Shown in pieces: positions 1-64,000 of a stretch of 64,000 nucleotides of DNA (positions are counted from its first letter, which is position 1; the number at the start of each line of letters is the position of its first letter). The notes below the pieces were generated by a model. It searched no databases. It worked only from the letters and a program-made list of their open reading frames with translations, and was not told the DNA's origin. A program made the translations under genes and the position numbers. This DNA is from Cetorhinus maximus (lineage: Eukaryota): positions 84,320,001-84,384,000 of the forward strand of contig NC_135897.1 of assembly GCF_964194155.1 (NCBI RefSeq). The letters are read 5' to 3'.

Positions 1-540
1 ATGTGGCTTGAGAGGGCTACCATCACTGCCACCACCACCCCGCTCCCTAATCCCCCGCTTCCTGCAAGGTATGTTAGGTTAATGGCCTATTGAGGTCAAA
101 TGTCAAAGGCTTGCCCCCCCGAGATGTCTGGGAATAGGCCAGCTGCCTGGAGGCAGCCTCCTGGCTGCAGGCTGGAAGCCAACACTCCAGGCAAGCTTGG
201 AGGCCCTCTCCACCCCCCCCCCCACTCAAACAATCTGCCTGGCCATATTTGCATTTGCAAGTCATTCTGTAAGAGAGGTTTCCTCTTTCACAATGGTGCC
301 CCCGGCTGCTGAGGAACTCTTTGTCTCTCTCTTAGCTTAACTGCAGGCTGCTGGTCTTTCCGAGCTGGAGCGGCTTCTACTTGCGCTCACCTTTGAGAAC
401 CTACTGAGCCTGCCCTTGGACTACTGATTGACCAATTGGGGAAAAATTACTGCTGGGTGACTATTTCTCGCACACTCTGGGATCGGGGCCCCCATTTGAC
501 CCTTGCATGGGGTCCCAACCCAAAATGCGAAATCCTGCCC
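1..540. mobile_element. Partial non-autonomous DNA transposon (Harbinger-like MITE), cut by window edge
   Basis: GC-rich non-coding block ending AAATCCTGCCC at 540, matching the terminus type of the element at 51348-52426 (GGGCAGAATT...AAATCCTGGCCC). Confidence 0.45.
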
Positions 541-1248
541 TGGAACTGGACAATCTTAGAGATTTTTTAGCGGTTTTTAAGCCGGGGAAAAGTTACCGGG
601 GTAGGGGTACAGAAAAGGCCTCCGATAGGGTGGAGGGAAGACTGGTTAAATGCTAAAAAGGTATAATGGTACAAGTGATGGTGAGGAAGCTCCTTTACTA
701 ATGATTTCCCTCCCTCCAGTGTAAATATGATTAACTGAAGCCTTAAAAATTGAAGGGATTAATTACAGACAGCTGCCACTAATAGTACCCGGTGTATTGG
801 TTTTTAATGAGTGAAGATTGCTTCTCCACCCATGGCCTAGTTAAAAGGGGAAAAAGAAGAAAACGATGAATTTGAGTCAAAGTTATAGATTTGGCAAACT
901 GCCCCCTCACCTACTCCAATTCTTAACTTGTACTCCCTGAAGAACCATGTTAAGTGAAGAAACACGGTGAACAATGCCAGAACTTTGCCCATCCAAAACA
1001 CGAGACCTCCAACAATGCACAAACAAAGCCTAAAGCTATTTATTGCACATTTTAAAAACTGTAGGCAGAAAATGTAGTGATTATTCTCTTCAAAGAAATT
1101 GCCTTTAGCCATTAATTCATTTGTTTATCCTTTGGCACCCTCAGTTTTTATTTTAAACATGTATTTAGTCATAAGATCTACCCCAGCATTTCAGTGATGG
1201 ATAATTTGAAACATGCAGCAGAAGAGCTTGCGTTTATGCAGCCCCTTT

Positions 1249-1503
1249 CTGAAAAAAAGGCACACGCTGTTGAAGTTTTGTGTTTTGGACTCCTCAGGAC
1301 AGAATCGTAAGAATACCAAATCTCAAAGGCAGCAACAATTTATACTGCATGAGAGGAGGGTGCTGGTTGTCACTTGGCAGCCCACTAGCACTCTCCTCTT
1401 ATGCAGTATAAATTGTTGATCTCTTCGAGATTTGGCATTCTTGCGATTCTGTCCTGGTGAGTGCAAGACACAAAGCTTTGTCAGCGCGTCTCTTTTTTTT
1501 CAG
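1249..1503. repeat. Fold-back palindromic element (~120-bp arms); each arm ends in a degenerate hammerhead motif (family 2)
   Basis: 1249-1370 is the reverse complement of 1381-1503. The right arm has TGTC-CTGGTGA-GTGCAAGAC-ACAA-AGCTT-T-GTCA at 1450-1483. A related copy lies at 52874-53175. Confidence 0.8.
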
Positions 1504-2274
1504 CACGACAGTCCCTTTCATATTCTGCTTTGCAAACCAATGAATTAATTTTTGTTGAGCGGTCGCTGTTTTGGAGCTAAATTCAGCAGCCACACTGCAC
1601 ACAGTGAGACCCGAAGAGCAGCAGAGAAATGAATGAGGTGAATTATAAGTTAATTTGTTTTTGTGTTGGATGAGGGACCCGTGTAACTCAGGATACTGGG
1701 GAGAACTCTCCTTTTCTTTGGGTAGTAGAATTCTTGGCATCCACTCGTAGCTGGTAACAGGGGAGCTTTAGTTTTAATGCCTCATCCGAAGGAAATATCA
1801 GTTTAGACGATGCACTCAAATTGCTGAAACCTACCAACTTCCGCTTCAGAGGTGGGTGTGCTAAACCAGCCTGCCTCTTTTTTTTTTTGCAAGATGACTC
1901 ATTTTGCTTGTTACTTTTACTTCCAAACCCAACCCACCATCGATGCCCCCTTGGCCTAATAAATAACCCCATTCTATACAACCATTCAAAGTATCATCAC
2001 AGCATTGGGTACGTGCAAATTATACCTGATGCTCAAAAAATAAGGAAAAAAAGAGACAAGCTGGGAGATACTTGATTCTCAAGCGGATGTCCTGGCCATA
2101 GTTATAATCATTCCTCCAATCAAATCTCAATTAAACTCAAGTTTAATTAAATAATATATATAAAAATATAATTCCATATAGCACGTAATACATGAATAAC
2201 ATAGGACCACAGTTAGGACTCATTGCATGAATTAAACTCTTTCATAGGTGACAAACCAGATATAAAAATCTTTT

Positions 2275-2464
2275 ACAAAAACAGAAATACCTGGAAAAAC
2301 TCAGCAGGTCTGGCAGCATCGGCGAAGAAGAGCAAAGTCCTCATGAGGACTCGAAACGTCAACTTTGCTCTTCTTCGCCGATGCTGCCAGACCTGCTGAA
2401 TTTTTCCAGGTATTTCTGTTTTTGTTTTGGATTTCCAGCATCCGCAGTTTTTTGTTTTTATCTC
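2275..2464 (+). mobile_element. Short Penelope-like element derivative (inverted plus direct pseudo-LTR end)
   Basis: Matches the 3' terminus of the PLE at 14430-14573; inverted arm 2275-2338; exact 14-bp TSD TATAAAAATCTTTT at 2261-2274 and 2465-2478. Confidence 0.9.
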
Positions 2465-2767
2465 TATAAAAATCTTTTGTCGCGAGTGCAGTCTCAGCAC
2501 TTTGCGAATTTTCTTTCGTCAAAACAAGTTTTCTCATATCGGTTCACCTGGCCTTGTCGACTTGGAGAAGCCATGCAATTTATAAAAGCCCCAAAGTAAG
2601 AATGTTGTAAATATTGTTTCTTTTTCTCTTTCGCAGCTTATTTGTCAAGAAAATTGTGGCATTGCGGTAAAAGCTCCTTGTGAAATTTGGTGTGATGGGT
2701 TTTGAGGCGACTGCTTCATTTCAGCTTTGGAGAAAAAGATAGCGGAATGCGCAGGCGAACGTCCATT

Positions 2768-3766
2768 TTAATCGCACAATGTTAAGTTGGTCTCGTTTCT
2801 CCCCTCCTCATCCTCACTTTTCTCCTGGCGTTTGGCCCGTTTGGTTGATCCAAACGTTTCTGTGATTTTTGACCGGAATGATTTGCAGAGGTAGAAATAC
2901 AAAATGGGGTCCAAACAAAGATTGAGAACAGCCAAGAGGAAGGTGGATTCCTTTGCATAAAACAGGGATCGTTGTACAGTGCAGTCTCTCGCTGGCTTGT
3001 ATTGACTAAGCGTGTATGGAGTCCGAACAATGTGATATGGGACGAAACAAATTATGTAGATGCCAGTCAGTATGAAAACGTGCCTCAGAGTTTGCTGTGC
3101 GTCTTTCTGCGTTTCTCTGTCCTTGTTTTCGTACAGTTTTTTCGCCACAAGGAAGTTGGAGGTTAGGAGCATCACTGAAACATTCATAAATATTGCAATG
3201 CAGATAAAATTGGTAAGGACATGCCAGTGCAGCCCCAGTGTAATCTTGATCTCTGCACACTTTAGAAGAGGCTTTGGTTCTATGCTTTTGATGGGGATTG
3301 CCATGTTTGGCACCATCAACAGCAGGACCATTCCCCATATTACAACAGACATCATTTTTGCAAAGCCTGGTTCCTGAATTCGTTGGAACCTTGAGTTTCC
3401 TGAGAGTTGAATGTATCGATCTATGCTCACAAAGCCCAGGAATATAATCGATGAGTACATATTAACGTAGATGAGGCATGCTGTGACCTGGCAGTGAAAG
3501 ACCATCAAACCCCATGGAGCAATGCCCAAGTCAACAGCTATTTTGAAAGGCAGAGCCAAACTCAGCAGAAAATCGGCAGTCAGCAGGTTCAGTAGGTAGA
3601 TGTTGAGGCATTTTCTGGCTTTCCTTTGGCTAATAAATGCCCAAAGTGCTACGCAACTCCCAATAATGCCAATCAGGAAGATTAAATAATAAAAATAAGT
3701 GAAAGCTTCCATATTGTTATTGCTTGTACACTCTGCACTGGAGCTGTTAGATGGTGTAGAGCTCAT
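2768..3766 (-). CDS. GPR171: G protein-coupled receptor 171-like, 332 aa, single coding exon
   Basis: Seven TM segments with LNLLTADFLLSLALPFKI, CQVTACLIYVNMY, SIDRY, CFVPYHIVRTPY and KESTFLLAVLNLCLDPILY, as in GPR171. First in-frame ATG is at 3766 (the ORF-track start 3781 is TTG). Position next to P2Y14-like genes matches known synteny. Confidence 0.92.
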   Translation of the reverse strand: MSSTPSNSSSAECTSNNNMEAFTYFYYLIFLIGIIGSCVALWAFISQRKARKCLNIYLLNLLTADFLLSLALPFKIAVDLGIAPWGLMVFHCQVTACLIYVNMYSSIIFLGFVSIDRYIQLSGNSRFQRIQEPGFAKMMSVVIWGMVLLLMVPNMAIPIKSIEPKPLLKCAEIKITLGLHWHVLTNFICIAIFMNVSVMLLTSNFLVAKKLYENKDRETQKDAQQTLRHVFILTGIYIICFVPYHIVRTPYTLSQYKPARDCTVQRSLFYAKESTFLLAVLNLCLDPILYFYLCKSFRSKITETFGSTKRAKRQEKSEDEEGRNETNLTLCD

Positions 3767-3811
3767 TGTGTGCAGCTTCAAACAAAAACGTGACGCCTAA
3801 TGTACTAAGAT

Positions 3812-4037
3812 CTGAAACGAGAAAGAAAAATGAGATTGAAAATGAACTTCTGGAATAGCTGTAAATCAAATCGAAGACGATCAGTTTAGGCATTTCTGAC
3901 ATTGGATGTGCGGCGGGGGTGTTGGGTACAATCTATACACAAGAGAGTTTGATCGGTTTATATAGCCAAGGGTGAGAGAGACCCTAGTAGATAAATTCAA
4001 AGATCAGCAAATAAACCATAAGAGGAAGGAGACTTAC
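3812..4037 (-). other. Putative 5'-UTR intron of GPR171
   Basis: Minus-strand donor ACA|GTAAGT at 4038/4037 and a pyrimidine-rich acceptor TTTTTCTTTCTCGTTTCAG| at 3812/3811, 45 nt before the ATG. Confidence 0.6.
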
Positions 4038-4894
4038 TGTATTGATGCTTTAACAAAGCAACGTGTCCACAGTGTAGAAATTTTCAGCTGGGTAAACAAA
4101 CACCTTGTTTGTCTGATTAAGGTTGATTTTTGCTGACTTGGAGTTGCAGCCCGTACCTAAGTGAGGGTAATTTACAGTTGTCCTGTTTCCAAAAAGGCCA
4201 TCAGCGCTACTCCACGAAGAGTTAGTGGTAAACACGGCTGCTTAAGTCTCCAAAGCCCTCTGCTGCTCGTCTAAATTTGAGAAAGGAAGTATCTACCTAC
4301 TGCCTTGTTTCCCTTAGAAGGAAGCAGCTTGTAGGAAATGCTTGATGAGTCAGAAGATGGGTCGCCTGCTCTGTAGTGGAATGCTAATAATGACCTTTTT
4401 AGAAGTTAAACGCCAACACTATTATCTTGCCTGTTGTTTCGTCATTGATGTAACTTTTACATGCCAACCACATTGTACATTCCCAGTTATAGTGTACTCC
4501 CTGACTGAATTTCCCTTATTACTCACGCACTCGATCAGCAGTTGCCTTACTTCAGTTTACCAGAAGTATGAGTTTTGGTCTTTTTAAAGTATGAACTGTG
4601 TTGATGGATAATATCATGTCATCTGCAATTCCCTATTATCAAGAACCTCTCAGCTGCAAAGACAACAGTTACTTTTTCAAACAAGATTTCAAGGTTTGAA
4701 GTAATCCCTTCACCCTCCCATGTTTATATTGCTTGGCTCCTAATGATGACACTTTTTGACGGTAGCATTTTGCTTAACTATTTAGGATAGCCTAATGATT
4801 CACAAACCGTTTCCAATTGATTTTCAGAGCCTTTCCCCCCCCCTCGCAGAAAACAATAACACACACACAGCCTTTTAAACATTCGCTTCTGCAA

Positions 4895-4994
4895 AAAGGA
4901 AATCAGTGAAACAGAAAGAAATGTTGATGCCACAGCCCTTCTGAGACTAGAGGAGGAGGAAGTGAAATAGGTTAGGCTTCAGATCAATGTGGTC
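4895..4994. promoter_or_regulatory. Candidate haematopoietic enhancer/promoter upstream of GPR171 (ETS-IRF composite, ISRE-like and RUNX-like motifs)
   Basis: GAAACAGAAA at 4908-4917, GGAAGTGAAA at 4958-4967 (EICE consensus GGAAnnGAAA) and TGTGGTC at 4988-4994, all in non-repetitive sequence. Confidence 0.45.
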
Positions 4995-6520
4995 ACTGCG
5001 CTAGTAAAGAACGCAAGAGCAACAAATCGTTCAGAGGGAGCAAACAATTTTGCATGTTGGCTTGTTAATGATTGTGGAGAAAATGATTCAGTTCACACTT
5101 GTACAGCTATGCGTGTATTGCTGCACTTTTATGTTTGGAGGAAAAGGAAACAAAGTTGTGTTAAAAGCAAGGTTGATTTTCATAGGATTCTTCAAAAAAA
5201 AATCTTAAAATCCTGGAATCCCATGTATTGAGAACCCAATCTGGCTTTGTCCAGCCTCTGAGCCTCATTGTAAGGTGTTTGCAGCCTCTTGGCTTAACAT
5301 GGGTAGATCCACAAAAATTAAAATTCTTCACAGAATCGCAACCCCAGAATGTGATCCCATAAACACTGAAAATCCTGGATCCAATGTGACAAGAACACAA
5401 CTTGACTTACTCGGTCACCTCAAGGCCAGTGACTCAGGCCCATGTCTCTTTTCTAACACTCTGCTGACAGGGTTACCCGGATTTCTGCAGGACCGACAGG
5501 ACCCTTCAAACACAGGCCATCGCCCATATAGTTAAACCATTCCATCCTGCACTTAGTGTAGAAACACTCACTTCTTAAAATTTATATAAGAATTAAAAGC
5601 TATGCTGGCAAACTGAAACCAGCGGCTGGGAAAAAAAACCTCAAACGTTTAAGCGTTCCAATGGTACTTGTAGTTTACAAAGCCCTTGGGTCACAACAAA
5701 AAGCGTTAGTCTATCATCATTTTTGAACGGCCAGCAGACCTCATTAGCAACACTGAAGCTGTGAGCCAAAGCTTGAAATTTACTCCAGCAGTTTTTCTAC
5801 ACGTTTTTTTAAAAAAAAATTGAGATGTTTGGTTTTCGCATGTAAATGCTTTACCTCCTGATTAATTTGCAGCCCTAGTTGTGACATCGTTTGGTGTCTT
5901 TGAGGCAGCAACATAAAGAAAAGGAAACTTCATACCTGATTCACAAAATGGACTATTTTGTTTCTGAATGAGCTCAGTTAGACAGGATCGAGCCGTGGTT
6001 GTGTGATAAGAGGCAGCTGGCTGTTTGAGTAGTGTACCGTCGACAGCAGTGTCGTGCGGAAATCTAATCACTTTGCTCATGTTTTCCTCTTATTTCAGAA
6101 TATAGTTTTCTGTGGGGTGTGCGGTTTTTTGAAAATTAGTTGATTGACGTAGATGAAACTCAGCCTTCAAAGAGCTAGATCGCTGCTGATCTGAATGTGT
6201 GATGTTACACTCTGCACTTAAAGCATCTCGTTCAGGGTTAGCACCTCTTGATCATTTAATAAAAGTCTTTTTATAAAGGTTGCTTTCCCTCCCGAAGTAC
6301 CTTTTTGTACGTAGCTTCCAAAGCCCCAATCCTAACTTCACAGATATTGTGATGCGAGCAATGTCGGATTTTGTCTGTAATGTTGTCACAATAATTACAG
6401 CACACTAAGCTGTTTTCCTTTTACCAAAATGGTGAGCGTGGTGTTTTAAGAAGTCATGCCTTTCTTGTTCCCAGTGATGCTACTTCCCTCTCCTCTCCAA
6501 TTTTCTTTGCTCCCCTTCTA

Positions 6521-6668
6521 AAGCACAACTTGTTGAAGGATCATGAGGACTCAAAATGTCAACTGTGCTCTTCTCCACCGATGCTGCCGTACCTGCTGAG
6601 TTTTTCCAGGTATTTCTGTTTCTGTTTTTGTTTTGGATTTCCAGCATCCGCAGTTCTTTGCTTTTATA
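6521..6668 (+). mobile_element. PLE pseudo-LTR 3'-end fragment with decayed hammerhead motif
   Basis: TGTTGAAGGATCATGAGGACTCAAAATGTCAAC...TTTTTCCAGGTATTTCTG...CCAGCATCCGCAG; same family as 14430-14573. Confidence 0.85.
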
Positions 6669-6955
6669 TCAATAGCTGGTTAGTGCCAGCAGCTCTCCAG
6701 TGTCTCACACGTGTGGTCATTCTTTCCGTGTGAGCCTAGAGAATGAATATTGATCAGCAAGGTGTTTGATCTACGGCTGGCATTGTAACCATGTCCAATA
6801 GTGTTCTCAGTCAACGTCCAAACAGGGCTATCAGGAACACCAAGATTATTTTTTACATCCTCTATTTTTAAATCCTACCACCACGCCAACCTATTTGTAT
6901 AATGACTGATACTTTGGTTAAGAACAGTTAATCCCATACAGGAGTTATGACTGAT

Positions 6956-7058
6956 CAGTTCTGATGAAGAGTCATACGGACTCAAAACGTTAGCTCTGTC
7001 TTCCTCTCCACAGATGCTGCCAGACCTGCTGAGTTTTTCCAGCTACTTTTGTTTCTGT
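6956..7058 (+). mobile_element. PLE pseudo-LTR fragment with hammerhead motif (canonical CTGATGA)
   Basis: CAGTT-CTGATGA-A-GAGTC-ATACG-GACTC-AAAAC-GTT-AGCT at 6956-6995, followed by the family body. Confidence 0.85.
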
Positions 7059-7074
7059 TAACTCCATACAGGGA

Positions 7075-7641
7075 TGGAACCTGGAAACTTTTGGTCTTCG
7101 TTCATTCTAAATTCGACTGCCCCGATCATCATCTGGCCATCCTCCCACCCTCCATCCTTCATAACTTTCAGCTCATCCGAAACTAGCCTAACTTGCACCT
7201 ATTCTCATTCACCCACCGACCCTGTGCTTGCTGACCTTCATTGGCTCCTGGTCCGGTACTGACTCAAATTTATGATTTGCGCACTTATTTTCAAACTCTT
7301 TTTCCTCCATATCTCTGTAACCTCCTGCAAAGCTCCAACCCTCCAGGATCTCTGTGCTCCTCCAACCCTGGCCGATTTCCATCACCCCACCATTAGTGGA
7401 CATGACTTCAGCTGCCTAGCTCCTCGGAATGATGATGTAAGTTCTATCATCAACCTCTCATTTTCTCTTTCCGCCATTAAGCTGCTGCTTTAAAAGGTGC
7501 CAAATTGCCTAGGCTTTTGGTCACCTGCCCTCATATCTCCTTACGTGGCTCAGTGTTGAATTTTGTTTGCTGTTACTCCTGTAAAGCATTTGGGATATTT
7601 TATAATGTTAAGGATATTATATAAATCCAAATTGTTATTGT
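7075..7641 (+). mobile_element. L2-type LINE 3' fragment (decayed)
   Basis: Translates in part to PVLADLHWL (L2 ORF2 C-terminus) and ends in an L2-like tail CTCCTGTAAAGCATTTGGGA...TATATAAAT. Confidence 0.7.
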
Positions 7642-7781
7642 ATGGCTGTAAGCCAAATATCATTTTTATATTGAAGCTTGCGTGAATGTAGAGAGGGTGT
7701 ATCGCCAAAACAGTCCTCATAATAATTATTGTACTGTATCTTAATTCATTTTTTTTACCATGTAATAGATGGATTCAAGGC

Positions 7782-10700
7782 TTTTTAAAATTCATTCACG
7801 GGGTGTGGACTTCGCGACCTGGGCCAGCATTTATTGCCCATTCCTAGTTGACCTTGAGAAGGTGGTGGTGTGCTGCCTTCTTGAACCACTGCAGTCCATG
7901 TGGTGTGGGTACACCCACAGTGCTGTTAGGAGAGCTCCGGGACTTTGACCCAGCGACAGTGAAGGAACGGTGATATATTTCCAAGTCAAGATGGTGAGTG
8001 ACTTGGAGAGGAACTTTCAGGTGGTGGTGTTCCCATCTGTCTACTGCCATTGTCCTTCTAGATGGTAGTGGTTGTAGGTTTGGAAGGTGCTGTCAAAGGA
8101 GCCTTGGTGAATTCCTGCAGTGCATCTTGTAGATGGTACGCACTGCTGCTATTGTGCGTTGGTCGTGGAGGGAGTGAATGTTTGTGGATGTGGTGCCAAT
8201 CAAGCGGGCTGCTTTGTCCTGGATGGTGTCCAGCTTCTTGAGTGCTGTGGGAGCTGCACTCATCCAAGCAAGTGGGGAGTATTCCATCACACTCCTGACT
8301 TGTGCCTTGTGCCAGGCTTTGTGGAGTCAGTAGCTGAGTTACTTGTTGCACGACTCCTAGCCTCTGACCTGTTTTTGTAGGCACAGTATTTATATGGCTA
8401 GTCCAGTTCAGTTTCTGGTCAATGGTAACCCCCAGGATGATGATAGTGGGGGATTCAGTGATGGTAATGCCATTGAACATCAAGGGGCAATGGTTGGATT
8501 CTCTCTTGTTGGAGATGGTCATTGCCTGACACTTGCGTGGTGAGAATGTTACTTACCACTTATCAGCCCGAGCCTGGATATTGTCCAGGTCTTGCTGCAT
8601 TTGGACATGAACTGCTTCAGTATCCGAGGAGTTGCGAATGGTGCTGAACATTGTGCAATCATCAGCAAACATCCCCACTTCTGACCTTATGATGGAATGA
8701 AGGTCATTGATGAAGCAGCTGAAGATGGTTGGGCCAAGGACACTACCCTGAGGAACTCCTGCAGTGATGTCCTGGAGCTGAGATGACTGACCTCCAACCA
8801 CCACAACCATCTTCCTTTGTGATAGGTATGACTCCAACCAGTGGAGAGTTTTCCCCCTGATTCCCGTTGACTCCAGTTTTGCTAGGGTTCCTTGATGCCA
8901 CACTTGTCAGCGAGCAGGTTATGGCTAGGCAAGTGCCGCACGATAATACTGTTGCTGCCCTCTTCCATTACTTTACTGATGATGGAGAGTAGACTGATGG
9001 GGTGGTAATTGGCCGGGTTAGATTTGTCCTGCTTTTTATGTACAAGACATATCTGGGTAATTTTCCATATAGTCTGGTGTTGTAGTTGTACTGGAACAGC
9101 TTGGCTAGGGGCGCGGCAAGTTCTGGAGCACAAGTCTTCAGTACTAATGCCAGAATATTGTCAGGGCCCATAACCTTTGCAGTATCCAGTGCCTTCAGCC
9201 ATTTCTTGATATCATGCGGAGTGAATCGAATTGGCTGAAGACTGGCATCTGTGTTGCTGGGGGCCTCCGGAGGAGGCTGAGTTGGATTATCCACTCGGCA
9301 CGTCTGGCTGAAGATTGTAGCAAATGCTTCAGCCTCACCTTTTGCACTGCTGTGCTGGGCTCCTCCATCATTGAGGATGGGGATATTTATGGAGCCTCCA
9401 ACTCCAGTGAGTTGTTTAATTGTCCACCACCATTCACGACAAGATGTGGCAGGACTGCAGAGCTTAGATCTGATCCGTTGGTTGTGGGATCGCTTAGCCC
9501 TGTCTATCACTTGCTGCTTATGTTGTTTGGCACGCAAGTAGTCCTGTGTTGTAGCTTCACCAGGTTGACACCTCATTTTCAGGTATGCCTGGTCCTGCCC
9601 CACTCTTTATTGAACCAGGGTTGATTCCCTGGCTTGATGGTAATGGTAGAGTGGGGGACATGCTGGGCCATGAGGTTACAGATTGTGTTCGAGTACAATT
9701 CTGCTGCTGCTGCTGATGGTCCACAGCATCTCATGGATACCCAGTCTTGAGTTGCTAGATCTGTTCGAAATCTATCCCATTTAAAATGGTGGTAGTGCCA
9801 CACAACAGAATGGGCGTTATCCTCAATGTGAACCATAGAAAAGTTACAGCACAGAAGGAGGCCATTCGGCCCATCTTGTGGTGGGACTTCGTTCCCACAA
9901 CGTCTGTGCGGTGGTCATTCCTACCGATACTGTCATGGATGCATCTTCAGCAGGCAGGTTTGTGAGGATGAGGTCAAGTATGTTTTCCCCCTTGTTGGTT
10001 CCTGCCGTTTACCCAGTCTAGCAGCTATGTCCTTTAGGACTCGGCCAGCTTGGTCAGTAGCGGTGCTATCGAGCCACTCTTGGTGATGGACGTTCAGCAG
10101 GAGGTTTCCTTGCCCATGTTTTTCCTAATGCCATGAGGCTTCATGGGGTCCGGAATTGATGTTGAGGACTCCAACGCAACTCCCTCCCGACTGTAAACCA
10201 CTGTGCCAGGCCTGTCGTGCCAGTGGGACAGGACGTACCCAGGGATGGTGATAGTCGTGTCTGGGACATTATCTGTAAGATATGATTCCGTAAGGATGAC
10301 TATGTCTGCTGACCAGTCTGTGAGACAGCTCTCCCAATTTTGGCACAGATATTCGTAAGGAGGACCTTAAGCAGGGCCGACAGGGCTGAGTTTGCCATTG
10401 TCGTTTCCGGTGCCTCGGCCGATGCTGGGTGGTCTGTCCAGTTTCATTCCTTTTTTGTGACTTTGTGGCGGTTTGTTACAACTGAAAGGCTTGTTAGGCC
10501 ATTTAAGAGTCAACCACATTGCTGTGGGTCTGGAGTCATGTGTAGGCCAGACCAGGTAAGGACAGCAGATTTCCTTCCCTAAAGGACATTAATGAATCAG
10601 ATGGGTTTTTACAACAGTCGACAATGGTTTCACAGTCATCATTAGACTTTTAATTCCAGATTTTTTTTTATTGAATTCAAATTCCACCATCTGCCGTGGC

Positions 10701-10786
10701 AGGATTCAAACCTGGCGTTAATGGTGTTACCCTGGGTCTCTGGATTACCAGTCCAGCGACGATATCACTACACTACCACCTCCTCC
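7782..10786 (-). mobile_element. CR1-group LINE (APE + RT, disrupted) with a tRNA-like 5' head
   Basis: Fragments in order: APE remnant near 10200-10400 (DIVILTESYL..TITIPGY), NPANYHPISLLS, GVPQGSVLGP, MFADD, MEYSPLAW; 3' tail at 7782-7860; tRNA-like A/B-box head at ~10690-10786. Confidence 0.9.
9833..9880 (-). mobile_element. Tiny CR1 3'-tail insertion within the LINE
   Basis: CATAGAAAAGTTACAGCACAGAAGGAGGCCATTCGGCCCATC matches the CR1 tails at ~19397 and ~41492. Confidence 0.7.
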
Positions 10787-11572
10787 TAATTAGGAAATCT
10801 TTCTCCAGTTTGCTGACCCAGCCCACCAGGACACCTTGACCAACCTGGTCCAAATTTGGGTTTTCTCCTCAGCTTTTGATTACTTTTTAAAACGATCTTT
10901 CCATTTGGTCCTTTTGAACGTGTCAATACAGTTTGATCTATATTAACCTGTCAGCTTTTAAAATCACACTTTCCAGCTACTGGGAACTGAAATGTTGGTA
11001 AAGCGTTCTGACTGGTTCATGTTTCCTTCACTACCCTGATTCTGTACGTTGTGTTTAAAACAAAAAATGAGTACATCTGCTGAGAGACCATTTTCACTGT
11101 AAGAAATGTCTATCCTGAGCCAAAGTTTAAGCTCCATTCTGGTCTTTTCACACCCAACTTCATCACACCCTATCAGCATATCCTTCTAAACTTGATGAAC
11201 ACAGATCCATTGCAGCAGAATAATAGATTATGAATTATGTTTTCTGCTTTTCTGATTCATACGTTTCAGGAGTATAGGTTTGTAAGTTAAAATTTTTAAA
11301 TATAAGATAAATGAAAACACCTGGCTTGTGAAGGGAAAGTCCTGTTGTGTTGCTGGCATTGTGGTGTATTCACACCTAGCATTATATCAGCCTCTGGATC
11401 TATCTGGAGGAGACTATTTGTCTCAAGGCATCTTAGGCAAGGCTTTCAAGTTGGGGTGTACGCCAGGGAGGTTTAAATTATTCATGTAGTCTCTTCAGAT
11501 CAAAGAAGCTCTGAAAGCAACTTGAAAACAGAGGCCTCCTCTGGGCTTCTTGATAGAGTCAGTGAGTCTGGT

Positions 11573-14052
11573 CGTCGCATTCTGAGATCCACACTCAGTG
11601 CCATGCGCCGCCATATGAACACACTCGACCTCTCCCTCCAGCAGCACCGCCGCACCCTTTTTCAAAGCTGCGCGTGCCCCCAGTTTCATTTTATTCTTCG
11701 CCTCATCCGTCGCCTCAACAAGAAACTTTTTCTCTTTCTCTCAAGTGCTAAGGAACGCAAACTCCAACAACTCATCGACTCCAACACCCATCTGGGACCC
11801 TCCACCCCTGCTTGTCCCTCCGTCCTCACCCCATCTTCCAATCCCAGCCCCAGCCGCGTATTCACTATACCCCCTGACCTTCCCCTCTCCGATGCTGAAC
11901 GTTCAGTGCTCAGCAAAGGACTTAGTTTCATACCCTTACGCCCTCATCTCAATGAATTTCGGGCTCGGCATGATGCTGAACTCTTCTTCCGCCGTCTTCG
12001 TCTCCGTGCTCACTTCTTTGGGCAGGAGTCCTCTCCCCGTTCAACGGATCCTTTTACCCACCTCCAATATTCTCCCTCCACTTGGACCCCTCCCTCTGGA
12101 TTCTTACCTTCTCTTGATCTTTTCATTGAGAACTGTCGGCGTGACATTAGCCGTCTCAATTTCTCTGCTCCTCTCACCCATTCTAATCTGTCTCTCTCTG
12201 AACTCACTGCACTCCGTTCTCTCAGGTCCAACCCCAACATTGTCATCAAACCCGCTGACAAGGGTGGTACTGTTGTTGTCTGGCGCATTGACCTCTACCT
12301 CGCGGAGGCTGAGCGTCAACTCGCAGACGTTTCTTCCTACCTCTCCCTGGACCATGACCTCACCACAGAACATCAAGCCATTGTTTCCAGGACTGTCACT
12401 GACCTCATCTCCTCTGGAGATCTTCATCCCACAGCTTCCAACTTGGAAGTCGCCCAACCTCGGACGGCCCGCTTCTACCTCCTACCCAAAATCCACAAAC
12501 AGAACTGTCCTGGCAGACCGATCGTGTCAGCCTGTTCCTGCCCCACGGAACTCATTTCTCGTTATCTTGACTCCCTTCTCTCTCCCCTTGTCCAGTCCCT
12601 TCCCACCTACATCCGTGATTCCTCTGACACCTTACGTCACATCAACAATTTCCAGTTCCCTGGCCCCAACCGCTTCCTCTTCACCATGGATGTCCAATCC
12701 CTCTACACCTCCATCCCCCACCAGGATGGTCTGAGGGCCCTTAGCTTCTTCCTTGAACAGAGGCCCCAACAATCCCCATCCACCACTACTCTCCTCCGTC
12801 TGGCTGAACTTGTTCTCACACTGAACAATTTCTCCTTTAACTCCTCTCACTTCCTCCAAATAAAAGGTGTGGCTATGGGTACCCGCATGGGCTCCAGCTA
12901 TGCCTGTCTCTTTATGGGGTATGTGGAACATTCCTTGTTCCAGTCCTACTCCGGCCCCCTCCCACAACTCTTTCTCCGGTACATCGATGATTAAACTTCG
13001 GTGCTGCTTCATGCTCTCGTCGGGACCTGGAAAAATTTATTAATTTTGCTTCCAATCTCCACCCCTCCATCATCTTCACATGGTCCATCTCTGACACTTC
13101 TCTTCCCTTCCTTGACCTCTCTGTCTCAATTTCTGATGACAGACTGTCCACCAATATCCATTACAAGCCTACCGACTCCCACAGCTACCTCGACTACAGC
13201 TCCTCACACCCCGCTTCCTGTAAAGACTCCATCCCATTCTCTCAGTTCCTTCGCCTCCGTCGCATCTGTTCTGATGACGCTACCTTCAAAAACAGCTCCT
13301 CTGACATGTCCTCCTTCTTCCTTAACCGAGGTTTTCCACCCACGGTCGTTGACAGGGCCCTCAACCGTGTCCGGCCCATATCCCGCGCATCCTCCCTCAC
13401 GCCTTCTCCTCCTTCCCAGAAACATGATAGGGTCCCCCTTGTCCTCACTTATCACCCCACCAGCCTCCGCATTCAAAGGATCATCCTCCGCCATTTCCGC
13501 CAACTCCAGCATGATGCCACCACCAAACACATCTTCCCTTCACCCCCCCTGACGGCATTCCGTAGGGATCGTTCCCGCCGGGAAACCCTGGTCCACTCCT
13601 CCATCACCCCGTACTCCTCAACCCCCACTTATGGCACCTCCCCATGCCCACGCAGAAGATGCAACACCTGCCCCTTCACTTCCTCTCTCCTCACCGTCCA
13701 AGGGCCCAAACACTCCTTTCAAGTGAAGCAGCATTTCACTTGCATTTCCCCTAACTTAGTCTACTGCATTCGTTGCTCCCAATGCGGTCTCCTCTACATT
13801 GGAGAGACCAAACGCAAACTGGGCGACCGTTTTGCGGAACACCTGCGGTCTGTCCGCAAGAAAGACCCAAACCTCCCTGTCGCTTGCCATTTTAACACTC
13901 CACCCTGTTCTCTTGCCCACATGTCTGTCCTTGGCTTGCTGCATTGTTCCAGTGAAGCCCAACGCAAACTGGAGGAACAGCACCTCATCTTCCGACTAGG
14001 CACTTTACAGCCCTCCGGGCTGAATATTGAATTCAACAACTTTAGATCTTAA
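11573..14052 (+). pseudogene. PLE RT-GIY-YIG polyprotein interrupted by a single frameshift
   Basis: ORF 11522-12994 stops right after YIDD (GAT GAT TAA ACT TCG GT). Removing 2 nt restores YIDDYFGAAS and an open frame running into ORF 13306-14052. Confidence 0.9.
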
Positions 14053-14427
14053 ACTCCCCCTCCCCCCATTCCCACCCCGTTTCTTCCCCCCCCCCCCCCC
14101 GCTTTTTTTTCAATAATTTATATAGATTCTTCTTTCCCCACCTATTTCCATTATTTTTAGATGTAAAACTAAAACCTTTAGTCTTTCCACCCCACCCCCA
14201 CTAGAGCTGTACTTTGAATATCCTGTCTTCCATTCTTAATTAGCACTTTTCTCAGACAAATACCACCACCTTCAACACCTCTTTGACCCTTTTGTCTGTG
14301 ACATCTTTTGATTATCTGCTCATCTCCACAATCACCACACCACACCCTCAATGTGTCTCCCCCACCACCCCACCCCCCCCACCCACCTTAAACCAATTTA
14401 TATTTCTCCCTTCTTCTAACTATGCTC

Positions 14428-14468
14428 CAGTTCTGCCGAAGGGCCATGAAGGCTCGAAACGTTAACTG
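14428..14468 (+). ncRNA. Minimal type-I hammerhead ribozyme motif in the PLE pseudo-LTR (core variant)
   Basis: Stem I CAGTT/AACTG; core CTGCCGA-A; stem II GGGCC-ATGAA-GGCTC; GAAAC-GTT with palindromic ACGT stem III. Confidence 0.75.
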
Positions 14469-14662
14469 ATTTCTTCTCCGCCGATGCTGCCAGACTTGCT
14501 GAGTTTTTCCAGGTAATTCTGTTTTTGTTTTGGATTTCCAGCATCCGCAGTAGCTTTTAGCTTTTTGTTTTTATCTGGTAAGATTGTAGTTGGCCCTATA
14601 AGAGATATAAACATTTCACGCGGGTCCCAAAATCAAAGGGATGTTTTGGAAGGTAAAGATAA

Positions 14663-16148
14663 TGTTATGATCCCAGCTGATGTTACTACTGGACAAGCCA
14701 GAACCCAGGTTGGACCCCGGCTTGATAGATCCCAACTTTTATTTTTTTGTTTAGAAACATGGAGACTGGCTACTGAACAGAGACACAGGAATTAGCTGAT
14801 GAACTGTTAACAAAAGAATAAAACATTTATTAATCAAGAGAAAATGAACTGTATTATTGTTATGGCACAGCTGATGGTGCATGCTGAGCTGCTCAAATCT
14901 CAAAGGGAAACTTGAAACAACTGCGGTAGCTGTTTTGCAATTTGTATAAATTTTGAGATGTGTGCCTCGAATTCCGTAGTAAGACCACCGAGTCTTATAG
15001 GTTTCTTACAAAACTAAATTATACCTCTACTAATAGAAGGAATGATTTTAAGCACACAGGTCTACAATAACTTCTAAATCCCCTAGTTAAACTGACTCTC
15101 AGTTACACTTTCATTAAGGCAACAGTAAGACACACAGATTTTAAAAAAGACCCAGGCAAAGAAGCATGATACCCTGAACAATCGAATTCAAAGTGAGGTT
15201 TCTTAATTTCAGTCCTTTGAGGACAGCAGCTTGAGGCTTAGATGCTGGAGGCTTTTTCACACTTGTTTTAGATCTTAGAATGCCTACCCTTACACACGGC
15301 CTTCTCTCCTTTATACATATTTTCCCCTTTGAATGCAAATTTCCATTATTTTACTATGTCTTTGGACCTTACCTCTCTAATAATAAAAAATCTACCATAG
15401 TACCAATTTTACCAGTAATCTTTGGGAAAAATAAACACACTGTTTCTTAACTTTTCCTGGCTAGGTGAAACATTTCACCCCTTCTTTGAATTCAAGCTAG
15501 TCTAGTTTATTTAAAATGCAAATGCTCCCTTTACACCTATGTTTACCTACTTAACATTTCAAATCTAGCTTATCTTCTGTTACATCAAAACCTTCAGACC
15601 AGCTACCTTTAATTCAATTAAGTCTCACACACACACATAGACACAGACCCCACTATTACTCTACAATAAATTCCAATAACATTATGAAAATTATTATATC
15701 TTCCTGACAATTACAATACTTCTTCACCCACAACTATACCTTTACAGATATATACAGATTTATAAAGATAACACAAATTACAAAAGCCATCTTATACTGC
15801 AATGTTCACAGTAAGTACATAGTCCATGCAAACCAATAGGCAACCTGTGGTCAGGCACACTGCACTCTGAAATCAAGTGATAGATGCCACCCCAAACAGG
15901 TGCTATGGATCTCTCATCAACTCCCCTTGAGAACACAGCTCCCCTCTTCAAGTGTCATAAAACTCATTAAAAATGCAGGTATACAAACACAGCTTAGACT
16001 TTCTGTCTCACTCTAAAATGAAACTAGATCCCAGGTTTCACCTTTTTAACCCATAAATAGAAAATATGTAAATTAAACTTAAAGCCACAGCTTATTCCTA
16101 ACACACACAAAAACACATATAACTTAATTAAATTATCTCTTCCTAACA
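14663..16148. mobile_element. Solo LTR, interrupted by a second solo LTR
   Basis: TGTTA...TAACA termini and a 4-bp TSD ATAA at 14659-14662 and 16149-16152. Confidence 0.65.
14858..15709. mobile_element. Nested solo LTR (~850 bp)
   Basis: TGTTA...TGACA termini, flanks ATTAT/ATTAC; homologous in opposite orientation to 34790-35620. Confidence 0.75.
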
Positions 16149-17165
16149 ATAATTAATTGAAATTTCTGTCTGGAGCATCCCAAGTACTCCATGTTGCTAT
16201 AAAAATAGGCTGTGCAGAAAGGTACTCTTTTTGGGGGTTTTATCTCTGTGATTTCTGACAGAAAGGTCAGTTGCATCCTGGAGAAGGCAGAGAATCTTTA
16301 CAGAGCTGTAAAGCAGCTGAAACTTTAGCATAGGGCTATCAGAGACCAAGGCTGTTTTCTGATTTAAAGCCACTAAGCAAGAATGAGAGTGAGGCCCATG
16401 CTCGAGCTGGGGAACCCACAATTGTCAGGTAGTGAAGGAGAGTTGTTGGGGTGCCTAGTCTTATGCTAGTGGATAGACCCCAAGAAATCTCATAGCCAAG
16501 AGAATAGTGGGAACGCTGAGGAGAACCAAAGTGAATTAGTGAGAGCTATGGCATACCTTGGTTTGGCCTCAGGAGAAGTCAATTAACCCTCAAGGCCCTG
16601 CAAGGTATAGGGGAACTCTTGGGTGGAAGTAGGGGTTTAAATTAAAAATGTTTATGTTCTGAGATTTTCGGATTTAAAACATAAGTAATCACAAATTATA
16701 GTTTTAGTTTAGTAGTGTTTAATGTTTAACTCTTGTGCTGTAAAGGTTTTGATTAAAAAATATGCAATTGTGTAGTATAATTCTTTCATTAAATATCTAG
16801 CATTTCGAATTGCTGTTTCTACAGAGATTATAACAATTGTACCTTGTAATTTTCATGCTGTAAAGTTGTGAATCTCCTAACTTACCTTGAGCAATACTAT
16901 GGCAAACCTGTGTTTTGTTTATACTAAAAAGAGCAGGGAGAGAATGGATAACAGGCATAAATGTCTGCATTTACTGTCTTATGCGTGGTGTAGACTCAGC
17001 AACGTGAGTGATTCCAAAATCGTCTTGTGGTTGTCTTCCGGAGATGCAGGTTACTGATGTTGGATTGGAGTTTTAGTGTCATGTGAAATGGATTGATTAA
17101 AAATTGTAATGTGCTTTAAATGTCAAATAGGATATTTGCCTACCTGAGCAGATCTGAATGTGTGT

Positions 17166-17370
17166 ATAAAAGCAAAAAAAACTGCGGCTGCTGGAAATCC
17201 AAAACAAAAATAAAAATACCTGGAAAAACTCAACAGGTCTGGCAGCATCTGCGGAGAGGACCACAGTTAACGTCTTGAGTCCGAATGACTCTTCAACAGA
17301 ACTTCTGTTGAAGAGTCATACGGACTTGAAACGTTAACTGTGTTCCTCTCCACAGATGCTGCCAGACCTG
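17166..17370 (-). mobile_element. Fold-back PLE pseudo-LTR derivative with hammerhead motifs on both arms
   Basis: Palindrome centred at 17302; CTGTTGA-A-GAGTC-ATACG-GACTT-GAAAC-GTT-AACTG at 17305-17340; 12-bp TSD CTGAATGTGTGT at 17154-17165 and 17371-17382. Confidence 0.9.
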
Positions 17371-17684
17371 CTGAATGTGTGTGTGTTCTATTTCATTTCT
17401 CATGGTAAAGTACTAGAATGTGAATTTCAACACTGTAGCAGTTTAAATTTGCTCATCAAGCTCGTGATAGAATCTCAGAAAGTTTGCTTTAAGGTTGTCC
17501 ATGCATCTTAAGCTTTCTGTTTTTATTCCTTCTTGGTACCTAGTCTTTCTCATCTCCTAACCTTCAAGCACTTGGGAAGATGTTTTCCTCACATGGCGAA
17601 CACTATGGAAATGCAAATTGTATATTTTCCATTCTTCTTTCTTTATCAGACACCATTCCAGGTGGAGAGCAGGGGGAGAGACAA

Positions 17685-19340
17685 GGGCCACTAAAATTCA
17701 GCTTAATAGTGCTGCTGGTGTAGGTGCCAAAGAAGCTCGGAAACCCCCAAAATGATGGCCAATCTGTTTCTGGTGTGACATGTCATGTTTAGAAGAGGGT
17801 AATTGGGGCATGCCAAATATGCACTAGAAGCAAACAGTGAGGGCAGACTGTGATGTCATTCAACGTTTAACACTAATTTGGTACCGGACTGCCATTTTGG
17901 ACCTTGCGGGTTCTATTAGTACCTTCTCTCGAACATTCGCAGCCAAACACGTTTCAGCTTTGTGAGGGAACCTCTATTGTCCCCCCCGACCAACCACCAC
18001 ACGTGCGCGCACACACATGCACGTGTACGCACACACACACTTCAGGTGATGTGCTTTTGACTTACTTCTGCTACTGCAGAGTTAGTGGAAGTGCCGTGTA
18101 CTGTATTGTTGGAGGATTTCTGAACTGAAATGTTTCTGGAGTCAAGAAGGACTCACACCGGACTTTGCCCAGGGGTTGATTGGATTTTGAATTCCAGTGA
18201 GCAGAGAGTCTGCTCTCGTTCATGGGGGGGCTTTCGCTACCACCCCTTTTGGGCTGCGGCACCACAGGGAGATGGAGCAGAGGCAGCAGAGAAGGGAAGC
18301 TGAACATAGAGGGGAGGTGGAGGGCTCTTAATAGAAGGCCTGAGGTATTCAGGGGGCACTTCTGATCATCACCTCAGACAGGAGCAGTGATGGAAGTGGC
18401 TATAATTCACCAAGGAGGTGGTCATTGAACTATGCCACCTCATCGCTGGATCAGCAGCCACAGAGCAGGGTGGGGACGTGCTGCCAGTAACTACCAAGGT
18501 CAGCAAGGCCCTCAATTTCTATACCTCAGGATTATTCCTGGCTGGAGCTGGCAACATTGTCAACATCTCCGAGTTCACTGTGCCTTACTACCTCAGGGAG
18601 GTAACAGAGAGCCTGGACGACAGGAGAGGGGACTTCATTGTTTTCTCTCTAAGCAGAGAGAAGCAGAAGGAGCGGAGTAATGAGATTTCAAATGGTGCAG
18701 GGAGCCATCGACTGCACCATGTGGCTCTGAGGGTGCCACGTGTTAATGTGAGATGTACCGGTACTGCAGGGATCAACACTGCAAGAATATGCAGCTGGTG
18801 TGCGGCCACGCACAGAGCATCGTGTTGTGAATGCCCACTATCCTGGCATTTCATCCTGTCCTGTCAGCTATTCCCACCATATTCAAGCCACCATGATGAA
18901 CCGGAGGCTGGCTGCATGGTGATGAGGGCTACCTGCTCAACATGTGGCTCATGACTCTTTGCCACTTAAATGCATGTGGGATTGAGAGCCATGCTCCCAC
19001 CAGAAAGGCTGTGGAGCAAACCATCATTCTTCTAAAAACAATTCTGCTGCCAGGATCGCTCAAGAGGATATCCTATAATACTTGCCAGAGCATGTCTCTT
19101 AAATTTGTGGTGAAATGCTGCAAGCTACACAAATTGGTTATCATGTGGTTGCAGCTCTTGCCACCAGGCCTTGTGCAAGAAGCTTGCAGTGGAGGTGGCA
19201 CCCAGGACCCAATGGACTGTCTGTGAGCATGGCATCATACAGCACAATTTACCCTTTGAACATGATCAATTTGATGAGCTCACAGATAAATGCAGCCCCG
19301 TGGTCTAGGTTTTCCGATCTGAGTGTAAAATGTTTGCCCT
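17685..19340 (+). mobile_element. Decayed PIF/Harbinger DNA transposon (HARBI1-like transposase remnant at ~18400-19150)
   Basis: ORF 18418-18954 contains LPVTTKVSKALNFYTSG..NISEFTV..LREVTESL..RRGDFIVF, then a frameshifted VQGAIDCT, typical of DDE_Tnp_4. Outer boundaries are tentative. Confidence 0.75.
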
Positions 19341-19394
19341 TTAGCTATTGTTTTCATGCTATTCCCATTAGATAGCCAAGTTCCTGCCAGTTCT

Positions 19395-19775
19395 AATCAT
19401 AGAATGGCCACAGCTCAGAAGGAGGCCATTTGGCCCATTGTGCCTATGCTGGCTCCCTGCTAGAGCAACTCGCCTAATCCCACTTGGCTTTTCCATGTAG
19501 CCCTGCAAATTTTTTCTCTTTAGATAAGCATCCAATTCCCTTTCGAAGTCTTCGATTGAATCTGCCTCCTTAACACTCTCTGGCAGCATATTTTAGATCC
19601 TAACCACCTGTTGTGTTTAAACAAGAAGTTTCTCCCCATGTCATCATTGCTTCTTTTGCCAAAGACCTTAAATCGGTGTTCTCTGGTTCTTGATCATTCT
19701 GCAAATGGAAACAGTTTCTCCCTGCCTATTGTGTTCAGAGCTATCATGGTCTTGAATAAGTCTATCAAACCTCCT
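19395..19775 (-). mobile_element. CR1 LINE 3' fragment
   Basis: LPESVKEADSIEDFERELDAYL followed by a CR1 3' UTR hairpin and ATTCTATGAT tail. Confidence 0.85.
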
Positions 19776-20129
19776 AATACTAACATAATCCTAGGAAAAC
19801 AGTACAGAATCCCTCCTGGATTACGTTAACCATTTAGACTCTGCTTATATGCCACCCGTTCCATGCACCATAATTATTGATAAGTTAGTAGTTTAACCAA
19901 GCAAGTTGCAGACGAGAGTGCTCCTGTTTCCTTCCAGTTTCAGCCTGTCGTATTTGGCCTGAGGACTCCCCCTTTTTCTGGGAGTGTGGTCAGAATTTGT
20001 TGGGACGGACAACGTGGGCCTTCTTCATCTGTTGGTTTCAACTTCTCTAAATGTTCCTACTAATCAACTGTAAACTTCCCATGCTCGTTAGCGTTTTTGC
20101 AAGTATCGTCTAACTGATTCTTTCCTTGT

Positions 20130-20240
20130 TAGGCAAGGGCATTAGAGGTTAATGAACCCAGCTGGATAGATCAGCCATAATCTAACTGAATGGCAGAATA
20201 GGCATGAGGGGCTGAATGGCCTCTTCCTGTGCCTATGCTT
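20130..20240 (+). mobile_element. CR1 3'-UTR fragment
   Basis: GATCAGCCAT...GAGGGGCTGAATGGCCT matches the CR1 end at 36340-36410. Confidence 0.7.
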
Positions 20241-21332
20241 TGGTTACAAGATACCTTCTCATGTTCATGTGAAAAGCACATGACTCCTGGATCTTAATCC
20301 AAGTCCTGACCTGTTTCATAGCTTTAAATATATCTTGATCAATGCATTTAATTTGGCTGGTTTTATTTCCAATTTTAGTAGAGGTTATACACAATGCAGG
20401 AGAGAGAAAGTGAGCACATCTTCAACTGTGTCTCCCTGTTGGAATTCTGCACTCTGCATGGATTCCATCTGGTGCTCCACCCTCTTACCCCACCTATTAC
20501 AAGTGCGATCCCACCTATTACAAGTGAGAAGGCTGAGACCAAGTGTGTAAAAGTAGCTAGGAGTGACTTACTATCAGATTTACATATCTTGACATTTAAT
20601 TTTTGTCCTTCCTCTTTCTCGATAATGCTTTCCATCAGGAAATGTATTGCTGTCAGGCAGTGCTGTGATACCATCTGTTTGCATTGCTTATCTCTTTAAT
20701 CTGCACTGCCAAGGTAAATTAGAATTGCGGTGTGGAAGTTGTAAACATCATCCCACCACTATGATGCAGCCTCTCGGAAACACATCCTTTTTATCGTGAT
20801 AAGTTTCACAAGTAAACAGGAAAATGCCAATCATCTTGAAATAGAAAATTTCTCCGTAATGAACCATTTGATAACTCATCATCAAAATCACCTTTTACTT
20901 CTGGTCCTAAGATATTGGGGTTTTTTGACTGACTGTCCAGAGTTTTTCTCATGATACTAATTGTTTTGCAGAAATCTCTTGAGGGATCTTATCTCAGTTG
21001 GTGCGTTTTCAATTATCGAGAGAATTTTCTTTTCCCACTTAATTTTTAACTGAATTTTGGCATATGATATCCGTTAAATCTGAGATAAAGTGTATGAAAC
21101 TCTTTTTATCTGATGACCAATGCCAGTTTCCCATTTGTTTCAATTTTGCTTCATTATAAATGTGCCAAACTATTTCAGTGCCAATTAAATGTTAAATTTT
21201 AAGAGTATACAAAATGCTCTTTTATGGAGGTTGACAGTGGATACGGAGTCAAGATCTCTGAAAAACATTTAAGAGGAGATTTAAGATGGGAAATGCAGCA
21301 AAAGATATTAAGCAAGCCTGGCATCATTAGAG

Positions 21333-21456
21333 GGGAGACTGTGGCATAGTGGTATTGTCACTGGACAAGTGTTCCAGAAGACCAAGGGTAATGCTCTGGG
21401 TACCTGGGTTCAAATCCCACCACGGCAGATGTTGAAATTTGAATTCAATAAAAAAA
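21333..21456 (+). mobile_element. tRNA-derived SINE head
   Basis: A box TGGCATAGTGG and B box GGTTCAAATCC; same family as 25040-25416. Confidence 0.8.
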
Positions 21457-21934
21457 GCCTGTCATCCAGAAACTATGTTTAGGGCTCAGGACTCTTAACT
21501 TTGCATCCATAACAGACGGAGCAGTAACTTAAAGGACATGGTTTGATCAATCATGATGAGAGACTTAAGTAGTAGATCTCTTCAGCTTGACCAAGGCATT
21601 GAGTGAACCCTTCAGAGGAGGTAGCGTTCCAGTCATTTTCAGAATTGGAGGGCCTTGTCTTAGAAAAGAGATTTTTTTTCTCTATTTTTGATCTTGGGCT
21701 TGCCAAGTCTTGTATTCCAGTATTGAACAGGCTTTGTCCCTTAGAGATCAAGAGGTACAAAGTAAAGATCATTCTAATGACCGAATGTCGACTATAACAG
21801 ACTTAAGATGTTTTCCCACTGGAAATGCTTTGTCTTCATGTGTGTTGGCCGTGGCTCAGTAGGCCGCATTCTCGCCCCTAAATCAGAATGTTGATGGCTG
21901 CTGCCTTCCAAATTTGTGTCTATCTTTCCATCAG

Positions 21935-23420
21935 TTCCCTTTGAATTTCTCCCTTGCCACATCACCAAACCAGCCTTAATCGAAGGTTATGCCTGTGATC
22001 ATGATGCATTTGTCCTGCTCACCCTGTTTGACCAGCTTGCAGCCTTTGGCATGGTTTACCCCACAATCTTCCTCCAGTGCCTTTTCCCATGTCACTGAGA
22101 CTTCTACAACTAATTCCCGTGCCATTATCATTTAGTCCCCAAGAATCTATCATTGGCCTCCTCGTTCCCTTCATCTATATCCTATTCCTTGACAACATCA
22201 TCTGAAGACTTGAAATTAACTTAATTATCTATGCTGATGACACCCAGCTCTACAACTATAATACCTTTCTTCAGTCTTGCATTGTCACTTGCTGCGAGAG
22301 TGCTTGTCTAAAAAACCTCGGATGAACTACAATTTCTTACTGTTAGTGTTAGGGGGAAATTAAAAATGCTAAAAGAGAATACAGTAAGAATTTACTGAAA
22401 AACCCTTAAAATCTCCAGGCAGACATGGCTGCTACATTGCACAGCCTTGAGAGTCAGACTGGAGACATAAGTGTGACATAAATTAGATTAAGTGTTCTCC
22501 CCTCTCACATAGGGAAGGGGCAGATGGTTTTAGCTTAGATATGGGAAGACGAACAATGGACAAACACAAACAGTCTTGAGTTGTAAGAACCAAGGTCTTT
22601 GCGCATGTGTTTTAATTCTGATTGGATAATATAATTATGTATACATCCTTTAGATTAATTGGTTAGCAAAATCACCCGTTTATGTACTCAGTAGGATAAA
22701 GTTAGTATGGAACTGGTGTGTCGGTTACCGATTGGATGTATTCAAATGTACTCAAATGTGCTATGATAAGAAAAAGTACAAAAGTAGTGAAATGTAGTCA
22801 GTCAGGGAGCTGGGCCTTCATTCTTAGGAATGATTGCGGCTCCCTCGCATATGCTTGAATAAAACCGGTTAAAAGGAAGCCTGAGTCTCTTTGGTTGCTG
22901 TGTGATTGGGGATTGTAACTTCTCCTCTTCAACTGGCCTATGTGGTACTTGCAGGATTGGAGAGTGTACCTTCTTCAGTTAGAAATTGGGAAGACCAAAA
23001 CCTCTGTCTTCAGCATCTGCCAAAAACTTGATACCCTCACCACCAATTCCACCCACCTCTCCGGCTGCAGCTGCAGACGAACCTAGACAGTTCTGAAACC
23101 TGACACCATATTTGACCCTGAGCTGAGTTTATGATTCCAGGTCCTCTCTGTCAGTAAGACTGCCTACTTTGATCACCCACCTCTGTGCCTGCTGTAGCCC
23201 ATCTGCTGCTAAAACCTTCCAGACCCTTTTGTCATTCCCAAACTTGACTAGTCCGATGCTCTACTGGCTGGTGTGTCATCCTCCCACTGTCCATTAAACT
23301 AACTCATTCAAAATGTTGCTGCCCATATTTTAACCTTCAGGAAGTCCTGCTCAACATTACCCATGAATCCCCTCATCCTTGAATTTAAATCCTTCCTGGA
23401 ATTTGCTCCTCCCGAAACTC
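21935..23420 (+). mobile_element. Decayed L2 LINE, interrupted by an LTR-like insertion
   Basis: RT remnants (TATGCTGATGACACCCAGCTCTAC = YADDTQLY at ~22230); the L2 sequence resumes at ~22975 (ATTGGGAAGACCAAA). Confidence 0.7.
22347..22931 (+). mobile_element. LTR-like (ERV-type) solo insertion
   Basis: TGTTAG start, CA end, several ATTGG boxes and AATAAA near 22858; interrupts the L2 sequence. Confidence 0.5.
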
Positions 23421-23909
23421 ATTAGCCCACAACTCCCCTTCCCCCTGAAAACTTCATCGAGTTGACTGGCCTTTTCCACACTCCCTCTCCTCCTTTCTCT
23501 GTGATGTGAAATTCCATACTTAAAGGTAAGCTATTAACGTTTGACAAATGCATCAGCAACATTTCCTCACTGGGAAGATATAGAACATTGACTTTAGCTT
23601 TACTTCTAAAATCTGCATGCCTTGTAATTAATAAATAGGTGTGGGAAATGCACAAAAGCTGGACAACGGAATAATGATGGCAGTAGAGTTTTAGGACATT
23701 ATGTTCCTCCTGTTTAGAAACACAAGTTCCACATTTTGCATATCCTGTCTTGGACATACCGTTAGTCAAGTTGGTAGAAAGGTAAGAGTCTGGCAATGGG
23801 TGGATGAGCCATTTTTTTTAACAACATTTTGCAAGCAGCTCAAGCCAGTTGTGTGAAAGAACTTGGGCGGACATCTGCATGTTTTCTTTGGTCACTCTGT
23901 GCATTTAGT

Positions 23910-24300
23910 CTATTTTCTTCTTAGGCTGCCCCTCTAGATCGAGGATAATTTGCTTCCTCTCTGGTTCATTGAACTCTGAGATGGCTGATGAGTCCAATGC
24001 GTGATCTGCAGATTCTGCCACACGTGGGGCAGGTGGTGCTTGAACGGTTGGATAGATGAGCTGTTTTGATGTTTGTGCACTCCTTCTAATGCCTCCACTT
24101 AGTTTCTGCACATTCCCGATGGAGTCTCTTGATGTGCTTGGCGCCCTCCCGAAATAGTCTATTCCATTTTGGTTAGTCACAAGGCTGGGACTCGCGTGGG
24201 CCGGTGGGTTTGTTTGACCTCTTCAGGGATTCTTTGAGGACATCCCTAAAGAGTACATCCCTGTCCTCCTGGGTGTCTCTTGCCATGACTGAGCCCTGAT
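23910..24300 (-). mobile_element. RTE-like LINE 3' fragment
   Basis: The minus strand gives a remnant PGGQ..FRDVLKESLK-like C-terminus followed by an RTE-type 3' UTR. Confidence 0.55.
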
Positions 24301-24864
24301 TAAACTAAATTTGCTTTCAGTAAGGGGGGAGATCAATCGACGGAATAGAAAAACAAACTTGAAAGATTGCATAAGTAAATTAAAATATACACAGATAATT
24401 ATTAGTCATTTCCATTTTATAAACATTACTGTGGATTTAAATTATAAAGAAAACACAGTGGAAAGCTGTCCTCCATATCATTTCCTCAGAGCTCCAGCAG
24501 CATCATGACTAAGAGAGATTATGCATACCACACTTATGTGGTAGACTCAGCAGATAAATAGTTACACTACACTTCAGCTAGTTTTTAATGTGTTTCCTGT
24601 AATGCAACCACTTTAAGTTTCACTTGTTGCTGCAAATTTGCTGACCGATTTGAAATCTTCACATTATTCATCATGTAGACAAGCAAAATTGCTGTTGTGG
24701 TATTTGAAAAATAATTGGTGCATTGTGTAACTTATTTGTGAAATATTTCTGGATAATAGGCAATCAAGAGTCGCAAAGTAAACTTCTGATAATGGTCTGC
24801 AAAATTCCTAAGCAAGGAATTGTTTATTTATTTATGTATTACTTATTGCGAAGGAGAGATGGGG

Positions 24865-25460
24865 GTGGGGGAGCCATCCCTGGCAACCTGGCCAATATTT
24901 ATCTCCCAATGAACATCACAATAACAGATTACTTGGCTATTTTCATATAATTGTTTGAGAGCCTGCTGTGTCCAATTGGCTGCCAAGTTTCCTACATTAC
25001 AACAGTGACGACACTTATGTCATTGGTGACTTTTGTGGCAAGATGGTAGCGTAGTGGTAATGTCCCTGGACTGGCAATCCAGGGACCCAGGCTAATGCCC
25101 TGAGGACATGGGTTCAAATCCCACCACAGCAGCTGGCAGAATTTGAATTCAGTTAAAATATCTGGAATATAAAGCTTGTATCAGTAATGATGACTATGAA
25201 ATTACATTCGATTGTCATAAAAACCTATCTGGTACACTAATGTTCTTTAGGGAAGGAAATCTGCCACCCTTACCTGGTTTGACCTACATGTGACTCCAGG
25301 CCTTAACTGTCCTCTGAAATGGCCTAGCCAGCAACTCAGTTTAAGGGCAATTAGGAATGGGCAACAAATGCTGGCCTTGCCAGCGACACCCACATCCCAT
25401 GAAAGAATTTAAAAAATGTTGGGACTTCCTGAGGTCACGAAATGTGCTATATATATGTAT
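24865..25460 (+). mobile_element. Deu-domain SINE-like element, interrupted by a younger SINE
   Basis: CCTGGCCAATATTTATC...CAATTGGCTGCC..TTTCCTACATTACAACAGTGAC body; the tail GGGACTTCCTGAGGTCACGAAATGTGCTATAT resumes after 25416. Confidence 0.65.
25040..25416 (+). mobile_element. Full-length tRNA-derived SINE with a LINE-derived 3' tail
   Basis: A box TAGCGTAGTGG, stem CTGGA-7nt-TCCAG, B box GGTTCAAATCC; tail AAGGGCAATTAGG...CCCACATCCCATGAA shared with the LINE ends at 26265-26338 and 7782-7856. Confidence 0.9.
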
Positions 25461-25570
25461 ATTTTAATTTGTTTTAATTCCTCTCAGTTAATTTTAAATA
25501 ACAACAGAAAGATTCAATTTAATGAAGTACAACAGAGACAGGGCCTCAAAAGTACATTATTGCTGTGAAA

Positions 25571-26338
25571 TATTCAGGCTTGGGCTGATAAGTAGCAAGT
25601 AAATTTAGCACTACACAATGACCATCTCCAACAAGATTGAATTTAACCATCTCCCCTTGACATTCAATGCCATTACCATCACTGAATTTCCCACTATCAA
25701 CATCCTGGAGATTACCATTGACCAGAAACTGAACTGGACTAGCCATACTGTGCCTTCAACATCAAGTCAGAAGCTGGGAATTCCCCTGACTCCCCAGAGC
25801 CTGTCCACCATCTACAAGGCACAAATTAGGAGTGTGATGGAACACTCTCCACTTGTCTGGATGTAGTCCAACAACACTCAAGAAGCTCGACACCATCCAG
25901 GACAAAGCAGCCTGCTTGATCGGCACCCCATCCACCACCTTAAATATTCACTCCCTCCACCACCAACACACAGTAGCAGCAGTGTGTACCATCTACAAGA
26001 TGCACTGCTGCAACTCACCTTCGATAACATCTTCCAAACCCATGACCTATACCGCTTAGAAGGGCAAGAGCAGCAGATGCATGGGAACACCACCACCTGC
26101 AAGTCCCCCTCCAAGTCAAACATCATGCTGACTTAGAACTATATCAACGTTCCTTCACTGTCGCTGATTCAAAAACCTGGAACTCCCTTGCTAACAGCAC
26201 TGTGAGTCTTCCTACAATACATGGACTGCAGTGGTTCAAGAAGACAGCACAGCACCACTTTCTAAAGGGCAATTAGGGATGGGCAATAAATGATGGCCTA
26301 GTCGACGACACCCACATCCCATGAATGAATTTTAAAAA
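25571..26338 (+). mobile_element. 3' fragment of the same CR1-group LINE family as 7782-10786
   Basis: ITIDQKLNWTSH, TIYKAQIRSVMEHSPLVWM, KKLDTIQDKAACLIG and the family 3' tail. Confidence 0.9.
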
Positions 26339-26821
26339 TTGCTCTGGGATATGCTGAGGCTTTGAAAAATGCTATTTAAATGCTCTTTACTTAAACTCCT
26401 AGATAAAATGCACATCATAAGTATGCATTCAATTGGCAGGGATCACTTTCAAAGGCATACTACTGTCTTTTTAAGTCTGCACAATATGTGAACCAATTAG
26501 ATTAAAAAAAGCAAAATGCTAGGAAAAATGTATTTGCGTGCACATGTATATATAAAATTGTGAAAATTAAATATTAAACTGATATTCAAGACCATTATTT
26601 GGAGAATGATAAATCTTGGAAAACTGCATCAGGCAGTTTATTATTATATCTAACAATATTTGGCAGCTTTTTAAATGTAGCTGAATTCTAAAGTTGGTGT
26701 ACCAGTGGAAAGAAGTTGAGTCCAAATTACATTTTGCGTCCTCGGTATTTCTTATGCTCATAAATTGCAGGAATAGGGCTCGAGAAACCTACTAAACAAG
26801 CATAGCTGCAAGTAATATTTT

Positions 26822-27600
26822 CTAAACGCAAAATGCTGCAGATACTGGAAATCTGAAATAAGAACAAAAAAAGGGCTGGGAAGACACAGCAGGTCAGGCA
26901 GCCTAATCTGTGGAGAGAGAAATCGAGTTAACATTCCATGTCGACAACCTTTCATCAAAACTGAAGAAAGATAGAAATGTAAAAGTTTTTAAGCCAGGGG
27001 AGGGGAGGTGGGGGGTGGGGGTGTTGGGGTGGGGAGGGTGTGGAGTTGCAGGAAGTACAAAGTAGAGGGTCTGTGATTGGGTGGAGGCCAGGGAAGAGGA
27101 AATAACAAAAAGATTTCATGACGCAACAGCCAAAGAGCCATGAGTATAGTAAAGAAACAAAGGTTGTGTCCAAATGAGGCGTGAATTGCTACATAAAAAA
27201 CATCTGAATGCAGCATGATGGGATAAAGAAAGCATCCGTGTGAAGACTGACCCAGCAAAACCAAAAAAAAATGAAGGGGAAAAAAAAAACACACAAGACG
27301 GAGGCAGAACTCAACGTTGTGTCCAGAAGGCTGTAGAGTGCGGAGTCAAAATATAAGGTGCTGTTCATCGAGCTTGCGTTGAGCTTCACTAACACTGCAG
27401 CAGGCCATGGACAGAAAGGGCAGCATGCTATCAAAGAAATGTTAAGCAGCTGAAAGCTCGAGGTCCCGCTTGTGGACTGAATGGAGCTGATGCGCAAAGT
27501 GGTCACCCAGACTACGTTTGGTCTTCCCAATGTTGAGGAGACCACACTGTGAGCAATGAATACGGTATACTAAATTAAAGAAGTAGAAGTAAATCATGGT
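26822..27600 (-). mobile_element. Older PLE subfamily 3' fragment (GIY-YIG remnant plus pseudo-LTR)
   Basis: The minus strand shows a decayed endonuclease segment at 27480-27580 and CAGTT-TTGATGA-...-GGAATGTTAAC at ~26925-26963, then a pseudo-LTR body. Confidence 0.75.
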
Positions 27601-27971
27601 TTCTTTTTAATTTAGTATTATTGCTTATTAAGCATTATTTTCTGCTGATCTATACCCTTGAGGGTAAAACTTAATTTCCTGGCACTTCAAGTCATTGTTT
27701 GTTTCTAGCAATGAACACAGTGGAGCTGTGGTTTTGAAGTTTTGCACAAGCTATTTCAATGCAGCATACCTGTTATTAACGTGCAGCTCCACCCACCTAG
27801 CTTCAAAGAGGTCAAATTTCCCTAACAAGGTGTTAAGTATATTTTGCAGATATAGGAACAGAAGGCCAATCAGCCTCTTGGACCTGCTCCACCATTCACT
27901 CCGATCATGGCTGTGGTTTTGGGATAGTAATGATGGCGAAACAGCCAGTGTTCGCCCTCAGTGTTGCTCTG

Positions 27972-28565
27972 CAACTGCAACTGTTGTTCGTGCATCTCTA
28001 ACAGTAACTGCAATTTTTCGTGTGAGATAACTATGAAAAGGTGTTAAAATTGCCACCCCAATTCAATGGGTTTCACTCCCCATGGCAACCAGATCACATG
28101 GTATTTCTCCAAACCGAGGTATTTATCAGGAATCCACCCTTTTCAGAACATTCTGTCAGTGATTCCATAAGGTGCACTATTGAAGTCCCTGAAGCTTGCT
28201 ATCAATTAGATCTCAATGAACTGGTGAGAGGAGTACAGTGAAAACTCCACGTTCAGATAACTCATGGAGTAAATCCCAATCGGCCTTGAAGATTAGTAGC
28301 AGAGAGTCACATATTGTCATTAATGCTGAACTTTACGAGACAATTATAATTTGAAATGCCGTCTTTAACTTAAGGTAAAACAAAATGTTCTGAAAAGGGT
28401 GGATTTCTGATAAATACCTCAGTTTGGAGAAATGCCGATGTGATCTGGTTGCCATGGGGAGCAAAACCCAATGAAGTGAGGTGACAGTTTTAACACCTTT
28501 TCATAGTATCTCACAGGAAAAGTTACACTTACTGTTTGAGATACACGGAAACAGTAGTTACACTG
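27972..28565. mobile_element. Tc1/mariner-like MITE with ~185-bp terminal inverted repeats
   Basis: 27972-28156 is the reverse complement of 28380-28565. The right end reads CAGTG inward and is flanked by TA (28566-28567). Confidence 0.75.
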
Positions 28566-30108
28566 TAGGACAAATACACAGGAAGAAATAAATGGGGTGT
28601 GTAAGGAAGGTACTACAATAATCATGGGTGACTTTAACCTACATATAGATTGGATGAATCAGATTGGCAAAGGTAGCCTTGGAAATGAGTTGATAGACTG
28701 TATTCGGAACAACTTCTTAGTATGTTGAATGCTAACCAGGGAGCAGGCTAAGCTAGACTTGGTAATGTGCAATGAGACAGGATTAATTAATAATCTCATA
28801 GTAAAGGAGCCTCAAGGTGACAGTGATCATGACATGGTTGAATTTCACAGTCAGTTTGAAGATGAAACGTGTGGGCCCAAGGCTAGTGTTTTAAACCTAA
28901 ATAAAGGTAATTATAAGGATGTGAAGGCAGAGTTAGCTGAATTGAGCTGGCAAACTAAGTTAAAAAGTAGTAGAGTTGCAGTAGTTGAAACTTAAGGAAA
29001 TACTTAATAACTCTAAGCAAAGATTTATCCAAGTGAGGAAGAAAGACTCTTTGAGAAGGATCTATCATCTGTAGCTAAACAAGAAAGTTGAAGATAGTAT
29101 CAACTTCAAAGAAACACTCTACAAATTTGTGAAGATTAGTGGCAGGTGAGAAGATTGGTCAGATTAAGAACCAACAAAGAATGCCAAAAAAAATGGGGGA
29201 GAAATTAGAGTATGAGAGAAAGCTAGCGAGAAATATTAAAAAAAAATACCCAGAGTTTCTACAAGTATTTAAAAAAGAAATGAGTAGCTAAAGTGAGTGT
29301 TGGTCCTCTCGAGAGTGAATCTGGGGAATTAGTAATGAAAAACAAGCAAACAGCAGCAGTGGTGAACAGGTCTTTTGTGTTTGTCTTCACTGAAGAAGAC
29401 CTGGAAAACTTTCCAAAGACACTTGAAAATCAAGGGGTGAAAATGGGGCATTGGGGTTGGGGGGACTTAAAGCAATCGCCATCACCAGGGAAAAGGTACT
29501 GAGAAAACTATCAGACCTAAAGTCTGACAAGTCCTCAGAACCTGATGGCCTGCATCCAAGGGTTTTAAAAGAAATGGCTGCAGAGATAGTAGAGGCATTG
29601 GTTATAATCTTCCAAACTTGCTCAGATTCTGGAAAGGCCCCAGCAGATTGGAAAATAGCAAATGTAACACTTTTATTCAAGAAAGGAGAGAGACAGAAAG
29701 CAGGAAACTATAGGCCAATTAGCCTAATACCTGTCATAGGGAAATTGCTAGAATCCACTATCAAGGAGGTTATAGCAGGCTACTTAGAAAATTACAACCT
29801 GATCAGACAGTGTCAACATGGGAAATCCTGTTTCACTAATTTATTGGAGTTCTTTGAGGAAGCAACAAGTGAGGTGGATAAAGGGGAACCTGTAGATGTG
29901 GTGTACTTGGATTTCCAAAAGGCATTTGTTAAGTTGCCACATCGAAGGTCACTACACAAAATAAGAGTTCATGGTGTAAGGGGGTAATATAGCATGGCTA
30001 AAAGGACCAGTTAGCTAACAGGAAGCAGAAAGTGGGGATAAATGAGTCATTTTCAGGTTGGCAAGCTACATCTAGTGGAGTGTCACAGGGATCAGTGCTG
30101 GGTCCTCA

Positions 30109-33100
30109 TAAAAGTATAAAAGTAGGCTATCTTTTAGTTTTGATTTTGTCTGCACTGGGGATTGCCGTCTTTGGCTGCAGTTGAGTGCAGTTGGAGTTTG
30201 GCGACTGAGGGAGTTCAAGGGTTAAACTCTATCTAAAGTCTAGTCTTTAATTTAGCAATTAACTAAAAGTTGCTGTTAGGGTTGGAAGAAGGTGAGTTTT
30301 AGTCCAACCTTAAAGCAGGGCTCATACAGGCTCTGCTTGCAGCTTGCAGTTAGATAACTGGCTTAATCGGAGGCTAGTTTCAGAGAGTATAAAAGTAGAC
30401 TATCTTATAGTGCTGACTTTGTCTGCCCTGAAGTGCTGTTTTTGGCTGCAGTTGGGTGCTTCAGTTGGAGTTTGGCGACTGAGGGAGTTTGGTGAGGAGG
30501 GAGGAGGTGTTTCTCTTTCTTTTCCTACCGTTCCTCAGAAAGAAGAGCAGCGGCCTTGGTAAGTAGGAACTGGTGAGTAAACCAGAACAGCATAATGTTT
30601 TTAAACAAGTAGCTATACTTGCATTTAACTGAGAAGCACCAGGAATAAGGGGAATTTAAGGCCAATATAATAAAGTAATATAAATAATCCAAAGTAGGAA
30701 AGAGTTAACGCAAGGGAAGTAGAGTAAAGACTTGGCAGGGCAGCTCAGTCGAGTGGAATGCATGTCCTGTAATATGTGCAAAGCCATGGATGCTACCGGT
30801 GTCCTAGGTGACCACATGTGCAGGAAGTGCTGTCAGTTGCAGAAACTTGAGCTCCAGGTTTCAGAGCTCGAGCAGCGGCTGGAGTCACAGTGGTGCATCT
30901 GCGATGCTGAGAGCTATGTGGATAGCATGCTCAGAAATGTGGTCACACCACAGCTTAAGGGCCTCGAGACAAAGGGAATGGGTGACTACCAGGCTGTCCA
31001 AGAGAAGTAGGCAGGTAGTGCAGGAGTCCCCTGGGGTCCCGCTCACAAATCGGTTTTCTGTTTTGGAAGCTGATGAGGGCTCTGGTTCCTCAGAGGAGTG
31101 CAGTCAGAGCCAGGTTTGTGGCACTGCGAGCAGCTTGGCTGTACAGGAGGGGAGGAAGAAGAAAGAGAGAGCTATAGTGATAGGGGATTAATTGATTAGG
31201 GGAACAGACAGGCATTTATGTGGCCATAGATGTGACTCCAGGATGGTATGTTACCTCCCTGGTGCCAGGGTCAAGGATGTCACAGAGCGGCTGCAGGACA
31301 TTCTTCTGGGGGAGGGTGATCAGCCAGAAGTCGTGGTCCACATTGGCACCAGTGACTTCGGTAGGAAGGGGGTTGTAGTCCTGCTATCAGAATTTAGGGA
31401 GCTAGGTAGAAAATTAACAAGCAGGACTCAAATGTAGTAATCTTCGGATTACTTCCAGTGACACGTGCCAGCGAATACAGAAATAGGAGGATAAGGCAGA
31501 TGAATGCGTGGCTGGAAAGATGGTGCAGGAAGGAGGGCTTTAAGTTCCTGGGACACTGGGAGTGACTCTGGGGGAGATGGCACCTGTACAAGCCGGAAAG
31601 GTTACACCTGAACAGAGCTGGGACTGAGTTCCTTGTGGGGCGTTTTGCTAGTGCTGTTGGGAGGGCTTTAAACTAACTCGGCAGGGGTGTGGGAACCAAG
31701 AGAAAATACTAGGGATGAATACCAGGGTGCACAAAATACTGGGAGGGAGAGATAGCGCTAGTATAGAGAACAGTAAATTAATAGGTAAAGTCGGGGCAAG
31801 GGAGAAAGTAATAAAATCTAAATCAGGGTTACTACGCATGTATGTGAATGCACGGAGTATGGTAAATAAAGATTGGGGAGTCACAGGGACAGATTGCCAT
31901 GTAGAAATATGATGTTGTGGTGTTAACAGAGACCTGGCTTAAGGAAGGGCAGAACTGGGTGTTAAATATTCCCGGGTACAAGGTGTTCAGAAGAGATAGG
32001 AAAGGAGGAGGGGTGGTGGTATTGGTTAAGGAGAGCATTGCAGTGCTGGAGAAAGAGGATGTCCCAGAGGGTTCAAGGACAGCATTAATTTGGCTAGAGC
32101 TCAGGAACAAAAAGGGTGCAAATACATTGCTCGGTGTAGTCCATAGACTGCCAATTAGTGAGAAGGATGTAAAGGAACAAATCTGAAAGGAAATTACAGA
32201 GCGATGCAAGCATTATAGAGTAGTTATAATGGGGGAATTTAATTACCTGAATGTAGACTGGGACAGTGGTAGTGTAAAGGGTGAGGGGTGGGGGGGGAAG
32301 CATAAGTTCCTAGATTGTGTTCAGGAGAATTTTCTGCAGCAGTATGTGTCCAATCCAACAAGAAAAGAAGCACTGTTGGACCTGGTTCTTGGAAATGAGG
32401 TGGGACAAATAGACTAAGTGTCAGTGGGGGAACATTTAGGAGACAGTGATCATTGTATTGTTTTAAGATGATGATAAAAAAGGACGATGGGAAATCCAGA
32501 GTAAGAATAATTAACTGGACGAGAGCTGACTTCGATGGGGCAAGAATGGAGCTAGGCCAGATAGACTGGAATGAAAGATTGGCAGGAAAAACTGTAGTTG
32601 AACAGTGCGCTACCTTCAAAAAAGAATTGGTTTGAGCACATTCAAGGTATGTTCCATCGAAAGGGAAAGGTAGGACAAACAAATCCAGAGCTCCCTGGAT
32701 GAAAAAGGAGATTGAAATTAAGATAAAGAAGAAAAAGTGTTCTTATGACAGGTGTCAGGTAGAAAATACAATTGAGGACCAAGAGGAATACAGAAGGTTC
32801 AGAGGGGAGGTGAAAAAGCATATTAGAGAAGCAAAGAGGGATTATGAGAAAAGACTGGCAGCCAACATAAAGGGGAATGCCACCGTATAAATAGTGGTTA
32901 AAAGGAGGAATAAGGCCACTTAGGGACCGAAAAGGGAATATACACATGGACAAAGGGGCCATGGCTGATGTATTAAATGAATACTTTGCATCCGTCTTTA
33001 CCAAGGAGGTAGATGTTACCCAGGCCTTGGTGACAAACGAGGGAACTCTGTCAGTAGAAGAGTTCAAAATTGGTAAGGAGGAAGTGTTGACAAGGCACCG

Positions 33101-34660
33101 GGACCGGATGAGATGCATCCAAGGATATTGAAGGAAGTGAGAGGAGTATTTCAGGGGCAATGGCCATAATATTTCAGTCTTCCCTAGGCTCGTGGGTGGT
33201 GCCAGAGGGCTGGAGAATTGCAAACATTATGCCCTTGTTCAAAAAAGGCTGTAAGGATTAGCCCAGCAATTACAGACCAGTCAGTTTAACTTCAGTGGTG
33301 GACACGGTTCTAGAAACAATTAATCACAATAGAATTAGTAGTCACATGGAAAAATATGGGTTAATAAGGAAGAGCCAGCATGGATTTCTAAAGGAGAAAT
33401 TGCGTTTAACTAACTTACTGGAGTTTTTTGAAGAGGTAACAGAAAAGGTCGATGAGGGTAATGCTGTTGATGTGGTGTCCATGGCCTTTCAAAAGGCATT
33501 TGACACGGTGCCACACAACAGACTTGTGAGAAAAGTTATTGCTCATGGAATAAAAGGGATTGTAGTGATGTGAATACAAAATTGGCTGAAAAATAGGAAG
33601 CAGGGTGTAATAGTCAATGGATATTTTTCAGGCTGGAGGAAGGTTTGCAGTGGAGTTCCTCAGGGGTCAGTCTGGGAACCTTGCTTTTCCTGATATATAT
33701 TAATGATCGAGATCTTGGTGTGCAGGGGACAATTTAAAAGCTTGGGGATAATTCAAAGCTTGGAAGTGTTGTGAACTGTGAAGAGGATGGTGTGGAACAT
33801 CAAGAGGACATAGACAAGTTAGTGGAGTGGGCAGATAGGTGCAGATGAAGTTAAATGTGGAGAAGTGTGAGGTGATGCATTTTGGTAGTAAGAACATGGA
33901 CAGACAATATAAAATAAGGGGTGAAATTTTGAAGGGGGTGCAGGAGCAGAAAAACCTGGGTGTATATGTGCATAGATCATTGAAGGTGGCAGGTTAGGTG
34001 GAGAGAGCAGTTAATAAAGCATATAGTATCCTGGGCTTTATTAATAGGGGCATAGAGTACAAGAGTAGGAGGTTATGCTGAATTTGTATAAGACACTTGT
34101 TACACCTCAGCTGGAATATTCTGTACAGTTCTGCGTGCCACCTTATAGGAAGGATGCAAACACATTAGAGAGAGTGCAGAAGAGGTTTACAAGAACGGTT
34201 CTAGGGATAAGAAACTTCAGCTATGAGGATAGATTGGAAAGGGTGGGACTGTTCTCCTTGGAGAGAAGAAGGCTGAGGGGAGATTTGATAGAGATGTTCA
34301 AAATCATGAGGGGGCTGGACAGAGTAGATAGGGAGAAGCTATTCCCCAATCGTAAAAGGATCAAGAACGAGAGGGCACAGATTTAAAGTGATTTGCCAAA
34401 AGAAGCAAATGTAACACGAGAAAAAACTTTTCACACAATGAGTGGTTCGTGTCTGGAATGCACTGCCTGGAAGTGTGGTGGAGGCAGGTTCAATTGAGGC
34501 ATTAGATGATTATTTGAATAGAAACAAATGTGTAAGGGTACGGGGAAAAGGCAGGTCAATGGCACTAGGTCATGATGCTCATTTGCAGAGCTGGCGCAGA
34601 CATGATGGGCCAAATGGCCACCTTCTGTGCCGCTAAAATTCTGCGATTGTGATTCTGTGA
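30109..34660 (+). mobile_element. Near full-length inner CR1 LINE (5' UTR, ORF1, ORF2, 3' tail), decayed
   Basis: ORF1 (~30732-31680) has a Cys zinc finger, a leucine zipper and an SGNH esterase (AIVIGD, LPGARVKDV, VVVHIGTSD). ORF2 (~31800-34530) has APE (YVNARS, LTETWL) and RT. Tail is GATTCTGTGA. Confidence 0.92.
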
Positions 34661-34789
34661 ACTATTTACAATCTATACCAATGACTGGGGTGAAGAGACC
34701 GAATGTAAGGCAGCTAAATTTGATGATGACACCGAGATAAATAGGAAAGTAAGTTGTCAAGAGAAGGTAGGGAATCTACAAAGGGATGT

Positions 34790-35620
34790 CGTCATGAAGA
34801 GATATGAATGTGTATAATGTTATTGGAAATTATTTTTTAAAATAAAATTCTAGTGGGGGACTGTGTCTAGGTGTGTGTCTGTGTATGTGTTAATTGGATT
34901 AAAGCCAGCTAGTCTGGGTGTTTTGATGTTTAGTAGTTTTGAGATGTTAATTGGGTGAACAGTAAGGAGAACAGTAAGGTAAAGCGTTCGTTTGCATTTG
35001 TTGAATAAACCATTCAAGGCTGCGGGTAAAATCTTGCACCTAGCTAGAAGAAGCCAAACAATGTGTTTATTTTTTTTCAGCTTACTAATAAAATTGGTGC
35101 TATGAAAGGGTTTTATTGTTAGAAGCGCAGAAGTTCAAAAGAACTAGTGATACAATGGAAAATTTACATTCAAAGGGAAAGCTAGGTACATAAAAAAAGG
35201 AATTTGTGTGTGTAAGGTAGAGGCATTTAAGACCTAACCAGCCTGTATGCCCCCAATCAACTTGCAAAGGAATTTCATTTGGAATTCGTAAGGTCAAATG
35301 TGCTTTGTCTGGTGTCTATTTAAAATCTATGGGTTACTGTTGCCTTAGTGGAGATTCACTGGGGTGATTAATTTGGGGATTTGTTAAAAAGTTATTATAG
35401 TAGTAATTTGTAGCTATGTGTATGTGTTTAATTTGTTGTTAAATTAATTAATGTTTAATTTAGTTTATTTAAAAACCACGAGACTCCGTGGTCTTATTCC
35501 TACTGAATTCAAAGTCTGCATCTCGAAATTACAAATTGCGAAAATAGATTATGACAGCTGTTTCAAGTTTCCCTCTGGGATTTGAACAACTCAGCCTATA
35601 CCATCGGCTGTGTCATAATA
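34790..35620. mobile_element. Solo LTR inserted in the outer CR1
   Basis: Inverted homologue of 14858-15709; flanks ATGT/ATAT (degenerate 4-bp TSD). Confidence 0.75.
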
Positions 35621-38158
35621 ATATAGACAGGTAAAGTGAGTGGGCAAAAATTTAGCAGTTTAACTACTGCTTGGGAATATGTGAACTTGTCCATTTTGGC
35701 AGGAAGCATAGAAAAGCAGTATACTATTTAAATGGAGAGAGATTGCAGAATTCGGTAGTACAGAGGGATCTGGGTGTCCTGGTACATGAATCACAAAAAG
35801 TTAGTATGCATGTACAGCAAGTGATTAGGAAGGCAAATGCAATGTTGGTTTTTATTGCAAGGGAAATGGAATGTAAAAGTAGAGAAATTTTACTGCAGCT
35901 GTACAGGGCCTTAGACCACATCTGGAGCACCGTATACAATTTTGGTCTCCTTATTTGAAAAAGGATATAATTGCATGAGAAGCAGTTCAGAGAAGGTTCA
36001 CTTGACTCATTCCTGGGATGAAGGGCTTAACTTATGAAGACAGGCTGAACAGTTTGGGCCTTTACCCATTGTAACTTAGAAGAATGTGAGGTGATCCTTT
36101 TGAAACACATAAGATCCTGAGGCGACTTAATAGGGTGGATACTGAGAGAATGTTTCCTCTTGCAGGGGAGACCAGAACTAGGGGACACAGTTTAAAAATA
36201 AGAGGCCTCCCTTTTAAGACTGAGATGAGGAGAAATCTTTTCCCTCAGAGGATTGATAGTATGTGGAATTCAGATTTTTGATAGACAAGGGAGTCAAGTC
36301 TTATGGGAGGGCAGACAGGAAAGCGGAGTTGAGATCACAGTCAGATCAGCCATGATCTTATTGAATGGTGGAGCAGGCTTGAGGGGCTGAATGGCCTACT
36401 CCTGCTCCTAAGTCCCATGCTCCAAAGTAAAAAAGCTACTGCTGTGGGAAAGCAGGGTGAACTGTTTTGTGTAAACAAACAAGCAGGATGCTTGTGAGAG
36501 TTTGGTTTCTGTTCAAAAGAATGGCATAAGAACAGACTTGGCCTGAAGATTTAAGGAATGGGGAGTCGTCTTGATGTGCCTTGTTGGCGATAATTGTATC
36601 TGGTAAACTTGAATAGGGAGTGGAGCGATTGTTGAAGGGCACTGGAAATTTTGGCTTGGCGGGGGGAAGTGAATCACTGCTGGAGAGCTGGGAGTGACTG
36701 TGGGATTGTCCTTGTAATATTACATATCTGTCAGATGTGAGGTGTTGCGTAAAGACATAAAATATATCTCAGATGTGTTAGTAAATGCAAAATGTACCTT
36801 TTTTAGTTTGATGTATTAGTTGCTGGTCAAATGAATGTTTGACTCACGTTGATGTTAATTTGTTATAGTAAAAGTCTTAAAAATCTTGTCCACCGGTTTA
36901 TTTCTGTTGGCAGTTTGGGAAATTTGTCTCTTTTTAATAGGTTATCGGACCCTACAATGATTGCAAACCTATATGCATCATCCCTAGGCAAAGGAGTAGA
37001 ATAAGTACAATGCAAATAACAAAGGAAACATGTACCATTGTCTGCTGAAAGAACAATGTAAATAACAATCCCTTCCTTAAAAATGATGCTACATAATCTT
37101 ATTGAAAGACACTGAAAGATTTAACTGCATTTGATTTAGTTCTTCATCAACTTCTAAGCAAATGTAAGAGCATGTTAGTTCTTGTTTCACACTGAAATGT
37201 GTGGACATGTTGTTTGGGAAGTAGGTGATTGTTCTATCTTTATCCAGGCTAGTTTGCTGAAATGAGAACGTCTCCCTGTTTTAATTTGAAGAATATCTAT
37301 TTATTTTGAATGGCTGCAGGGCTCCTGAGTGAGAGGATCACCCTCCAAACGGACTCCTTTGTCAATGCAAGTGTTCACACACACCAACGGCCAATTTCCA
37401 CTGAATGTACAGAACGGCAGTCAGGTGACAAAACTGCTAGCACTCAACGTAATCAGAAGAATTCTCTATGATATTTGCTGTATTTGTCCCTCCCTCTCTC
37501 CCAATTTTCTGATCACTTAACTGAACATATTGACCTAAAACAGTCTATCTCATTCTCCAGGTATTAACAAAACGTCTCATTAAGATTAAACACTGAGGCT
37601 GTATGTTGCTATATTTCCCTAACACGGTAATGTTATATATTATACAGGAATCAACTGTGGACACTGTTTCATGTATGGGGTCAGCTGTACTTCTTCAGTG
37701 TGTACTCAGTGAGAGCTTTTATTGAACTGACCTTAAGATGTCTGTCTCCAGAGGCAGAGTGCCTCATGGCAGAGCCCATGAATGTGGCAAGCCAGTTAGT
37801 CAGTACAGCATTACATTTCCAAAACTCAAACAGACACAATGAAGCATGAATTTTCCTGATCAGAATGCTTCAGTCAGCTTATAACAAAATCAGATGAAGC
37901 AATGAAGTTAGCAGACTAACTTAATTCATTTCAATGTTGTTTTGTGGGACTTTGGCCACTGTTTCTGACAAGTTGACAAAAGTGTGACAATACTTCAAAA
38001 AAAGCATCACTCTGATGTAATTGTTCAATAGGCGCTCCATAAATTCAATGCCTTCATTCTTCCCATTCCCCCATCATTATTTTTTGAGCAGATCATGATG
38101 TTGTTACTGATTCCTTTGACAGCAAGGGCAGGTTCGAGGCAATTTTGTAAGATTGGTG

Positions 38159-39214
38159 TTAATTTCGATCACACTGTTGAATTGCAGTCGGTTCATCGAG
38201 TACAGTTTGTGAAGGGTGAGTTTGTAAAGACTGATCATTGTGTGAATCATTGTCCTTTGAGTTTCTCTCCAGGCCCAACTTTGACCTAAATGCCTTGCAA
38301 AACAGAAAGTAGATCACTGGATCAAGGCAGGCGTTAAGCGATGACAGCACAACTGCAGATTCTTTAAAGTGGTAAAGAGTCTTTTTCCAAAAACATCCAG
38401 TGATGACATTAATCTGACTTAAAATGTAAGGAAGCCTTGCGATGTGGTAGGGAACGAAACAGACTAAGAAGACAGTAAGGAGGATGAGGATGTTGTTCTT
38501 TGCCTTGGCTTGCTTTTTGAGTGAGCTTGGAGATGGGGATTTGTCAAGACGTTTTGCAGTTTGAAAGTAAAAGAAGCAAAGCCCTATTAGCACGCAGAGA
38601 AACAGAACTGTGCCTCCAGCATGGAGGAATATATGCCAGGTAATTCCCTTACCACTTCTAAATCCTAAGCATGTTTCTTTTGTACTATTCTGGGCTGGCT
38701 TTTTCCCTGACAGGAACATGTATGAAACTCCAAGGCTGAGAAGTACACACCAGGTTCCAATGGAGACAATTCTTGCAGACTTGACAGTTTGAAATGCATA
38801 TATTTTCAATGGTTTGACAATTTTCAGGTATCTAGTGGCCGCAATGTATCCCAGGAAGAGAATGCTTGAGTACATGTTCAAATAGAAGATGCAAGTCACA
38901 AAATTGCAGTAGGTTTTTCTCAGCGTTATGGAGCTCACCTTGTTTCCTCCGATGATTTTTATAGGCAGTGAGAGGACCAGCAAGAAATCGGCTATGACCA
39001 GGTTCTTTAAATAGATGATGATGCTGTTGCGGTTGGGAACGTGATAGAAGTAGACCCAGAAAGCCAGGCTGTTGAGAATGATTCCAACGACACAAATTAA
39101 CGAATAGGCAGTAATTGTAAATGTTATAAAACCATCAGAAGAAAACTGGCAAACGATGTTGCCAGAGGAATTTGTGTTTGAGCTGATCTCGATGCTTGCT
39201 GTAGGGTCAGCCAT
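38159..39214 (-). CDS. P2Y purinoceptor 14-like GPCR, copy A (351 aa)
   Basis: Seven TM segments; IYLKNLVIADFL, FYLNMYSSILFLG, ATRY in place of DRY, CFVPYHIARLPY, KES, NACLDPVIY. Splice acceptor AG at 39224-39223, 8 nt before the ATG. Exact orthology to P2RY14 is not established. Confidence 0.9.
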   Translation of the reverse strand: MADPTASIEISSNTNSSGNIVCQFSSDGFITFTITAYSLICVVGIILNSLAFWVYFYHVPNRNSIIIYLKNLVIADFLLVLSLPIKIIGGNKVSSITLRKTYCNFVTCIFYLNMYSSILFLGYIAATRYLKIVKPLKIYAFQTVKSARIVSIGTWCVLLSLGVSYMFLSGKKPAQNSTKETCLGFRSGKGITWHIFLHAGGTVLFLCVLIGLCFFYFQTAKRLDKSPSPSSLKKQAKAKNNILILLTVFLVCFVPYHIARLPYILSQINVITGCFWKKTLYHFKESAVVLSSLNACLDPVIYFLFCKAFRSKLGLERNSKDNDSHNDQSLQTHPSQTVLDEPTAIQQCDRN

Positions 39215-39222
39215 CGGTACAT

Positions 39223-40035
39223 CTGAATGTTAAAGTAGAATATGTTACTTTTCTAGAAAGGTGTCACATAGCAATTTGCTAAAAGAGGCAATGCTTGAAA
39301 AGTGGAAGTGCTGGGTGGGAGATTCAGTATTTTAATCAAATACTTATCATTTGATAGCTGGTTGTTGATGTATTTTACATCCACTATGGAATATTAGAAG
39401 TGCAACAGCAAATCATGACAACAAACTTGATGTGCTTTGCGTTAAATCAAACAATGGTTTTCCTCTGGGAAAGGCATTTAGCACTGCCCATCTTTACCTT
39501 TGATATATCACTTTGTCGCAACATTGCAGAATTTATGTAACTACAGTTTGAAGACTTGGAGCTTGTTCACCTTGAGAGAAGGAGCTTGCATTTATATAGC
39601 ACCTTTCATAAATTCAGGATATCCCAAATCAACTTACAGCTAACGAAGTACTTTTGAAGTGTAGTCACTGTTGTAATTTCTGAAAAGTGGGAACAAAGTT
39701 CCATAAACAGTAGTGCATCCAAAACATCAATGTTGAATGTTCTGGATTTCTTGTTTTGGATTCTGGTAAATGAATCATAATTATTGATTGCTATTAGTTA
39801 CTGATGAATCAGTAACTGTCACAAAGTGCATGAGGGAAACTCTACTGGCATAGATTATCAGCTCCTGACTTGGACTCATTTCCTGCTATCTGCATGTCTT
39901 TTTTTATTTAAAAAAAAGCTTCAAAATTTGGAAATTTTAAATAAAAACTGTAAATACCAATAATATGTGAAATTTATCTATTACCTGCTGCCCCCCCCAC
40001 CCCCCCCCCCGCCTCCCCCAATTAGATTCATTTAC
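39223..40035 (-). other. Putative 5'-UTR intron of copy A (equivalent in copy C is ~60630-61711)
   Basis: Acceptor ACATTCAG is conserved in all three copies. Donor AAG|GTAAAT at 40036/40035 aligns with AGG|GTGAAT at 61712/61711. Confidence 0.5.
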
Positions 40036-40234
40036 CTTAAAGGAGCCTGTTTATCTTCTAGGTCTAACAACGGATTCACAGGTAAATGCTATTGCGTTTG
40101 AAGGCACTGATAAACCTGCTGCATTTTTCCAGCACAATCTGTTTCCCTCCCTGTTTCTTTTGTTGTAATTGTCTGTGATTAAGCAAATCATTTTCTAGTT
40201 ATGTGACAGTTTCAGGGGCTTCACAGAAGAGTGT

Positions 40235-40330
40235 TTTCAGGAAATGTACGAAACAGCAAGGCAGACATTTCCAAACTGAGGAAGGGAGTTACGCAACTGA
40301 CTCTTTTAATTATGTGTGACTAATTCTCCA
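40235..40330 (-). promoter_or_regulatory. Candidate promoter of copy A (C/EBP-, AP-1- and ETS-like motifs); paralogous block at ~61900-61990
   Basis: GAGGAAG at 40278, GTTACGCAAC at 40288-40297, then TGACTC and TGACTAA, about 250 bp upstream of the putative donor. Confidence 0.4.
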
Positions 40331-41344
40331 AACCTGGTCATTGGTTCTTGTACTGAACGCTAGATTATTAATTGAATTGTTAAGAGGGAAAGATGTAAGG
40401 TTTTGATTTTGGTGGCAGGTATTTAACAAAATTTACTTCAAAACCATGACCTAATGTTTCTTTCCTGAAATTTCTGTTCAAAAACCTACTTTTGTTGAAA
40501 CAAAAGTCAGAATTTGCATTTATCTGATGCCTTTTCCTTTTATACGATTGCACCATAAGTACAAAAGCACCCGGGGGTTATGTGCTGAAGTGCCTGGAGT
40601 TGGACTTGAGCCCATGTATGACCTTTTGTCTCTAACGCGATAGTGCACGCACTAAGTCAAGGTGGACTCCTTGTTGTTATAGAACAAGCTAACCATAGAC
40701 ATCACCACTTCAGAGGGAAGATTTCTTTAATGGCAAATACCTGATAAAATTCCACACTCGTTTAAGAGAGTTACTGTCCACTGACACTTCCTCACAATGT
40801 TTAAATGGTATCAAACCTAAATGCCTGGAAGACAACAAAACAGAGCGCAGTGATCACTGACGTGGTTAAAATGAATGTGTATATGCACATCTTCGAGTTC
40901 ATTGCTAATCTGGATTTAGTTCAACATACCTTTGAGAGCGTTACATCAGATACCTTCAAGTGCAAAGAGACACTTGGATGTGAAAAATCTTTCTGGAGAG
41001 GTAGAATGAAGTTCTGAAGGAATAACTATTCTCAACCTGACACAGATGATCACTGTATATATAATCCCACAAAGAGAAAGGAAAAGTCACCTACCTGACT
41101 GAAAGTGTTTGATGTGGTATTACTCTGTGCCCTGCACGGTCAAGAGTTTCTTGCAGCGATACTGGACTGAAGTCATATGCGCAAAATGTTTTCTCATCCT
41201 CATGATATCGGTAAATTTGTGGTGTTCAGCATTTCCTTTAACGAGAAGTGGCAAGAATTGAGATGAATAGTCAAGTGCAATAGTTCGACTCAGAGCAGCA
41301 TTGTGACTTTGAGTAATGCTGTTGTACAACAGGAAATAGGGTGT

Positions 41345-43240
41345 TTTTTAAAAAAAATATTCTTTCATGGGACATGGGCATTGCTGGAAAGATCAGCTTT
41401 TGTTGCCCATCCCTATTTACTCTTGAACTGACTGGCTTTCTAGGACATTTCAGAGGGCAGTTAAGAGTCAACCTGGAGTAACATGTAGGCTCATAGACGT
41501 TTACAGCATAGAAGGAGGCCATTCGGCCCATCATGTGTGCGCCGGTCAACAAAGACCTGACTGCATTAATCCCATTTTCCAGCGCTTAGCCCATAGGCCT
41601 GGAGACTATGGCAATGCAAGTAAATATCTAAATACTTCTTAAATGTTACGAGAGTTTCTGACTCAACCACCTTTTCAGGCAGTGAGTTCCAGACTCCCAC
41701 CACCATCTTAGCCTTCGACCTCTTACCTTAAATCTGTTCCCCTGGTTATTGGCCCCACTATAATGGAAAAAGTGCTGCCTTATCCACCCTATCTATGCCC
41801 CTCATGATCTAACATACCTCTATCAGGGCCCCTCTCAACCTTCATTGCTCCAAGGAGAACAGAAACATCTCTCTACCATCACTCTCTGCCTCCTGCCTCT
41901 CAGCCAATTTTGGATCCAACATGTCACTTTGCCTTGGATCCCATGGGCTCTAACTTTCTTGACCTGTCTGCCATGAGGGACCTTTTCAAAAGCCTTGCTA
42001 AAGTCCATGTAGACCACATCAAATGCATTACCCTCATCAACACTCCTAGTTACCTCCTCAAAAAAATTTGATCAAATTTGTCAAGCACGATCTTCCCTCA
42101 ACAAATCCGTGCTGACTATCCCTGATTAATCTATGTCTCTCCAAATGCAGATATATTCTGTCCCTCAGAATCCTTTCTAGTAACTTCCCCACTGCAGAGG
42201 TTAGACTGACTGGCCTGTAATTTCCTGGTCTGTCCCATCCTCCCTTTTTTAATAATGGGACAATGCTTGCAGTCCTCCAGTCCTCTGGCACCTCAACTGT
42301 GGCCAGAGAGGATTTGAAAATTACTGCCTGGGCCCCTGATATCGCTTCCCTTGCCTCCCTCAACAGACCGGGATACATCTCATCCGGACCTGCGGATTTA
42401 TTCACTGTTAAGGCCACCAGTACCTCCCCTCCCTCTATGTTAATTTCCTCTAATATTTCACAGTCCTCCACCCTGATGTCAATGTCTGCGTCGTCCTTTT
42501 CCATTATGAAGACCGATGCAAAGTGTCCATTGAGGACTGTACCCATGTCTTCTGGGTCCACACACAGATTACCTCTATGGTCGCTAATTGGCCCTACTCT
42601 TTCCCTAATTACTCTTTTGCTCTTTATATCTTTATTCTACTCACCAATGCTTTCTCATGCACTCTCTTAGCTTTCCTAATTTCCTTTTTAAGTTCCCCTC
42701 TGCACCCTTTATACTACTCTGCTGTATTGAGCCCTCGGCATCTGCCATAAGCTTCTCTTTTTCTCTTAATCCTAACCTTTATGTCCCTTGGCATCTAGGG
42801 TTCTCCAGCCTTGGCCCCCCCACTTTGTCTTTATGGGAACATATTTGCCCTGTACTCTTGCTATTTCCTCTTTGAATGCCTCCCACTGCTCTGACACAGT
42901 TTTATCTGCAAGTAGTTGCTCCCAGCCCACTTGAGCCAAATCGTACCCCATCTTAGTAAAATTAGCCTTTCCCCAGTTTAGAAGGGGTTCGCCAGTTGAG
43001 TAGGACTAACCAGGTAAGGATGGCATATTTCCTTTCCTAAAGGACATTAGTGAACCAGATGGGGTTTTATGAAAATTGGTGATAGCTTCATGGTCACCAT
43101 CACTGAGACTAGATTTATTAATTAATTGAATTTAAATTCCAATAATTGCCTTGGTGGGATTTGAACCCTTGTCCCCAGAGCATTAGCCAAGCTTCTAGAT
43201 TACTAGTTCAGTGATGTTACCACTATGCCACTGTCTCCCC
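41345..43240 (-). mobile_element. tRNA-derived SINE split by a CR1 insertion (tail 41345-41490, head 43001-43240)
   Basis: The two halves join to reconstruct the 25040-25416 SINE; GTAGG occurs at both junctions. Confidence 0.85.
41492..42990 (-). mobile_element. Internally deleted CR1 LINE fragment
   Basis: KSAGPDEMYPGLLREA, GNYRPVSLTS, VYMDFSKAFEKVPHGR and a CR1 3' tail at 41492. Confidence 0.9.
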
Positions 43241-43285
43241 ATCAGATCTAATGATTTACAGATCTAACGATGCACTGTAGAGTTT

Positions 43286-43288
<3 letters not shown>

Positions 43289-43324
<36 letters not shown>

Positions 43325-43334
43325 TGTCTGTGTG
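43289..43334. repeat. (TG)n microsatellite; paralogous tracts at ~54994-55015 and 63255-63283
   Basis: Direct TG dinucleotide run at the same position in all three duplication units. Confidence 0.9.
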
Positions 43335-45923
43335 CGCTTTTCATATCACACCTCAGTTTTGAACATTTGATTGCCAAATTTGAAGTTACACAGCAACCTG
43401 GGCCAGCTTGGTTAGTCTACACTTGGAGTTCTGGTCTCCATGTGGCATCAGTGTTAAGGAGGCACTGTGAGAAGGTACAAAAAGGCTTCAGAAGGATGGT
43501 ACCAGAACTGAGGATATAATTATCAACAAAAGGCTGAAGAAGCTCAAACGTTTTTCTCAGGAAAAGAAAAGGTGAAGAGTAATTTGGTAGGGGCCTTTAA
43601 GATTATAAAAAAAAAAGTTTGATAGATTAAAAGTGGAAAGAAATGCTGCTTTTTTTTTAAACGTGTCTAAAGAGTTACGAAAGTTGGGTTGAGGTTGAAC
43701 AATGTGACTTAAAACAAACAAAACCTCACGTTTTGTGGTAGGCCTGTACATCATTGCGTATACTGGAATTGAGTAGAATTAGACTGGGTCCTGCTTATTA
43801 TGACATTTGTGGCTTGGATTGGAGCCCTGGTGCCCCTCGTTCTCTGCCCCTCCCTGGAGTTGTACTGCACCCTCTCCTCCTGTAAGGAGAGAAGGCAGAG
43901 GATTACAAGAGTGTGAAATAGATTGTGTGGAGAAGGAGGAAGGATGCCATTTTGTGGAGGGTGACCGTGACACAGGAGTGAGGTGGCACATGATAAGGGC
44001 GTGAGTGTTGGCTGGTCAAATTGTGGATTGTGGAAAGGTGTCAGGATAGAGGGCAATGAATGGAGCTACAAGGTACGTTGGTCTGAGTAGTGTTATATAA
44101 GAGAATGCTGAAGAAGTGAGTGTGTGGGGTTTGGCACCTGGAAGTGTTTTGCCACGTTTTTTTCTCACCCTCCTGAGGTCCTAGATCCTCTTACAACATT
44201 GTCTCCAGGTTCGAGGGATTACGCTCCTCCTGCAGACTCCCCAAGCCTTCTCCATTCACAGCTACTTGGTGGGAGAGGCCGGTCTCATCTTTGTCAAGGA
44301 TTGGAGAAAACACCTCACTGAAACCTGTCAGAACCCACAGCACGACCTCCAGGTAAGATTCCAAGACCCTAAGGGGTAGCCTCCCCAGGTTTTCTTTATG
44401 TTTCTATGATTGCTGAAGCCAATATCAGGATATCACAGCAGAGGGTCGCACCTGTGTACCTATTGTCATGAATGCTGAACTTCACAAGATGAATATGTTT
44501 TAAAACATCCCATTTAACTTTAGGTAAGACAGAACATTTTCTGAAATGGTGGGGGGTGGGGTGGGGGTGACTGGTGGTCAGGGTGAATTCCAGATAAATG
44601 CCACAGTTTGGAGAAATGCCCATGTGATCCAGTTGTCTTGGGGAGAGAAACTGAAGTAGAAACCCATTGAAGTGGGGTGGCTGTTTTAGCACCTTTTCTC
44701 ATTATCTCACAGCAAAGGATAGCCGCTATATGAGATTCCCAAACAGAGCAGCTACCTCTGTGGGAAATCAGGGTGAACTGTTTCATATTAACAACCAAGC
44801 AGGATGCTTGTGAGAGTTCGTTTCTGCTTAAAAGAAAGGGAGTAGAACAGACTTGGCTTTTGAAGATTTAATGAATGGGCGTGGTCTTGATGTGTCTTGC
44901 TGGTGATGATAGGAACCAGAAAACTTGAACATGAAGTGGAGGGATTGTTGAAAGACCCGAGAAGTTTCGTTCTGGTGTGACGGGGTGAAATGAATTTTTG
45001 CTAGCAAGCTGGCAGTGAGTGTGGGATTGTTCCTGTAATGCTACACATCTGTCAGAACTGAGGTGTGTGTAAAAGCATTTCAGGAAACATATTTCGGTTT
45101 TATTAGTAAATGCGAAAGATACCTTTTCTCTTTAGTTTGATGTATTAGTTGTTTGTCAGTTAATGTTTGATCTTTACTGATTTTGGTTTGTTACAGCAAA
45201 ACTCTTAAGTGAAATCTTGTCCACCGGTTTATTTCTGTTGGTAATTTGGGCAATCTGTCTCTCTTTGAAAAGAAAAAGATTGTAATCCTATCATGCATCA
45301 TCCCTAGGCAAAGGAGTAAATAAGTAGAATGCAAATAATAATGGAAACATGCACCATTGTTCACCAAAAGAACAGTATAAATTGTTGGGAAGGTGTTGGT
45401 TACAGAATTTTTTGTCTTAGAGAAGTCTTTGTAGTCTTTAGTAGGCTAACTGTAAGTCTTTATTTACAAGTAGAACTATTTACAAATGTACGGTAAAGGG
45501 GACAGGCTAGTAGCTATCTCCATGTTAAGTTCTTTACATGTCTCTGCTGAACACCACACTGACCTCTGGGTCTGGGTCATGTGCTTTTTTACATCACTGT
45601 GTGTGTGGTACTGCACTCAGTCCCACATTAACCCTTTATGTGCCATACCCTTAAACTACACCTCCCACCAAGTCTTTATCCAATGGATATGGAGTTACAC
45701 TGATTTACTTCATGACTTACATTGTTATCAGTCTCATAGATTTACATCTCATAGATTTACATTGTTGTTACCACTTTATTAGTATTGTGGCATTATTGCT
45801 ATAACTGTATTATCATTATTACAACATTCTCACTACCAAGGCTCCCCCGCTTCAAGTCCTTGAAGTTACATGTTCAGGCAGTCTGGCAGCCTTATAATGC
45901 TTGCACATCCCATTTACCATTCT

Positions 45924-46172
45924 CAACAAAAACAAAAACAGAATTACCTGGAAAAACTCAGCAGGTCTGGCAGCATCGGTGGAGAAGAAAAGAGTTGACG
46001 TTTCGAGTCCAATGACCCTTCAACAGTTCTGTTGAAGGGTCATTGGACTCGAAACGTCAACTCTTTTCTTCTCCACCAATGCTGCCAGACCTGCTGAGTT
46101 TTTCCAGGTAATTCTGTTTTTGTTTTTGTTTATGATTTCCAGCATCCGCAGTAGTTTTTTGTTTTTATCTCT
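45924..46172 (+). mobile_element. Fold-back PLE derivative nested in the Gypsy element
   Basis: Near-perfect ~100-bp inverted arms centred at 46027-46028; 14-bp TSD CCATTTACCATTCT at 45910-45923 and 46173-46186. Confidence 0.92.
46025..46062 (+). ncRNA. Minimal type-I hammerhead motif with GUC cleavage triplet (CUGUUGA core variant)
   Basis: AGTT-CTGTTGA-A-GGGTC-ATTG-GACTC-GAAAC-GTC-AACT. Confidence 0.75.
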
Positions 46173-49100
46173 CCATTTACCATTCTGTTGGAAGAGTGGT
46201 AGGCTCAGTCGTTTCTGGTCCTTCCAGTTGGCTTGGAGTTTGGATTGGAACTTGGGTGTCTTCCTCGATAGTTTGCTACTGTGTGATGGGAGCGGCTGGT
46301 CTTGAGATCACGCGGAGACTCCTCCTGTATTGTCTGACCGTGCTTCTGCCACGCCAATCTGGTCGTTCTGTCTGATGACCATACCTTCTCTCTCAAGGTC
46401 TGTGATCCAGGCCTCGTCACCCTTCTGCAGCTGTGGCAAGTGTCTGGTGCGGTGCCTTCTCTTGTAGGTGGAAGCTTGTTTCTGTCTGTAGGACTGCGTT
46501 TTTGTCTGGGTGTCCAGGTAATCCTTGGTTATCAACCCTGGCATTAGTTTTTGCGGCCGGATCGGGAGTTATGTGTGAAGCTCTCTGCCCGTCAGGAGCT
46601 CGGGTGGTTGCACTGTAAGGGGGTGGACCTGTATGTGAGCAGTGCAGTGGAAAAGTCCTCGTTCATGTTCAGAAGGGCTATCACCATGTGGACCCCTCGT
46701 TCTGCTTCTCCCCTTTGACTGTGGGCACCTTTGGGAGCTGGTGCGGTGGAGAAATTGGCTGCGAAGTGTGCAAAGTATTAGTTGGAAAATTGCGGGCCAT
46801 TATCGGACATGATTTCATCCAGGATGCCGTGGCTTGCAAACATCTCTTTTTAGCGCTTTGACGACTGTCACTGTGCTAGTCGTATAAAGTTGTTTTACCT
46901 CCATGCACCTGGAGAAATAGTCCACAACTACCGGGAAGGATTTGCTGTTGTAGACAAACAGGTCGATGCCCAGCCTCTCCCAAGGTCTGTTAGGGAATTG
47001 CATGGGAATGAGCGGTTTCCCGTTAGTCCTGCCGGTGGAATGCATAAATCTGGCAATTTGCAATGGTCTCTTCTATTGCCTTGAAGATGTGCGGCCACCA
47101 GATGGCAGATCGGGCCTGTGTCCTGCAATTAGGTGCGAGTGACCCTGATGTAAATTTTTTGAAGGACATCAGGCCACAGGGAGGCTGGGATGATCAGTCG
47201 TTCTTCATAGACCAGGAAGTCATCTGTAACCGTAAGGAGGTTTTACGGCTCGAACCGTGTTTTTGTGGCACCTCTGTTGGGTCTCAGTTGAGGCCATCGA
47301 TACTTGCTGAATCTGCGGATGCGAGTGCACTCTCTATCAGACAGTTGCTCCTGGAGGATCTGTTGGAGTCTGGTTGTGGTTGCAGACAGGTGTCTGCTTG
47401 TTGCTTGGGAATAGGCCTCCAGTCCTGCAACAAAGTTGACATCCTGTTTTATTGGGAGGCCCTCTGTGGCCCTCGAAAGTGTGTCTGCTGTCGCCTGATT
47501 TTTTTTTCCCTTGGACATGGACAATCTGATAGATGAATCGCATGAGGTGTAGGTAAAACCTCTGGATCCTTGGAGGCATCTTTGCCGGCTCCTTCTCATC
47601 CAGTAAGGAGACTAGTGGTTTATGGTCCGTCTCGATTGTGATCTTGAGGCTGACGATGTAGTCAGAAAACTTCTCGCATGCCCATTACGCTGTGAGGGCT
47701 TCTTTTTCTATGGTGGTATATCTTGTCTCCGTGTCCGGCAGCCCTTTGGAAGCGTAGAACACAGTCAGCGACTTCCATTCAGTTTCTCCTGAAAGGGGAC
47801 CACGCAGAGGCCTGTGGATGAAGCATCTGCTGCTATGGTGATAGGCAGGGTCGTAGTGGCCAGAATTCTAGTGAAGAGCAGTGTCGCCTTGATGCGAATG
47901 AATGCTTGCTCTTGCCGTTGAGTCCCAGCACCAGACTTGGTCTTTATCGAGCAGGTGTCCCAAGGGTTCTGTGACCTGTGCCAAATTAGTTAAGAGCTTT
48001 GCCAGCTGGCTCACCATCCCCAGGGGACGCTGGAGGTTGGGGACTGAGGAAAGGGGTGAGGAACTCACTGATCACCTTGGTTTGTTGTGGGTCCGCTAGG
48101 ATGCATTTGTTGCTGGTGATGTGGCCCAGGAACCGAATGGGCATTATGGAAAATTCACATTCGTCGTTCAGCCTCAGTCCTGCTTCCTGCTTCCTCCAGT
48201 TGCACCAAGGCTGTCGTGAGCCTTTTGCCATGCTCTTCCACTGTCGCTCCATGAACCAAGACGTTGTCGGTGTGGCAGATGACCCCCTGAAGGCCCTGCA
48301 AAATATCTGACGTCGTGTGTTGGAATCTCTCTGCTGCTGAGGTGATCCCAAAGGGCAGGCGCTTGAAGCAGAATCAGCCTAATAGATGTGCTTAGGGACC
48401 AGAGTCCTCATCAAGGGGAAGCTGCCAGAATCCGTTGTGGCATCTAATTTCGAAAATACCCTGTTCTTTCTAGAGTTTACTCAGGCTTTCGTCCATTGTG
48501 GACATGGGATGAACGTCTCTGGGTTACAGCCTTGTTACACTATGTCAGGTCGATGCAAATGTGGAGGGACCCCCTCATTCGGTTTTGGGTCTGGGACCAT
48601 CCCAGCACGCCACACAGTTGGTTGTGTGATTGGGCAGATGACGCCGATGTTCACCATCCCACCCAGCTTCTGCTGTAATTTCTTCATGAAGGGGTGGGGG
48701 CTTTTGTTGGAGTGAAAAGGCACACTGGTTTATCATCGTCTCTCAGTGTGATCCTGTACGCACTTTTCAGACGTCCCAGTCCCCTGAATAGCTTCAGGAA
48801 CTCGCTTTTGTATTTGGAGCCAGGCCCTCCTTGGTTGACCTTGTCGCTATTTTGCATGAGCTTCTGTTCGACACGGTTGTTGTGCTCTGAACAGAGAGTA
48901 GTCCTGGTTGTGGACGTTAAACAGGGCCGCTTGGATTGTTTTGTGCTTAAACCTCAGTGTCGGCTGCAGGGTGCCCTTGACTGGAAATCTCAATCTTCCT
49001 GCTACGTCGTGGGTGGGGGTCAGCCGTTGGGTCACCAGCCATGGTTCTTTGTCCGACGGGACTGTTACGCTGGCTCCTGAATCTAATTTAAAATTATTTA

Positions 49101-51347
49101 GATGGCCATTGACAAAGATATCTGTATTCCAGAATGAGAAACCACAATCCTTGACCTCGCCCAGGGAGCATGGCTGTGTCTCTTCGGTCCCGACCTCGTG
49201 GATTACTTTGGGGCCTTCGTTTTGACTTGCACGCTTTGCCGTAGTGGCCCATCCGCTTACAGCGGAAGCATTGGGTTGTACTCGCAGGACACTGGTCTCT
49301 CCTGCGAGGGCGCTTCTCACCGCAGCGCTGGCAAGGCTGCTCTGCTGGACGGTTCAAGCATTGCTTTCTTTGACTTGGATTTTCCCCACGTCTTTGTGGC
49401 TTGTTAAGCTGGACTCAGAGTTGGCTTCTACCTTGTGTTTTATTTTCTCCCATTAAGATTTTCCTGTGCTGTCCAAGGAGCTCAGATAATCTGTCTATCT
49501 GGATTTCCTTGTCTAGAGTTAGATCATCTTTAGCTTGTGGGAGGACAGAGAGTGCATCGCCTGTTGCACCCACCACTGTTCTGTTTCTGGTGAGTTCAGA
49601 CTTTAAATCTGCATATTCACACCCCTCTGCCATCCTGTAGAGATCATTTATGAAGGAATCGACGGGTTCCCCCTGGTAGTTGGACTCTATTATTGAATTT
49701 AGCTCTCTCCAGTATTTTGTTGCTTCATAAGTTTAAAATAAATGTCAAAACGTTTTAAAGCCGCCTCGAATTTGGCCGATGACTAATTAATACCCTCTCT
49801 TATAATGATGTCGTCTACAATTGGGCCTATAGAGTATAGCAGCATGTTCACCTCTTCTTCTGACATTTTATTTAAACCAGAAGTGATGCTGTACCTTAAA
49901 AAAATCTTTTCCTCCAAAGACCCTGACTTTGTGACTGGCCTGGGCCTTGGGTTAGTCCAAACTGAGTTGAAAGTGTTGAATTGTGATTCATGTTAAAAGT
50001 TTGAAAATTGCATATGCGGGATTTCCTGCACTTGCCGGTTTTGGCAGGCTGTGCAAAATGGCAGTGGCGTGCTTCTTGAAGGGGACTTTTAGCGGCGGCT
50101 GCCTGGAGTGGCTGTGCGCTGACATCTTTTGCTCCGCAGTTTACTGTGACGAGTAATGAGGTGTTCAAATTCAGGGTTACACTTGCCATTTTCCGAGCTG
50201 GACCGTTGCGGTCTTCCTGAGCGCTTTAAATAGGTAGTTAGCTTTTCTTATGTTACGAATTCGGAAGCCACATGCTGGGGCTCCGACTGGGCGATCAGGT
50301 TGTAGCAATGGGCTTTCCCTCAGTGGCACTTCTGACGCTGAATTAGGGAAGGGATTCTCAGGACTAGCGGCTGCCTGGAACTTTAAAAGGTTTGGCTAAC
50401 CCTTGCAGGCTCTGTGCTCTGAAGCTGGACTTCCAAGGGATATTCAATGGAGTCTTCTGCTGCAGTAAAAATCTCCGCCTTCAGCTTCCAGGCCTTTTCT
50501 CTGGAGCGTTTTCTGGCAAATTTTCTCTGTGCTTTCACCTTCTGTGGGGAGCTTCTCTCAGGTAGAAATTTTTGTTGGAGTCTTTTACTCTTCCAGCATC
50601 GCGGCTTGTTTCAGCATTTTAGCAAGGTTGACGGTTTTTGATCCCCATCTGCCACCATGTTGAGAGAGTGTTGGTTACAGAATGTTGTGTTTTAAAGAAG
50701 CCTTTGTAGTCTTCAGTAGGTTCACTGTATGTCTTTATGAACAAGTAGAACTATTTGCACGTACAGTAAAGGCTGCAGGCTTGCATTGTCTCTGTGCTTA
50801 GGTCTTTACACGTCCCTGCTCAACACCACACTGACCCCTGGGCCTGGGCCATGTGTTTTCTTACATTGCTGTGTGGGTGGTACTGTACTCAGTCCCACGT
50901 TAATCCAGCGTGTGCCAGACACTAATACGGCATAAATAACAACCCTTTCCTTTTAAATGAAGCTACAAAATCTTATTCAAAGACAGTGAAAGATTTAACC
51001 TTATTTATTTCTTTGCATCTGGTCCAATGGTCACTTCACAAGAAGTAAGCAACGTAAGAGTGTTTCAGTTCTTGTTTCACATTCAGAGATGCTGAAATGT
51101 TGTTTGGGAAGTAAGTGATTGTGCTATCTTTATGCAGGGTTTTTTCCTAAAGTGAGAACTCTTTCCTGTTTTCATTTGAACAATATCTATTTATTTTAAA
51201 TGGCCGCCGGCTCCAGGATGAGGATTATCCTGTTCACCCTCAAAATTAACTCTCAATGCAAGTGCACAAACGCATCCACGTCCAACTTCCGCTGTACGTA
51301 CAGAGCGACGCTGAAGTGACAAAGCTGCAAGTGCCCAGCATGATCAA

Positions 51348-52426
51348 GGGCAGAATTGGGGGAGCGGCTGGCTGTAAAATTTCTCGGACGGCCTTCCCAC
51401 GCGGCCCCCATCCACCCCAACCTCTCCGCAATTTTCCACTAGGACAGGCTAGGCCTATTCCGTCCCGCCCATGTCCCAATTGAGGCACTTGAGTGGTCAA
51501 TGATTGACCACTTATGGGCCATTTCCCGCCCGGCCACAATTTTCAGTTTCTGGTGGAATGAGTTCAGGGGCAGGGGTAAACCTGAAACAGGGTAACCCTG
51601 TTCAGGCCTCATGTGGGAAGGGGGCAGATGTGGCGCCTCCATCAGCAACTTCCTTTTAACATCGAGTGCCTCCCTGAAAAAGATTGGCCCCCATAGGTCC
51701 TCCCTCTCACCCCCCCATCCCTAATCTCTCAACCAGCGCACTCCCCCCCCCCCCCCCCCCCCCCCCCCACCCCCTCGACCCCGTGCCTCACCTCCCCATC
51801 CTGCCCTGAGACCCCAAAACTTACCTGGTCCTGAACTCCCGGCACTTAGGCTTTGGGGACTGCTTACAGTCCCAGTCCTGTCCATTGCAGCTTCTGGCGC
51901 TGCAGTAACTAGAGAGTTGTTGGCTCTCTGAGGCAGGACCTCCTTCCGAATGAGAGATGGAAGTCCAGTCTCCAAGCCAATTAATACTTGTTGGAGTGTT
52001 TAATGGCTGTAAGGCAGGCAGTATTGGCAGTGACAAAAACAGAAATACCTGGAAAAACTCAGCAGGTCTGGCAGCATCGGTGGATAAGAACAAAGTTGAC
52101 GTTTCGAGTCCTCATGACCCTTCAACAGAACTAAGTAAAAATAGGAGAGGGGTGAAATATAAGCTGGTTTAAGGTGGGGGGGTAGGGGGAGAGAAGTTGG
52201 GGGGGGTGCGGGTGGTTGTAGGGACAAGCAAGCAGTGATAGGAGCAGATAATCAAAAGATGTCACAGACAAAAGAACAAAGAGGTGTTGAAGGTGGTGAT
52301 ATTATCTAAGAGAATGTGCTAATTAAGAATGGATGGCAGGACATGCAAGTAGTGGCAGTGATGTGTTCATCACTGACTTTTTAGATGGTGGGAAGGGAAA
52401 CCCCATCATCCTAAAAATCCTGGCCC
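51348..52426. mobile_element. Non-autonomous Harbinger-like DNA transposon; shorter version at the paralogous site 58014-58378
   Basis: GGGCAGAATT...AAATCCTGGCCC termini; absent from the paralogous site in unit A (~37455). Confidence 0.7.
52034..52344 (-). mobile_element. PLE 3' fragment with hammerhead motif (52094-52132)
   Basis: Minus strand reads AGTT-CTGTTGA-A-GGGTC-ATGAG-GACTC-GAAAC-GTC-AACT; homologous to 14220-14525; degenerate TSD ending TGGCAGTGA. Confidence 0.88.
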
Positions 52427-52873
52427 AAAAGAATGTTCCTGACCTTAGCTGTATTCAGCCCTCCCTCGGTCCCAATCTTCTGATCACTTAAGTGAACATA
52501 TTGACCTAAAGTGATCTTTCTCATTCTCCAGGTGTTAACTAAATGTCTCATCAAGGTTACTGAACCAACGCTGGCTATATGTTGCTATATTTCTCTCACC
52601 CGGTCAGTTTATTTATGTTATACAGGCATCAGCCGTGGACACAATGAAGCATGAATTTTCCTGGTCAGAATGCTTCAGTTGGTTTATGTCAAAATCAGAT
52701 GAAGCAATGTGATTGTGCAATATTCCAAAATTCTGCTTTATAGTTACATCATTTTGTTTTTTTTAACTGCAAGCTATGAAATATATAAGCTGTCTGTGTG
52801 TAGGCATTTTACACTCTTATTTGTTGAATTAAAGTTGCAGGAGATTGATATTTTAAGTATTGTTCAAAAAAGA

Positions 52874-53175
52874 TGTTGAAGCTTTTCGCCTTGCACTTAT
52901 CAGGTCACTTCGCAAGAATACCAATAAAAGGGGGAACAGCAATTTATACTGTATGAGAAGAGAGTGCGGATTGGTTGACAAGTAAATTCTGGTAGCGGCA
53001 TTGTCATGGAGAATGCACCAGTAATGGTGACTGGCAGTTAACTGCCAAGCATTGTTTGAAAGTTAAACCAGACAGCTTGACCCTGATTGGTCAAGACATT
53101 GCCCTGAGGAATGAGTCAGTGAATGGCTGTCACTCATTTTGTTCAGCTGAAACAGGCACAGTGTGTGTACATGTT
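52874..53175 (-). mobile_element. Family-2 hammerhead-bearing repeat abutting the 3' end of pseudogene B
   Basis: Homologous to 1268-1370. Minus strand reads TGAC-CTGATAA-GTGCAAGGC-GAAA-AGCTT-C-AACA at ~52874-52907. Confidence 0.7.
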
Positions 53176-53179
53176 ACAT

Positions 53180-54216
53180 GGTTGAAGTGGCTGCTGTCGG
53201 TTCATCAAGTATGGATTGTGAAGGGCTAGTATGCAAAGATTGATCATTGTGTGAATCATTCTCCTTTGAGTTTCTCTCCAGGCCTAACTTTGACCTAAAT
53301 ACCTTTCCAAACAAAGAGTAGATCACTGGGTCAAGGCAGGCATTGACAGCACTATGGCAGATTCTTTAAAGTGGGAAAGAGTCTTTTTCCAAAAACATCC
53401 AGTGATGACATTTATCTGACTTAAAATGTAAGGAAGCCTTGCGATGTGGTAAGGAACAAAACAGACTAAGAAGAGTAAGGAGGATGAGGATGTTGTTCTT
53501 TGCCTTGGCTTGCTTTTTGAGTGAGCTTGGAGATGGGGATTTGTCAAGACGTTTTGCAGTTTGAAAGTAAAAGAAGCAAAGCCCTATTAGCACGCAGAGA
53601 AACAGAAATGTGCCTCCAGCATGGAGGAATACATGGCAGTGAATTCCCGTACCACTTCTAAATCCTAAACATGTTTCTTTTGTACTATTCTGGGCTGGCT
53701 TTTTCCCTGTCAGGAACATGCACAAAAATCCAAGACTGAGAAGTACACTCCAGGTTCCAATGGAGACAATTCTTGCAGACTTGAGAGTTTGAAAAGAATG
53801 TATTTTAAATGGTTTGACAATTTTCAGGTATTTAGTGACCACAATGTATCCCAGGAAGAGAATGCTTGAATACATGTTCAAATAGAAGATACATGTTGTA
53901 AAATTGCAATAGATTGTTCTCAGTATTGTGGAGCCCAAATTGTTCTCTCCTACAACCCTTGTAGGCAGTGAGAGGACCAGCAAGAAATCGGCTACGACCA
54001 GGTTCTTTAAATAGATGATGATGCTGTTGCTGTTGGGAACATGACAGAAGTAGACCCAGAAAACCACAGGCTGTTGAGAATGATTCCAACTACAAAAACT
54101 AACGAATAGGCAGTAAGTGTAAATATTGTCAAGCCATCAGAAGAAAACTGGCAAGTGATGTTGCCAGAGGAATTTGTGCTTGTGCCGATCTCGTCGCTTG
54201 CTGTAGGGTCAGCCAT
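53180..54216 (-). pseudogene. P2Y14-like pseudogene, copy B
   Basis: Colinear with copies A and C but has a 2-nt insertion (~54066), a 2-nt deletion (~53474) and a ~7-nt deletion (~53344). TRY is changed to TKY and the C-terminus is truncated by a repeat. Confidence 0.92.
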
Positions 54217-57040
54217 CAGCACATCTGAATGTTAAAGCAGAATATGTTACTTTTCTGGAGTGGTGTCACGTAACAATTTGCCAGAAGAGGCAATCCCTGA
54301 AAAGTGAAAGTGCTGGGGCAGAGATTCAGTATTTTAATCGAATAATTATTGTTTGGCAGATGTTAAAAACACTGGATGAACACACCCATTTAAGAGGGCT
54401 TCTCTACACTGAGGCTTCCCTCGCAATGTTTAAACAGTAACAAACCTAAATGCCTGAAAGACAATAAAAAAGAGTGCAGTGATCACTGACATGGTTGAAA
54501 TAATTGTTCATGTGCGCGGTCTTCGATTTCATTGCCAGTTTAGGTTTGGTTCACCATATCTGATTTAATGTCCTTAAAGCATCTTCAAATGCAAAGAAAC
54601 ACTTGGATGGGAAAAATCTTCCTGGAGAGGCAGGTATCAAGTTCCAAAGGAATAACCAGTCTCATCATTGACAGTGATGGTCACTGTATATATAATCCCA
54701 CAAGCAGAAAAGAGGAGTCACCTACCTGGCTGAAAGTGTTTGATGTAGTATTACTCTGTGCCTGCACGGTCTAGAGTTTCTTGCAGCGATACTGGGCTGG
54801 ACCTGTGTGTGCAAAATGTTTTCTTTTTTAACCTCATGATATTTTTGGCCAATTTGTGGTGTTCAGCATTTCTTTTGACCGGAAGTAGCAAGCAGTGAGA
54901 TGACATGGTCCAATGCAACTCAGACTAATGACCTTAAATGCAAGTGATGTGCAACAGGAAATAGGGCATATAATTTAAAGATCTAACTATGGAGTGTGTG
55001 TGTGCACGTGTGTGTGAGAGAAAAATCTATCTGTCACTTTATTTTGATGCATGGAGAGTTTGCCTTTTGCTAAATTTAAATTTATACTGAAATCTGTGTC
55101 ACCTCGGTCTACCTACACTTGTGGCATAAGTGATAAGGAGGCACTGGAGACGATGCAAAAAGGTTTCAGAAGGATGTTCCCAGAACTGAGAGGATATAAT
55201 TATGAGGAAAGGCTGAAGAGGCTGGAGCATTTTTCTCTGGAAAAGAAAAGGTTGTGGAGAAACCTGATAAGGGCCTTTAAGATTACAAAAAGGTTTGGTA
55301 GATTAAATGTGGAAAAATGCTGCTTTTTATGCACGAGTCTAAAGCATTATGAAAATTGGGTTGAGGTTGAACAACGTGATTTGAAACAAACAAAACCTCA
55401 CATATGGCAGTAGGCCCATATATTGTTGTTTACACTGAGTAGAACTAGACTGAGTTAGTGTGTCCTGTTCATTATAACATTTGTGGCTTGGACTGGAGCC
55501 ACTATGTCCTTGGTTCTCTGCCCCTCCCTGGAGTTGTTCTGTACTCTTTTCTCCTGCAAAGAGAGAAAGCAGAGGATTGCATGTGCGTGAAATGTGTGGA
55601 GAAGAAGAAAAGGGAGCTTTTGTAGAGGATAACTAAGTCATGGAAGTGAGATTGCACAACGATAAGGGTGTGAGAGTGTTGGCTGGTCAACTGGGATGTG
55701 AGGAGATGTCTGGATAGAGGGGAATGAGTGAAGCTGCAAATTATGTTGGTCTGGGTAGTGTTATATAGGAGAATGCCGGGGCAGTGAGAGTGTAGAGTTT
55801 GGCACCTGAAAGTGCTTTTGCCCTCATGAGGTCCTAGATCCTCTTACGATGTTGTCTCCAGGTTTGAGGGGCACACTCCTCATGCAAACTTCCCTCATCC
55901 TCTTCCATTCACTCCTGCTTGGTTGGAGGGATTAGCCTATCTTTCCCAATGACCGGAGAGACACTGCACTCATTGGGATCCCGAAGCAGGATGATCAGGG
56001 GGCAGCCTTTCGAGGTTTCCTTTCCATTTCTGTGATTGCTGAAGCCACAGGAATCAATATCAGGATTTCCCATTGGAGAGCAGCATATATGTAGCTATTG
56101 TCATGAACGATGAACTTTACAAGATTCTTACGTTTTAAAATGTCCCATTCACCTTTAGGTAAAAAAGAACGTTCTGAAATGGGGAGGGGGGTGGGTGGGT
56201 GGGGGGTTGGGAAGTGTGTGGTCAGGGTGAATTCCTGACAAACACCACAGCCCCCACACAACCCATGTGACCCAGTTGTCTTGGGGAGAGAAGCTAAAGT
56301 AGAAACTCATTGAAGTTGGCGGGGTGGGGGTGGGGGGGGAGCTGATTTAGCACCTTTTCTCATTATCTCACCGAAAAGGACAGCCATTGTTCATGATACC
56401 GAAACACAGCAGCTACTTCTATGGGAAAGCAGGGCCAACTGTTTCATATTAACAACCAAACAGGATGCTTGTGAGAGTTTGGTTTCTGTTTAAAAGAAAG
56501 GGAATCGAACAGACTTGGCTTTTGATGATTTAACGAATGGGTAATCATCTTGATGTATCAAGAAACTCAAAACTTGAACAAGGAGTGGATTGTTAAAGGG
56601 CTCTGAAAGTTTAGACCTGACATGATGGGAATAAATGACTCTTTGATGGCGAGCCGGCAGAGAGTGTGGGATTGTTCCTGTAATGTTACATATCTGTCAG
56701 AAGTGATGTGTTGTATGTAAAGGCATTTCATAAAACATATTTTAGTTTTGTTAATTAGTAAATGTGAAATGTACGTTTCTCTTTAGTTTGATGTATTAGT
56801 TGCTTATAAATTAATGTTTATCTTTATTGGTTTTAGTTTGTTACAGCAAAACTCTTAAAAAGTGAAATCTTGTCCACCGGTTTATTTCTGTTGGTAGTTT
56901 GGGAAATCTGTCTCTTTTTAAAACTTTATTGGTCTGTGCGAGGATTGTAATCTTATCTGCATGAACCGTTGACAAAGGAGTAAGATAAGCGCAATGCAAA
57001 TAACAAAGGAAACACGTACTATTGTTCACCAAAAAGAGCA

Positions 57041-57294
57041 GTTGGGAGGGTGTTAGTTACAGAATTTTGTGTCTTAAAGAAATCTTCGTAGTCTTCAGTA
57101 GGTTAACTGTAATTCTTTATGAACAAGTAGAACTAGTTACACATATACAGTAAAGGGTACAGGCTAGTAGTTATCTCCATGTTTAGGTCTTGACATGTTT
57201 CCGCTCAACACCACACTGACCTCTGGTTCTGGGTCATGTGCTTTCTTACATCAGTCCCACATTAACCCTGTATGTGCCAGACACTTACACAACA
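57041..57294 (-). mobile_element. Solo LTR of the Gypsy family at the site paralogous to the provirus
   Basis: Matches LTRs 45383-45660 and 50658-50932; followed by TAAAT (57295-57299) and the same flanking DNA. Confidence 0.9.
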
Positions 57295-57600
57295 TAAATA
57301 ACAAACCTTTCCATTTAAATGACCGCACATAATTTTATTCAAAGACAGCGAAAGATTTAACCACATTTGACTTATTTCTTTTCACATGGTCCAGTGGTCA
57401 TTTCACAACTATTGAGCTAATGTAAGAGCAACTTTGGTTCTTGTTTCACATTCAAACATACTGAAATGTTGTTTGGGAAGTAGGCGGTTGTGCTATCTTT
57501 ATGCAGGGTTTTTTCCTAAAGTGAGAACTCTTTCCTGTTTTCGTTTGAACAATATCTATTTATTTTAAATGGCCGCCGGCTCCAGGATGAGGATTATCCT

Positions 57601-57892
57601 CAGAGATAAAAATGTCACAGATGTCACAGACAAAAGGATCAAAGAGGTGTTGAAGGTGGTGATATTATCTAAGAAAAGTGCCAATTAAGAATGGATGACA
57701 GGATACTCAAGGTACAGCTCTAGTGGGGGTGGGGTGGAAAGACTAACAAAGTTTTAGTTTTAGATTTAAAAATAATGGAAATAGGTGGGAAAAGAAGAAT
57801 CTATATAAATTATTGAAAAAAAAGGGGAGGAAGAAATGGGGTGGGGATGGGGGAAGGGGGAGTTTAAGATCTAAAGTTGTTGAATTCAATAT
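57601..57892 (-). mobile_element. PLE fragment (ORF end plus 3' UTR, no pseudo-LTR end)
   Basis: Matches the reverse complement of ~14023-14310; 7-bp TSD TTATCCT at 57594-57600 and 57893-57899; the empty site is visible in unit B at ~51225. Confidence 0.9.
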
Positions 57893-59499
57893 TTATCCTG
57901 TTCACCCTCAAAAGTAGCTCCTTTGTCAATGCAAGTGCACAAACACACCAACGTCCGCTGAATGTACAGAATGACAATAAAGTGGCAAAACTGCAAGCGC
58001 CCAGCGTAACCAAGAGCAGAATGTTACGTTCCCGCTAGCGGATTTGTAGGCGGTGGGGGGGAGGGCTGGCCGTAAAATTTCTCGGAAGGCCTTCCCACTG
58101 AGCTCCCGCCTGCCCCAACCTCTCGCCGATTTGTCGCTGTAACGGGCTGGGCCTATTTCGGCCCACCCGCCCATTTCCCAATTGAGGCCCTTGAGTGGCT
58201 AATGATTGACCACTTAAGGGGCCGTTTCCCACTCGGCCTCCACTGTCAGGCTAGCGGGACATGTTCAGGGCTTGGTGGGGGGGGGTGGGTGGGGGTGGGG
58301 GTGGGGGTGGGTCCGAAAAGCATCCCTGTTCAGGCCTCATGCGGAAGGGAAACCTCGCCATCCTAAACATCCTGACCCAAAAGAATTTTCCTCACCCCAG
58401 CAGTATTTAGCCCACCCTGTGTTCCAATTTTCTGATCACTTAACTGAACATATTGACTTAAAATGGTCTCTCTCATTCTCCAGGTATTAACAAAATGTTT
58501 CTTTAAGATGAAACACTGTGTATTTTGCTATATTTCTCTAACACAGTAATGTTATATGTTATACAGGCATCAACGGTGGACACAATGAAGTGTGAATTTT
58601 CTCGATCAGAATGCTTCAGTCAGTTTATGTCAAAATCAGATGAAACAATGTGATTGTGCAATGTTCCAAAATTCCACTTTATAGTTACATCTTTTTGTTT
58701 TTCACTGCAGATGATGAAACATACAAGCTATCTTTGTGTAGGCATTTTATACTCTTATTTGTGAATTTAAAATTGCACACCATAGCTATCCACAAGGTGC
58801 TTTTTTCACTTTTAGCACTTTGTGTGTATTTATGATTCTGCCACCAGACATACAGGAGCTGGTGCATGGATGGTTACTTAGCTGCTGGTCTCCTGCAATC
58901 CAAACAAAAGAATTATTCATTGCCAAGGTTGGTAACAATGGCAAGATTGTGAGAGGATGTAGTGTTTCATCACAGCTCACCTTACTTTTGGTGCAAAGCA
59001 AAGCTGTTAATAGCTGCAGGTTAGAGAGGTTTCCCAATCACTGAATTGAGAGCTATGATCAAACTGGTTCTGTAGAAAGTCTTGGCCAAATGATCAGCTG
59101 TGGAGAGCAGGTCTAGATAGAATAAATCCATGCTGAAAAACTTGAATAACTGCGAACCTTGGTGAATGATGTAGTTGCTGTGATTATGGTAGTTGAACCT
59201 GGGTGAACACTATGGTTGCTGGTGATTACGATGCCAGAGGCTATGGGTTCAAACTGAGGTGTTAAAATCTTCCTTGGCCAACATGTATTCTTCAGCTGAC
59301 ATCACCAGGGGCAGGCTAACTTAATTCATCTCATTGCTGTTTTGTGGGACTTCGTTGTGTGTAAATTGGTCACTGTTTTTGACAAGATAACAAAAATGTG
59401 TTCATATTCCAAAAACATTTCAATCACTGAAGATCTTTTGCAGTAGGCGTTACATAAGTTCAGTGCCTTCACCCTTCCCATCTCCCAATCGATTTTTTT

Positions 59500-60621
59500 T
59501 TACATCTCTTCAGGAGTTTTTTGTTTCCTTCTTAGTAATTGGAATAACCGAGACCAAGAGTAGGTTGAAGGTGATTTTGTTGAAGTGGCTGCTGTTGGTT
59601 CTTCGAGTACAGTTCGTGAAGGGTTAGTTTGTGAAGACTGATCATTGTGTGAGTCGTTGTCCTTTGAGTTTCTCTCCAGGCCTAACTTTGACCTAAATGC
59701 CTTGCAAAACAGAAAGTAGATCACTGGATCAAGGCAGGCGTTAAGCGATGACAGCACAACGGCAGATTCTTTAAAGTGGTAAAGAATCTTTTCCCAAAAA
59801 CACCCAGTGATGACATTTACCTGACTTAAAATGTAAGGAAGCCTTGCGATGTGGTAGGGAACAAAACAAACTAGGAAGACAACAAGGAGGATCAGGATGT
59901 TGTTCTTTGCCTTGGCTTGCTTTTTGAGTGAGCTTGGAGTTGGGGATTTGTCAAGACGTTTTGCAGTTTGAAAGTAAAAGAAGCAAAGCCCTATTAGCAC
60001 GCAGAGAAACAGAAATGTGCCTCCAACATGGAGGAATATATGCCAGGTAATTCCCTTACTACTTCTAAATCCTAAGCATGTTTCTTTTGTACTATTCTGG
60101 GCTGGCTTTTTCCCTGACAGGGATATGTATGAAACGCCAAGGCTGAGAAATACACACCAGGTTCCAATGGAGACAATTTTTGCAGACTTGAGACTTTGAA
60201 ATGCATGTATTTTAAATGGTTTGACAATTTTCAGGTATCTAGTGGCTGCAATGAATCCCAGGAAGAGAATGCTTGAGTACATGTTCAAATAGAAGATGCA
60301 TGTCGTAAAATTGCAGTAGATTTCTCTCAATATGGTGGAACCCACTTTCTTCTCCGCACCAATTCTTATAGGCAGCGAGAGGACCAGCAAGAAATCGGCT
60401 ACGACCAGGTTCTTTAAATAGATGATGATGCTGTTGCGGTTGGGAACGTGACAGAAGTAGACCCAGAAAGCCAGGCTGTTGAGAATGATTCCAACTACAA
60501 AAACTAACGAATAGGCAGTAATCGTAAATATTGCCAAGCCATCAGAAGAAAACTGGCAAGTGATGTTGCCAGAGGAATTTGTGCTTGATCCGATCTCGAT
60601 GCTTGCTGTAGGGTCAGCCAT
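59500..60621 (-). CDS. P2Y purinoceptor 14-like GPCR, copy C (373 aa)
   Basis: Intact 7TM ORF highly similar to copy A, with ATRY, HIARLPY, KES and LDPVIY; longer Ser/Thr- and basic-rich C-tail. Confidence 0.9.
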   Translation of the reverse strand: MADPTASIEIGSSTNSSGNITCQFSSDGLAIFTITAYSLVFVVGIILNSLAFWVYFCHVPNRNSIIIYLKNLVVADFLLVLSLPIRIGAEKKVGSTILREIYCNFTTCIFYLNMYSSILFLGFIAATRYLKIVKPFKIHAFQSLKSAKIVSIGTWCVFLSLGVSYISLSGKKPAQNSTKETCLGFRSSKGITWHIFLHVGGTFLFLCVLIGLCFFYFQTAKRLDKSPTPSSLKKQAKAKNNILILLVVFLVCFVPYHIARLPYILSQVNVITGCFWEKILYHFKESAVVLSSLNACLDPVIYFLFCKAFRSKLGLERNSKDNDSHNDQSSQTNPSRTVLEEPTAATSTKSPSTYSWSRLFQLLRRKQKTPEEM

Positions 60622-60739
60622 CGGTACACCTGAATGTTAAAGTTAAATATGTTACTTTTCTAGAAAGATATCACGAAACAGATGCCTTGAAAAATGAGAA
60701 GTGTAGGATGTAGATGCAGTATTTTAATCGAATAATAAC

Positions 60740-61046
60740 ATTTTTTAGTTACCATCACTGGTTAGGCTAACGTTTATTGCCCATCCATAATTGTACTTGT
60801 TTAGAGGTCATTTCGGAGTCAACTGCATTACTGGAGTCAACATGTAGGCCAGATTAGGTAAGGACGGCAGATTTCCTTCTACTAAAGGACATTAAATGAA
60901 TCAGTTGTCACCATTAGGCTTTTAGTTCCAGATTTTTATTGAATTCAGATTTCACCATCTGCCAAGGTAGGATGTGAACCCAGGTCCCTAGAGCATTACC
61001 TCGGGCCCCTGGATTACTAGTCCAGTGATGATACCACCACCTCCCC
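60740..61046 (-). mobile_element. tRNA-derived SINE in the 5' intron of copy C
   Basis: Same family as 25040-25416; absent at the paralogous sites ~39345 and ~54347. Confidence 0.85.
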
Positions 61047-62109
61047 ATATTGTTGGATAGATGTTAATGTATTTTACATCCATATGGATTGTTAGAAATG
61101 CAACAGCAGGTCATGACAACAGTCCTGATGGTCTGTGTGAGGAAACAAACAATTTCCTTGGGGTAAAGGCATTTAATACTGCCCCCGCCTTTAATGGGAA
61201 ACTTTTGACATGACAAATTCTGCAATGTTGTGCACTGTATGTAACTACGGTTTCAAGACTCTGCTTCGTCTTCTTGAAAGAAGGATTGTATTTATGTAGC
61301 CCCTTTTATAAATTCAGGAAGCCCCAAAATAATTTACAGCTAATGGAGTACTTTTGAAGTGTAGTTACTGTCGTAATGTAGGAAATGCGCGGACAAGGCT
61401 CTACAAGTAGTAGCACATTCAACACATGAACGTCGAATGCCCTGGATCTAGTGTTTTGGATTCTGGTAAATGAACCATAATTATTGATTGCTATTAGTTA
61501 CTAACGAATTAGTAAATGTCTCAAAATACATGAGGGAAACTCCACTGACAAAGATTATGAACTCCTGACTTGGACACACTTCCTGCTATCTGTTGATCTT
61601 TTTTAGTTAAAAGAAGCTTCAAATATTGGAAATTTTAAATAAAAACTGTAAATGCCAATAATATGTGAAATTTATCCATCACCTGTCCCTCCCCTATTTA
61701 GATTCATTCACCCTCATAAAGCAGATTTTTTTCTCTTCTAGGTCTAATGACAGATTCACAGGTAAATGCTATCGCATTCTAAGGCATAAACCTGCTGCGT
61801 TTTTTCCAGCACGTTCTCTTTCCCTCCCGGTTTTCTGCTGTTGTATTTGTCTGTGATTGTAGTTATGTGACAGTTTCAGGGGCTTCACAAAAGAGCGCTT
61901 TCAGGATGTGTACAAAACAGGAAGGCAGACATTTCCAAACTGAGGATGGGAGTTACGCAACTGACTCTTTTAATTATGTGTGACTAATTCTCCAAATCTG
62001 GTCATTGGTTCTTGTACTGAACGCTAGATTATTAATCGAAATGTTAAGACTGAAAGATGTAAAAATCTAAGGTCTTGATTTTGGAGGCAGGTATTTTGCA
62101 AAATTAGTT

Positions 62110-62325
62110 GCAAGCCTTCGGAGCTCTTCCTCAAAAGGCTGTGGAAGCAGAGCCTTTGAATGCTTTTAAGGCGGAGCTAGATAGATTCTTGATTAACAAG
62201 GTGGTGAAAGGTTATTGGTGTGGACAGGAATGTGGGGTTGAAGTTACAAGCTATGATCTTATTGAATAGCGGAGCAGGCTAGAGGGGCCGATTGGCCTAC
62301 TCCTGCTCCTAATTGGTATGTTTGT
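62110..62325 (+). mobile_element. CR1 3' fragment specific to unit C
   Basis: CTCTTCCTCAAAAGGCTGTGGAAGCAGAG...GGCCTACTCCTGCTCCTA; absent from the paralogous site at ~40430. Confidence 0.8.
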
Positions 62326-63252
62326 AAAATTTGCTTTAAAAGCATGGCCGAATGTTTCTTTCTGAAAATTTCTGTTCAGAAACCTACTTTTGTTGAAACG
62401 AATGTCAGAATTTGCATTTGTCTGGTGCCTTCCCCTTTTATACGATTGCACCGTAAGTACAAAAGCACCCGAGGGTTATGTGCTGAAGTGCCTGGATTTG
62501 GACTTGAGCCCGTGTATGACCTTCTGTCTCTAACGCGATAGTGCACGCACTAAGTCAAGATGGACTCCTTGTTGTTATAGAACAAGCTAACCATAGACAT
62601 CACCACTTCAGAGGGAAGATTTATTTAATAGCAAATGCCTGATAAAATTCCACACTCGTTTAAGAGAGTTACTGTCCACTGACACTTCTTCACAATGTTT
62701 AAATGGTATCAAACCTAAATGCCTGGAAGACAACAAAACAGAGCGCAGTGATCACTGACGTGGTTAAAATGATTGTTTATGTGCACGTCCTTGAGTTCAT
62801 TGCTAATCTGGATTTAGTTCAACATATCTGATGTGATGTTCTCAAAGTATCATCAAATGCAAAGAAACACTTGGATATGAAAAATCTTTCTGAAGAAGCA
62901 GGTATCAAGTTCTGAAGGAATAACCAATCTCAACCTGACACAGAAGATCATTGTATATATAATCCCACAAACACAAAAGAAAAACCACCTACCTGACTAA
63001 AAGTGTTTGATGTGGTATTACTCTGAGCCTGTCAGATTAAGAGTTTCTTGCAGCGATGCTGGACTGGAGTTGTGTCTTTTTTTAATATCATGATATTATT
63101 GGCGAATTTGTGCTGTTCAGCTGTTCCTTTAATGAGAAGTGCCATGATTGGTCAACAGCAGTGGTTCAGTCATTGTTATTTTGAGTAATACTGATGTATA
63201 ACAGGAAATAGTGTGTTTAACTTAAAGATCTAATAATGCATTGTATAGATTC

Positions 63253-63285
<33 letters not shown>

Positions 63286-64000
63286 ATACCTCGGTTTTAA
63301 ACTTTTGATTAAAAAAAAACAATTGTCACTTTATTTTGATGTGTGGAGAGTTTGCCTTTTGCTAAATTTGAATTTATACCACAATCTGTGTCACCTTGGT
63401 TTGCCTAAATTTGGAGCTGTGGTCTTCATGTGGTATCAGCGATAAGGAGGCGTTGGAGACGATGCAAAAAGGTTTCAGAAGGATGTTCCCAGAATTGAGA
63501 GAATAGAATTATCAGGAAAGGCTGAAGAGGCAGGAGCACTTTTCTGTGGAAAAGAAAAGGTTGGGGAGTAACCTGATAGGGGCCTTTAAGATTACAAAAA
63601 GTTTGATAGGTTAAAAGTGGAAAAAATGCTGCTTTTTATGCACGAGTCTAAAGTGTTTTGAAAGTTGGGTTGAGGTTGAACAATGTGATTTAAAGCAAAC
63701 AAAACCTTACATTTGGCAGTAGGCCCATATATTATTGTCTACTGGAACTGAGTAGAACTAGACTGAGTTAGTGTGTCCTGTTCCTATTGACATTTGTGGC
63801 TTGGACTGGAACCACTGTGTCCCTGGTTCTCTGCCCCTCCCTGGAGTTGTTCTGTATTCTTTTCTCCTACAGAGAGAGAAAGCAGAGGATTGCATGTGTG
63901 AGAAACAGATTGTTTGGAGAAGAGGAAAGGACAACATCTGTGGAGGATGAGTGAGATAGCACAAAGATAAGAGTGCGTGTGTGTTGGCTGGTCAAATGGG

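Follow-up and report, generated by a model that had tools for sequence, protein, structure and literature searches.

A Zenon-type LINE of sharks and rays with a head derived from a tRNA, and a SINE composed of its two ends

Is it possible for a coding LINE to carry the internal promoter of a SINE? In the standard division, LINEs are coding elements transcribed by Pol II, and SINEs are noncoding elements transcribed by Pol III, whose heads were added to LINE tails. We examined a stretch of 64,000 nucleotides from Cetorhinus maximus (hereafter, the window), for which an earlier note, made from the letters alone, had described a LINE with a tRNA-like Pol III head and no ORF1, together with local SINEs that looked like its internal-deletion derivatives. 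Using searches of the 3.99-Gb genome and published consensuses, we asked whether this arrangement is the trait of a family, which of the two elements came first, and which polymerase transcribes the LINE.

The minus strand at window positions 7782 to 10786 is a decayed, near-full-length copy of a Zenon-type LINE, which matches nt 1 to 729, 846 to 2024, and 2159 to 3292 of the family consensus (blastn) with 92.8% identity over aligned columns. It has two internal deletions (~116 and ~134 nt) and many stop codons, indicating that this copy is dead. The family consensus, built from 40 fetched copies and the window copy (n = 41), is 3292 nt (3.29 kb) long and contains a single frame of 969 codons from stop to stop, which starts at nt 321 and has its stop codon within the tail. 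Since only 320 nt precede this frame and the longest other frame has 106 codons, the consensus is without an ORF1. The 41 copies diverge by ~7% from the consensus, and the tree of their ORFs is star-like. In open frames of sister copies, Pfam detected RVT_1 (E 3.5e-29) and, below its cut-off, Exo_endo_phos_2 (E 0.001). The nearest full-length relatives are proteins with an endonuclease (APE) and an RT that are 37 to 41% identical, one of them from Branchiostoma; the relatives carry PF03372/PF14529 and PF00078. LINE copies end in a short A-rich tract, as is the trait of Zenon elements, and 29 near-full-length copies showed no target-site duplications abutting their ends. The first 400 nt, compared by eye over that length only, match published elasmobranch Zenon consensuses. 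Judged by its sequence, the window element is a member of this known, recently named elasmobranch Zenon family of the CR1 group. The features are listed in Table 1.

Table 1. Positions of the LINE copy's parts and of related copies in the window
Feature	Position	Strand	Remark
tRNA-derived head	10692..10786	-	Rfam RF00005; Ser(AGA) nearest of 8 own-genome tRNA types, then Gln
A-box-like motif	10765..10775	-	Decayed in this copy; consensus nt 12-22
Anticodon-like arm, CTGGA/TCCAG stem, 7-nt loop	10740..10756	-	
B-box-like motif	10702..10712	-	One CpG-type change in this copy; consensus nt 76-86
Rest of 5' UTR (SINE body)	10480..10691	-	Ends at SINE left breakpoint; window copy lacks 12 nt
APE-RT reading frame, broken	7844..10475	-	Stop codon inside SINE-shared tail
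AUG behind A-rich stretch, out of APE-RT frame	10445..10447	-	Consensus nt 349
3' tail common to LINE and SINE: stem-loop and short A-rich end	7782..7857	-	
Complete SINE (head, body, and tail), old-head type	25041..25416	+	85% over SINE consensus nt 6-401
3' fragment of same LINE family	25569..26338	+	Consensus nt 2481-3292
Head-only copy	21332..21456	+	Consensus nt 2-123; source, SINE or LINE, indistinguishable
Head and body copy without tail	43000..43240	-	Consensus nt 2-242
5'-truncated SINE	41358..41473	-	With junction of nt 316 to nt 3217
Degraded SINE, head plus tail	60753..61040	-	Blurred junction

The LINE copy is surrounded by other repeats. About 50 nt inside it (9831-9880) match the end of another repeat at 41501-41537, 19395-19438, and 34600-34630 and represent a short later insertion, which may be an HE1/HER1-type tail. 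An apparently young Penelope-like element with two long frames lies directly upstream (11603-14052, plus strand; RT, Pfam E 4e-5; GIY-YIG, E 6e-5). CR1 fragments of at least two families are found at 28588-30181, 31820-34525, and 35605-36272 (plus strand) and at 41584-43131 (minus strand), and another short repeat, often inverted or paired and 80 to 94% alike, occurs at 2272-2468, 6531-6674, 6956-7061, 14428-14576, 17165-17376, 45925-46172, and 52033-52132. Among these many repeats is a cluster of rhodopsin-family receptors, presumably P2Y-like, with single-exon 7-transmembrane frames at 2768-3766, 38159-39214, 53366-53875, and 59500-60621 (minus strand; Pfam 7tm_1 in the two scanned); the last three frames are in tandem segmental duplicates of 75 to 90% identity, and one looks broken.

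The head was said to run directly into the APE coding remnant. Indeed, the part shared with SINEs stops at 10480, 112 nt ahead of the APE motif KVLLTNI with its start at 10368, leaving no room for an ORF1. The window is dense in SINE and LINE fragments, and a 3'-truncated SINE might have come to lie next to a 5'-truncated LINE at this locus by chance. However, when a 271-nt junction query was searched against the genome, all 39 non-self matches spanned the head-APE junction (40 scored of 4522 candidates) with unrelated flanks, and the identical junction is present in published consensuses of five species as given in the supplement of PMC13343379; chance neighborhood is thus scarcely credible. 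Although the head lies outside this query, 19 of the 29 non-self loci fetched with it reach the tRNA head. Using an APE-only query, we found that 20/29 non-self loci extend to consensus nt 20 or lower (19/28 after merging one duplicated pair), and that the other nine are 5'-truncated, none carrying another shared UTR. At the boundary, the truncated loci have no common flanking sequence, and the flanks of head-bearing loci are unrelated except in the duplicated pair. The APE-only loci and the unrelated flanks therefore indicate that the full-length element begins at the head, with no other UTR or ORF1 in the sample. Thus, the proposal of a true tRNA-headed LINE family without ORF1 was borne out, and the genome search for the junction suggested by the earlier note returned many copies with different surroundings. 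Neither of the two outcomes that the note had named against itself, a junction unique to this locus and full-length members with another 5' UTR and an ORF1, was encountered in the 39 junction matches and 29 APE loci. The lack of ORF1 is no special trait, since the available sections of PMC13343379 describe all Zenon elements as lacking ORF1 and as having poly-A.

The 5' ~310 bp of the LINE (10786-10480, minus strand), previously equated with the head and body of free SINEs, aligned with the copies at 25041, 43240, 61040, and 21333 at 68 to 76% in pairwise comparisons, and the A box, the CTGGA/TCCAG arm, and the B box were located as described (Table 1). Rfam matched its tRNA model to 10692-10782 with a score of 23.1 bits (E 0.02), which falls short of the gathering score (29). 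ARAGORN with default settings called no tRNA gene in the whole window, and on the family consensus it called a long-arm tRNA, with AGT in the anticodon position, at a relaxed threshold only. We take the family A box to fit the usual box consensus if CpG decay is allowed for, and the B box to fit by family majority; A and B boxes fit in an older as well as in a newer version of the head. In a donor comparison with eight tRNA isotypes of this genome, Ser(AGA) came first with 60.5 and Gln second with 52 to 53.5, in a panel that excludes Leu and that is neither complete nor blind because Ser and Gln were sought by motif. The second hairpin, which had been read as a variable arm, has a 5+7+5 shape (5-bp stem, 7-nt loop) like an anticodon arm, so that a class-I tRNA with a duplicated anticodon arm is a possible donor. 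The tRNA-Gln genes of this genome include a tandem array of ~70 genes (G000:C35:9027627-9131462), in which CTG and TTG anticodons alternate with 1.0- and 1.8-kb spacing.

When a less decayed copy (L132) was scanned at its 5' end with Rfam, no credible family and neither a ribozyme nor an IRES was matched. In the upstream regions of 45 distant relatives, no A/B-box motif was matched, and the five weak ARAGORN calls at a relaxed threshold were not credited as tRNA heads. Behind the head, 14/41 LINE copies lack 12 nt between short direct repeats (consensus nt ~275-290; window ~10505), in two forms. We considered this deletion as a marker of one subfamily and rejected it, as it is scattered over the star-like ORF tree. 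These repeats also show many other short deletions flanked by microhomologies.

The short element is composed of the LINE's 5' end and 3' end alone, a trait of SIDEs. Its consensus is LINE nt 1-316 (293/316 aligned columns) joined to nt 3217-3292, the last ~76 nt, confirming that the SINE is made of both LINE ends; accordingly, window positions 7857 to 7782 match the tail of the SINE copy at 25041-25416. With the head of that copy (25040) as a query, the match to the LINE ended at nt 317 or earlier in 30/30 loci. By its anatomy, which includes a tRNA-derived head, A and B boxes, a LINE tail, and many dispersed copies, the short element can be classified as a SINE2. The claim that free copies jump from TCAGTT to AAGGG held cleanly for the copy at 25041-25416 and also for a 5'-truncated copy that had not been listed (41358-41473), whereas the copy at 61046 is degenerate, that at 21333 is a head only, and that at 43240 stops at nt 242. 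Likewise, of the four copies presented as head plus tail, two (25040 and 61046) have both parts, but those at 21333 and 43240 are without a tail.

The SINE consensus carries the older head with an 8-nt longer stretch, which is also seen by eye in the published Squalus LINE consensuses. In pattern searches, the old head preceded the LINE junction in 57 cases, and of 25 loci that were fetched, 22 continue into the ORF; among the other three, two are head-plus-tail deletions with breakpoints 386/3133 and 365/3140, and one ends at 416. The new head was found before the SINE junction 14 times, 13 of them with a tail. Old and new heads each occurring on both elements, heads are exchanged between LINE and SINE lineages, which makes the head a part common to both. 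Outside the pattern sites, the old LINE pairs with the old SINE and the new LINE with the new SINE. Both SINEs have one common junction and one common site that both LINE versions lack, and the new-head SINE therefore looks recombinant rather than freshly deleted. Head-plus-tail derivatives with breakpoints other than 316/3217 (L348 and L355, also L074, L315, and L331) may represent additional short families or deletions in single copies.

Because of the head exchange, a deletion from a headed LINE looks the same as a LINE that took the head of its SINE. From the sequences compared, we consider that the SINE probably arose by internal deletion from the tRNA-headed LINE. In the reversed history, which seems possible but less probable, a headless Zenon would have yielded a bipartite derivative, to which a tRNA head was then added, and the LINE would afterward have acquired this head through a template switch within the body that both share. 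The addition of a head to such a derivative is the published route for Bov-tA, AfroSINE, and hagfish SINEs and is described as usual for RTE-derived SINEs (PMC5786205 and PMC7245038, as far as their relevant passages go); besides, head versions move between LINE and SINE here, and the main SINE junction is single. On the other hand, no LINE with this UTR but without the head occurred among the 29 APE-anchored loci or the seven published consensuses, additional head-plus-tail deletions with other breakpoints exist (L348 and L355), and the new head is, by eye, the form on the published galeomorph LINE consensuses. The reversed history concerns direction only and would be compatible with either Pol II or Pol III.

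In vertebrates, a run of four T's (T4) terminates Pol III. The LINE consensus contains no T4 run in its 3292 nt and only 6 T3 runs versus 21 expected from base shuffles (z -3.7), while runs of A, C, and G are normal. In the ORF, 4 TTT runs were counted versus 12.5±2.4 expected from synonymous shuffles with protein and codon usage fixed, a ratio of 0.32 with 0/1000 shuffles as low; CpG decay was rejected as an origin of the TTT codons that remain, as it fits only 1 of 4. For T4 alone, 0 versus 2.2 expected corresponds to a P of about 0.1 by synonymous shuffles and 0.01 to 0.02 by base shuffles. Two shark CR1 consensuses, constructed in the same way from 30 loci each of the families found in the window, served as controls: CR1a has 8 T4 runs in 2565 nt and CR1b has 12 in 2310 nt, with T3 at expectation in both. 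The frames of the Penelope-like element gave T3 ratios of 0.92 and 1.02. Among metagenome relatives with intact frames of at least 600 codons and no N (43 of 80 loci), the median T3 ratio was 1.02 and the minimum 0.75 versus 0.32 for the shark LINE ORF, with the reservation that these controls are poorly matched, the relatives being 22 to 38% identical and mostly AT-rich and the shark element T-poor (20%) and GC-rich.

The LINE thus shows the anatomy of a type-2 Pol III unit, as far as sequence can tell, with internal A and B boxes near its 5' end and no internal T4. The shortage of T-runs is of the kind expected under selection for read-through by Pol III and supports it indirectly. Since the element is almost free of the T-runs that stop Pol III, we lean, somewhat beyond even expectation, toward a 3.3-kb coding LINE that is transcribed by Pol III from its tRNA-derived head. 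It is also conceivable, with distinctly lower probability, that this is an ordinary Pol II Zenon LINE that recruited the tRNA piece as a 5' UTR, serving as a Pol II promoter or as RNA structure, that Pol III acts on the SINE only, and that T-runs are scarce for some other reason, for example because U-rich processing signals are selected against. Normally, coding RNAs depend on a cap, which counts for Pol II, and a 2.9-kb ORF on an uncapped RNA would require an unproven translation route; moreover, synonymous shuffles give no significance for the T4 test by itself. In the relevant part of PMC5786205, LINEs and the bipartite elements derived from them are regarded as Pol II products, and lepidopteran Zenon and Persaeus are described as spreading without a Pol III promoter (PMC6740152, in the sections at hand). 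Yet only T on the sense strand is depleted, the depletion persists when codon usage is kept fixed, and none of the controls show it; the element begins 11 nt before the A box in the manner of a SINE, and the boxes are kept in both head versions and, in the published consensuses, across sharks and a ray. RNAs made by Pol III are reported to retrotranspose without ORF1p in culture (PMC2666806, in part). Headless Zenons also lack ORF1, and hence its absence says nothing about the polymerase. Contigs of four runs (unrecorded type, four organisms) match this stretch; start, strand, and polymerase are not readable from them.

How such an RNA might be translated is a further question. The first in-frame Met is at residue 285, and no in-frame AUG precedes the APE domain. 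The out-of-frame AUG at nt 349 is kept in 31/41 copies, and in 30/41 a distance of 77 nt separates it from the APE lysine codon downstream; by eye, the published stingray Zenon consensus has the same 77 nt, and one Squalus consensus is without an AUG there. Upstream of the domain, the APE frame is basic, a feature also seen in several relatives. We favor, in analogy to dicistrovirus IRESs, a non-AUG start from a structured UTR over the rival of initiation at the out-of-frame AUG followed by a -1 shift.

On the Pol III reading, TFIIIC would bind the boxes, and Pol III would start at the head and read through 3.3 kb, the terminators presumably having been purged. The uncapped RNA would be translated via one of these two noncanonical starts, and the APE-RT protein would bind the 3' stem-loop, prime reverse transcription, and insert the copy. 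With promoter and RT-binding site at opposite ends, one deletion (nt 316 to 3217) would be sufficient to yield a complete SINE. A helix between consensus nt 283-288 and 3220-3225, which spans the SINE junction, is predicted with a pair probability of 0.84 to 0.94 in the full-length fold; it never varies and shows no covariation, and 14/41 copies, fetched with a query partly selected for the deletion, are without its 5' strand owing to the 12-nt deletion. The fold of one SINE copy is no more stable than those of shuffled sequences (z -1.19). As a lead only, this helix could place the SINE breakpoint. Taken together, we put forward, tentatively and short of an even chance, the model of an autonomous coding retrotransposon of sharks and rays that Pol III transcribes over its full length from a captured tRNA promoter and that has terminators purged from its 2.9-kb ORF, is translated without an in-frame AUG, has its 5' UTR folded onto its 3' end, and gives rise to a SINE by a single deletion at the helix. 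If a coding LINE is indeed run by Pol III, it would represent a long mRNA naturally made by Pol III, would allow cap-independent translation of such an RNA to be tested on a defined sequence, and would offer a one-step route to the birth of a SINE. Even under Pol II, the family would be a clear case of a LINE and a SINE that share and exchange a whole 5' end, which matters for the annotation of repeats in sharks and rays.

Elasmobranch Zenon consensuses (CarCar_, ScyCan_, RhiTyp_, HypSab_, and SquAca_Zenon) have been published in PMC13343379 (Genome Biol Evol 2026). By eye, all seven shark and ray Zenon consensuses in its supplement, stingray included, begin with a tRNA-like head, and three hagfish and coelacanth consensuses have no head and contain TTTT runs in the first 400 nt. 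CarCar_Zenon-1 resembles our LINE consensus nearly letter for letter over the first 400 nt, has a length of 3288 versus 3292 nt, and likewise has a single APE and RT ORF and an A-rich tail. Intact ORFs are given in that paper as 3/612 in the stingray and 1/1419 in the whale shark. The words "tRNA" and "promoter" do not occur in the main text of that paper, which names no partner SINE, and the head, the T-run depletion, and the absent in-frame AUG are not discussed in the parts available to us. In the literature searched, we found no account of a tRNA-headed Zenon or its SINE, the latter of which may be deposited in Repbase or Dfam, outside that search. What appears to be new here is therefore the tRNA-headed architecture of a named LINE family, undescribed in the literature that we found.

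Among known systems, the Persaeus SIDE of lepidopteran CR1-Zenon (PMC6740152, in the sections at hand) resembles the shark SINE in having both ends of a Zenon LINE and an internal deletion. However, Persaeus is described as having no tRNA homology or Pol III promoter, whereas the shared 5' end of the shark SINE is a tRNA-derived head, for which reason the shark derivative is a SINE2 by anatomy. CmiSINEs and SacSINE1 of cartilaginous fishes (PMC5499810, compared by description alone and in part) are also tRNA-headed, but they contain CORE or Deu domains, end in an L2 tail, and have no more than the 3' end in common with their LINE. Further context is found in portions of PMC11481361 and PMC3531059. 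RTE-1_DAn and elements related to it are mentioned as LINEs containing a tRNA-like sequence that matches many SINE2 elements (PMC5786205); this is a one-line precedent from the RTE clade, and the passage is silent on position, promoter function, and partner SINE. Known tRNA-headed bipartite SINEs, as far as the sources at hand describe them, are like the shark SINE in combining a tRNA head, a piece of a LINE 5' UTR, and a LINE 3' end. In those SINEs, the head was added after the deletion and is missing from the LINE (RTE or Vingi), whereas in the shark the head is on the autonomous CR1-group LINE itself.

Follow-up and report, generated by a model that had tools for sequence, protein, structure and literature searches.

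Fold-back hairpins of a Penelope-like element (PLE) show a peak of arm ends, throughout the genome under study, at the 5' edge of a predicted hammerhead motif, at positions -3/-4. On the scale used here, core C3 of the hammerhead is 0, the 5' strand of stem I occupies -4 to -1, the scissile bond is predicted at +29/+30, and the tail spans approximately +100 to +143. The genome comprises 3.99 Gb, and the window, the whole stretch of DNA that was analyzed, comprises 64,000 nt. The feature is real and far stronger than the three examples in the window from which it had been predicted imply. The original prediction was right about the boundary and probably wrong about the mechanisms, for which it had proposed either that the folded ribozyme makes reverse transcriptase (RT) stall or switch template or that a short ribozyme-bounded RNA is itself the mobile unit. 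The part of the second proposal that survives is a template RNA starting at the ribozyme edge, which we read as a probable transcription start. We consider it moderately probable that a promoter-defined RNA start, combined with twin priming and run-off, explains both the solo stubs and the hairpins.

The three hairpins reported with different TSDs were recovered exactly, at 2275-2464 (14-bp TSD), 17166-17370 (12 bp), and 45924-46172 (14 bp). In the last of these, the focal hairpin, the left TSD (45910-45923) matches the right TSD (46173-46186) exactly. Self-comparison delimits an inverted short arm (45924-46026, minus strand), which runs from an inner 3' end (~+99) to core C3 (0), and the long arm (46024-46172, plus strand) runs from -5 through the hammerhead to the tail end (+143). 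The arms show 1 mismatch over 102 aligned nt and are joined via a 3-nt CAG microhomology common to both. The tail at 46129-46172 (plus strand) is present in one arm only and would lie between two RT start sites, as suggested by bimodal 3' ends (see below) and by PMC11167929. In the hairpin at 2275-2464 (TSD at 2261-2274 and 2465-2478), a short arm running from +96 to +32 meets a long arm running from +11 to the tail, and the inversion placed at ~2343 does fall inside stem II. The hairpin at 17166-17370 consists of a long arm on the minus strand, from the tail to -4, and another arm from -2 to ~+68; its TSD overlaps the arm end. Symmetry axes determined by self-alignment lie at 17302 and 46027.5, with core C3 at 17305 and 46029, in line with the claim that the inversion points precede the core by 1 to 3 nt. 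The TSDs and the differences between arms rule out an assembly artefact as the source of the hairpins. Among four RNA runs aligned to the focal locus, contigs of two runs from one sample span the right junction of the focal hairpin with one difference; a further RNA-contig joint, from 45878 to 46176, was not counted as an empty allele and may have its source in the host repeat's other copies.

The window also harbors solo copies. Two of these had been said to begin at the core or stem I, and they do: a long stub (6531-6670, plus strand) starts at +1, and a short stub with a canonical CTGATGA core (6957-7060, plus strand; previously placed at 6956) starts at -4. The latter has a 9-bp exact TSD core plus a 14-nt filler, and the flanks of the former were checked for a TSD and none was found. 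Three copies that were absent from the original prediction extend past the hammerhead, namely, a 5'-truncated long parent copy with RT, Zn-linker, and GIY-YIG in a broken frame (11573-14577, plus strand; TATA at 14399-14402, 30 nt upstream of A(-4) at 14429), a solo copy reaching ~-217 (52033-52349, minus strand; TATA at 52161-52158, A(-4) at 52132), and a copy of an old subfamily, ~72% alike, that reaches at least -21 (26823-26963, minus strand).

The predicted minimal type I hammerhead motif of the focal long arm, recognized from sequence and fold, occupies 46025-46062 (plus strand). It comprises stem I (46025-46028/46059-46062), the core (46029-46035), stem II (46037-46050), GAAA (46051-46054), and a predicted scissile bond after 46058, and the A at 46025 (-4) would be the RNA start. 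Folding pairs stems I and II, with the motif at -8.5 kcal/mol. An Rfam scan of the window gave 0 matches at the gathering score; the identification as a hammerhead rests on the motif, the folding, and PMC4209133, and cleavage is a prediction. The architecture known for PLE hammerheads of this type (stem I, CUGANGA, bulged A, stem II, GAAA, palindromic stem III, and NUH site) is present in the focal copy, but with A6 replaced by U. Among 46 matched cores, 18 are canonical and 28 carry U or C at A6 (those at 46029-46035 and 14433-14439 among them); the latter belong mostly to young subfamilies, and their stems stay paired.

For the genome-wide count of hairpins, two exact 14-mers were required, and hairpins were sorted by spacing into five 30-nt bins (25 to 174). 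When both arms end at the hammerhead boundary, the spacing is ~104; hairpins with spacings above 174 lie outside the count. The 8,410 hairpins counted were distributed as 703 (25-54), 1,864 (55-84), 4,231 (85-114), 1,038 (115-144), and 574 (145-174), corresponding to 8, 22, 50, 12, and 7%, versus 8, 14, 20, 26, and 32% expected for ends spread uniformly over +49 to -300. The genome-wide peak at the hammerhead that had been proposed as a check is therefore present, and breakpoints are not uniform. Among the first 100 arm ends listed for the 85-114 bin, assigned by eye, 20 lay at -3, 16 at -4 (several of these being ambiguous because of microhomology), 6 at -5 to -7, 1 at -12, and 57 from -2 to +15. 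In this tally, ends further upstream are restricted, though not forbidden, by the bin limit. G(-3), which lies one base within the predicted start A(-4), is the most frequent arm end. This one-sided distribution, trailing downstream of -3/-4, is the shape of a run-off end. We refer to its sharp edge as the wall.

In a minor class, hairpins are symmetric about the palindrome at the predicted scissile bond, and in several of them both arms end at +30 plus a short filler. Arm ends at +30 numbered 71 (two-letter filter, shortest bin), compared with the 8,410 hairpins counted overall. The +31 control gave 113 ends but is contaminated by a GTCGAC subfamily, and ~17 of the first 100 rows listed looked by eye like true +31 ends. 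Only 1 of the first 100 ends listed in the 55-84 bin, likewise read by eye, was exactly at +30, and a bump at +27 to +33 among the sample arms described below consists mostly of old copies. The +30 count is inflated because of T-rich microhomology at this position. These ends are a weak hint, at the genomic level, of cleavage, as microhomology can give the same pattern.

Individual arms were collected from stretches chosen by position: 160 regions were asked for, of which 5 did not exist, and the remaining 155 stretches of 10 kb together with the window made 156 stretches (1.614 Mb). They contained 172 arms, from which ~400,000 arms are extrapolated for the genome; one 39-mer alone has 32,643 exact matches genome-wide. 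Two arms without library alignment and 8 more at stretch edges were set aside, leaving 162. The 5' ends were mapped on 40 real long copies of several subfamilies, which guards against subfamily divergence mimicking truncation. In the zone from -15 to +11, 56 of the 106 arms that reach it stop, and ~47% continue; these 56 make up about half of the 110 stop events of the 162 non-edge arms, compared with 13.5 expected at constant hazard (p 8e-23). The stop hazard per 10 nt was 0.32 at -10 to -1, 0.24 at 0 to 9, 0.15 at -20 to -11, 0.10 at 20 to 29, and at most 0.065 elsewhere (0.03 to 0.05 at +30 to +49); per base, it was 0.027 in the zone versus 0.002 on the upstream side and 0.005 on the downstream side. 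The excess is not accounted for by decayed alignments of old copies, since it is retained among arms with an identity of 92% or more to a long copy (25 of 50 stops in the zone versus 5.6 expected).

Palindromic joining is not the cause of the wall either, since solo copies share it. TSDs were found for 16 of the 78 solos examined (shuffled pairing, 0.7 +/- 0.8), and 11 of these 16 start at -5 to +2; in 9 TSD-verified solos, the copy abuts its TSD. The stop position is the same for short and long arms (medians, +2 and +4.5; p 0.66; a 36-nt shift gives p 5e-10). Abortive synthesis determined by length is thereby ruled out, since the arms share a stop position rather than a length.

At their other end, the sample arms are bimodal, with 3' ends at approximately +91 to +107 and +125 to +143. 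Exactly one arm is long in 29 of 29 head-to-head pairs, and solos divide into 53 long and 52 short; six members of the "short" class are truncated before +90, and the spacers of three pairs exceed 100 nt. The two 5' ends of one hairpin are correlated (Spearman 0.66, 26 of the 29 pairs). In 3 of the 29 pairs, the long arm itself ends at +84 to +100, at the putative inner start site. The PLE protein of Anolis nicks and extends both strands and initiates at two internal sites that bound the tail (PMC11167929), and by analogy the bimodal 3' ends may correspond to two such internal initiation sites with extension of both target strands. As a separate observation, 4 of 30 ORF-start copies (L192, L201, L202, and L211) have a 5' end at +119 to +134, near the tail end, where the outer start site is supposed to lie.

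The parent element is, by its motifs, of the Neptune/Nematis type. RT and C-terminal GIY-YIG motifs are visible in the single ORF of long copies, with a CX4CX2C linker before the nuclease and a CxxC inside the nuclease motif; a CX2-5CxxC linker and two cysteines in GIY-YIG are the rule of the Neptune/Nematis clade (PMC8557442). One copy (L233) retains a natural stop-free stretch of 925 residues that matches RVT_1 (E 2e-6) and GIY-YIG (E 0.019) with scores that do not reach the Pfam cut-offs. Direct repeats with a 3,305-nt period occur at 16 of 20 long loci, and there are 29 inverted pairs in the sample. A separate set of ORF-start copies was made up of 30 of the best 40 matches to the ORF start, of which 22 are long-ORF copies; 17 of these reach +11, and a single one stops in the zone, compared with 56 of 106 arms (Fisher p 3e-4). 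The other 16 continue for 49 to more than 900 nt upstream, scar-free. This argues against an intrinsic block by the ribozyme, and also against the simplest linear-RNA model, so that a further step, by circle, read-through, or strand transfer, has to be assumed. A circular template has been proposed for PLEs (PMC4209133). The 5' and 3' pLTRs of one element are 3.0% apart, versus 4.7% from those of other elements, and these distances fit circle, read-through, and transfer alike and separate none of them. Three of 16 elements look chimeric by eye; in L230, L228, and L234, the 5' and 3' pLTRs are different subfamily variants (12% apart in L230), which suggests template switching between RNAs. Among ORF copies cut at their 3' side, 3 of 8 start at -6 to -1. 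In two of these three, L008:950-1645 (minus strand) and L217:1337-2122, a unit that extends from the wall through ~600 nt of ORF is followed directly by a second unit that starts at the wall; these composites look as would be expected of a template jump with two run-offs. By eye, 13 of 16 full-length copies have their 3' end at the fixed site of the short arm.

A TATA box ~30 nt upstream of a YYA initiator is the consensus of the Pol II core promoter. In 36 of the 40 long copies, a TATA lies 35 to 20 nt upstream of A(-4) and begins at -28 to -31 (background, 3.4%), and 39 of 40 have YYA at the wall. The TATA spacing is constant across diverged subfamilies with different box sequences, although the 40 copies share descent. 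By motif match, the wall thus coincides with a predicted TATA/initiator-like promoter. Such arrangements vary among known PLEs: a TATA plus Inr-like pair is carried by a rotifer pLTR (PMC3846280), and the D. virilis promoter has a TATA-less start, upstream of an intron (PMC2377424). RNA contigs from four of 23 runs, aligned to a pLTR-ORF stretch, gave no start or end signal.

The steps could then be as follows. RNA would start at A(-4), a Pol II start set by the predicted TATA/initiator, and the templates would be RNAs with this start, whose sources could include the numerous truncated copies in which the 3' end still carries the promoter. Both cut target ends would prime reverse transcription, at two neighboring start sites; both cDNAs would run off the RNA 5' end, giving arms that end at -3/-4, and the two cDNA ends would then be joined by microhomology or end-joining. 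Long copies may pass the wall via a circular template, a read-through transcript, or homology-guided transfer between terminal repeats. What is directly observed of this scheme is the family identity, the TSDs, the two groups of 3' ends, the single long arm in each pair, the wall at a fixed position, and the TATA spacing. More tentatively, and in our estimate possible rather than probable, PLEs may have a strong-stop step, in which a dimeric RT uses both target ends as primers on the segment that is terminally repeated and lies at the RNA 5' end; run-off would leave 100- to 145-bp stubs and hairpins, or synthesis would continue, through a circle or by repeat-guided transfer, and rebuild a promoter-bearing pseudo-LTR. 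If true, the hundreds of thousands of stubs would form a fossil record, at base resolution, of where the PLE RNA starts and of the two priming sites, with a small fraction of them recording templates cleaved by the ribozyme.

The template RNA could instead have its 5' end made by processing, either through trimming by a 5'-3' exonuclease up to a folded or protein-bound hammerhead or through splicing at a YAG. The wall is the first base pair of stem I, its bases can also be read as a splice acceptor (pyrimidine tract plus YAG), and the intron end in D. virilis maps to helix I (PMC4209133); processing would account for run-off equally well, and the ribozyme would stay the boundary. However, stem I is only 4 bp long, the folding energy of the motif is -8.5 kcal/mol, the fixed TATA spacing is left without explanation, and no upstream exon shared among 25 solo flanks was found (a score of 26 was reached in 1 of 300 pairwise comparisons). 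A spliced template with an upstream exon was rejected on the grounds that there is no common flank and that TSDs abut the wall. Overall, processing seems to us unlikely. Stalling or template switching of RT at the folded ribozyme, as originally proposed, has on its side the many junctions within the motif (the raised hazards at 0 to 9 and at 20 to 29), often at palindromes, and the turn of the 2275 hairpin within stem II. Since RT reads 3' to 5', though, a stall at the ribozyme is expected at its 3' edge (~+34), which is met first, and the hazard there is low; the wall at -3/-4 lies beyond the copied fold. In addition, the size of insertions in vitro is unchanged by hammerhead mutants (PMC11167929). 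The pass-through of long-ORF copies largely refutes this reading, and we regard it as distinctly improbable.

The proposal of a short ribozyme-bounded RNA is weakly supported where it makes the stub an independent, retrozyme-like non-autonomous family that moves via self-cleaved or circular RNA. The very high copy number would suit such a family, as would the small group of hairpins centered on the scissile bond, and pLTRs are the source of animal retrozymes (bioRxiv 10.64898/2026.07.22.740005). Against it, arrays are absent (3 same-strand neighbor pairs among 172 arms, none beyond two units), the main boundary lies 33 nt upstream of the cleavage site with exact +30 ends a small minority, the youngest cores carry A6U or A6C, and the stubs are without TATA and resemble long copies about as closely as their own partner arms. 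Moreover, junctions vary between copies, and hairpins are therefore not amplified as units. We give this family very little credence. The same holds for self-priming or snap-back, in which one arm would be copied from the other. An earlier proposal invoked self-priming on an antisense template (PMC3846280), and the correlated 5' ends and the frequent location of junctions on palindromes agree with it, but the short arm shares its fixed end site with solo and full-length copies, either arm can greatly exceed the other in length, and the wall in solo copies is unexplained by it.

Much of this element is familiar. That PLE copies often carry an inverted partial pseudo-LTR, as the original prediction had stated, is established (PMC8557442, PMC3846280), and the EN+ PLEs of these papers share with our element the head-to-head inverted, 5'-truncated copy, the 30- to 40-nt tail on one arm, the 9- to 16-bp TSD, partial tandems, the pLTR hammerhead, RT with C-terminal GIY-YIG, and the CX4CX2C linker. 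Taken by itself, the element is an unremarkable representative of an established class. In the accessible parts of the same papers, 5' truncation is described with no fixed point, whereas in the present element a single 27-nt zone takes up about half of the arm ends; it has a sharp edge at a TATA/Inr-like site, and long-ORF copies pass it. A literature search covering mainly non-subscription papers turned up no description of a 5' wall fixed at the hammerhead edge. The Anolis Poseidon element PAc is similar in that two 3' ends bound the tail and both target strands are extended, and the hammerhead is dispensable for its insertion; it differs in that start sites were alike on both strands in the PAc assay, in contrast to the strict one-long-arm rule here, and in that its ORF starts in stem II rather than after the tail (PMC11167929). 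PAc also provides the only PLE protein to have been reconstituted in vitro (PMC11167929). Short inserts (median, 128 bp) are found too in the hammerhead-poor PLEs of Chlamys (PMC9977147). Animal non-LTR retrozymes (PMC7229834; bioRxiv 10.64898/2026.07.22.740005) are likewise short, non-coding, pLTR-derived, and abundant and carry a type I hammerhead, but they are defined as tandem, with a hammerhead in each unit, a unit boundary at the cleavage site, and monomeric linear and circular RNAs, whereas the stubs are neither tandem nor bounded by the cleavage site.

Twin priming is known from L1, in which the second target end primes an inverted cDNA within one TSD pair. The two L1 cDNAs lie on adjacent parts of the template, whereas those described here cover mostly the same ~100 nt, with both start sites fixed. 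In LTR elements, minus-strand strong-stop DNA arises when priming near the RNA 5' end yields a short run-off cDNA across the terminal repeat. PLE stubs differ in being target-primed, with no tRNA primer and no integrase, and repeat transfer is a conjecture in their case. At issue are how PLEs rebuild the pseudo-LTR and why inverted copies remain. A sharp, genome-wide wall that is obeyed by short cDNAs and ignored by full-length ones places a testable limit on the replication cycle of PLEs, and it narrows the possible roles of the hammerhead, whose motif would stand at the very start of the RNA while presenting no barrier to RT.

Other features of the element and the window may be recorded. A donor-like CAG/GT is present at +79/+80 (46108-46114 in the window; the donor-motif count matched only 1 site and carries no information), and an acceptor-like site precedes the ATG (L015:1470-1565, minus strand); such a pair would put both RT start sites inside an intron of ~90 nt. 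No joint from CAG/GT to the acceptor was found in the RNA contigs among the joints listed (15 of 18), which lend this intron no support. The focal hairpin lies at the end of a zone occupied by another repeat family (36272-45660 and 50658-64000), represented by several long diverged copies that are 75 to 90% alike, with aligned pieces of up to 2.3 kb. At 1252-1499, there is an unrelated self-inverted element of 250 bp with arms 80% identical, possibly a MITE-like DNA transposon, and a related piece is found at 52874-52983.
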